A stretch of 41,125 nucleotides of DNA. Origin: Candidatus Geocrenenecus huangii (GTDB lineage: Archaea > Thermoproteota > Nitrososphaeria_A > Caldarchaeales > Wolframiiraptoraceae). Below the pieces are notes generated by a model that saw nothing but the letters and a program-made list of their open reading frames with translations, was not told the origin of the DNA and did no database searches. The first letter of the stretch is position 1, and every line of letters begins with the position of its first letter. Where the stretch lies: NCBI GenBank assembly GCA_023254095.1, contig JALNLM010000013.1, positions 1-41,125 of the forward strand, in the 5' to 3' direction. The translations under genes were made by a program, and so were the position numbers. Below are positions 1 to 41,125 of this stretch, one piece after another.

Positions 1-2
1 TA

Positions 3-203
3 CATGATATGCCTGAGCAGGAAGAAGGTAGACCAGTAGCATATAGGATCTTAAGTTACTGGGCCAAATGGGTACTCAAACTTCAGGCAGGGTCAAGACA
101 GTATAGGGAGTTAGTAGTTGAGAAGCCAGAGAAGAAGGGGCCTGGATACTTTAATTTAAGCGAGTATGGGGTAAGTGAGCCTGATAGGCTTAAGGTGAAG
201 TAA
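3..203 (+). CDS. radB: 3' end of a RecA-family protein, probably RadB (partial, starts upstream of window)
   Basis: Frame is open from the window edge. RPVAYRILSYWAKWVLKL...R.LVVEK...F.LSEYGV resembles the RadB C-terminus (PV.G..L.YWSK..L.L....R...LEK....F.I...G). Confidence 0.55.
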   Translation, partial: HDMPEQEEGRPVAYRILSYWAKWVLKLQAGSRQYRELVVEKPEKKGPGYFNLSEYGVSEPDRLKVK

Positions 204-606
204 ACTTGGAGACGTATCCTGAGTATATGCCTATCCCGGCAAGCAGTATCAGTAAGAAACTGAAGAATAGCATATACTTCGCTGTTCTAGGATTGTGTGG
301 TCTGTATATAGCGTTCAGGTATAGTAGTACGCCTCCCGCACCCATAAGATAGTATAATGCTATGACTATCGTCTCAGCATGGCTTTGAGCATTAATACTC
401 CAGAGAAATACTCTGACAGCTCCAGTCTGTAAGAAAGCTATGGGTATGGGGTTCTCGGTTACAATAACGTAGGTAAACCCGCTCAAGAACATTATTACGA
501 TGAGCATCAGCGCTATCGATATTATTGTCATAGTGGTCTCAGACTTGAAAGAGACAAGCTTCTTTTGTAGATGCTCGACTATAGACGTCTTCTTATTTCT
601 CCGCAT
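190..606 (-). CDS. OST3/OST6/OSTC(DC2)-like oligosaccharyltransferase accessory membrane protein
   Basis: 138 aa with three hydrophobic segments. SGFTYVIVTENP...VFLWSINAQSHAETIVIALYYLMGAGG resembles the eukaryotic OSTC/OST3 pattern (GG..YD.I.EPP...F....N.Q...E......L..GG.G). Confidence 0.55.
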   Translation of the reverse strand: MRRNKKTSIVEHLQKKLVSFKSETTMTIISIALMLIVIMFLSGFTYVIVTENPIPIAFLQTGAVRVFLWSINAQSHAETIVIALYYLMGAGGVLLYLNAIYRPHNPRTAKYMLFFSFLLILLAGIGIYSGYVSKFTSP

Positions 607-705
607 CTCCTATCATCAACGATGATGAATAAAGTATCTTAAAAACTTAACAATGCTTTGATAGGGGTGGATCGAGGGGACCATAAAGATAGGGTGTGAA
701 GCATG

Positions 706-2523
706 TCAATCTTCAAGGTAAAGTTTGATGTCGACGTCCCTACTGATTGCCTCCATAATCTTTCTCCCATTCTCAGAGTTTTTCAAGAATCTTATTCTTC
801 CATTCTTACCAACGGTTACGGTTGAGAAGTACTCTCTCCCCAGGTAGATGGTAATCTTCGCTCCCGAATATTTGCCTGGAACTATGAATTCTACCGCTCT
901 ACCTGTCTCAACATACTCGTATTCGACTTCCTCACCGTGCTTGGGTATACTTGGCACCAATTCTATAGAGATTCCTAGTTCACGTTCAATCTTATTGATC
1001 GTTTCACCTCTTCTACCCACTATCCTCGGAATAAGGGACTTGTCAACTTTCACTATAGATTTGCCTGGCGATAAAACCTCAACTTCAACGTTCGGATCGT
1101 ACATTTTAAATCTCTCAACTAGTTTCTCTTTTACAATCTCCATAGACTCTTCGAGGTATCTTTCTACTTCAGATACAGGGACTATTACATTCTCTTCTCC
1201 ATAGGTATATATTTCGTATTCTAGGTTACCTGTCTCGAAGTCTCTAACTTCAATTACTGGTCTAGCTAGATCGACTGAGGTCATTCCGGAAGGGACTTTG
1301 ACGACTAGATTTAACTCGTAGACTTTCTTTACTTCTCCATCTTTTAAGAATATGACTGTGTCGATTACGCTAGGTATCATCCCTAGTTCTAGTCTACCGA
1401 TGAATCTCTGTATTGCGTCAACCGGATCACTTGCGTGAACGACGCCAACCATCCCTACACCCGCTAACCTCATATCCGCGAAGATCTGGAAATCCTTAGA
1501 TTTCCTAATCTCGTCGAAGATAGTATAGTCTGGCCTAACGAGAAGTAGGAGTTCAGCTGTCTTCTCGAAATCCCCTTCTAGTGGACCGTACTGAGTAATC
1601 TCTGGGCCTACCTGGAGATCTCTAGGAGATTCAAGGGTCTTGATGATTTTCCCTTGAGACGAGTAGAACTCCGCGAGGCTGCTTGCAAATGTTGTTTTCC
1701 CCGAGCCGGGGGGTCCAGCGATCAAGATACCTTCAGCCTTATTCTTCAATCTCTCCATCAACTTCTCAGATAACCTGTAGTCTTCTAGAGTCAATTTGAC
1801 GATCGGTCTAACTATGGTCACTTCTAGTCCATCAGAGAATGGGGGTTTCGCAGTGGCGATCCTATATTCTCCAAGCTGTATAACCATAGCGTGGCTTCTT
1901 ACGAGCTCTATGCTTCCCTCCTCACTAATCCTCGCCGTCTCAACGATCTCGTTTATAATATACTCTAGTTCATCTTCCGTGCATGGTTGATCTCTAACTT
2001 TAACTAATACGAAGTTTCCAGGTTTCCCTCTCTTAGCCATAGGAGGGACACCTGATTTAAGGTGGAGGCTCAAAGTATCTGGTGTGAAATATTCCTCAAA
2101 AGTTAGTTTAGGCTTCTTCTCATAAGCTTGGATGTATCTGACAGGGATGCCTTCAGCTTCGGCTACCAATGCTTGAACATAGTCTGAAGTGTATAGCGTT
2201 GCTCCTTCATTTTTCGCGATATCTCTTATGATCGCGTCTATTCTTCCACTCTTCGCCAGCTTAATATCTTCCAGCGTCGGCCTCTCACCAGAGAATCTAA
2301 CGAGGTATCCTCTCTTCTCAGCGGCTTCTCTTATCTTCTTTACTTGCTCCAATCCCTTAAACCCGACTTCTCTACCTTTAGATGCTTGGGCTTGAAGCTC
2401 ATCGATTACAGCTGCGGGAATAACAACCTCACATAGACCTAGTTCTTCATTTTCGAGTATCTCTGCCAATTTTCCATTAATGATTATGCTTGTATCCGGC
2501 ACTATCCTGATACCGTTAGACAT
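706..2523 (-). CDS. PIN-domain ATPase with C-terminal KH domain (PINA / PINc-VapC ATPase family)
   Basis: N-terminal PIN domain (VPDTS, ELQ, D..I, TSD), Walker A GPPGSGKTT, DEIR, VGVVHA, and KH motif IVGRRGETINKIE. Confidence 0.92.
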   Translation of the reverse strand: MSNGIRIVPDTSIIINGKLAEILENEELGLCEVVIPAAVIDELQAQASKGREVGFKGLEQVKKIREAAEKRGYLVRFSGERPTLEDIKLAKSGRIDAIIRDIAKNEGATLYTSDYVQALVAEAEGIPVRYIQAYEKKPKLTFEEYFTPDTLSLHLKSGVPPMAKRGKPGNFVLVKVRDQPCTEDELEYIINEIVETARISEEGSIELVRSHAMVIQLGEYRIATAKPPFSDGLEVTIVRPIVKLTLEDYRLSEKLMERLKNKAEGILIAGPPGSGKTTFASSLAEFYSSQGKIIKTLESPRDLQVGPEITQYGPLEGDFEKTAELLLLVRPDYTIFDEIRKSKDFQIFADMRLAGVGMVGVVHASDPVDAIQRFIGRLELGMIPSVIDTVIFLKDGEVKKVYELNLVVKVPSGMTSVDLARPVIEVRDFETGNLEYEIYTYGEENVIVPVSEVERYLEESMEIVKEKLVERFKMYDPNVEVEVLSPGKSIVKVDKSLIPRIVGRRGETINKIERELGISIELVPSIPKHGEEVEYEYVETGRAVEFIVPGKYSGAKITIYLGREYFSTVTVGKNGRIRFLKNSENGRKIMEAISRDVDIKLYLED

Positions 2524-2759
2524 TCTCTACAAACTAGGATTCTCTTAAATGATATAAAATGTTTAAGGTGCATTAAAGCATCTCAGTCGGACGTAAGGAA
2601 ACAGTAGATAATGACTATACATGACTTTTTAGTTGTATAAATCTTCCTTTTATACCATTATTTTCTTGATACCTTAAATGTAGTAGTAACAAAAACATTA
2701 CTGTAAGAATGACGGAGATTAGCATTCCTTTACATCAGCACTAGAATGCGGGTTCTAAA

Positions 2760-4325
2760 TTAATGTCGGCGTCTTAACCTTATTATTAAGATGGAAATAA
2801 AGGCTAGAATCGTGGATTCTAGTACAGCGATAATTCTCAGAATATCTATAACTCTAAGATGTCTGGTAAGGTCGATTCTTAGATACGTGTCTTCATGAAG
2901 CTGGATCGTGGCTCTTCCGAACCATTCGTTGAGACTAAACTCAATAGAATAAATTCCTGTTGGCAGCAAATACGATGCTGAGCCATTAACGAAATCTTTT
3001 TTGAGACCGTTTATCTTTAGTTCTCCATACTGAGCTAAGCTACCGTTTGGAAAGAATAAGTTTATTATAAGATTATGTAAATCTACTGGGATAGAATGTG
3101 TTTCTCCTCTGTTAACTTGAATTCTTCCACTGTATGTTTTGAAGCCGTTTACGTAGGCGTGTACGATTAAAGTAGTGCCAGTTGCCTTAACAGGTACCAT
3201 AAGAGTAGATTCACTATTAGCCAGCAATATGTATGCTTTATCATTCTTTACAGTTACTTGACTTCCCTCAACTATCAACGAAAGATTACCGATTGTTCTA
3301 CCTAGTCTAGATTCACAGAAGACGATCGAGGTTAGAGGTATGAGAGCATAGTATGTTTTCACTTCCCCACTAGAAGAAGCGATTATCCTCAAAGTCTTAT
3401 TCAAAGCTTCCTCTACGTTTAGTGAAAGCTTCTTAGCAGCTTTTTCACCAACCCATTCATTGAAGACGTCGTTAACAACATATATCTCTATCTGCTTCTC
3501 CGTCAAGGCGGAGTCTTCAACTACATACGAGCTGTTGATGAATCCTGTTGAGACGTATCTGATCTTAAGTATTGCCTCTCCTTTCCTTACGGGAACTATA
3601 CCTCCTGGACCAACCTTATGTAAGTCTGGAGTAACTAGAGTTAAAGTACTTCCATTAAGCTTGCCCACTATCCTCGCAGCTATCGGTTCCATCGTTATAG
3701 AGTATGGTCTATCGGCTAGTTCACCCTGATAGGTAAACTCTCTTGGATAGACCAGATCCATGACCACGTCACTGTAGTTTTGATTATTTCTTGCCCAGGG
3801 TCTCGGGAGATCTATGCTTACTTCTACTCCAGCTGGGATGAGAAATCTTCCGTCTTCCACATCTATGATGAAGGCCTCCTGTTCTTTGTCAGCGATCTCA
3901 GTAATCAGTTTGTCTGCATCTAACCTGTAATTTAGACGTACAGGTTCTTCTGATAATTTCTTCACCGAAAACTGGATTGTCAGATTATACATCTTAGTCT
4001 TCAGTAGCCATTGACCTCCTACATCGTTTTCGGTAAATTTCTTGATTAATACTTGTTTAAGAGGTTCTAGATAATATCCTGCTTCTTCTCCAGTCGGAGA
4101 TATTAATGTTAAATATGTTGGTTTATCGATAGCCATGGCCCACAATTCTTCTTCATCCTCGAAATGCAATATCCCTCCATCTAGGAGTGGAAACATATAG
4201 TTTCTGCTGTACCCGACCATTACAGGTGCTTCTTCGTCTAGCTGAGAATTAGCAGAAAATATTGAGGATGGTAACAGTATTATGAGCAAAAATGTCAAGT
4301 AAGCTTTCGACACCCGGTCATTCAT
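2760..4325 (-). CDS. Hypothetical secreted/surface protein with C-terminal membrane anchor
   Basis: 521-aa ORF with an N-terminal signal-like hydrophobic stretch, a beta-rich body and a C-terminal TM helix followed by RLRRRH. Last gene of the MoxR operon. Confidence 0.8.
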   Translation of the reverse strand: MNDRVSKAYLTFLLIILLPSSIFSANSQLDEEAPVMVGYSRNYMFPLLDGGILHFEDEEELWAMAIDKPTYLTLISPTGEEAGYYLEPLKQVLIKKFTENDVGGQWLLKTKMYNLTIQFSVKKLSEEPVRLNYRLDADKLITEIADKEQEAFIIDVEDGRFLIPAGVEVSIDLPRPWARNNQNYSDVVMDLVYPREFTYQGELADRPYSITMEPIAARIVGKLNGSTLTLVTPDLHKVGPGGIVPVRKGEAILKIRYVSTGFINSSYVVEDSALTEKQIEIYVVNDVFNEWVGEKAAKKLSLNVEEALNKTLRIIASSSGEVKTYYALIPLTSIVFCESRLGRTIGNLSLIVEGSQVTVKNDKAYILLANSESTLMVPVKATGTTLIVHAYVNGFKTYSGRIQVNRGETHSIPVDLHNLIINLFFPNGSLAQYGELKINGLKKDFVNGSASYLLPTGIYSIEFSLNEWFGRATIQLHEDTYLRIDLTRHLRVIDILRIIAVLESTILAFISILIIRLRRRH

Positions 4326-4326
4326 T

Positions 4327-5037
4327 TTACTTCACTATTCTCAGAATGATGGATAACCCTAAGATTATCAATAATACGGATAGAGAGGAAAAAATGTTAT
4401 TGTAAGTCCATACTCGAGTCATAAACGCTAAGAGTAGGACGATGATGGAAGAAATTATTAGAGGGGTCAAATCTCTAACCTCTCTAGGGAAATCTGGGTT
4501 GCACCTCCTACAGATGATTAAGAATAAGGAAATACATGACGCCGCTGTAAGAAACGTGAATATAGTATTGACTGTCTGAGAAAGAGTATATTGTTCTCCA
4601 GAGAAAAGTTTTCCTGGAACCCTAATTATCAGGTTTACAAAGAAGTCTTGAGAAGTCAATGATGCTTTGTCTGAAGAGGCCAAGACCCACAAGTTGAACG
4701 TGAGAGTGAAGAAATATGTTAAGACTAGATCTTCAATGTTCTGCCGATACGAGCTTAAAAGTATGAAGATAGGAAATGCTAATAGATATCCCGCAGCCGA
4801 CCCTATGAGTGGAAGCGGACTCCCCAGGAAGAACATTAAGAAAGATACTAATGATGGGATCAGCATCAAGAATAAAAGAATCGTAAAAGAGTAGTTTGAT
4901 AGGAATAACGCGATCAATGAAAAGAATGAAGCTAGCATGAAGTAATCGAGATTCGTAAACCTAGATAATAGGTTACATACGGTATAGATATGTGGGGATA
5001 ACAATAATGATCCAAGCAGGATTTCCGAGAACTTCAT
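4327..5037 (-). CDS. Hypothetical polytopic membrane protein
   Basis: 236 aa, about 7 hydrophobic segments; 4-nt overlap with the upstream DUF58 gene. Confidence 0.8.
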   Translation of the reverse strand: MKFSEILLGSLLLSPHIYTVCNLLSRFTNLDYFMLASFFSLIALFLSNYSFTILLFLMLIPSLVSFLMFFLGSPLPLIGSAAGYLLAFPIFILLSSYRQNIEDLVLTYFFTLTFNLWVLASSDKASLTSQDFFVNLIIRVPGKLFSGEQYTLSQTVNTIFTFLTAASCISLFLIICRRCNPDFPREVRDLTPLIISSIIVLLLAFMTRVWTYNNIFSSLSVLLIILGLSIILRIVK

Positions 5038-6248
5038 CTACCCCACCTAGAAGCGAGACATCTCTTGAAGCTGTTCATGAAGTCTCTAAGTTTAACTATC
5101 GTAACAGGATCTTGAATGATGGAAGCCGCTCTTTTCAATCTTTCAGCTTCATAGTTGATTACTCTATCTTCAACTAGACTAGAAACTTCATCAAGCAAGT
5201 CCAGTAAAAGTATGTTCACTCTGAAATTCTCATTTCCAAGATATCTTCTCAGAACGTTTAGCTCCTCAGGATCCACCAATCTAGAAATATAAATTAGGTA
5301 TCCTCCTGAAGGGATAGAATTTTTTCTTAAATTAAATTCTCCATATCTTAATGTCATTTCTGAAATTGCCGGTTTCCCATCGTTATAGTTTATCAGCCAT
5401 ATCCTCGAGCCTTCCCTCAAGTAGTGTAAAGCATAAGACATTGATATCCCCATTATCCAGTTCAAGATATTTCCATATTGAGGCATCTCTAAGTCTAGCC
5501 CACTCCCATAGCCAATGAGTATATATGATGATCTCCGCCTATCGTATTCTCTGACGTATACTTCTTCCCCATTTGTTCTAGCTGTTCTTCTCCAATCTAC
5601 ATTCCTCAAAGATTGATGTTCACTCCGCAGGCTTTCTCTATATTCTTCTTTAACGCCTATGAATGGGTGCAGCGAGTATCCCGGATAGTTTAGTCCAGCG
5701 GATGATGAGGCTATAACTACGCTTCTAGTTCTCATAGGTTCTTCGAAAGAATATATCATTCCCAATGAATCGATAGTGATGGTTTTGCAGACTAATTCAA
5801 GGTCATCTTTAACCACGACCTCCACCGGACCGACCTCAAGTAGTCCGCTTCTCTGGACATTCACGGTAAATTCTAGTGTGATATTATTTTTTCGGCTTAT
5901 TACACCGGATCGAGCAGCTTCACCAGACTCTATCTTCAGACCCTCGCTAAGCTGTATGTTAACTTCTGTCTTAAGCCTACTATCTAATCTGGGCTGCACG
6001 TATACTCTAACCCTAGATTTATCGTTTACAGTCAGTATGTTCGGTGAAATCGTTAAGAAAACCTCAAAGTCTTTTTCGCTTATTCTTCTAAGGGCCCAGA
6101 TACTTCTAAATACGTACAATGTCAGAGTGAGGAGTATGAATACAGGCGCTAAGAATATGGCCGGGTGATTAATGAATATGAGAGATACTGTAGAGAAGAA
6201 AAAGGCGGTATACTGGTATATTCTTGCAGCTCTACGGGTCAGCCTCAT
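5034..6248 (-). CDS. DUF58 domain protein (MoxR-associated)
   Basis: Two N-terminal TM helices, Ig-like segment with RSGLLEVGP, motif LRNVDWRRTAR...YVREYD; directly follows moxR. Confidence 0.85.
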   Translation of the reverse strand: MRLTRRAARIYQYTAFFFSTVSLIFINHPAIFLAPVFILLTLTLYVFRSIWALRRISEKDFEVFLTISPNILTVNDKSRVRVYVQPRLDSRLKTEVNIQLSEGLKIESGEAARSGVISRKNNITLEFTVNVQRSGLLEVGPVEVVVKDDLELVCKTITIDSLGMIYSFEEPMRTRSVVIASSSAGLNYPGYSLHPFIGVKEEYRESLRSEHQSLRNVDWRRTARTNGEEVYVREYDRRRSSYILIGYGSGLDLEMPQYGNILNWIMGISMSYALHYLREGSRIWLINYNDGKPAISEMTLRYGEFNLRKNSIPSGGYLIYISRLVDPEELNVLRRYLGNENFRVNILLLDLLDEVSSLVEDRVINYEAERLKRAASIIQDPVTIVKLRDFMNSFKRCLASRWGR

Positions 6249-7198
6249 CTAGGGGGTTCTACCTCTTCGACGATCTCCTTCAGTAGGTTAATCGTCTCTC
6301 TACGAAGCGTAATCGGGTTGCTGCTCCGACTCCTAAGGAGAAGTCTATGATTAAAAACTAAGTTGACAACAGATTTAACGTGGTCTGGAGTTACATAAGG
6401 TTTGCCTTCAAGAGCCGCTGCAGCTTTCGAAGCATAAAGCAGAGATACCTGACCTCTAGGGCTTACTCCCAGTAAGATTTCTTCACGTTTTCTAGTCTGC
6501 TGACCCAGCTTAACAATGTACTCTAGGACAGACTTATCAACATATACCTTCCTAGTTAGTTCTATGGCTTTCAAAACATCTTCGAGGTCTGCGACTTTCT
6601 CTATTTCAACCTGCTCACCGTAGAGTTGCTTCTTCTCAAGTATCTTGAGCTCGGATGAGGGGTCAAGATAGTCAACGAATGTTCTGATTAGGAATCTATC
6701 GAGTTCGGCTTCGGGTAACGGGTATGTTCCTTCAAGCTCTATAGGGTTCTGGGTAGCTATGATGAGGAATGGTCTTGGTAGAGGATATGCAACACCATCT
6801 ACTGTTACCTGTTTCTCCTGCATACATTCTAGGAGGGCTGACTGAGATCTAGGAGACGCGCGGTTGATCTCGTCCGCCAATACAACGTTTGCAAATATGG
6901 GGCCACGTCTAAACTCTAGCGCTCCAGTAACACGGTTATAAATTATGGACCCGGTTATATCGCTCGGCATCAGGTCTGCGGTAAACTGTATCCTTTTGAA
7001 TTCTAGACCGAGAGAGTTCGAGAAGACTTTTGCTAGATAGGTCTTAGCTGTTCCAGGTGCACCCTCTACGAGTATGTGTCCTTCTACGAGCAGGCCAATA
7101 AGTAGACTTCTAATAACCTCGTCCATTCCGACGATGACCTCATGTATGTTTGAAGTAAGCTTTTCAGCAATGTCTTTAACGAAGACATACTCATTCAA
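6245..7198 (-). CDS. moxR: MoxR family AAA+ ATPase
   Basis: GHILVEGAPGTAKT, RIQFTADLMPSDITG, LADEINRASPRSQSALLE, ATQNPIE.EGTYPLPEAELDRF, GVSPR. Confidence 0.95.
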   Translation of the reverse strand: MNEYVFVKDIAEKLTSNIHEVIVGMDEVIRSLLIGLLVEGHILVEGAPGTAKTYLAKVFSNSLGLEFKRIQFTADLMPSDITGSIIYNRVTGALEFRRGPIFANVVLADEINRASPRSQSALLECMQEKQVTVDGVAYPLPRPFLIIATQNPIELEGTYPLPEAELDRFLIRTFVDYLDPSSELKILEKKQLYGEQVEIEKVADLEDVLKAIELTRKVYVDKSVLEYIVKLGQQTRKREEILLGVSPRGQVSLLYASKAAAALEGKPYVTPDHVKSVVNLVFNHRLLLRSRSSNPITLRRETINLLKEIVEEVEPPR

Positions 7199-7377
7199 GT
7201 GTTCCTACCACCCTTCCTTAACCTGCTTAATCCATTCATCAACAAGTCAGAGTTTCTATGTCTAGCAAGCTTGGTGCTTCTTTTATGCTTAGTGGTCTCA
7301 TGAACATATTCGGGAATAAGTAACGATATGATAATCGTTAGCCCGGCGATAATCATTATAGTCAAGTTAAGATTCAT
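7195..7377 (-). CDS. Small hypothetical membrane protein
   Basis: 60 aa with an N-terminal TM helix; overlaps both neighbours in operon fashion. Confidence 0.6.
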   Translation of the reverse strand: MNLNLTIMIIAGLTIIISLLIPEYVHETTKHKRSTKLARHRNSDLLMNGLSRLRKGGRNT

Positions 7378-7849
7378 TTAACCACCTCGATGGATATTCC
7401 CGTATAGATAGGTTATCAAGCCTCTCCAATTGTTTGCTGAACTGGTCTATCTCTACTTCGCTAGGCTCGTATCCTCCGAATCTAGCAGCTTCGTATAAGC
7501 TGTACATTTCATGTAGCAGGTTCTGAATCTCCGCAGCTAGTTTACCGTTTAGAATAGTTAAGATCTCCCTAGTTGTTAAATTTTTCCTAGCATTAAGCTG
7601 TCTAGCTTCTGCTAAACCATCAACAACTTCATTAAAAATCGTTATTACAGCTTGCCTCCCACCCTTCCTCGATAAATACTCTCTGAATCTATTAGTTAGA
7701 ATGTGTTGGTCAACTTCTATGCTATTATCAGGTTTCGTTATTCTTCTCTTAAGCTTGATGTACTTGAATAAGGCGTAGGCTGCCAGTGAAGCTATGATTA
7801 TATCGATAGTGATCCAGAAAGCAGTTTCAGGATCTATCAGCTGAGCCAT
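7367..7849 (-). CDS. DUF4129 domain membrane protein
   Basis: TM helix, then NLTTREIL...LYEAARFGG, the DUF4129 pattern (T.RE ... LYE..RYG) common in MoxR operons. Confidence 0.8.
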   Translation of the reverse strand: MAQLIDPETAFWITIDIIIASLAAYALFKYIKLKRRITKPDNSIEVDQHILTNRFREYLSRKGGRQAVITIFNEVVDGLAEARQLNARKNLTTREILTILNGKLAAEIQNLLHEMYSLYEAARFGGYEPSEVEIDQFSKQLERLDNLSIREYPSRWLNES

Positions 7850-8628
7850 CTCTCTTTAACCTCTACTCTTTCTATTGGCAAAAAACTAAATCTTGGATGA
7901 ACATACGTTGGAAAGCCTCTAAGCTCTTCTACGAGCTCAACAGTTTGACCACCTGATTCAATTTTGCTGTAATCTATTTTCACTAAGCCCCATACGTCCT
8001 CGAGAGCTATGCCATCTTGAATCGTTAAGCCGTCAAAGAACACTCTTAGCTGACCCCAGCTAGTATAATATGTTATTGTTGGCCTCCCAACATAATATTC
8101 TCCATATTGTGGAAGAATGAATTTTATCTTCAATCTAGATAGACCCTCAAAAGGTTCGGGATAGACCTTTATACTTGAAGCCTCCATCCTGAAGAGATAA
8201 AATCTAATACTTACTTCTCCATCGGAGACCACGTTTATCTGAGTAGTCCAGGCAGTTCTTCCTTGGCCTCCTCTTAACACTGTGAGTGTATGATTTCCTT
8301 TAGGTATGATAAAATAAGCTTTACCTTGATTATCTGTAAGTTTCGATTCTCCACCTACCGTTACATATGTATACGCTAGGGGGGCAGATATGGTTGACTC
8401 GTTTCCGAGGTATGTCATGGAATGCCCGAGATCAGACTCGGTTAGATGTATTGTGAGTTTTACGTATTCTAACTCCCCTGTCGAGATTGCTTGTTTAACC
8501 TCTTGCAGTAATTGACCGATAAAGTCCTGCATACCAGATAGATTAAATGTGAAGAGTAAGAAAGCAGATGAAAGGATCAGGATAGCTAGGATCGTCAACG
8601 TTATCTTTTTCCACATCCGTTTTCTCAT
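7837..8628 (-). CDS. Hypothetical membrane-anchored exported protein
   Basis: 263 aa with N-terminal basic + hydrophobic anchor and a TDNQGKAYF-type beta-sandwich motif; first gene of the operon. Confidence 0.75.
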   Translation of the reverse strand: MRKRMWKKITLTILAILILSSAFLLFTFNLSGMQDFIGQLLQEVKQAISTGELEYVKLTIHLTESDLGHSMTYLGNESTISAPLAYTYVTVGGESKLTDNQGKAYFIIPKGNHTLTVLRGGQGRTAWTTQINVVSDGEVSIRFYLFRMEASSIKVYPEPFEGLSRLKIKFILPQYGEYYVGRPTITYYTSWGQLRVFFDGLTIQDGIALEDVWGLVKIDYSKIESGGQTVELVEELRGFPTYVHPRFSFLPIERVEVKERWLS

Positions 8629-8680
8629 CCTAAGGAATCCCCTAGATAGATATTAAGATTAAAAATTACGCTTTAATAGC

Positions 8681-9349
8681 TTATTCAATTACTTGGAGGA
8701 TCTCTTTAAAACTATTTATTAAGTAGTCAGGGTTTGCTGATTCTAGTAGCTCTCTGGCATGGGCTCCGCCAACCAACGCTATAGCTCTAACTCCTGCATT
8801 TTTTGCAGCAATAATGTCGTATACTGTATCACCTACATGGATAGCTTCTCCGGCTTTTACACCTAATTTCTCAATTGTCTTCAATATAATTTGACTATTA
8901 GGCTTCAGGTCAAAGACGTCATCTCTTGTAACTACAGTATCGAAAAATCCTTCTATCGAAGTATTCTTTAAAGATAATCGGGTACTCATCCTACTGTTAT
9001 TCGTAGCTATCGCGAGCTTGATGTTCCGTCTCTTCAATTCTTCTAGAACCTCTATGACGTCTTCTCGAAGCTCTGCTACTTCTGCGGCCATCATCTCATA
9101 CGGTTCAAACACCTCACTCATTATCTTGAATGCAGCCATCCTCTCTTCCCCACTCATTTCTTCCAATATAGAGGCGATAGGAGAATCAGGCGAAAACTCT
9201 ACAACATTATTAAGCCTCTCTCTTAAATTACGTAAGAATTCTTCTTTAGCTTCGCGGAGCTTAAGTTTATGGACTATCAGGGTACCATCTAGATCGAAAA
9301 TTACAGCTCGAATATTCATCTTCCTTGATAAAGAAGGTGACTTCCACAC
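8681..9349 (-). CDS. HAD superfamily hydrolase (phosphoglycolate phosphatase-like)
   Basis: IFDLDGTL, ATNN, KP, HVGDTVYDIIAAKNAG. True start probably at MNIRAV. Confidence 0.92.
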   Translation of the reverse strand: MWKSPSLSRKMNIRAVIFDLDGTLIVHKLKLREAKEEFLRNLRERLNNVVEFSPDSPIASILEEMSGEERMAAFKIMSEVFEPYEMMAAEVAELREDVIEVLEELKRRNIKLAIATNNSRMSTRLSLKNTSIEGFFDTVVTRDDVFDLKPNSQIILKTIEKLGVKAGEAIHVGDTVYDIIAAKNAGVRAIALVGGAHARELLESANPDYLINSFKEILQVIE

Positions 9350-9384
9350 TAAATATGTTTGCCGGCTCAGTTATTGATCTTCTC

Positions 9385-10347
9385 TTAAGGATATATGTGC
9401 GTTCCACTCTTTCCTGAAATTGCTTCCATCAACTGGGTGAGTTCAGCGATAATTGCTTCCCCTCCACCCGCCTCTATAAACCTTATAGCTGCTTTGACTT
9501 TTGGCCCCATGCTTCCAGGAGGGAAGTAGCCTTCATTGTATAGTTTCTTCAATTCTTCGACTTTTATCTTTGAGATCTTCTTCTGGGTTTGCTTCCCGTA
9601 ATCAACGTATACTGCATCTACGTCTGTTAAAATTATGAATTTTCCCGCACCTAGAAATGTTGCGAGTCTTTCTCCAGCTAAGTCTTTATCTATTACCGCT
9701 TCAACACCTTTAAGTTTGCCATCTTCCTCTATTACCGGTATACCTCCTCCTCCGCTCGCGATTACCACGGACCCTGACTTTACTAGTGATTTAATCGCTG
9801 TTCCCTCAACGATGTATTTTGGGTCAGGTGATGGTACAACCCTTCTCCACCCACCTCTTGCTTTATCTTCTTTGAATATGTATTCCGGATGAATCTTCTT
9901 TAGTTTTTCCACTTCTTCTAGACTATAGAATGGCCCGACTGGTTTACTAGGATTCGTGAAGTCGGGATCGTTCTTGTCTACTACAACTCTTGTAACAATT
10001 GTAACTACATTCTTCTCTATACCTCTACTACGTAACTCATTGGTTAATGCTTGCTGTATTATGTATCCTATGAATCCCTGGGTTTCAGCTCCACATACAT
10101 CCATAGGGAACGCTGGAATATTGTATAATTTTTCACCTGCATCATGCCTGAGTATAGTTGCTCCAACTTGGGGACCGTTACCGTGCGTTATTACAATCTC
10201 ATATCCAGCCTCAATTATATCCGTTAAGATTTTACATGTTTGCTTGACATTTTCGTACTGTTCATCAAAAGTCCCTCTCTGACCTCTTCTTAACAGAGCG
10301 TTTCCACCGAGAGCGATAACCATCAAGTTTCTATTTCTTTCTATCAT
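9385..10347 (-). CDS. arcC: Carbamate kinase
   Basis: [53 protein letters not shown]. Confidence 0.96.
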
Positions 10348-10606
10348 ATTATTTGGCGTTGAACCCTTTACTAAAAAACCTTCTTACAACATCATATTCT
10401 ACTAGCAAGATATTTTATAGTAAAGAGCTACGAAAAGGATCCTTGGTCACTAAAGAAGCCCTGCTAAAAATTCTATCAATCGTGAGCTAAAAAGATTCAG
10501 AATTTTCGAAATTCTTAATAAAGAATATAGAGATCTCGCGGTCCAGGAAATTAGGATGACTCTAATATTTAAAGCAATTATTCTAGATTTCATTCTTGGG
10601 GTTGCT

Positions 10607-11587
10607 TTATTCTTCTCTCGCGTATGGTATTCCTAGAGATGCTGGAGCCCCTATCCTCTTCTTTATGCTCTCGGTTGAGATAATTATTAATGTCATAATT
10701 GTCAGTATGTATGGAAGCATTGCTAAGAAGTACGGACTTTGGGCACCTAGACCAAATAACTGTAATCTATACTGGAATGTTTCAACTCCTCCAAATAGGT
10801 ATGCTCCTAGGATTGCTCTCATCGGGCTCCACGTAGCTAGTATAACGAGGGCGAGAGCTATGAATCCTCTCCCAGCTGTTACTCCTTCTCTCCAGAATGG
10901 GTGGAATCCTATGAAGAAGTAAGCTCCTGCTAGGCTGGCGAAGACCCCGCTCAAGATCACTGTCATTCTCCTAACCATGTAGACATTTACTCCGAGTGAG
11001 TCGGCCATAGAGGGGTTCTCTCCAACAGACCTTATGGTTAAGCCTATCCTCGTCTTAAACAGGATAAACCACATAGCTATGGATAGAATGAATGAAAAAT
11101 ACACTAGCAGGTTATGGCTGAAGAACATCTTACCTATTACAGGAATATTTGAAAGCAATGGTATCTGGATTTCAGGAAGCTTCTGAGCCTGCTGGATCAA
11201 TAGTACTTCCTCTGGTAAAGAAGGGTTCAGCCTTAATAACAAATTCTTCCTGACCTCGGGAAATGTGAAGAATCCACTTAAACCTGCTCCCAGCATTGTC
11301 ATAGCTAAGCCTACTACGACTTGGTTTAACTTCATGTCAACTACTAGAATAGAGAGGATTAATCCCATTAATGCGCCTACTATGATAGACGTAAGTATCG
11401 CTGATAGATGACCGTACGCTAACGTGAACATAAATGACGTCGCTGCACCCATCAACATCATTCCTTCAAGACCGAGGTTCAAAACCCCTGAGCGTTCAGC
11501 ATAGATCTCGCCTAAAGAAGCTAGGAGATAGACGGTTCCCATCTGGACAGTTAATTGGAGAACTTGCTCGATCCATTCAATACTCAT
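10607..11587 (-). CDS. ABC transporter permease (nucleoside/CUT2-type, BPD_transp_2)
   Basis: ERSGVLNLGLEGMML, RSVGENP..ADSLG, GRGFIALA, LPY. Confidence 0.93.
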   Translation of the reverse strand: MSIEWIEQVLQLTVQMGTVYLLASLGEIYAERSGVLNLGLEGMMLMGAATSFMFTLAYGHLSAILTSIIVGALMGLILSILVVDMKLNQVVVGLAMTMLGAGLSGFFTFPEVRKNLLLRLNPSLPEEVLLIQQAQKLPEIQIPLLSNIPVIGKMFFSHNLLVYFSFILSIAMWFILFKTRIGLTIRSVGENPSMADSLGVNVYMVRRMTVILSGVFASLAGAYFFIGFHPFWREGVTAGRGFIALALVILATWSPMRAILGAYLFGGVETFQYRLQLFGLGAQSPYFLAMLPYILTIMTLIIISTESIKKRIGAPASLGIPYAREE

Positions 11588-12687
11588 CTGACCACCTCTC
11601 GAGTTATTGTTATCTTATATCTTTTCAAGAATTCTCCCACTACGATGAAAAGGAAGATTAATGCTTGGTGCATTTCTACTGCTGCTCCAGGGATCTTCAA
11701 TGTCGCTTGTAGAATGTCTCCTGCAACAAATATTCCTCCAAAGAATATACTTACAGGTACTACTAGCCATGGATTTAAAGCTGAGAGCAAGATCACGATT
11801 ATAGCCGTGTATCCGTAGCCAGGTGAAGCCCTCGGTCTCAGTCTCCCGATTATACCGCTTACGATTGCTAAGCCGCCTAAGCCCGCTATTCCTCCAGATA
11901 AGATTCCGCCTAGAGTAATAACCTTCGTGATCCTTATCCCGGCGTATCTCGCTATATCTATGCCTTCACCGACAATCTTAAGCTCAAACCCTAGCTTAGT
12001 ATATCTCAAGATAACTACTGCTAAAGCGACAGCTATGCATAAAAGTAATAATCCACTATAAGCAAATTCTCCGAATATCATGGTTAACTTAGCGTATTCT
12101 GGGAAAGGTATAGATAGGGGAAACCCATATCCTTTTGGATCTCTCCATGGACCATATATCAAGAAGTCCACAAAATACATTGCGACATAGTTCATCATCA
12201 AGGTTGTAAGTATTTCGTTTACCCTCATTTTCGCTTTTAGGAATGCGGGTAGACCGCACCATAAACCTCCTGTAACAAAGGATGCTAAAATCATTAATAG
12301 TAGTACAAGGTAATCTGGGATCAAATCATAGTATGCGTGGAGCAGTACTATTCCAGTTGAAGCGAACATGCCCATATACATCTGGCCTTCTGCTCCAATG
12401 TTCCAGAAATTCATCCTGAAAGCGATACTGAGCCCTAGAGCAGCTAACCCTATAGGTATAGCTCTTTCAAGCGCTTTTAAGAGTAGTGTGGGAGATGTAT
12501 AGACTCCCACCATGTAGGAGTATACGTCTAGCGGGTTCAAGCCTATCATGGCGAAGAATATGCCTGACACCCCGAATGCGAGAACCAACGTGGAAAAAGT
12601 TGTCAGTATTGATAGCTTACGGCTGATGTGTAATCTTCTCTTTATCTTAACGCTATGGGGCATGATAATAGTTTTAGCCAATTTCAA
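11584..12687 (-). CDS. ABC transporter permease (nucleoside/CUT2-type)
   Basis: WNIGAEGQ, VNEILTTLMMNY, ARYAGI, GYGYTAI. Confidence 0.93.
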   Translation of the reverse strand: MKLAKTIIMPHSVKIKRRLHISRKLSILTTFSTLVLAFGVSGIFFAMIGLNPLDVYSYMVGVYTSPTLLLKALERAIPIGLAALGLSIAFRMNFWNIGAEGQMYMGMFASTGIVLLHAYYDLIPDYLVLLLMILASFVTGGLWCGLPAFLKAKMRVNEILTTLMMNYVAMYFVDFLIYGPWRDPKGYGFPLSIPFPEYAKLTMIFGEFAYSGLLLLCIAVALAVVILRYTKLGFELKIVGEGIDIARYAGIRITKVITLGGILSGGIAGLGGLAIVSGIIGRLRPRASPGYGYTAIIVILLSALNPWLVVPVSIFFGGIFVAGDILQATLKIPGAAVEMHQALIFLFIVVGEFLKRYKITITREVVR

Positions 12688-12695
12688 CGTCTCCC

Positions 12696-14240
12696 CTACT
12701 TAAACGCTATCTCTACGCCAGCCATCATGAGGCCAATCTTGTCTATGTCTACTTCCCCTGGCCGAAAGACTCTAACTATTTTTCCATCATGCATTACTGC
12801 GACCCTATCACTGATCATTAATGCTTCTTCTATATCTTCTGAAACGAAGAGTATCCCTGAACCCTTCCTACTATACTCTATCAATGTTTTGTGTACGAAT
12901 TCTGTCGCACCCACGTCGAGCCCCTTAGTTGGATAGGCTGCGACGATCAATCTCGGTATCTTTTCTCCGATCAATCCCGACAATTCTCTAGCCAAAATTA
13001 GTCTTTGAAGATTTCCACCTGAAAGTGATCTAGCCTTAGCGTATGGGTTTTCAGGAACTATCTGGAATTCTCTGATTAATTCTTCAGCCTTGTTATAGAT
13101 CTTCTTCCAGTTTACTATTACCCCGTTGGAGTAGGGCTTATACCTGTATGCTTTCATGAAGAGATTATCGAGGACGGTTAGGTTTGGAGCAATACCGTAC
13201 CTTAAGGGTTCGGGAGGAATATACGCTATACCCAGCTCGATGATCTTTTCTGGACTACTGTTGATGATATTTACACCATCAACAATTAATGAGCCTCCAC
13301 TAGCTTTTCTCAATCCAGCTATTACTTCTACAAGTTCTTGTTGTCCATTACCGGTCACACCAATTATTCCAACTATCTCATTTTTCATTACTTTTAGATT
13401 TACATCTTTAAGTGCTAGCACTCCTTTATCATTGAAGGCTTTCAAGTTTCTTATCGTTATTGCTTCTCCACTAGGCCTAGACTCCTTCTTCTCTATAGTG
13501 AATATTACTGGTCTACCAACCATGTACTGAGCAAGCTCAGACATATTTGTCTCACTAGTTTCTTTTGTCACTAGTACTCTGCCTTTCCGCATCACCGTAA
13601 CCCTGTCGCTGATAGCGAATACTTCGTCGAGTTTATGTGTAATGAATATTATCCCTTTTCCTTCTTTAGCCATTCTTCTAAGAGCCTGTAATAGTATCCT
13701 ACATTCTTGAGGTGTGAGAACGGATGTAGGCTCATCGAGAATCAATATTTTCGCATCACGGTAGAGTATCTTCAACAGTTCTACCTGCTGTTTTTCACCC
13801 GCCGTAAGCTGCCAAACATAGGCATTAGGATTTATTCTCCAACCATATGATTCTGCAAGCTTCTTAATCTCTTCACCGATCTTCCTACTCTTTATTACGA
13901 GGCCTGACTTCTTTAAGCCAAGGATTATGTTCTCTAGTACTGTGTGGGAAGGTATAAGCTTGAAGTTTTGATGAACCATCCCTATCCCAAGCGTTATCGC
14001 ATCTTTTGGAGAATTTATCTCAACCTTTCTACCTTCAACGTATATCTCTCCAATATCCGGACGGTAGAGACCGTAAAGAATATTCATTAGAGTAGTCTTG
14101 CCTGCTCCATTCTCCCCAAGTAGAGCATGTATCTCTCCCTTCCTAAGAGTAAAGGAGACATTATCGTTAGCAATTACTCCTGGAAAATGTTTTATGATCC
14201 CTCTAAGAGATACTAGCTCTTCCAAAAATCTTCTCCCCAA
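12696..14240 (-). CDS. ABC transporter ATP-binding protein (two ABC domains)
   Basis: GENGAGKTT, LILDEPT, FITHKL, second domain with LSGGNLQR. Confidence 0.95.
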   Translation of the reverse strand: MGRRFLEELVSLRGIIKHFPGVIANDNVSFTLRKGEIHALLGENGAGKTTLMNILYGLYRPDIGEIYVEGRKVEINSPKDAITLGIGMVHQNFKLIPSHTVLENIILGLKKSGLVIKSRKIGEEIKKLAESYGWRINPNAYVWQLTAGEKQQVELLKILYRDAKILILDEPTSVLTPQECRILLQALRRMAKEGKGIIFITHKLDEVFAISDRVTVMRKGRVLVTKETSETNMSELAQYMVGRPVIFTIEKKESRPSGEAITIRNLKAFNDKGVLALKDVNLKVMKNEIVGIIGVTGNGQQELVEVIAGLRKASGGSLIVDGVNIINSSPEKIIELGIAYIPPEPLRYGIAPNLTVLDNLFMKAYRYKPYSNGVIVNWKKIYNKAEELIREFQIVPENPYAKARSLSGGNLQRLILARELSGLIGEKIPRLIVAAYPTKGLDVGATEFVHKTLIEYSRKGSGILFVSEDIEEALMISDRVAVMHDGKIVRVFRPGEVDIDKIGLMMAGVEIAFK

Positions 14241-14306
14241 TTGATCAATGCTTATCAGTAAATAAAAAAGATATGGAAGATATGTGGAAAGATTATCTCT
14301 TCTAGA

Positions 14307-15677
14307 TTACCTCGGTAAGGGTTCTTCTATATATTCTACGTGCCAATCCATGTTCCAAAGCGTATCATGATCTGCTCTCTCACCATTCTTAATTCTGACT
14401 TCTCCATTCTGGTCTCTAATAGGCTCACCTAGATTTCCTTCAACGCTGAAGGGCTCGAAAATCAGTTCCTTCATTTCTTCATATTTTTTCTTTATCTCAA
14501 GCTGCCACTCACTTGGAATTACAGGGTTAAGTGGGGCCAGATATACTGTTCCCTCTGGTTTACCTGCAGTACTCTTTTCTGGTGGTAGCCTCCATCTATA
14601 TGGCATATAGTCCCCTATCCTTGTCCATATATCTGCTGTCTGCCAACTGTTTGTCGCAACCATTCTATAGAAATCAAGATATATGGGTCCCCAATTAGCT
14701 ATCTGTCCTGTTAGATGTGCTGTCGGACCGTATTCTCTCATATCGCTGTAGTGGCTAAAGCTCCAAACCTTTCTTCCCTTCTTCTGATATTCTTCCGCAA
14801 CCTGCAATACTGCTGGAGTGTCCTCCGTGAAGGCCAGTACATCGCAGTTCTTCTCCTCTACTAAAGCTATTGCTGCTGACCGTGCCTTCTCTGGAGCAAC
14901 CCACTCGAATATCCAGCTTACGTGGGCTTTTATATTCTTTCCCGTCCTTTTCTTGTAAGCATAGTTCGCTCCTAGAACGAACGCGTTAATATGTCTAACC
15001 ACTTCCGGTATCGGGTACGCTCCAACATACCCGACAACGCCTGTCTCAGTTACTGCTCCAGCTGCTAAACCATTCAGGTAGTACAACTGGTAGAACTCTG
15101 CAAAAGCTGCACTCATGTTTTCCGGAGCGTTTCCAGCAGCGCCACTTTTGTAACCACTTATATGAACAAAATATCTATCAGGGTATTTTTGAGCTGCTTC
15201 CGCTGTAGGGTCCATGAAGCCGAAACTAGTCGTTATTATAAGTTCATACCCTTTTTCCACCAGGCTAGTAATTGCTCCAGATACTTCTGCTTCAGGAACA
15301 CTTTCTATATAGGTACTTTCAACTTGGTTGACTCCGAATCTTTCATCAGCCCATCTCCTACCACGATCATGCCCGTACGACCAGCCATAATCACCTACAG
15401 GCCCTACATAGATATAGCCGACCCTCAATTTCCTAGCAACTGGAACCGAAGCAGTTGTAGTAACAGTCTTTGTAACTGGCTGTGTAATTGTGGTAGGCAC
15501 ACCCGGCTGAGTTTTTACGACTGTTGGAGCACTCGTTGAACCAGCTAGATATCCTGCGACTCCTCCTATTACTCCTGCAGCTATTACCCCTCCTATAGCT
15601 GTAGCCTTCGTTACTCCTAGAAACTTCCTACGAGAAAACTTCTTGTTTAACACGTTACTATCTGTATTTCCATTCAT
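14307..15677 (-). CDS. BMP family ABC transporter substrate-binding protein with Tat signal
   Basis: FSRRKFL twin-arginine motif, Thr/Pro/Val-rich linker, YVGPVGDYGW, TTSFGFMD, IPEVVRHINAF. Confidence 0.92.
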   Translation of the reverse strand: MNGNTDSNVLNKKFSRRKFLGVTKATAIGGVIAAGVIGGVAGYLAGSTSAPTVVKTQPGVPTTITQPVTKTVTTTASVPVARKLRVGYIYVGPVGDYGWSYGHDRGRRWADERFGVNQVESTYIESVPEAEVSGAITSLVEKGYELIITTSFGFMDPTAEAAQKYPDRYFVHISGYKSGAAGNAPENMSAAFAEFYQLYYLNGLAAGAVTETGVVGYVGAYPIPEVVRHINAFVLGANYAYKKRTGKNIKAHVSWIFEWVAPEKARSAAIALVEEKNCDVLAFTEDTPAVLQVAEEYQKKGRKVWSFSHYSDMREYGPTAHLTGQIANWGPIYLDFYRMVATNSWQTADIWTRIGDYMPYRWRLPPEKSTAGKPEGTVYLAPLNPVIPSEWQLEIKKKYEEMKELIFEPFSVEGNLGEPIRDQNGEVRIKNGERADHDTLWNMDWHVEYIEEPLPR

Positions 15678-16152
15678 ATTTATGTAAATGCCTAAGCGAA
15701 TTCATATATTTTCATTACACGATCGAGTAAAGTTAGCATGAATAGGTTATTTTATAAAAGAAGGGAGAAACATATGAAAAAAGACGACCAAGTATCCTCT
15801 ATCCAGAAATCTCTAAACTATTAAGCTACCTGTTAAGCCTCCTTGGCCATCAAACAAGAATTCCCCAGAACTTATTTTGTACCCCGATCCTTTGTTCACG
15901 TCTATCTATATTATTGCAATAACATTGCTACATCCCAATGATCAACGTTTACTATTCAGTAGATTGTAGCGGTCTAAGAGCTAGACATTGATCCTCTTTT
16001 TCCATATTAGGCAATGAATTTTCGAGTCTGCGAGTTTCAAACTTATACATATATCGACCATAGGGACCCCATTATTGTATAAAATGGGCAAAGTGGTTCT
16101 CATCCTTTAATTAAAATTCTAAAATATAAGATAGAACATTTATCTAAAGAAG

Positions 16153-16623
16153 ATGTCTTCGCCTGATGTTTGGTTTTTTGCATATGGTTGGGCTTTGGAT
16201 AAGAGTTTGTTAAAGAAGGTTATAGGAGAAGTTGATGAACCGAAGAAAGCTGTTCTACGTGGTTATAGACTTGTTTTTGATGTTTTCTCTCCAAGCTGGA
16301 GAGGGGGCGTAGCCAATATAGTAGAAGATGAAAATAATCTTGTTTATGGCGCCGTCTACAAGATTAATGTAGGCCAGCTCGAGAGACTAGATGAAGCTGT
16401 AGGAGTCCCAAGGATATTCTTTAGACGTAAGGTGGTCGTAGAGGTTGAGGGTATAGGGAGTGTCGAATCTGTAACCTACCTATCAACGTCTGGGAGGGGG
16501 AGATGGGTTAAACCTTCAGAACAATATGTTAGCGTACTGTTAAAAGGTTTAAAGCAATTAAGGTATGACGATGATATTATTCAAAAAATAAAGAGGATGG
16601 CAACGGAGGGTCAAGTGGAATAG
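16153..16623 (+). CDS. Gamma-glutamylcyclotransferase (GGCT/AIG2-like) family protein
   Basis: WFFAYG, LRGYRLVF, GGVANIV, VYGAVY, LD, PS..Y...L..GL. Confidence 0.88.
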   Translation: MSSPDVWFFAYGWALDKSLLKKVIGEVDEPKKAVLRGYRLVFDVFSPSWRGGVANIVEDENNLVYGAVYKINVGQLERLDEAVGVPRIFFRRKVVVEVEGIGSVESVTYLSTSGRGRWVKPSEQYVSVLLKGLKQLRYDDDIIQKIKRMATEGQVE

Positions 16624-16650
16624 AAAACTATGGTGAATCAACTTTACCGT

Positions 16651-18651
16651 TCACGGTTTTCTACTTATCGTTGCCTCTTCTATCTTCTCTAAAGAGGTTT
16701 TAGTAATCTTCAGTCTTTTCTCCGCTGCTTTCAATATAGCTCTAAGCATCTCGGGATAACTCATACCTATGTATGCTGTAGCTTTAGCTAAGTGCCCATC
16801 CCAACACCATCCCGGATTCGGGTTTACTTCTAGAAGCCTAGGGTTACCTTCAGAATCAAGCCTCCAATCGAATCTCGCATAATCTCTACACTCCAGCCTA
16901 TTAAACAGCTTGACACTACACTCAATTATGTAGTCTTTAACATCTTGCGGTATATTTGCTAGAATAGATCTAATGTTCCAGTAAGGTGAGCCAGGTATCC
17001 ATTTCGCCTCATAACTGCATATCGGTGGGAGACCTTCAGGCAGTGTACTGTAATCTTCTTCTGTTATCGGTAACACTAAATAATCTTCTGGAGGATTACC
17101 AATTATTCCTAGAGTCAGATCTCTCCCAGTCAAGAATTCTTCAATCAAAATTTGCTTATTGTAGTTAAATTTCTCCCTAAGTTCTATTATTGCATTCAGT
17201 AACTGTTCTTCATCGTATACGACGCTTTTACTCGTTATGCCGAAGCTACTATCGCCATAATTTGGTTTAACTATTACTGGAAAATCAAATGGTATCTCTA
17301 TCTTTATATCGCTAGGCTTCAAGAATACCGCATTCGGGACAGGTATACCCATCTCTCTAGCTACCCCTCTAACTAGGCTTTTATCATAACAGTATGCTAA
17401 ACACTGCGGCCCCGCACCCGTGTATGGTATTCCAAGCATATCTAACAAGGCAGGAATATGCAGTTCTTTCTTCGGGTCGTTATAGAACCCTTCATCGCAT
17501 AGATTGAATACGAAGTCAATTCTATTTCTTAGTTTTAGTAAGTCTTGGAGTAGGGTATCGTGATTCATTAGGTATATGAACTCATACTCCTTTAGTTCGC
17601 TTAACGCTTGTATAAGCTTATTTATCGTGTAGAAATCGTCTTCATCGAATACTCCTCCAGGTTTAGTCACGTCTGTTTTCGATGGATCTCCAAGTATTAC
17701 TGCCACTCTCATCTTTGATCCATTCATCCTCCTCTTTACAGGCGTCCATTCTTTTTTTGCAGCAGCTGTCACGATAATCCTCTTCTCCATCATTCCCAAA
17801 TCTTGGTTTCTTTTAGAATCTGGAGTAAGCTCTCCATGGAAAACAATGTTTGTGAAGCCTGCCTTCTCCAGTAATTGTCTTAATGTTTCTTTATCGTAGA
17901 GTCTTATGGCATAGACCTGGTCTGCTATAACTCCCCTCTTAACGTTAACTATTACTTCTCTTGAGATTAGTCTATGCCCATCTGACGATAATGCTCGCTC
18001 CCTGCATACAAGCATCTGTTTATTAATCCATTCCCATGACCTTTTCTGGTAAGTCTCTTTAAGATAGCTTCCATCTGCTACGTCTATCAATACCTTTCCC
18101 CAAGGTCTTAGTATTCTTCTGACTTCTTTCAAGACCTGTAAATCATCCTTGATAGATTCAAAGTATCCAAAACTATTTCCTAGGATCATTACTACATCAA
18201 AGCTGTCGGGCTGGTATGGCAGTTTTCTCGCATCTCCTTCTCTAAATTTCACCTTTAATCCTTCTTTCTCAGCTTGTAGTCTAGCTTTCTTGATAAGATA
18301 ATGAGAGATGTCTAATCCTTCAACATTCTTGAAGCCTCTTCTAGCCAATTCTAGGGAGTGCCTACCATGTCCGCAGCATAAGTCCAAGATGTCATCCTCA
18401 GGTTTTAGCCCAAGGATACGTATGAATAGGTCCACTTCTCTATTAGTTATCTCCTGGTCGTTTACAACGTCTCCATCTGTTTTAAGGTATAGAGAGTTAA
18501 AGAGGTGCTTCCACCAATCTGGTCTAACATATTCTTCGAGGTCTGATACAATTCCTAGAAATTTCTTTGATCGTTCATTATTCCTAGATTCTCTCACCTT
18601 ATTATGCCGTTTCGATGATTCATTATCTGAGGGGCTCTCCCCCATGCTCAC
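16651..18651 (-). CDS. Class I SAM methyltransferase fused to D-Ala-D-Ala-ligase-like ATP-grasp domain
   Basis: N-terminal ILDLCCGHGRH...GDAR.LP; C-terminal VFNLC, GIPYTG, DK, VIVKP...DSSFGI, IEEFL.G, YARFDWR, LEVNPNPG. Confidence 0.9.
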   Translation of the reverse strand: MSMGESPSDNESSKRHNKVRESRNNERSKKFLGIVSDLEEYVRPDWWKHLFNSLYLKTDGDVVNDQEITNREVDLFIRILGLKPEDDILDLCCGHGRHSLELARRGFKNVEGLDISHYLIKKARLQAEKEGLKVKFREGDARKLPYQPDSFDVVMILGNSFGYFESIKDDLQVLKEVRRILRPWGKVLIDVADGSYLKETYQKRSWEWINKQMLVCRERALSSDGHRLISREVIVNVKRGVIADQVYAIRLYDKETLRQLLEKAGFTNIVFHGELTPDSKRNQDLGMMEKRIIVTAAAKKEWTPVKRRMNGSKMRVAVILGDPSKTDVTKPGGVFDEDDFYTINKLIQALSELKEYEFIYLMNHDTLLQDLLKLRNRIDFVFNLCDEGFYNDPKKELHIPALLDMLGIPYTGAGPQCLAYCYDKSLVRGVAREMGIPVPNAVFLKPSDIKIEIPFDFPVIVKPNYGDSSFGITSKSVVYDEEQLLNAIIELREKFNYNKQILIEEFLTGRDLTLGIIGNPPEDYLVLPITEEDYSTLPEGLPPICSYEAKWIPGSPYWNIRSILANIPQDVKDYIIECSVKLFNRLECRDYARFDWRLDSEGNPRLLEVNPNPGWCWDGHLAKATAYIGMSYPEMLRAILKAAEKRLKITKTSLEKIEEATISRKP

Positions 18652-18814
18652 CTAACCTATCAGTTAATGTTCACCTCATGCATCAATATAAGCTTTGACC
18701 TGCCTAGAAGCTTGAAAACTTCTCCTATAATGTCTTAACCCTGATTGGCCAGATACACTGATACTGAAGAAAACATTAATACTTTAATTCACGGAGAAGT
18801 AGATTAACAAAAGG

Positions 18815-19468
18815 ATGGATTGGTATAGTTTAGTCGACCTCTATAATATCGTTTATTCATACGCTTACGTAGGTGCATTCTTCATATCTCTCCTAGGCAG
18901 CCTTATACCTTTCCTCCCTTTACCTTACCTTATCCCGATAGTCTTGATGGCGGATAAATTTAATCCAGTAATCTTGGGAGTGGTCTCTGGATTAGGCGGA
19001 GCCGTAGGAAAGATTACATCTTATCTTATCGGTAGAATAAGTAGGAGATTCTTTCAACGGAAGAATAACAGGTCCAGTATTATTGTCAAAGCGATGAACA
19101 AGTATGGGATTTTAGCTGTCTTCTTATTTGCTCTAACCCCGCTTCCCGATGACGTACTGTATATTCCCGTGGGTTTTGCGAAGATGAACTTCGTAAAATT
19201 CATGGTTGCAAATGCATTAGGTAAGATAATCCTCACAATACTTGTAGCATATCTTGGAAGAACATACTTCGCTCTAATTAGGTTATACATTGGAGGCGAA
19301 GCGAGCATATATCCGATAATAGCCTCCATAATATTCATGATTTTCTTAAGCATAGCATTATTCAAGATAGATTGGGAGAGTGCTATAGAGAACTATAGAA
19401 AACATGGATTGAAAAAAACCATAAAGTTTATTTTGTTCCCCCGAAAAAGCAATCCCAACAATTCTTGA
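18815..19468 (+). CDS. DedA/VTT (SNARE-associated Golgi) family membrane protein
   Basis: GLGGAVGKITSYLIGR, FALTPLPDD....G...F...N.LGK. Confidence 0.85.
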   Translation: MDWYSLVDLYNIVYSYAYVGAFFISLLGSLIPFLPLPYLIPIVLMADKFNPVILGVVSGLGGAVGKITSYLIGRISRRFFQRKNNRSSIIVKAMNKYGILAVFLFALTPLPDDVLYIPVGFAKMNFVKFMVANALGKIILTILVAYLGRTYFALIRLYIGGEASIYPIIASIIFMIFLSIALFKIDWESAIENYRKHGLKKTIKFILFPRKSNPNNS

Positions 19469-19523
19469 AATGCTGATAGATGTAACCCTTCCTCAGCCAC
19501 ACCATAATTAATTCTAAGTTAGG

Positions 19524-19530
19524 TTTAATA
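19524..19530 (+). promoter_or_regulatory. TATA box of the tRNA-Lys gene
   Basis: TTTAATA ending 25 nt upstream of the mature tRNA 5' end. Confidence 0.55.
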
Positions 19531-19554
19531 CTGAATATTAGTAAGTAAAAATAA

Positions 19555-19645
19555 GGGCCCGTAGCTCAGCCAGGTAGAGAACATGACCGCCTAAAGCGGC
19601 GGGCTCTTAACCCGTTGGTCGGGGGTTCGAATCCCCCCGGGCCCG
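19555..19645 (+). tRNA. tRNA-Lys(CTT) with a 17-nt non-canonical intron (19578-19594)
   Basis: Acceptor stem GGGCCCG/CGGGCCC, anticodon arm GCGGG-CT CTT AA-CCCGT, T arm GGGGG-TTCGAAT-CCCCC. The D stem GCTC/GAGC forms only after removing AGAACATGACCGCCTAA. CCA not encoded. Confidence 0.93.
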
Positions 19646-19894
19646 TAAACATCAATAAAGTGATCTTATAATATTTTATATCCCATTGAATTTTGAAGCA
19701 CTCCACCAAAACCTTACTCTAAAGATAGATTAATCTTAGAAATAAAGTAGATAGAGCCAAACACGTGAATTATGGAATCTGCAATAATTTTTGTTGCATA
19801 AATTCTTGAGAATCTAAAAGTGTTTGAGGCAGGCTAGTATAGACCTACAATATCTGGTAGTAAAAAAATAAGGTTTGATTTTATTTGGGGTTTT

Positions 19895-20458
19895 CTAGGA
19901 GATCAGTCTTAGAATTGCTGAAGCTATTGGTTCAGAGAGGTATGCTACTCCCTGGCTCGCTATCAGGGAGATAGCGAAGAATGTCCCAAATAATACTACC
20001 GCCGTAGCTATGTTGCCATCTTTCAAGTCTTTCACTAAGTCGAATTCTTTTAAGTCTACACCTGGAAGTTTTTCTGCAGCTTTAACAAGCCATCGATATA
20101 CTCTCGACTGTGCCCAGACTATTATTGCAATAGCTAGCGGAAGTCCAATGAATAATTGTATCAATCCACCGACTAATGCTGCAATGTTGAATCCTCCTGG
20201 TACGACTGCTTTACTTATTCCAGAGACAGCTTGACCGACAACGTTACCGACAGCTATCAAGACTCCCGCTATGTAAACAGCGACGGCCAAATTCTTCTTA
20301 CGTAATTCTTCGAACTCGTTTAATCCTTTCGTAGTTCTATCGAGGACATTCAGAGCAATAGTAATACTGAAAAGCGCTAAAGCAACGCCGAGGATTAATT
20401 GTAGAATACCGATTCCAATATCTATTAGTCCACCAATTAAGCCTTCCATTAGAAACAT
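19895..20458 (-). CDS. DUF350-like membrane protein
   Basis: Two repeats of TM-(E/D)L...N.A.A (EELRKKNLAVAV; KDLKDGNIATAV). Confidence 0.75.
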   Translation of the reverse strand: MFLMEGLIGGLIDIGIGILQLILGVALALFSITIALNVLDRTTKGLNEFEELRKKNLAVAVYIAGVLIAVGNVVGQAVSGISKAVVPGGFNIAALVGGLIQLFIGLPLAIAIIVWAQSRVYRWLVKAAEKLPGVDLKEFDLVKDLKDGNIATAVVLFGTFFAISLIASQGVAYLSEPIASAILRLIS

Positions 20459-20500
20459 GATACGTGAGCTTGATATTTAAATCTTGATAATTGGAGCCTA

Positions 20501-21051
20501 GGGTACTGTCAACTTTTACTTAAGGTTTTCTCTGTTAGGTCTTTTGACCTAGTTTACCCTCTTCTATTCATGCATGTCTTCGATTACTTGATCGGCTTTA
20601 TGTCTAGGCTTTTCAGGCTCCATAACTATAGTCTCATTGAGAAGGCGTATACAGCTCTATTTGTTTACTGCTGGATCAAGCCTTAGAGATATATGTGGAA
20701 GGTATTGTTTAACATATGCTTCTAGGTGTAGGTCTATGATGAATGCATTGACCTTCATGAGGAGGGTTCTAAACTCATGTGACGGTAGGCCTGTGGTAGT
20801 CGTTGATAGAGGTCCCTGGTATCCATGGACATTAAAGAGGCTTGAAATAGAATACATCCATGAAACATTCAGGAATAGAAATAAGGTTGAGGGATGGTTT
20901 AGGGAGCTTAAAGATAGGACAGGAGATTCTACAAAAACGTAAACTCTAAGAATGTTAAGAGATTGGAAGAGATAGCGGCAATAACCCTAATACACAACAT
21001 AAACATAAAAACCAGGATGGAGGGAGGCGTATTACCTGGTTGACAGTACCC
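20501..21051 (+). mobile_element. IS6-family insertion sequence remnant (internally deleted)
   Basis: Perfect 13-bp terminal inverted repeats GGGTACTGTCAAC (20501-20513) / GTTGACAGTACCC (21039-21051) flanking transposase remnants. No target duplication seen. Confidence 0.88.
20637..21043 (+). pseudogene. IS6-family DDE transposase, deleted and frameshifted
   Basis: VVVDRGPWYPW.L..L......TF..RN.VE.WF..LKDRT, then a frameshift near 20920 into RRFYKN...GGVLPG-TGA ending inside the right TIR. The first catalytic Asp region is missing. Confidence 0.85.
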
Positions 21052-21069
21052 ATCGTTCCGATAAAAATA

Positions 21070-21110
21070 TTTATAAACCCCTTTAAATATCTTATATACG
21101 AGTTTAAATA
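21070..21110 (+). promoter_or_regulatory. Cluster of four TATA-like boxes upstream of tbp
   Basis: TTTATAAA (21070), TTTAAATA (21082), CTTATATA (21091), TTTAAATA (21103). Confidence 0.55.
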
Positions 21111-21122
21111 GGGTAGGTAAAT

Positions 21123-21704
21123 ATGTCGAGATACGAAAAGACGCCTGAACCATCGGTGGAGATACAGAATGTGGTGGCATCCGTAACGATTAACCAGAGA
21201 CTAGACCTGGCTCAGATCCAGAAGACGTTCCCAGACGTAGAGTATAAGCCGGCCCAGTTCCCGGGACTAGTCTTCAGATTGCAGAAGCCGAAGACGGCAA
21301 CACTCATCTTCTCATCGGGAAAGATGGTGTGCACGGGAGCAAAATCAGAGCAGGAATCAATAAAAGCAGTACAAACAGTAGTGAGACTGCTGAAGAAAGA
21401 AGGATTCCTAATAGCGCAGGAACCGCAAATCGAGATCCAGAACATAGTTGCATCAATCGACCTGCATGGAACCATCAACCTGGAGCAGGCAGCCAACAAG
21501 CTCGAGAACGTCATGTATGAACCAGAGCAGTTCCCCGGCTTGATATTTAGGATGTTTGAACCTAAAGTCGTTATCCTCATGTTCGCCAGCGGCAAGCTCG
21601 TGTGTACAGGTGCAAAAACAGAGAAGGAAGTTTACGATGCTGTCTATAAGTTGAAGAAGATACTTGAGGAGAATCAATTGATAGCCTACGTTACTTCGAG
21701 ATGA
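21123..21704 (+). CDS. tbp: TATA-box-binding protein
   Basis: Two TBP repeats: IQNVVAS...Y.P.QFPGLVFR...LIFSSGKMVCTGAK and IQNIVAS...YEPEQFPGLIFR...MFASGKLVCTGAK. Confidence 0.97.
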   Translation: MSRYEKTPEPSVEIQNVVASVTINQRLDLAQIQKTFPDVEYKPAQFPGLVFRLQKPKTATLIFSSGKMVCTGAKSEQESIKAVQTVVRLLKKEGFLIAQEPQIEIQNIVASIDLHGTINLEQAANKLENVMYEPEQFPGLIFRMFEPKVVILMFASGKLVCTGAKTEKEVYDAVYKLKKILEENQLIAYVTSR

Positions 21705-22330
21705 TCTTTGAATTCTAGAAGGCTTTTCACTCCACCGTACGCCTGAAGCCAAAGAGTTTTCAAAGTCTCATAATCCTCTGAAGTTTTTGTTCGCAGATAT
21801 TCAACATCAGAATGAATGTTAGCATCAGTGAATTGAAGCCCATGTTTGCAATATTCAAAGATCTTACTGAGTGTTCCGCTTCTAGGAGCCTTGTAAAGAT
21901 CAGCCCATAGCTGCTTTACAGCCTCTATAAAATCCTCATAATCGAGTATTCTTTTCTCTATAAGTCCTCGAGCCAACATCGAAGCATTAATATTCATGAT
22001 CAGATCTACTCGAAGACCACGTGTAAATTTAAGAAATGCATCATGCCTAATCTGATTGTCTAATCTTCCAAATGGATCAATAAACATGAGAATCAAAGTT
22101 TTCTCATAATTCTTAATGATCTTTTCTCTCACTTCGTAAAGTTGCTTGTTTGAATCATTACAAAAGATTTCAACATTATCTAAGTTGCCTCCGTCACCCA
22201 TAGCGTCAACTAATTGCTTAAGAATAATACATGTCTGTCTATCTTTTTCGATAAAGAATAGTTTGTCAAATCCTTTCTCGATCTTTTTAAAAGTCTTGAG
22301 ACGGTTACCAATTATTGTCGGCCAATACAA
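21686..22330 (-). pseudogene. Degenerate TcmP-like (three-Cys-motif partner) methyltransferase-fold gene
   Basis: FFIEKD, IFCNDSN, FIDPFG, DLIMN motifs. The SAM-binding D.FAG.G motif is absent, there are stops upstream, and the 3' end runs into tbp. Confidence 0.6.
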
Positions 22331-22391
22331 AAATTAATTTTCATTTATTCACATTAGTTTTGAATTTCTATTTTTCAAAAGCTCTCTTGAT

Positions 22392-23195
22392 CTAAGTTTC
22401 TCCGTTTCGATTATTCCATTCTCTATAGAGCATGTTGAATACTTCTCTATATCTTTTGATGTAATCTGCTAATTGTGTGAGTATTTTTTCATCGTCTTCG
22501 TGGTATGATGTGAATAGTAACCCCATAGCTATGGATGGGAGCTCCTGTGATACGAGGATAGCTCTAACCAATCCTATCGAATGGATGAATTTAAAGGAGA
22601 GGTTATTCCATAAGTCTAATATGTCTTCTACGTTGGCAAAATATTCACGTAGATATTTATCGCAAAACTTTCTAAAACTCTCTCCATGAATATGTTTCAT
22701 CGTTCTCTCCAACCTCTCTAATGAATCTGGATATTTTTCTCTAAGTTTTGGGTTGAGGTCTCTAAAAATATCCAGCAACTAAAGCTTCCAGAGATGACCT
22801 AACTCCAAACGCTATGTAAGGCAACATGCCAGTAAATATCGAGGATATCATCGAATTGAGATTGTAGGAAACTATACTCATTAAAGTTATAGCGAAGCTT
22901 GAAAACTCCCACACTTGCGATATGTCCATAGTAGCATAGATCCAGTCATTATACAAGACTATAAGCTCATGATACAATTTTCTAGCAGGCTCAACAACGT
23001 ATACGGATTCATATATATCTGGTATCATTTCAAAAATGAATTCATAAATTAATGGGTCTGAGAATGCTGCTATCTGCGATATTTCTTCAATTCTGAATCT
23101 CAGGCCTAGCTCTACTAACGTAAGGTAGCCGATGGATTTTTCTTCCGACGGTATGGCAAGAGTTACGCACTCACGGTCATAGACCTTCCCCCTAT
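22392..23195 (-). pseudogene. Frameshifted helical protein, possibly HEPN-like
   Basis: ORFs 22762-23028 and 22392-22778 overlap at a T-run. The frame stays open about 55 codons upstream of 23028 with no ATG. Motifs RSSLE and LWNNLS..FIHS. Confidence 0.45.
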
Positions 23196-23487
23196 TCTAT
23201 AAAATGGAATATTCGTTAGCTTATCGTCACCTACGTCAACTATAACCAAGTACGGGATTATGATGTCAGTATCTACACCAAGATTTTCAAGAACCTCTTT
23301 CGGTAATCTGGTATACAGCATACTAGGCTTGAGGAAGAATAGGTCATGAGGCTATATCAAGCATACAAGAAGCGGGTGGAGATTTTTACGCAATAAGGAA
23401 TTGTTCGATAAACCTCATCCTGGTACGGATACATTAAAAAGGGACATGAACCAAAAATAAAATCAAGAATTAATGAAGATTCTAGGG

Positions 23488-26439
23488 CTATATGCCCATC
23501 CAAGCCTTTAGATTCTGGTAAACCAGTCCATAAATATTTGCTAACTCTCTATCATCTATCTTTATTCCTAACGCAGAAAGGAAACCTTCGTCTATACTCT
23601 TTCTCACGGGATCTATGTTTTGTGGATTGAACTGTTCAGGTAATCTTTTTAATTCCTTTTCGCTATTCTTTTCAAAAACGTCTACGAGCTTATTGATGGT
23701 CTCTATATTGAGCCTAGTTATATCTAACACTGGTTGAAGCCTCCATTTGGTTATAGTGAGCTCTATCCAGCGGCCCCTCGTTTCAATTCTATTAGCCAGT
23801 ATTGAGAGAATTCCCCATGTCGTATTGAACCATAATACAAGCGCATTGAGCATATTCTCAGTTAATTTAATACCCTTCTTGGGCTTCAGCCCGAAAAACA
23901 TGTTACAAACAACTTCATCATTGCAGTAAAAAGCTAAGGCATGGGACGTATCAACCCATATCCTGTCTGGTACTAAGAATTTGCTTGCAGTGTAAAGGTA
24001 TTTTGGCTTGGTGCATATGACTTGAGCATTAGGCTTTAATGCAATTCTTTTTCGCAATTCTTCTTCCCCTCCAATTATTGCTGGAACAGCTTCAGGTATG
24101 CCTTCACTAACCTGTTTGAAAACTTCATGGAATGTTCCTCTTCTTACAGCTAAACCGACGACATCCGCTATTTTTCCTAAAAGTGTTATTGGCAGCTTTT
24201 TTCCACAAAGCTTGCCTGTAAAAATCTCCGCTGTAATACTGTTGAGGCTATGGCTTGGAAAGGCGCATAGCCTTCCCCAATTGTCTAAGTTTTCTACCAG
24301 ATCGTTTCTTGAGAACTTATAAACATATGCTTTGCTTCCATTAAGTTCGATATAATCAGTTTTTTCGGCTCCAATTATTTTGAACGCTAAAGCTCTGGAC
24401 TCCAAGGAAGTTAACGGCTTTCTAAGAAGAACCGTTATCTTCGTTTCCTCGTTTTTGTCCAGTCTCTCCCTTTTCCTTGCAACTATCAAGGCTTCGCTCA
24501 GGCTAGTTGACTCTGAGAAGTTGTAGCCGTTTTCAGCGTCAAAACTTAATACTACATGTTCTAGGTGGAATTTCTCTAGTAAAAGGCATCTTGCAAGGAA
24601 CCAGTTAGTCCCAGAAAGCAGGGACTTTGGAAGGACAAAAGCAATCTTTCCATCGTTTTTCACGAGTTTCGACGCTAAATAAAGGAAAAGTAGCCCCTCA
24701 CCGGCCTGTCCTATATCAAAAAGCTCTTTTCCAAGATCTTTAAATATGCGATTATATTTCTTTCCGACATTCCGAAGTTCACGGCTAATTTTGCTTCTGA
24801 TTTCATCATATCGCTTAGTGACAGCTTTCCTAAAAGCTTCGTCAACGATAAATCCAAAAAGTTCCCCTCCCTTCTTGCCCCCTCTTCCAGTAGCCCTTGT
24901 GAAAGGCGGGTTCATAATGATGAGGTCAAATTTAGGTATACTTTCCACCACATCGCCACCAGTTATTGATGCACTTTCCGCCCCTTCTATGAATTTTAAG
25001 GATGGCTTCTCAGCGAAGAACATAGCTATTGATGGTAAACCTTTGCCCTCAACAAATTCCAATGATCCCAAAGTAACTTTCTTATTCTCAACACCAAGTG
25101 GCACAGTGAAAGTGTTCATGCGACTAACTTGAGTCGTAGGATCTTGAAGGGCAAGATTTGTGGACGCTATCTGAACTGCATATCTTAAAGCATCGATCCC
25201 CCATAGGCTTTCCTCAAGCATTAAACTATGAAAACCTTTAAGGTCTAGCTCACCCTCTTTGAAAGAGGTGTAAATATATAGGTCCTTTAATGCGCTATAT
25301 GCCGCAATAAGCAATGTCCCGCTTCCGCAGGCAAGATCGCCAATTTTGACCTTTTTGAATTTGTTGAAGACACCAGTTTTGGTAAAAACAGAGAGATACG
25401 CCAGAAGATAGGCCGCTGGAACCGTTGTGAAGTATGTCGCGAAGTTTTTTCTAATCGCCCAATCTCCCACAATTTTATGGTATATCTTTCCAGAAAAGTC
25501 TCTTCTAAGAAGGGCTCGTTTTGAAGAACATTTTTCCGCTAGTTCAACTAATTTTTTAATGGCATGATTTAGAGCATCAGGCATAGTTTCAATAACTTGA
25601 ATAGCTAGGTCATAAACGGGTCGATAGTCAACTTTTAATATTTCTTCAAAAGCGTTTTTCAATCCTAATCTGTATCCATATTGCTTACATAACCTGCCAG
25701 CGCTTTCTAGGCCTATTTCTGTTCTTACTGACTGATAGAAAGTTGTGCTTAATAAAATGATTAGCGCTGCTTTAGCATATAAAAGTTCATCTATCCTTTC
25801 ATAGTCGCCAATAGATAACCCGTAAAGTTTATAAAATAAGTTGTAAAGTTTCTCAGCAAGTTTTTTGTTTACATCAACACTCTTAGCCTCTAAAACGAAA
25901 TCATTAATGTTTTGCTCTATCTCTGTTATTGCCTCCTTGATATCCTCTTCACTTATAACAAATTGTAGGGCCTCATTTATTGTAGAAACAAGATCCTGAA
26001 TCCTAGCCTCAATCCATCCTGTAGTCCACCTAGGCAAAGTTTTTTGTCGAGTAAAATAGGCCAGTAATGTGTCAGAGACATCCTCAGGAACTATCACTTT
26101 GACTTCAAATGATGAGACCTTGAGTCTTTTTTCTAACTCGGCATCAGTGAGATTCTGAGGAAGGCTTTCCTTATAATGAAGCGCTATACCTAAATCTCCA
26201 AATCCTTCTTGAATCCTCCTTTTTACATCGTCTTCAGCGTCAGCTCTAGAGTATGATCCTTCTAAAACAATTTTCATGCCGTTAATATATATCACAACAT
26301 CAGGCCTGTCTCCACGTGAAACATACTCGCTTACAGCTTTAATTCCTAATTCTCTACTAAGCAAACGTCCCAGAAGTACATTGAGCTTGGTTTCGAAAGC
26401 TCTGCTACTATGCCAAAGGCTCATGTTAATGCAACCCAT
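23488..26439 (-). CDS. Fused restriction-modification enzyme (type IIG/IIL-like: endonuclease + N6-adenine MTase + TRD)
   Basis: N-terminal RPDV......VLEG nuclease-like motif; YFTT, motif I DLACGSGTLL, motif IV IMNPPF, FVLP; C-terminal TRD-like region. Start probably at MSLWH (26424). Confidence 0.85.
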   Translation of the reverse strand: MGCINMSLWHSSRAFETKLNVLLGRLLSRELGIKAVSEYVSRGDRPDVVIYINGMKIVLEGSYSRADAEDDVKRRIQEGFGDLGIALHYKESLPQNLTDAELEKRLKVSSFEVKVIVPEDVSDTLLAYFTRQKTLPRWTTGWIEARIQDLVSTINEALQFVISEEDIKEAITEIEQNINDFVLEAKSVDVNKKLAEKLYNLFYKLYGLSIGDYERIDELLYAKAALIILLSTTFYQSVRTEIGLESAGRLCKQYGYRLGLKNAFEEILKVDYRPVYDLAIQVIETMPDALNHAIKKLVELAEKCSSKRALLRRDFSGKIYHKIVGDWAIRKNFATYFTTVPAAYLLAYLSVFTKTGVFNKFKKVKIGDLACGSGTLLIAAYSALKDLYIYTSFKEGELDLKGFHSLMLEESLWGIDALRYAVQIASTNLALQDPTTQVSRMNTFTVPLGVENKKVTLGSLEFVEGKGLPSIAMFFAEKPSLKFIEGAESASITGGDVVESIPKFDLIIMNPPFTRATGRGGKKGGELFGFIVDEAFRKAVTKRYDEIRSKISRELRNVGKKYNRIFKDLGKELFDIGQAGEGLLFLYLASKLVKNDGKIAFVLPKSLLSGTNWFLARCLLLEKFHLEHVVLSFDAENGYNFSESTSLSEALIVARKRERLDKNEETKITVLLRKPLTSLESRALAFKIIGAEKTDYIELNGSKAYVYKFSRNDLVENLDNWGRLCAFPSHSLNSITAEIFTGKLCGKKLPITLLGKIADVVGLAVRRGTFHEVFKQVSEGIPEAVPAIIGGEEELRKRIALKPNAQVICTKPKYLYTASKFLVPDRIWVDTSHALAFYCNDEVVCNMFFGLKPKKGIKLTENMLNALVLWFNTTWGILSILANRIETRGRWIELTITKWRLQPVLDITRLNIETINKLVDVFEKNSEKELKRLPEQFNPQNIDPVRKSIDEGFLSALGIKIDDRELANIYGLVYQNLKAWMGI

Positions 26440-26866
26440 ATATGCTCATAAAAAATAAAAATAAAAGCTTAAGCCTTAGTCATACCTGTCGATCCCGAAT
26501 GTTAGAGAAAAGATTTTAGGCATTTAGGCTCCCGCTTTCCGCCTTAACCCTGTAACATATTGTGCACATCTTGGATAGCATTAGTCTGAATTGCTTTGCG
26601 TTTAAGCTTCACGTAATGCCATGTCTCAACAGTCAACATGATAATAACTGTTAAAGAGAACTAACTAAAATGTTCAAGATTTTATCAATGGAATATTATT
26701 TCAAAAGGTTTAATTCTACTGTAGAGTCTAATGAATGTTCTCACCTGAACTCGTACGCTAATGTTATCTAAGAGCCATTAAATCACCACTTTAGATATCC
26801 TTGAACCTCAAAGGGCCTAAGAATCCCATTTACGGCATTCTTTATTGTAGTAATGAACCGGGGCGT

Positions 26867-26911
26867 GGTTTGGGCAAATTTGCCTAAACCGTGGACAACC
26901 TTCCCCACGGT
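26867..26911. repeat. Two adjoining inverted repeats
   Basis: GGTTTGGGCAAA/TTTGCCTAAACC (24 nt, one mismatch) overlapping ACCGTGG-N10-CCACGGT. Confidence 0.7.
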
Positions 26912-27071
26912 ATGGGCTTTAAAATCGAGTGCATGCTCATCCGCTTTTGGAATGCCATGTTCATGGTTGTTAGAAATGGGAGGTGTAGGCTAGTGGCGAG
27001 GGGGATTCGGTTCGCGGGCGATCTGAACATACTCGTGAAGTATTATGTTTGCGAGTTCGAGGAGGGGTGCC

Positions 27072-27179
27072 ATGAGCGTGCTATCCCAGCTGAGTAGAGT
27101 GGACTCGGAAACCTATGAGAGGCTTAAGTTAATAAACCCCCGAGGTAAAGAGCTTCAGCACTCTGTGAACAGAAATTAA
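27072..27179 (+). pseudogene. Decayed VapB/RHH-type antitoxin-like fragment
   Basis: Strong RBS GGAGGGGTG; MSVLSQLSRVDSETYERLKL with KSFS in a shifted frame, resembling 'V..ETYERL..LK...ESFS'. Confidence 0.35.
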
Positions 27180-27272
27180 GTTTTCAGAAAAATTTACTAA
27201 CGCCTCGATATAGAGTGCATCGGACAACAATTTAATTAATGACTGGTAATTTTACTTGTATGGGGGGTTAAA

Positions 27273-27586
27273 ATGCCAACCAGAACGTGGAGTGAAGAAT
27301 TAGTCGCAGAATGGCTACACTTACAGGATTATTTTGTTGAGGTTTCTGTTCCGATAAGAACTACAGAGCCAGGGGGGAGATTTGAGGCTGATGTTTTTAG
27401 GGGGTTAAGATTGAAAATGGAGTCCTTAAAATAATACATGTAGAAGTTGGTAGTCTATCAAATAGACCGAAAGTAAACATTAGAAAGGTTCAGAAAAAGT
27501 TTAATGATGAAAATCGAAAGGCTATCGAGGATTATTGTAAGAAGAAGCTCGGTTTTGATGGAGAGATAAATTATACGCATGCTTAA
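27273..27586 (+). pseudogene. Frameshifted PD-(D/E)XK-like nuclease gene
   Basis: MPTRTWSEELVAEWLHLQDYFVE...GGRFEADV, frameshift in TTTTTAGGGGG (about 27394-27404), then GVKIENGVLKIIHVEVG...NYTHA-TAA. Missed by the ORF track. Confidence 0.6.
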
Positions 27587-27592
27587 GCTAAT

Positions 27593-28243
27593 CTACTTTA
27601 ATTGTATTTTCAGTTCTACTTGCTGTCCTATCTCTGGAGCATTAAGACTATGTCTAGCTACAGTTACCGAAGATTCTAGCCTAGGGTCGTAGATGGAGAT
27701 CCATGGAACAAGATTGCTGAATTCCACGGCAAGTTTCGCAGATACCCATACAGGGGCCATAACGTATATTATCATAGGCTTTGAAGGATCTACTGCTCTT
27801 TTTATATCCCACCACCGTATCCTCTTTAACTCGGAGGGTTCTGCAAAAGCGCCTTCTAGAAGTTCAGCTCTAAGAAGCTGGATTGAGCCCAGCTTAATTA
27901 AGCCAACATCTATTCTCCCATCAGCACCAAGCTTAACCTCTTTAAGTAAGCCAGCCTCAATATCTACTCCGAGACCTACATCTTTTTCATTCACGGAAGA
28001 GATAACGATTCCCATATTTGCTCTCGGCTCATAGGTCGCCAATATACGTGCAAAATGGTAATGGTGAGCTAGAAATGCATAGAGCCATTGGGGGCCACGT
28101 CCACTGATTATTAAAGGCTTAGATGGATCCACCTCGACAAGCTGGACCCCTCTTAGATCGCTTGGCTCTAGAAGCCCACTTATAGTGAATTCTAGAATCT
28201 GGACTTTCCCAGTCTTCAGAGAGAACCTTATTTTTTCATTCAA
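27593..28243 (-). CDS. csx3: Tandem double-domain Csx3/Crn3 ring nuclease-like protein
   Basis: Domain 1 ISGRGPQWLYAFLAHHYH...YEPR; domain 2 ...APVWV...YDPRL...VARH; both contain EPS(D/E)L and VDPSKP.II. Close to the cmr operon. Confidence 0.88.
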   Translation of the reverse strand: MNEKIRFSLKTGKVQILEFTISGLLEPSDLRGVQLVEVDPSKPLIISGRGPQWLYAFLAHHYHFARILATYEPRANMGIVISSVNEKDVGLGVDIEAGLLKEVKLGADGRIDVGLIKLGSIQLLRAELLEGAFAEPSELKRIRWWDIKRAVDPSKPMIIYVMAPVWVSAKLAVEFSNLVPWISIYDPRLESSVTVARHSLNAPEIGQQVELKIQLK

Positions 28244-28308
28244 ATGCTATCCAATTGTTAAGCAGTCCCGATATAGATAAACCTTATCAGCTAGAGAGTT
28301 GCTACTAA

Positions 28309-29442
28309 ATGATGATCTTCAACCTTAAGCCTGAATGGGTGGAGCCAAGCTTTAGCATATATTACCTCGATATAGTATACTCCTATCCAGCTATATTGGA
28401 GGTGGATTTTCTATCAATCTTTAAGGGAGCTCTCTTATCAGTCGAGGTAGAAAATGAACCAACAAATATCCCTAGAAAATCTTTAAAATATTTCGTGAAC
28501 GGTGTCTGTAGATATCCCGTAGTATATTTTAGTATTAACTCTTCTTCCGACAAAGACGAAACAGAAAGTGACACAAAATGGGTACGTGAAAGTGGTATTA
28601 CGATACCGACGTTAGTAGACTGCCAAACTATGAAAGAGCAGCTTAGAAATTTCTTGGAGAATAATAGATCCACCATCATTCAGAAGAAGAATGAAAGAAG
28701 TCAACTATTCACTATCGATAACTTCCTGTGTGCACTTCTAGTCTATAGTTCTCCCTTGATCTGTGATATCCTTCTAATGAAAAGTAGCATCCTAGAACAT
28801 GTCCTAAATTCTTTTGAAGTAGCTGGGTTTAGAGCCAGCTTAATAAAGAAAGCAAAACTTTTAGAAAAAAGAGATGATGGGTGGAGATCCAATAATGGAG
28901 GAACTTGTAATCCATCCATCGAGAATCAAGCTAAAGAGAAGTTTCAAAGTATAAGATCTATAATAATGATAATCCCAATAGTGAGAAGCATGTACTTTCA
29001 TACAGAGTTAAAAAGGTTTATAGAGGAAAAAGGTGACATAAAATGTCTATTTCCAAATCTAGAAAAACTAGTCTTCGTATACACTAAAGAGAGTTGTGAA
29101 GACGCAAAGACGATAATATCGGTAGTCATGGGAAAGAATAGAAACGACATCCAGACTGACAAAAGAGAAGTAAATAAAAATGAAATTGGTGAGATTGTTA
29201 AGAATCTTGCAGCATACGAGCTCCCTAAAGACGTATTGATATTAACTATTGGCGAAGTCCCGAAGAGTGAGCTCATAAAGTTTATAGATCCGATCTTAAA
29301 CACTAGGCTTGGAATATTATTATGGAGGCTTAATGTATACAAAGAGAAATTAGAAAAGTTTATTGAAGAAGCTTTGAATTGTAAAAAAGTTTCGGATGTC
29401 GGGGGCATCGAGAAGATTGAACTCCAATTGCTCGAGATATGA
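28309..29442 (+). CDS. Uncharacterised CRISPR-associated protein: putative N-terminal CHAT fragment + C-terminal CARF-like domain
   Basis: C-terminal region has CARF-like elements FPNLEKLVFVYTKES.E.AK.I and VLILTIGEVPKSE. N-terminal LDIVYSYPAILEVDFLSI...KYF....YPVVY resembles the CHAT N-terminal L.IVPDG.L..LPF.AL...YL....I.Y pattern. Confidence 0.55.
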   Translation: MMIFNLKPEWVEPSFSIYYLDIVYSYPAILEVDFLSIFKGALLSVEVENEPTNIPRKSLKYFVNGVCRYPVVYFSINSSSDKDETESDTKWVRESGITIPTLVDCQTMKEQLRNFLENNRSTIIQKKNERSQLFTIDNFLCALLVYSSPLICDILLMKSSILEHVLNSFEVAGFRASLIKKAKLLEKRDDGWRSNNGGTCNPSIENQAKEKFQSIRSIIMIIPIVRSMYFHTELKRFIEEKGDIKCLFPNLEKLVFVYTKESCEDAKTIISVVMGKNRNDIQTDKREVNKNEIGEIVKNLAAYELPKDVLILTIGEVPKSELIKFIDPILNTRLGILLWRLNVYKEKLEKFIEEALNCKKVSDVGGIEKIELQLLEI

Positions 29443-30769
29443 ATGTGATCTCTCCCCAAAGAAGATAGGTTTAAAATTAACCTCAAATAATCCTGAGTCA
29501 TCTAAGATAAAGTGTCAGGACCGTCTCATCCATGAACTTCTCAAATCAGATCCTGACCGAACCTGGATCTTCTTGTCAACTCATGGAATGTGGTTAGAAA
29601 AAGTTAAAGATAAAGAAGTAGGCTTGTTGATAGATTGCTTAACTGGGATTAGGAGGTTGGTCATTAATCATGAAAACTATGAATTAATCTTCGCTATCCT
29701 ATCTATACCTATGTTTGATATGCATGTCGAAGAGGTTTCATATACAAAGAATACAAAGGAAAAAGTAGAGAAGACTGAACAACAGTCGACTATTACCTCT
29801 AGAGGTATTCACAGCAAGGTTAGAAGAGGTGAGATACTCAACACGGATATCGCTAGTGGAAAGCCGCTGGAGGTTACACCTCTGACCTTTCATGCGGCGA
29901 CATGTGGGTATCATAGGCTTGGATATTCCCTTAGACTTGCTGCTCTTCAAAGTGCTCTTTCACGGGAGGTTGCATGTTTCTTTTTTGAAATAAAACCTCC
30001 CCATAAAACATACGCTAGTATGTATGGTCTGAGCTCAGAATCTGAAGCTGCTGGAGCATTAGCATCTTATACTTCAGCCTTAATTAGATATTACAGTGAG
30101 ATAAATCTTGAAGCAGTAGACGCTGAGATGACTACATCTATAATCAAGGTTAGAGGTGTTTGCAAAGAGAACATCGTTAAATCTTCAAGAAAACTACTAT
30201 ATTATATGTCAGAGAATCCCCACGGCATAGAAGCAAGATTTGATAAAGATTCTAGAGACCTCTTATTACGTCTCCCAGATGAAGAAGCAGATAGAGCTCT
30301 TCAAGATATTCAAAAAGAGTTAAAACCTTTTAGAAGATTGGTTTATGTGGAAAAGCTGAAGAAAAAATTTGAAGAGTGGCAGAAAGAAGATATTGAGAAT
30401 ATTCTCCTCGATTTTTCTGAGCAGATGAATACATGTGATTTATATCTACTCTCTCTACTCGTTAAAACCTATTTTCCTGAATCTAAACTAAATTCCACAT
30501 GGATAATATGCACCCCTCTAACATATCCGATGGCCTCTATAACATCCGCATACGCAACCTGGCTCTCGAATCTTGGTAAGATTAGAATCGTGATGTCGAG
30601 TGAAGATGTGTTGGTAGCTAAAACCTTAGCCGAGAGTATCTCCGAGGAGATAAAGAAGAGTAAAGTTCTCTACTTAGCAGCAGGTCCAACTTCCCATGTA
30701 CTTAGCTTTGGAAAGACTTTGAAAAGTAGGCTAGGAGATAATATGATTTGTGAAGCATTAACACCCTAA
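29396..30769 (+). CDS. Putative caspase-like (CHAT) protease catalytic domain + C-terminal CARF-like domain
   Basis: Motifs in CHAT order: WIFLSTHG (H63), GLLID, VRRGEIL, LTFHAATCG (C170), SLRLAALQSA, YASMYGL. C-terminal Rossmann-like STWIICTPLT and KVLYLAAGPT. Confidence 0.6.
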   Translation: MSGASRRLNSNCSRYECDLSPKKIGLKLTSNNPESSKIKCQDRLIHELLKSDPDRTWIFLSTHGMWLEKVKDKEVGLLIDCLTGIRRLVINHENYELIFAILSIPMFDMHVEEVSYTKNTKEKVEKTEQQSTITSRGIHSKVRRGEILNTDIASGKPLEVTPLTFHAATCGYHRLGYSLRLAALQSALSREVACFFFEIKPPHKTYASMYGLSSESEAAGALASYTSALIRYYSEINLEAVDAEMTTSIIKVRGVCKENIVKSSRKLLYYMSENPHGIEARFDKDSRDLLLRLPDEEADRALQDIQKELKPFRRLVYVEKLKKKFEEWQKEDIENILLDFSEQMNTCDLYLLSLLVKTYFPESKLNSTWIICTPLTYPMASITSAYATWLSNLGKIRIVMSSEDVLVAKTLAESISEEIKKSKVLYLAAGPTSHVLSFGKTLKSRLGDNMICEALTP

Positions 30770-30797
30770 ACAGGATGAAGATGATGTGGTAAAGATT

Positions 30798-31334
30798 TTA
30801 CGGATCAGCATCTAATACTCGTGTTTCAAGTGTTGCGACATCATTGATACGATTAACTTTGAAGAGAATAGAGATTACTTTACTTAGAACTTCTTTATCA
30901 GTATAGATTTGGAGCGGGTCTTTAATGCTAACTACGTACTCTTTATCATCTAATAAATCTAATAACCATAACTCACTATACGTAATCAAATCGAAGAGTA
31001 GTTCTTCCAATACTTTCTGAATCTTCTCTGCCGGTCGTACGATGGCAAATATGAATGTTGGTAGCTCGAAGGGGGAGCCTAGGTTACATATTATAGTGAT
31101 ATCATTGCAATCTTTAACCATTTCAACTAATCTTCTTTCATTGAAAAGTTTCATTACATTTTCCAAAAACTCATCTTCATTTTCCAGATCATGTATAAAG
31201 TGGATCTCGTGGGTACCACTACTGGACTTCCCAAAATATATAGAATTTGGTTCACTTAGTTCAGCCTTCGTTTTTAATTCTTCTAAAAGCTTTTCATGGA
31301 ATTTACAATTTATCTTTTCAGATAACCAGATCAA
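30798..31334 (-). CDS. Hypothetical protein, last gene of extended cmr operon
   Basis: 178-aa ORF starting 3 nt after the preceding stop; no recognised motif. Confidence 0.65.
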   Translation of the reverse strand: MIWLSEKINCKFHEKLLEELKTKAELSEPNSIYFGKSSSGTHEIHFIHDLENEDEFLENVMKLFNERRLVEMVKDCNDITIICNLGSPFELPTFIFAIVRPAEKIQKVLEELLFDLITYSELWLLDLLDDKEYVVSIKDPLQIYTDKEVLSKVISILFKVNRINDVATLETRVLDADP

Positions 31335-31337
31335 CTA

Positions 31338-32075
31338 TTAAGTCACCTCAATACGTGGAGAATTTACATCCACATAAAATACTATCTTAGGTCTACCCTC
31401 ATCATCTAAAAATTCAGAACTACATCTAATACTGTGCCTAATTTGCGCTAATTTATTATTTAATTTATACTCTAATTCTTCCGCCCACATTTTTATCTTT
31501 TTTCTTACCTCTTGAGGATTTTCTATCTCACTAATTTCTATAATTATATGGACGATACACTTTTTCTTTACTAGGTAATTGTAATCTCTGTCTAAGAGAT
31601 TTTTCTTTACTTTAGAGATAAGTTTTGATGATAAGAAACATTCTAATTTAGTAGCTATCTCATCAATATCATTTTTAATTATGTCCTCTACAGTTAGATG
31701 CTTCTTTGATTTAAACTTTTTGCATTCTACTCCTATTAAGACCTCGTCGTTACTGTCATGTTTTAACAGGACTATTCTGTCAACCAGTTTAATGCTGTCT
31801 TTATTAGTTTTGTTTTCACTGGCTATCTCTTTTATAAGGTTTGAAAACTTTGGAACCCCGACGGAGGACAAATCTACAAAGACTAGTTCTTTCAACCGAA
31901 GTCCAGAGTTTTCTACGTACTTATTTACAACTTTTAGATAACAAGCACATTCATCAATTAATTTATCAATTTTCTTATTTTTACAATTTAGATGATCACT
32001 CTCAAGTTTTTGAACCCATTCACGTACAAGTCTTTTATCCCATTCTATGCAATCCGCCATGTAATCACCAGGCAT
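31338..32075 (-). CDS. Putative PD-(D/E)XK nuclease-fold protein
   Basis: KE...VDRIVLL...VLIGVECKKF motif; TAATG coupling to the upstream ATPase. Confidence 0.6.
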   Translation of the reverse strand: MPGDYMADCIEWDKRLVREWVQKLESDHLNCKNKKIDKLIDECACYLKVVNKYVENSGLRLKELVFVDLSSVGVPKFSNLIKEIASENKTNKDSIKLVDRIVLLKHDSNDEVLIGVECKKFKSKKHLTVEDIIKNDIDEIATKLECFLSSKLISKVKKNLLDRDYNYLVKKKCIVHIIIEISEIENPQEVRKKIKMWAEELEYKLNNKLAQIRHSIRCSSEFLDDEGRPKIVFYVDVNSPRIEVT

Positions 32076-33295
32076 TATAAGATATTTTTCACTAGATCTA
32101 TATCAATCATTGATCTGAGTGTGGTTCTAGCATCAGGGGTTAAGATAAGTCTCCCTTCATTACCAAACTTAAGATTAATTATCTCAACTTTTCCATCCTC
32201 TTTATAGATATAATAGAAGTTGATGTCTTTTGGATTCACTTCTCTTTTTATAATTTTGGATCTGAATGCATGGAGCGGTATTGGGCTATGAGTGGATAAA
32301 ATCAGAATAGAATTTTTCCCTTCAAGCTCTTTTAACATAGAACTTAACAGCTTGTTAAAGTTTATAACATGTATTCCTATCTCAGGTTCTTCTATTATAA
32401 GAGCCTGATTGTTTTCTACGATAATTGACCCCAAGAGAAGTAGAATTGTATTGCGCTCACCACAGCTTAGAACTCTAATATCTTTTCCATCGATTCTTAT
32501 GGAAGAGTCTTCAAAGGTTTCCTGAAGATCCACTTCAATAGATGGTTGCTTACTAATAATCTCTAGACTCCTCAGACAGCCTTCCAGCTCAGTTAATACC
32601 TTTTCCTCCCTCACTCTTTGTACTACTAAGTTGAACAATAAATCTAGTAGATTCTCTCCCATTGACGATAGCCTTGATGAAGTAATAGATCTAAACTCTC
32701 CAAATTTTATTTCACTTGGAGCAGTTCTATGGTGGGAGATGTAAATGAAGTCAGACTTTAATAAACCCTCAAGATACTTTTTTATGTTTGGTTGTTTTTC
32801 TGCATTTTCAATAACATCTTTAATAAACTTCTTCTCTTCTCTTCCATATCTATCTTCTATAAATCTCTTACCCTCTAGAACTATTTCCCTGATTTCTTTA
32901 GTTATTTCACTTATTTTATCAACAGTTAAATCGTTTATCTCTGCTATCGGGACTTCTCTACCAGTACTTGATAACTTGGCTTGAAAAAGTTGGCTATCTT
33001 TATTGTATGTGATCGTGAATAGGTAATCTAAGTCTTGTACTCCTATTGACATATATTTTTCAGATAGATTTACTAAATCGTTAAACCTGATTCCTTGGAG
33101 GTGTTTAAGAGAGCTACTGGATATCTTATCTCCCTCAAGCTTTAACCTTCCATTCAATATATCGATGAATATTGCGAGTGATTCAAGTATAGAGCTTTTC
33201 CCAGCACCCATCGGTCCCCAGAGAACGTTAACCTTGTTTATATCCATCTTGACTTCTTCTTTAAGGCATTTGTAACCTTTTACAGTTAAAATCAT
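32075..33295 (-). CDS. ABC-type (AAA_15/AAA_21, AbiEii/OLD-like) ATPase
   Basis: KGYKCL, Walker A WGPMGAGKSS, signature LSCGER, Walker B IIEEPEIGIH, H-loop STHSP; no TM segments. Confidence 0.9.
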   Translation of the reverse strand: MILTVKGYKCLKEEVKMDINKVNVLWGPMGAGKSSILESLAIFIDILNGRLKLEGDKISSSSLKHLQGIRFNDLVNLSEKYMSIGVQDLDYLFTITYNKDSQLFQAKLSSTGREVPIAEINDLTVDKISEITKEIREIVLEGKRFIEDRYGREEKKFIKDVIENAEKQPNIKKYLEGLLKSDFIYISHHRTAPSEIKFGEFRSITSSRLSSMGENLLDLLFNLVVQRVREEKVLTELEGCLRSLEIISKQPSIEVDLQETFEDSSIRIDGKDIRVLSCGERNTILLLLGSIIVENNQALIIEEPEIGIHVINFNKLLSSMLKELEGKNSILILSTHSPIPLHAFRSKIIKREVNPKDINFYYIYKEDGKVEIINLKFGNEGRLILTPDARTTLRSMIDIDLVKNIL

Positions 33296-33300
33296 CTGTC

Positions 33301-34377
33301 CTAATACCCCCTATAGTGGGGTATTGCGGTTGAGAGAAGCTTCAGATACCATTCACCGACATTGTGTAATGTCTTCTCATTCTTGATCTTCAAGAGTGAC
33401 CCTGGAATCAGTGCTGGAACATGCTTCTTAAATCTCTTCTCTCTGATAAGCCATCCCCCGATCAATTCTATTTTCCCCAAGACCCATTCAACTTCTCCGA
33501 GTCCCAAAGCGTAAATCTTTCCATCGGCTTTACTTAAGGCAATATGTGAAACTGCTAAGAGCGTCTTCTCAGCTTTAGGTTCATGCTTAAGTTGGAAGGC
33601 CTTTACCAATGGAACGTCACCCTTCTTAACAGTAGCTTTAGCAACTCCTCCCTCACCTCCAAACCTTAACTTCACGTCTCCAAATCCTCTGACATCTATT
33701 TTCCTGAAGAGATCTCCAGGCAATCTGACGTCGCATCCAAAAGCTATCTTGGATGCTATCCCGTACCTATTGCTGTCAAGAGTATAAGATTCTATCATAC
33801 TTCTTAAGTAGAGCGTCCCATGCTGAACTACTTTCTTATCTCTATTCATCTCAAAACTAGTTCTCTCACTTGCTACTTCTTTAAGGACTGCAATTGAATC
33901 AGGATTAACGTTCCACCCGAGCTCAGCATCTTTGAATTCTATTTCAGCAAGTAGGAGCCCTTCGGGTTTAGCACCCCTCCTACCAAATCTAGTTATCCTC
34001 GGGAGAGGTAATCCGTCGCTTCTTTCATACATTAGTTTAGGCTTTTTCTCTCCAGCCTCTCCAAATTCTAGGATTATTCCATGAACTTTATCGAACGGGG
34101 CTGGGACAAAATACCTGAAGTTTCCTTCGAATTGGGCTACCAAATAAGGTCCCCTGACCTGTATATCCTCTCTTTCGACAAGCTCTTCGATATCTTGAAA
34201 TGTGAGTTGACAGATCTCACTGATTACTCTTAGAGAGGCGCCTCCCAAAGCATAAGATGAGGGGAAGATTGCGCTTTTAACATACTCAGAGGGTGACAAT
34301 TCTTGTCGCGGTCCGAAGAATATCGGCGTCAAGGGCTCAAAATGTATAGATAGATACGCCTCACCCATAAAGCTCAC
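33301..34377 (-). CDS. cmr3: Type III-B CRISPR module protein Cmr3
   Basis: FEPLTPIFFG, FPS, VRGPY, GTLY, RFGGEGG, IGGW, ALIPGS; follows cas10. Confidence 0.88.
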   Translation of the reverse strand: MSFMGEAYLSIHFEPLTPIFFGPRQELSPSEYVKSAIFPSSYALGGASLRVISEICQLTFQDIEELVEREDIQVRGPYLVAQFEGNFRYFVPAPFDKVHGIILEFGEAGEKKPKLMYERSDGLPLPRITRFGRRGAKPEGLLLAEIEFKDAELGWNVNPDSIAVLKEVASERTSFEMNRDKKVVQHGTLYLRSMIESYTLDSNRYGIASKIAFGCDVRLPGDLFRKIDVRGFGDVKLRFGGEGGVAKATVKKGDVPLVKAFQLKHEPKAEKTLLAVSHIALSKADGKIYALGLGEVEWVLGKIELIGGWLIREKRFKKHVPALIPGSLLKIKNEKTLHNVGEWYLKLLSTAIPHYRGY

Positions 34378-37300
34378 CTAATGCGATTGGGCTGGATTCT
34401 CTTATTGCACCAACCTGGCATAAAGCTGCTTTAAGCAGCTCGGCGAGAAGGTTAGTCTGCCCTCTCGGTGTTAAGAATTTTCTATCAAAAAATTGTTCAA
34501 GCTCACGTATCAAACCTTCATCTACACCCCCCCTCACAGCTTTAGACCTGAAGAGCTTTAGGTCTTCATACTCTTCTAAACGCTCAAATCTTAAAATCTT
34601 CTCACTAAAGCCGTCAACGAACTTGTATCCACCATCTCCCGCTACAAGTCCCTTGTTCTGGCTCTGCAATACAGCTGAAAAAGCTAGAAGTGTTAGAAGT
34701 TCAACTAGCTTATCAACCTCTATAAGTTTGAACTGGATGTAAGCTTTAGAGCCGCCTACCCTATAGGAGATGACTAGAGAATCTTTTTTCCCAGCTATAG
34801 ATTCTACCTTTTTTGCCTCCTCAACTAGTACACTGACTTCTTCTACTGTTTTCCTTAATGGGAAGAATGCGTCGAAGAATATTATTCCAAAGCTCTGTGA
34901 GGCTTTAGAACCCAAACCAGGGATCAGGTACTTAACGTTATCCAGTACACGATCTTCTAGTTCTATAAATGTTCTTGAGAATTCTTTCCTTAACCTGCCA
35001 ATTATCATCAATGCATTCTCTGGTGGAAGCATCGCTAGTATGTCATCGCCGCCTGAGTATATGAGCAATCCACCATTCTCTTGAATATGCTTAGAAGATT
35101 GTATTGAGTTAACGTTGAGTGCTCTGCTGACAGTATATGTATAACTAATTCCAGGCAACCAGGGTAGTTTGCTTATACTCCTACTTATATCCTTAAGCTT
35201 CTTAACCTCTTCCTTATCCAAATTCTTATCGCTAAGCCCTGTGAAGAACTCTAATAATCTTCTTGGAATGATTTCAAAGATCTCTCTCTCATATGCTCCA
35301 CGGCCTGACAATATATCTGACATGGAGTCTCCATCCCCTTTCACCATTGCGAGATAGTCGGAACACCATTTGACGATCGCGCGGACGGAGCCTTTCTTCA
35401 TCTCCTTAAGGAGATTGATTAGTACAGAGGAATTCCATACTTGAAGTCTCTCTCTTAAATTCTTAATGCTTTTATCTAGATACTCTTTCAAATCCTTTAT
35501 GTTGGCTAAAACATCCTGAGCTGATCTAAACTGAGCTGATGAAGATGGAATTCTTAGGTAATGTTCTTCATAAAGCGACGGGAGAAACATTTTAAAAGCT
35601 TGAAAAGCATTCTCAAAGTCTTCGTATTCGTCAATACGACAAATTGGCAATTCTCCGAAAAGTGCATTATATTTCTTTATAATAAGATTACACCCTTTCC
35701 AGAATATTTCTTTAGCGGTTTCATTCTTGACGAGTGGTGAAGTCGTAATCGCTGCTAAGGTAGAGGCAAACGCTGAGCCGGCTATCTCTTCCGTCGATGG
35801 ATAATGTTTACGTTTTTCTATGCTTTTTCCTCTACGTTTATTAACTAGTTCCATTAAAACATCGTCGACCACCGAGTATAAGCTTCTCTTAACAAGACAG
35901 TGTAGACATAACCTTTCTCCATCTTTTATCCAGATACCTTCTTTATGAAATTTTTTAATCGTCTCATATAAATCTTCTAACAAATTCTTATTATCTCTAA
36001 CCTCATCCGCCTTAATTGCTTCTATAATGGGCTCTCGCCTCCAACACATGTTACAGAGCCGTCTACGTTCTCGCACATCTACCCATTTAAGATCTGTGAC
36101 CGACTTAGTAATTGAATAAGTGTAGTGGAAGGATGTTAAGGCTTTTACAAAGACCCCCCACTCATAAAGAGAGAATTCTTCAGACTCAGGGTCCCCCTCC
36201 TTCTCTGACATAGCCTCTGAAGACTTCTTCTCCGATATCTTTTGTAGTTTTTCTAGAACCCCTCTTAGGTATACTGCTTGCTCTACTTCTTTATGTTCTA
36301 TAAGATTTCTAGCTCCAAGCTCTCTAAGTAGGTTAAGTCTCTCAACTTTATTCCAAGGTATCCGAATATATGCTATATTTACGTTATATGGCATCTCTTC
36401 AGCATTTTCCTCCCATATATCCATATCTCCATACACTTTCACGTAATTGGATCCTTGGATTTTTTCCTTTACGTCACTTAATTTTCTCATAACTATACTC
36501 GCTACTTTCTTCCAGGCTTCCCGATACCAGTCTGAGATATTTGAAGAGAAGTGATTAACCTTGCTGCCTGGAAGGATTACCATTACCGCTCCGGGTATGA
36601 CTGGTAATGTGAGCTCATCATCTTCAATAGATACATTAATGTTTTTTGATGCTAAGTAGGCATCGTATAAGGGGGTAGCGTGCAGTAGAGGTCGTATGAT
36701 AGAACAAGGACCTAGTTCATCGGCTAATTTTACTAGAACGTAGAATGTGAGTATAGAGATGAGATAACTTCCAGACCAAAGATCTCTTGGAAGCTTTGAA
36801 ATAGATATGAATTCTTGCTTATTCTCGACCTCCCAGTAAAGTAAGCCTATTTCAGTTTCTCCTTCTAACCATGATGTGAGCAGTGACGATGTTGCGTAGA
36901 GATGGTCGAATATCGTCGAGCTTGGAGATCGTGTATCGGCTGGAAGCAATGTAGCCCATGAAGCATCAAGGCCGAATGCTTCTCTCAAGGAGCATACGAA
37001 TGAGGCTGGTAAGACTCTCCAGAGAGCATGATACTCATAACCTTTCTCAGCCTTAATCATCACTTTTGAGATTAGTTCGATGAATTTTTCAACAGCCTTC
37101 TTGAACTCCTCTCTCCTTAAATGTCCACTTTCATCGTAGAGAAGTCTTCTTACCTCTCTCGTAAGGTCATGTTCTGAAAGATCTCCAGGATGCTTGAAGA
37201 TGATCTTATTAACAAATGTTCCACCTTCCTCTTTAGAAGGAGAGAAGACGTATGTGATGGAGCGGTCGATAGAACTTGATGCAACATCACATTTTTTAAT

Positions 37301-37588
37301 AATAGGTCTTCCAATATTTTTAACTGAATATATTTTCGCCGCTAAATCATCTTTACCCTCCTCCTGCAATTTCTTTGCAACCTCCTCAATTATGTACAGA
37401 GCGAGTCTTTCGTGAATATCTACAGCCCCCTCCTCCTCGTATCTCTTCATTCTATCTCTACCGATTACGTATTCTAGTAGTTCATATACATCGCTACCCT
37501 TCTCAGCTGAGAAGAGCAATGGTTTGAAAGGCGGGTCATGTAATAGAGCAATGATCTTCAGCGCAGAGAGATCAAGTGAAATACTCAT
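34361..37588 (-). CDS. cas10: Type III-B Cas10/Cmr2 with HD nuclease motif and intact cyclase Palm
   Basis: LLHDPPFK, LPADTR.P...IFDH, QEFIS.S...RDLWSGSY, Zn ligands CNMC/CLHC, GDGD.M, YSGGDD. Confidence 0.95.
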   Translation of the reverse strand: MSISLDLSALKIIALLHDPPFKPLLFSAEKGSDVYELLEYVIGRDRMKRYEEEGAVDIHERLALYIIEEVAKKLQEEGKDDLAAKIYSVKNIGRPIIKKCDVASSSIDRSITYVFSPSKEEGGTFVNKIIFKHPGDLSEHDLTREVRRLLYDESGHLRREEFKKAVEKFIELISKVMIKAEKGYEYHALWRVLPASFVCSLREAFGLDASWATLLPADTRSPSSTIFDHLYATSSLLTSWLEGETEIGLLYWEVENKQEFISISKLPRDLWSGSYLISILTFYVLVKLADELGPCSIIRPLLHATPLYDAYLASKNINVSIEDDELTLPVIPGAVMVILPGSKVNHFSSNISDWYREAWKKVASIVMRKLSDVKEKIQGSNYVKVYGDMDIWEENAEEMPYNVNIAYIRIPWNKVERLNLLRELGARNLIEHKEVEQAVYLRGVLEKLQKISEKKSSEAMSEKEGDPESEEFSLYEWGVFVKALTSFHYTYSITKSVTDLKWVDVRERRRLCNMCWRREPIIEAIKADEVRDNKNLLEDLYETIKKFHKEGIWIKDGERLCLHCLVKRSLYSVVDDVLMELVNKRRGKSIEKRKHYPSTEEIAGSAFASTLAAITTSPLVKNETAKEIFWKGCNLIIKKYNALFGELPICRIDEYEDFENAFQAFKMFLPSLYEEHYLRIPSSSAQFRSAQDVLANIKDLKEYLDKSIKNLRERLQVWNSSVLINLLKEMKKGSVRAIVKWCSDYLAMVKGDGDSMSDILSGRGAYEREIFEIIPRRLLEFFTGLSDKNLDKEEVKKLKDISRSISKLPWLPGISYTYTVSRALNVNSIQSSKHIQENGGLLIYSGGDDILAMLPPENALMIIGRLRKEFSRTFIELEDRVLDNVKYLIPGLGSKASQSFGIIFFDAFFPLRKTVEEVSVLVEEAKKVESIAGKKDSLVISYRVGGSKAYIQFKLIEVDKLVELLTLLAFSAVLQSQNKGLVAGDGGYKFVDGFSEKILRFERLEEYEDLKLFRSKAVRGGVDEGLIRELEQFFDRKFLTPRGQTNLLAELLKAALCQVGAIRESSPIALGELYG

Positions 37589-38373
37589 CTACCCACCTCC
37601 AACTCTCCATATCCTAGCATCGTTTTTGCGCCAACACCCTCCCATATCACAGTCTTGACGTAACCTTTCATTTTATCGAAATACTTAACCGCCTCTTTCT
37701 TTGCAGCGACAAAGAAGGTAAACTCTACACCTCTTGCAACGGCCGGATAGATTATCGGCGTAGGTTTTGCTTTATGTTCTTTAATACTCTCTTGATATAT
37801 TGATGTAGTGACTTCTGGTTCAAGTATTCTTCCCTTTTCCCCTTCTTTACTTGGATACCCGTCTGTGAAGACTACCGATGAAGCTTGTCCTAAATTCCCG
37901 AGAAGTTCATCTATTGAGTTTAAAGACAGCTCGCTTGGAGGGATGCTCTCAAGATAACTTCTAACTACACCTTTCAAACTTGATGCTGGAATATATGGAA
38001 TGCCGAAAATTGGATGAAGTATTGTTCCATATTCGAAGAGTAAAGCAGAAGTATCATTTCTAGAATGAATTATAAGACGGGATACTGCGCGTGCTTTAAC
38101 CCTGAAGACGGCTCCGCCTAACCTCTGCTCATAGTGTTGCTTAAGTCCCTCCTCCAATGAATCTAGGAATCTATTTATGAAAAAAGATGACTGAGAATAC
38201 TTTTCATTCACTATTTCAATAAGCTTCTTTAAAAGCTCTCTTTTAACATCTTTAGCTTTAATTAACTTGAATACGCCCAGTCTACATAATGTTACAGGGT
38301 CTTTACAATATTTATCTAATAACTCATTAAATTCATCGAGTTTATAACCGAATATGTTTATAGAATCTACCAA
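37585..38373 (-). CDS. cmr6: Type III-B RAMP protein Cmr6
   Basis: HPIFGIPYIPASSLKGVVR, VFTDGYP, P.PI.YP, GVGAKT..GYG. Confidence 0.93.
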   Translation of the reverse strand: MVDSINIFGYKLDEFNELLDKYCKDPVTLCRLGVFKLIKAKDVKRELLKKLIEIVNEKYSQSSFFINRFLDSLEEGLKQHYEQRLGGAVFRVKARAVSRLIIHSRNDTSALLFEYGTILHPIFGIPYIPASSLKGVVRSYLESIPPSELSLNSIDELLGNLGQASSVVFTDGYPSKEGEKGRILEPEVTTSIYQESIKEHKAKPTPIIYPAVARGVEFTFFVAAKKEAVKYFDKMKGYVKTVIWEGVGAKTMLGYGELEVGR

Positions 38374-39503
38374 ATTCTCACCTCTTGAACATTGTATCCT
38401 TTTTTCCGCATATACCCCAAGAACATTGATTCAAGAGATTTATACGCTGAGTCTAGCTTTTCTTTAATATTTATTATATTAAGTTTCCTATCTCTCCCTC
38501 TCCATTCTATATTATCTGGCCAGTCACTAGATTTAAAAAGGCAGGCTGTGGCAAAATCTCTATGTACACTGAATATCAGAGGAGATGCTCTACGTTGAAT
38601 CTCTCCAGAGATGTATCCTGTACCTTTAACTTGACGTGGGAGACCGAGGATCCATGCTATAAGTTTAAGTCTAAATGGATCTTCACCATTTTCAGGAATA
38701 ACCATTCTTCTTTTCGTTCGTAATGTAAATTCTTGGAGGTCTGTCAAAACTCTTCCAACCTCCTTGCCCTCAAAAGGAATATACCATAGCTTAAAGAAGT
38801 CTGGTGCAACTGATGGTATCGGTGGATAATTCTTAATCTCCACCTGTTTCTTTACAGGTAATGCTTCATTTAGTATGTCTCTTAAGGCATCTGGGAAGAT
38901 CCATCTCTTCAAGCTTTCTGGAAGCCCCACTCTATCTTCAACGATCTTAAAATCTATGCATCCTAGACCTCTTCTACTACCCTTCCCAATTCCGGATAGT
39001 AGAAGCCCAGAGACAAGACTTAAAATAGCGATTCTAACATTTTCATCTTTTACTGTTCTTCTTTCTTCTTGGAATGAGAATAAGTATACACTTAGGGAGC
39101 CTCTAATCGATTCTATATAGTTAAGTATATTCCCTCCAAGTGTTAATAGACTTACTCTAGGAGGTATTCCTGATTGCTTAGGCTTTATCTGTCTGTATAT
39201 GGGAGGCTTATCTCTTGTAAATCTTAATGCTAGCCTCGATGATTGAGATCCTCTTCTTCCTGCGAATCCTAACACCATGCCTACTTCGTCTTTTACTTTT
39301 GTTTCGATATCCGTGTAGCCTTGTAATAGATGTCTTCCAGAAAGGATTGCTCTAAACCACCATCTCCATAAACCTTTAATGCTCTGAGTCCTCAATTCTT
39401 CTTCATGAAATTCTGAGTATGCTTGTGTATCATATCCGCCGATGAGTAAAGGCGTAGAGTTTTCTACGTTCAACTTAAGTACCTCATATATCAAATTGGA
39501 CAC
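38367..39503 (-). CDS. cmr1: Type III-B RAMP protein Cmr1
   Basis: TPLLIGGY, LRTQSIKGLWRWWFRA, GIGKGSRRGLG, LGLPR, RRASPL. Confidence 0.93.
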   Translation of the reverse strand: MSNLIYEVLKLNVENSTPLLIGGYDTQAYSEFHEEELRTQSIKGLWRWWFRAILSGRHLLQGYTDIETKVKDEVGMVLGFAGRRGSQSSRLALRFTRDKPPIYRQIKPKQSGIPPRVSLLTLGGNILNYIESIRGSLSVYLFSFQEERRTVKDENVRIAILSLVSGLLLSGIGKGSRRGLGCIDFKIVEDRVGLPESLKRWIFPDALRDILNEALPVKKQVEIKNYPPIPSVAPDFFKLWYIPFEGKEVGRVLTDLQEFTLRTKRRMVIPENGEDPFRLKLIAWILGLPRQVKGTGYISGEIQRRASPLIFSVHRDFATACLFKSSDWPDNIEWRGRDRKLNIINIKEKLDSAYKSLESMFLGYMRKKGYNVQEVRIW

Positions 39504-39959
39504 CTATTGCACTTTTGTAATTAGCGCTTCTGCAAATTTCTTCAACCATCCAGCAAACCTTAAGGCCTGGTCTTCTATAACCATTAAGTTCTCAGGACTT
39601 GAAGTAAGACTTTCGATGAGTTTTCCTAGTGAGGCATCATTCTTGGATAGATTGATCTTCTCAAATAGGATGCAAAACGAAGCACCATATATGGCATATC
39701 CAGCATCTTCTCTACCTTCTGGAGGCATTTTAGAAAGCCCTGTCAACCATCTGAAAGCATTCTTCACTAAAACTTCTTCCGCTTTAGCGTAGATGTAGGA
39801 GATTGTTGATAGTATGCCTGCCTTAAACAAGTAGCTATAGAGTTCTCTACATCTACTCCTAACAGATTCTTTAACATCATCTGAGCACTCTTCACTAACT
39901 TTTTCTATTATTTTATAAGCTTCTTTTGCTAGTTCCGTAGATGTAAGAATTTTCACCAT
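39504..39959 (-). CDS. cmr5: Type III-B small subunit Cmr5 (Cas11)
   Basis: Small helical protein between cmr4 and cmr1 with C-terminal WLKKFAEA. The ATG at 39959 overlaps the cmr4 stop (TAATG). Confidence 0.88.
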   Translation of the reverse strand: MVKILTSTELAKEAYKIIEKVSEECSDDVKESVRSRCRELYSYLFKAGILSTISYIYAKAEEVLVKNAFRWLTGLSKMPPEGREDAGYAIYGASFCILFEKINLSKNDASLGKLIESLTSSPENLMVIEDQALRFAGWLKKFAEALITKVQ

Positions 39960-40906
39960 TACCACCCACAGAATCTTACAACACCTTTACCTATTGTTTC
40001 ATGTCCTCCTAAAACTACGTAGAAATCTCTTTCATTTACAGACTTAAGGCCCTCCAACAGTTCTTTGAATAATGTTTCTGCATTTTTGCTTTCTATGCCT
40101 TCTCCACCTTTAGGCTCCGACATCATTATGGCCGTCGTAAACATCGTGGATTCCGGAACGTATTCTTCATCCCATAAAGCTCCGCTTACAACTGTCTTCT
40201 TACGATAATCTAATCTCACTCTTGTGATCGAGAATGTAGAACGGCTTAATATTTGCAGGCCGTACTTATCTGGAAGTATTACGACGCGGTCAGTTATCAT
40301 TTCGGATGCAACGGGTATAACTACATTTTTTAAGATTTTTTCGAATGACGTTCTCACCAAGTCTGTTTTAGTGGAATCGCAGTCGAAGACCTTATCAACT
40401 ACCCATATCTTATTGTCTAAAACTAATTCATTATTACTTACTAATGCTTTATCATTTTGATATGAAGCTTCCATTAGCTCACTAAGTGTTTGAACATAGT
40501 CTGATTTTCCTGATAATTCAAAAAGTGTTTTTGTCCTCTCTAATAGTAGATTGGTGGTGATGTATATGAAGCCGAATTTCAAAGAAATAGTTGGAGTTAA
40601 GAATAATCGGGCATCAAGTATATTTAACGCTCCTGCATGCTCATGAGCTCTTTCTCTTTCAGGACCGAAGATCAATCTTTCGACATCTTCTTTGTTAGCA
40701 CCGCTTCTATATGCTGTTCTTAATGCCCCCTTAATGCTACTACCCCATATGCACGGTATTCCCCAGCTATCCCTTTGAATAGGTAGATCGACATGCTCTT
40801 CGAATCCTTTACCACTACCTGCGTGAACCGGCGTTAAAGCATATATTAAATATGGTCTAACTACATGGTAAACGGGTGCAAGAGACATATAACGTGCCTG
40901 AGACAT
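39959..40906 (-). CDS. cmr4: Type III-B RAMP protein Cmr4 (target RNA nuclease)
   Basis: TPVHAGSG, VDLPIQRD, GSSIKGALR, DARL, LW.EEYVP, LGGHETIGKG. Confidence 0.96.
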   Translation of the reverse strand: MSQARYMSLAPVYHVVRPYLIYALTPVHAGSGKGFEEHVDLPIQRDSWGIPCIWGSSIKGALRTAYRSGANKEDVERLIFGPERERAHEHAGALNILDARLFLTPTISLKFGFIYITTNLLLERTKTLFELSGKSDYVQTLSELMEASYQNDKALVSNNELVLDNKIWVVDKVFDCDSTKTDLVRTSFEKILKNVVIPVASEMITDRVVILPDKYGLQILSRSTFSITRVRLDYRKKTVVSGALWDEEYVPESTMFTTAIMMSEPKGGEGIESKNAETLFKELLEGLKSVNERDFYVVLGGHETIGKGVVRFCGW

Positions 40907-41077
40907 GCAATATCTAATGTTGTATTCTCTAGATATAAATTTTATAGAAGCATATATTATATATTTTAAGACTCATATATTGTCTAGGATTTATAAAGTA
41001 AAGAAGCTAAGTCAATAATACATAAGTAAAATGTCTGACGTAATGCTATCAACGAAGTTTTATTTATCTGTTTATTA

Positions 41078-41125
41078 TTATATCTTTGGATGTTCTTTTT
41101 GGATCTCCTTGAGTTGGATCGTGTT
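41078..41125 (-). CDS. 3' end of an upstream gene (partial)
   Basis: Minus-strand frame NTIQLKEIQKEHPKI ending in TAA TAA TAA. Confidence 0.4.
   Translation of the reverse strand, partial: NTIQLKEIQKEHPKI

What the first reader, a model, noticed from the sequence alone, without database searches (positions are those of the whole stretch)
29396..30769. Candidate CARF-controlled caspase-like (CHAT) protease effector of an archaeal type III-B CRISPR system
Seen: a 457-aa unannotated ORF lying between csx3 and the extended cmr operon. It carries, in the right order, WIFLSTHG (His63, codon 29582), GLLID, VRRGEIL, LTFHAATCG (Cys170, codon 29903), SLRLAALQSA and YASMYGL...AAGAL. These track the CHAT consensus H.ATHG / L.L.D / L...EI / LVVLSAC / L..AFL.AGA / VASLW.V. 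The last ~125 aa look like a CARF-type Rossmann fold. Established: type III Cas10 makes cyclic oligoadenylates sensed by CARF/SAVED domains, and the CRISPR proteases I know of are SAVED-CHAT, SAVED-Lon (CalpL) and TPR-CHAT (Csx29), all characterised in bacteria. Inference: this is a cOA-activated CHAT-CARF protease in an archaeon, an architecture I do not recognise as characterised. The ~60-residue insertion between the His and Cys motifs and the atypical AATC register leave real uncertainty.
Basis: partly seen in the sequence, partly recalled or inferred. Interest (0 to 1): 0.92.

Follow-up and report, generated by a model that had tools for sequence, protein, structure and literature searches.

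The report
Orphan CRISPR type III accessory gene pair
The ORF is a real, conserved gene, not a caspase-like protease, that is predicted to pair with the gene just upstream and always travels with a Csx3 signal-degrading enzyme beside type III CRISPR genes, so it looks like an undescribed CRISPR helper module.

Summary
The CHAT-CARF protease reading fails. Cys170 is Cys in only 4 of 20 relatives and no Cys column is conserved. None of 20 members hits CHAT or a CARF family in Pfam. Profile comparison with archaeal CHAT domains gives 0.1% probability. Comparison with two CARF families gives nothing, although those two families detect each other at E 7e-5.

What is there is a small orphan family from hot-spring archaea. 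A homologue of the 377-aa upstream ORF precedes it in 22 of 22 informative metagenome loci. A tandem-domain Csx3 ring nuclease accompanies it in 19 of 19 informative loci. Type III Cmr or Csm genes lie beside it in 18 of 25 loci.

The two orphan proteins are predicted to form a complex: score 0.90, best control 0.00. The partner's N-terminus weakly resembles a NERD, PD-(D/E)xK-type nuclease (E 3.8e-4).

Best reading (about 0.4): a heterodimeric, cA4-pathway ancillary effector of type III CRISPR, reset by its own Csx3.

The parts
29396..30769 (+). The finding's ORF: 457-aa orphan protein (P0001), second gene of the pair
   Evidence: ORF and translation. 12 relatives among 5.8 bn clusters and 14 among 1.84 bn representatives. 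No Pfam, NCBIfam or PADLOC family. 35 residues are invariant in the 17 core relatives.
29579..29593 (+).
   Evidence: H63 is conserved in 17 of 20. Residues 62-68 lie in the predicted interface with the partner protein, with the lowest-error contacts to partner residues 142-151.
29903..29905 (+).
   Evidence: Cys in only 4 of 20 relatives; the column reads CCSSCILQMSSSSVCMSTST.
30395..30766 (+). C-terminal region (residues 334-457) with alternating hydrophobic stretches and conserved loops DFSEQM, TPLTYP, SSED and AGPTxH
   Evidence: Alignments A1 and A2. No similarity to CARF or to OLD-type Toprim. The TPLTYP, SSED and GPTxH loops are in the predicted interface.
28309..29442 (+). Partner gene: 377-aa orphan protein with an N-terminal NERD-like PD-(D/E)xK motif (residues about 12-60, nt 28342-28488). 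It overlaps the finding's ORF by 47 nt.
   Evidence: Directly upstream on the same strand in 22 of 25 related loci; the other 3 loci start inside the P0001 homologue. Alignment A3. Pfam NERD weak hit in 5 of 18 members, best E 0.083. hhalign of residues 1-110 against 15 archaeal NERD domains: probability 36%, E 3.8e-4, aligning EID and vELk with NERD iD and viE-Kn.
28702..28815 (+). Partner residues 132-169 (conserved FxxDNFLCxLLxYxSP helix region), the main predicted contact surface for P0001
   Evidence: Invariant F134, N138 and Y146. Interface list and lowest-error pairs.
27593..28243 (-). Single-chain tandem Csx3 (Crn3) ring nuclease, 216 aa, divergently transcribed from the pair
   Evidence: PF09620 E 5e-28 with 2 stretches; TIGR02579 above cut-off. 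Aligns to A. fulgidus Csx3 structures at E 7e-14. All 14 module-linked homologues aligned are two-domain. Present in 19 of 25 loci; the other 6 lack the flank.
33301..40906 (-). Type III-B operon: cmr4 (39959-40906), cmr5 (39504-39965), cmr1 (38367-39503), cmr6 (37585-38373), cas10/cmr2 (34361-37588), cmr3 (33301-34377). This is the presumed source of the signal.
   Evidence: NCBIfam and Pfam hits. Cas10 carries an N-terminal HD motif and an intact GGDD cyclase motif.
30798..33295 (-). Neighbouring accessory genes between the pair and cmr3: a 406-aa AAA_15/AAA_21 ATPase (32075-33295), a 245-aa ORF (31338-32075) and a 178-aa ORF (30798-31334). Probably a separate module.
   Evidence: Pfam and PADLOC hits for the ATPase; none for the small ORFs. 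The set matches the description of Cas_RecF plus associated small proteins in PMC6546367 (passages read). It is absent from L003, L016, L021 and L022, which still carry the pair.

Best explanation
The ORF encodes one subunit of a two-protein accessory complex of type III CRISPR-Cas. It is not a protease.

Shown here:
- It is a real, conserved protein of a very small orphan family from hot-spring archaea.
- It is always the second gene of an overlapping pair.
- The pair always travels with a single-chain tandem Csx3 ring nuclease.
- The trio sits next to, or in the same operon as, Cmr-type or Csm-type type III genes.
- A structure-prediction model places the two orphan proteins in one complex, and the family's most conserved loops (THGMW, TPLTYP, SSED, GPTxH) form the contact surface.

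Inferred:
- On target-RNA recognition the cyclase-competent Cas10 makes cyclic tetra-adenylate (cA4).
- cA4 switches on the heterodimer.
- The catalytic part is the partner's N-terminal NERD-like PD-(D/E)xK nuclease domain.
- The finding's protein is the regulatory, sensor or scaffold subunit. It holds a second cluster of invariant polar residues outside the interface: H139, Q185, T246, T247, R314, E342, Q343 and D348.
- The dedicated Csx3 then degrades cA4 and resets the system.

Which of the three proteins actually binds cA4 is open.
For: Real gene and small family. 12 relatives at 33-75% identity; 14 among 1.84 bn representatives. Conservation extends from about residue 23 to the C-terminus.

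Synteny in 25 metagenome loci:
- Partner directly upstream on the same strand in 22 of 25; the other 3 loci begin inside the gene.
- csx3 in 19 of 25; the other 6 lack the flank.
- Type III genes in 18 of 25, both Cmr-type (such as L003, L006, L021) and Csm-type, where the order is csm3-csm4-csm5-cas10-partner-P0001 (L009, L012-15, L019, L020).

Complex prediction: ipSAE 0.90 in 3 of 3 runs, best of 3 controls 0.00. That mark was reached by 58 of 80 solved complexes and 2 of 110 mismatched pairs; the counts hold only roughly because my own alignments were used. The runs share at least 87% of contacts and the partner pLDDT is 80-81. 14 of the 35 invariant residues fall among the 55 interface residues (hypergeometric p 9e-6), and 6 of 15 in the partner (p 0.009). 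This is not independent of the model, which used the alignments.

Nuclease lead: hhalign of partner residues 1-110 against NERD gave E 3.8e-4. It was the only one of 42 domain comparisons below 0.019. Pfam NERD hit 5 of 18 members.

Signal pathway:
- Cas10 has GGDD.
- Csx3/Crn3 is a cA4-specific ring nuclease (PMC7371418, passages read).
- Ring nucleases were found only with cA4 effectors, and 31 loci had a ring nuclease but no known effector (PMC12409355, passages read).
- No match in the 96%-complete own genome to Csx1_HEPN, Cas_APE2256, Card1, cas_MJ1666, cas_TM1812 or CHAT, nor any known effector family in the window.
Against: - No cOA-sensing domain (CARF, SAVED or other) could be detected in either orphan protein, so cOA control is inferred from neighbours only.
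- The NERD similarity is weak: probability 36%, 9% for the whole-protein profile. The Lys of the ExK motif is present in only 11 of 18 partners and is Glu in the window's own protein.
- In the model, the conserved loops at the edge of the C-terminal region contact the partner rather than lying free for a ligand.
- The most distant locus, L025, has no cas gene in the 7.5 kb upstream. The three most distant proteins lack H63.
- Cas10 also has an HD motif, so immunity need not depend on a cOA effector.
- The SAVED probe of the own genome was uninformative, because nothing rang in the control genomes either.
- The genome is a 32-contig assembly, so an effector could be missing from it.
- The complex is a model, not a measurement.
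Confidence: 0.4

Rival explanations
1. One reading: a cOA-activated CHAT (caspase-like) cysteine protease with a C-terminal CARF sensor, using His63 and Cys170.
For: The motif strings exist in the stated order. His63 is conserved in 17 of 20. The gene is linked to type III loci.
Against: Cys170 is Cys in 4 of 20, and no conserved Cys exists anywhere. 0 of 20 members hit CHAT in Pfam at E<=1. hhalign against 6 archaeal CHAT domains that show the canonical HFxGHG and NACxS motifs gave probability 0.07-0.14%. There is no similarity to two CARF families, with a positive control at E 7e-5. The His63 loop is predicted to be a protein-protein contact.
Confidence: 0.02
2. The tandem Csx3 is the cA4 sensor, as proposed for Csx3-AAA fusions, and the two orphan proteins are its output module or helpers of signal turnover. 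The finding's protein would then neither bind cOA nor be regulated by it directly.
For: Csx3 co-occurs strictly (19 of 19 informative loci). All 14 module Csx3 proteins are two-domain, with complementary loss of residues in the two halves, which suggests a specialised and possibly slow or non-cleaving site. No sensor domain is detectable in the pair. Csx3 fused to an ATPase has been read as a sensor domain (PMC6546367, passage read).
Against: The N-terminal Csx3 domain keeps the SGRG, His-x-x-His and E-P-R residues that match the A. fulgidus Csx3 catalytic positions, which fits an active ring nuclease.
Confidence: 0.2
3. The pair are extra structural or assembly subunits of the type III ribonucleoprotein (Cmr7-like), not signal-dependent effectors.
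For: In 7 loci the pair directly follows cas10 in the same operon, and in L016 and L021 it directly follows cmr3.
Against: The same pair serves both Cmr and Csm gene sets, whose subunits are not interchangeable. In the window and in 5 related loci (L001-L005) it is on the opposite strand from the cmr genes. Strict linkage to a ring nuclease is typical of the signalling branch (PMC12409355). Complete Cmr1-6 sets are present without needing it.
Confidence: 0.1
4. An independent nuclease-type defence or toxin module that merely shares defence islands with type III CRISPR.
For: The distant locus L025 shows the pair with no cas gene in 7.5 kb. The window is a defence island with a large methyltransferase and an ATPase module. 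The pair is patchily distributed: only the own genome among 401 and 241 genomes of the phylum searched.
Against: Type III genes are adjacent in 18 of 25 loci, and most of the other 7 are short contigs (1.2-4.9 kb) apart from L025. The pair is co-operonic with cas10 in 7 loci. csx3 is always present where the flank exists. No viral copies were found.
Confidence: 0.1

Closest known systems
Can2/Card1 (CARF plus PD-(D/E)xK nuclease, cA4-activated type III ancillary effectors; properties recalled from the literature, not tested here)
   Same: Type III accessory context; a cA4 pathway implied by a ring nuclease; and, if the weak NERD signal is right, a restriction-endonuclease-fold nuclease as the output.
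   Different: Can2/Card1 is one polypeptide that works as a homodimer, with an N-terminal CARF domain. Here there are two unrelated orphan proteins predicted to form a heterodimer, no detectable CARF, and the nuclease-like motif sits at the N-terminus of the partner. Card1_endonuc (PF09002) gives no match in the genome.
CRISPR-linked proteases: SAVED-CHAT, CalpL (SAVED-Lon) with CalpT/CalpS, and TPR-CHAT Csx29
   Same: Type III-linked effectors with more than one protein.
   Different: No conserved Cys or Ser nucleophile motif was found, there is no CHAT profile similarity, and no SAVED match was found. The SAVED probe was uninformative.
Csx3/Crn3 ring nuclease and Csx3-AAA fusions (PMC7371418, PMC6546367, PMC12409355; passages read)
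   Same: The module's third gene is a Csx3. As in the fusions, the Csx3 is physically tied to proteins of unknown role.
   Different: Here Csx3 is a single-chain tandem of two Csx3 domains. It is linked to two orphan genes by gene order, not fused to an ATPase.
Cas_RecF ATPase with its small associated proteins (clusters 17, 83, 84 and 108 of Shah et al. 2018, PMC6546367; passages read)
   Same: Accessory genes of type III loci in thermophilic archaea with no database matches. A set of this kind lies right beside the pair in the window and in 14 of the 25 related loci.
   Different: Different proteins, sizes and families. The pair also occurs without this set (L003, L016, L021, L022).
NERD domain proteins (Pfam PF08378)
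   Same: The partner's motif (acidic residue, then D at a strand start, then E-x-K) aligns with the NERD core.
   Different: Below Pfam's threshold in every member (best E 0.083). The Lys is missing in 7 of 18. The rest of the partner and all of the finding's protein have no NERD counterpart.

Membership tests
CHAT / caspase-like cysteine protease (PF12770) | Conserved His-Cys catalytic dyad | tested here: not met
   C170 is Cys in 4 of 20, and no conserved Cys column exists. In 6 archaeal CHAT domains the H and C are invariant.
CHAT / caspase-like cysteine protease (PF12770) | Sequence or profile similarity to the family | tested here: not met
   0 of 20 members in Pfam at E<=1. hhalign probability 0.07-0.14%, E 0.4-0.67. 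No CHAT match in the own genome, while the control genome rang.
CHAT / caspase-like cysteine protease (PF12770) | Caspase-hemoglobinase fold | not testable with these tools
The Atlas model has pLDDT 0.42 and gave no usable match.
CARF domain (C-terminal residues 330-457) | Sequence or profile similarity to CARF families | tested here: not met
   No Pfam, NCBIfam or PADLOC hit. hhalign against Cas_APE2256 (24 sequences) and Csx1/cas_MJ1666 (20 sequences) gave E>=0.12. Positive control between those two families: probability 63%, E 7e-5. Only two CARF families were tried.
CARF domain (C-terminal residues 330-457) | Rossmann-like fold that dimerises and binds cOA across the dimer axis | not testable with these tools
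   No structure model could be made. The alternation of hydrophobic stretches and conserved loops fits an alpha/beta domain but does not show one.
Type III CRISPR accessory (csx-type) gene | Conserved adjacency to type III cas genes, across subtypes | tested here: met
   Type III genes in 18 of 25 loci, both Cmr-type and Csm-type; in the same operon after cas10 in 7 loci.
Cyclic-oligoadenylate-dependent effector | Binds a Cas10 product and is activated by it | not testable with these tools
   Supported only by context: GGDD in Cas10, an obligatory Csx3, and no known effector found in the genome.
NERD / PD-(D/E)xK nuclease (partner protein, residues 1-110) | D...(D/E)xK core on the strand pattern of the fold, and family similarity | tested here: inconclusive
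   hhalign E 3.8e-4, probability 36%, aligning the core motifs. The whole-protein profile gives E 0.0037, probability 9%. Pfam NERD in 5 of 18, best E 0.083, below threshold. ExK in 11 of 18; ExE in the window's protein.
Toprim (OLD-type) for the C-terminal region | Profile similarity, with a conserved E after strand 1 and DxD after strand 3 | tested here: not met
   hhalign against 17 archaeal OLD-like Toprim domains gave E 0.034-0.18, out of register with the E342 and E403-D404 idea.
Csx3 / Crn3 (neighbour gene 27593-28243) | Family model above threshold, with ring-nuclease residues | tested here: met
   TIGR02579 93 bits (cut-off 55); PF09620 E 5e-28. The alignment to A. fulgidus Csx3 keeps SGRG, both His of HxxH and the Arg, with Glu for Asp69. 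Activity was not tested.

The most novel reading that the evidence does not exclude
The pair is a new kind of type III second-messenger receptor. It would be an obligate heterodimer of two orphan proteins, with neither a CARF nor a SAVED fold, that senses cA4 (or another Cas10 product) and fires a NERD-like nuclease. A dedicated single-chain, asymmetric Csx3 would set its duration. That would add a third sensor architecture and the first obligate two-gene sensor-nuclease to CRISPR signalling.
Probability: 0.22. Interest if true: 0.85.

Novelty: new variant of a known kind. Interest (0 to 1): 0.66.

Why it matters
Type III CRISPR systems hand defence over to ancillary effectors, and new effector families keep changing what is known about how cells use cyclic-nucleotide signals. 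A survey of ring nucleases found 31 loci that have a ring nuclease but no recognisable effector (PMC12409355, passage read). This module is a concrete example of such a locus, and it offers a candidate.

The candidate is two conserved proteins with no detectable relatives among described families. They are predicted with high model confidence to form one complex, and they always come with their own unusual tandem Csx3.

If the pair is the cA4-responsive effector, it would show that cOA sensing is not confined to CARF and SAVED domains. It would also give a thermostable, signal-gated nuclease for study. If it is not, the strict three-gene linkage still marks an unexplored function in type III immunity of hot-spring archaea.

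For the scan itself, the case shows that short motif matches to a catalytic dyad are unreliable until conservation has been checked.

Tried and rejected
Structure route.
- The ESM Atlas holds both orphan proteins, but with poor models (pLDDT 0.42 and 0.38). All neighbours have TM<=0.35 by query and mixed folds, so I rejected them as uninformative.

Sequence and profile searches.
- PDB sequence search with the family profiles found nothing meaningful. The best hits were a KH domain at E 1.2 and a Mur ligase domain at E 0.024 over a low-complexity-like stretch.
- An internal duplication in P0001 (TPLTF against TPLTYP) is not supported: hhalign of the N and C halves gave E 0.16.
- Homology between P0001 and its partner: none (E 0.47; domain-wise E>=0.17).
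- Partner C-terminal region against Cas_APE2256: E 0.019, probability 2.4%. The alignment was unconvincing and I rejected it.
- Toprim idea: rejected.
- HEPN R-x4-H idea at R174-H179: rejected, because position 179 is L, I, V, H, Y, F, Q or A.
- Fused long forms: none found, which is weak evidence.
- A profile search for more members gave no new ones.

Distribution.
- No relatives in genome contigs.
- Among genomes of the phylum, only the own genome matched.
- No relatives in viral contigs.

Other checks.
- The sigma-70 promoter and terminator scan is not applicable to an archaeon and was at shuffle level.
- No CRISPR array in the window. One CRISPR-like array lies elsewhere in the genome, at contig C12:1-781.
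- Sequencing runs: no RNA holder was listed. The DNA holders are hot-spring metagenomes, and I laid no reads.

Papers.
- I saw the search listings.
- I read passages or sections of PMC6546367, PMC7371418, PMC11229360, PMC10910872, PMC12409355 and PMC12669027.
- None describes this pair. My statement that it is not in print rests on those four searches and those passages only.
- Supplementary tables, which were closed, may list it under a cluster number. This applies to Shah 2018 and its online catalogue. It also applies to two works I did not read: the CARF classification cited in PMC12409355, and the gene-neighbourhood survey that I recall as Shmakov 2018.


Full report
THE OBSERVATION

The ORF is real. 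An ATG-started open frame runs 29396..30769 on the + strand and encodes 457 aa. His63 (codon 29582), Cys170 (codon 29903) and all the quoted strings are present in the stated order.

The surroundings are broadly as described. A Csx3 gene lies at 27593..28243 (-). A complete type III-B set lies on the - strand from 40906 to 33301: cmr4, cmr5, cmr1, cmr6, cas10/cmr2, cmr3. The organism is an archaeon, since a TBP gene sits at 21123..21704. The first 22 kb of the window are housekeeping genes.

Two things were missed. A 377-aa ORF (28309..29442, +) lies between csx3 and the finding and overlaps it by 47 nt. Three further ORFs separate the finding from cmr3: 178 aa, 245 aa and a 406-aa AAA_15/AAA_21 ATPase. 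Near-identical public records call the protein 'hypothetical protein [Nitrososphaerota archaeon]'. One of them is a 393-aa form, which by its length would start at Met65. Homologues are conserved from about residue 23 onward, so the long start is the better one.

THE CHAT-CARF READING FAILS

The family is tiny. There are 12 proteins among 5.8 bn clusters and 14 among 1.84 bn representatives.

In the 20-sequence alignment A2 the Cys170 column reads CCSSCILQMSSSSVCMSTST. That is Cys in 4 of 20, and no column anywhere has a conserved Cys. His63 is kept in 17 of 20.

Independent tests agree:
- None of 20 members hits CHAT, or anything consistent, in Pfam at E<=1.
- NCBIfam and PADLOC give nothing.
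- I built an alignment of 6 CHAT domains from archaea of the same phylum. It shows the invariant His and Cys of HFxGHG and NACxS. The family profiles do not match it: probability 0.07-0.14%.

For the C-terminal 'CARF' I built alignments of two CARF families from the same phylum: Cas_APE2256 with 24 sequences and Csx1/cas_MJ1666 with 20 sequences. These two find each other at probability 63%, E 7e-5. The orphan family's own profiles (A1, A2 and their domain pieces) give E>=0.12 against either. The region 334-457 does alternate hydrophobic stretches with conserved loops (DFSEQM, TPLTYP, SSED, AGPTxH), which fits some alpha/beta domain. That is pattern reading, not a test.

WHAT IS ACTUALLY THERE: A CONSERVED THREE-GENE MODULE

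A metagenome scan returned 25 loci. I compared them with the window's proteins.

- Partner gene. A homologue of the 377-aa upstream ORF sits directly upstream on the same strand, mostly overlapping, in 22 of 25 loci. The other three loci begin inside the gene.
- Csx3. A homologue is adjacent in 19 of 25 loci. Two of these (L010, L011) show only its C-terminal end before the contig stops. The remaining six have no flank left.
- Type III genes. They lie in 18 of 25 loci. Most of the other seven are short contigs (1.2-4.9 kb). The exception is L025, the most distant member, which has no cas gene in 7.5 kb upstream.

The pair serves two kinds of system. One is Cmr-type, as in the window. The other is Csm-type, with the order csm3-csm4-csm5-cas10-partner-P0001 in L009, L012-15, L019 and L020. 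That is the behaviour of a transferable type III accessory module.

The module is rare. I found no relatives in 185,579 species genomes by pattern scan. Among genomes of the phylum only the own genome matched, 1 of 401 for P0001 and 1 of 241 for the partner. I found none in viral contigs.

THE TWO ORPHAN PROTEINS ARE PREDICTED TO BIND

The complex job gave ipSAE 0.90 in all three runs, against 0.00 for the best of three controls. The partner pLDDT was 80-81 and the runs shared at least 87% of their contacts. In the tool's calibration that mark was reached by 58 of 80 solved complexes and 2 of 110 mismatched pairs. Those counts hold only roughly here, because my own alignments were used.

The interface is made of the family's most conserved pieces:
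- In P0001: residues 62-68 (THGMW), 104-107, 174-175, 372-377 (TPLTYP), 398-407 (SSED), 428-437 (GPTxH) and the C-terminus.
- In the partner: residues 132-169 (the DNFLC...Y.SP region), 313-338 (GExPK) and the C-terminus.

14 of the 35 invariant residues of P0001 lie among the 55 interface residues (p 9e-6). In the partner it is 6 of 15 (p 0.009). This enrichment is not independent evidence, because the model saw the alignments.

A second set of invariant polar residues lies outside the named interface and is unexplained: H139, Q185, T246, T247, R314, E342, Q343 and D348.

THE PARTNER'S NUCLEASE-LIKE MOTIF

The partner's N-terminus carries conserved E12, D21, E31, D33, E46-x-K/E48 and K60.
- Pfam NERD hits 5 of 18 members weakly, best E 0.083.
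- hhalign of residues 1-110 against 15 archaeal NERD domains gives probability 36%, E 3.8e-4, and aligns EID and vELk with the NERD core.
- It was the only one of 42 domain comparisons with E below 0.019.

This is a lead, not a membership. The Lys is missing in 7 of 18 partners, including the window's own protein.

THE SIGNALLING CONTEXT

- Cas10 has an HD motif and an intact GGDD motif.
- The module's Csx3 aligns to A. fulgidus Csx3 structures.
- All 14 homologues aligned are single-chain tandems. The first domain keeps SGRG, H-x-x-H and E-P-R. The second keeps D-P-R and a His at the H80-like position, but lacks the His pair and SGRG. These residues are compared with H57, H60, D69, R71 and H80 in PMC7371418.
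- Csx3/Crn3 cleaves cA4 (PMC7371418).
- In a survey, ring nucleases occurred only with cA4 effectors, and 31 loci had a ring nuclease without a known effector (PMC12409355).
- The own genome (96% complete, 32 contigs) gave no match to Csx1_HEPN, Cas_APE2256, Card1, cas_MJ1666, cas_TM1812 or CHAT. The SAVED probe was uninformative.
- A CRISPR-like array exists on another contig.

MOST LIKELY MECHANISM (confidence about 0.4)

Cas10 makes cA4 on target recognition. cA4 activates the heterodimer, whose output is the partner's NERD-like nuclease. P0001 is the regulatory, sensor or scaffold subunit. The dedicated Csx3 clears cA4.

Shown here: the gene, its conservation, the synteny, the absence of CHAT and CARF signals, and the predicted complex.

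Inferred: cA4 dependence, nuclease activity, and the role of each subunit.

Against this reading:
- No sensor domain is detectable in either orphan protein.
- The NERD signal is weak.
- The conserved loops of P0001 face the partner in the model.
- L025 lacks cas genes.
- The HD motif in Cas10 could make an effector dispensable.
- There are no expression data.

Rivals:
- Csx3 is the sensor and the pair is its output (0.2).
- The pair are extra subunits of the ribonucleoprotein (0.1).
- The pair is an unrelated defence module (0.1).
- The CHAT-CARF protease (0.02).

COMPARISON WITH WHAT IS KNOWN, AND NOVELTY

The module works most like Can2/Card1-type cA4-activated nucleases with a separate ring nuclease. 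It is not a member of that or any described family that I could test.

The neighbouring ATPase with two small ORFs matches the Cas_RecF-plus-associated-proteins set of Shah et al. 2018 (PMC6546367). It appears to be a separate module, because four loci carry the pair without it.

Four literature searches and the passages read show no description of this pair. Supplementary tables were closed and may list it under a cluster number.

I rate it a new variant of a known kind: a type III ancillary module built from new protein families, with an obligate predicted heterodimer and a tandem Csx3. Interest is 0.66.

Noticed in passing
window 27593-28243 (-); also L003, L004, L006, L012-14, L017-22, L024: The module's Csx3 is a single-chain tandem of two Csx3 domains with complementary degeneration. 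It is conserved in all 14 homologues aligned. Domain 1 keeps SGRG, HxxH and E-P-R. Domain 2 keeps D-P-R and an H80-like His but lacks SGRG and the His pair. It looks like a built-in asymmetric dimer of a ring nuclease that normally works as stacked symmetric dimers.
   Followed up: partly
window 30798-33295 (-): An AAA_15/AAA_21 (RecF/SMC-like, best PADLOC hit NsnB) ATPase is followed by two small ORFs (245 and 178 aa) with no family. The set matches the uncharacterised 'Cas_RecF plus associated proteins' accessory set described for crenarchaeal type III loci (PMC6546367). Similar sets occur in L004-L015, L019 and L020.
   Followed up: partly
window 23488-26439 (-): A 983-aa protein with N6_Mtase, Eco57I and MmeI-type methyltransferase domains and weak BREX PglX-like hits. 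It marks the start of the defence island next to the CRISPR module.
   Followed up: no
window 29396-29590: One public record of the same protein is a 393-aa form, which by its length would start at Met65. That start would remove the conserved KIGLKLT and WIFLSTHG segments, so it is probably a mis-called start.
   Followed up: partly
L003:4226-5228, L010:2344-3428, L011:3809-4892, L023:304-1066: In four metagenome loci the partner gene is split or shortened (232, 205+151, 233+151 and 203 aa) while the P0001 homologue stays intact. These could be frameshifts, assembly errors or decay of the partner.
   Followed up: no
window 40934-40981: Two tandem copies of an AT-rich 23-24-nt unit containing TATAAA-like boxes lie just upstream of cmr4, the first gene of the cmr operon. 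This is a possible promoter or regulatory element at the contig end.
   Followed up: no
window 2760-8628 (-): A MoxR-type AAA_3 ATPase (6245-7198) is followed on the - strand by three ORFs with no family (404, 236 and 521 aa) and preceded by a DUF4129 protein and a 263-aa ORF. The operon is uncharacterised. A PIN-ATPase-KH protein lies at 706-2523.
   Followed up: no
L025:1-9665: The most distant copy of the pair sits among unknown proteins of 436, 173, 677 and 504 aa and an HTH protein, with no cas gene in view. The family may have a life outside CRISPR loci.
   Followed up: partly
own genome, contig C12:1-781: A CRISPR-like array with at least 13 repeat copies is cut by the contig start. It was the only array that my simple k-mer script found in the 32-contig assembly.
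   Followed up: no
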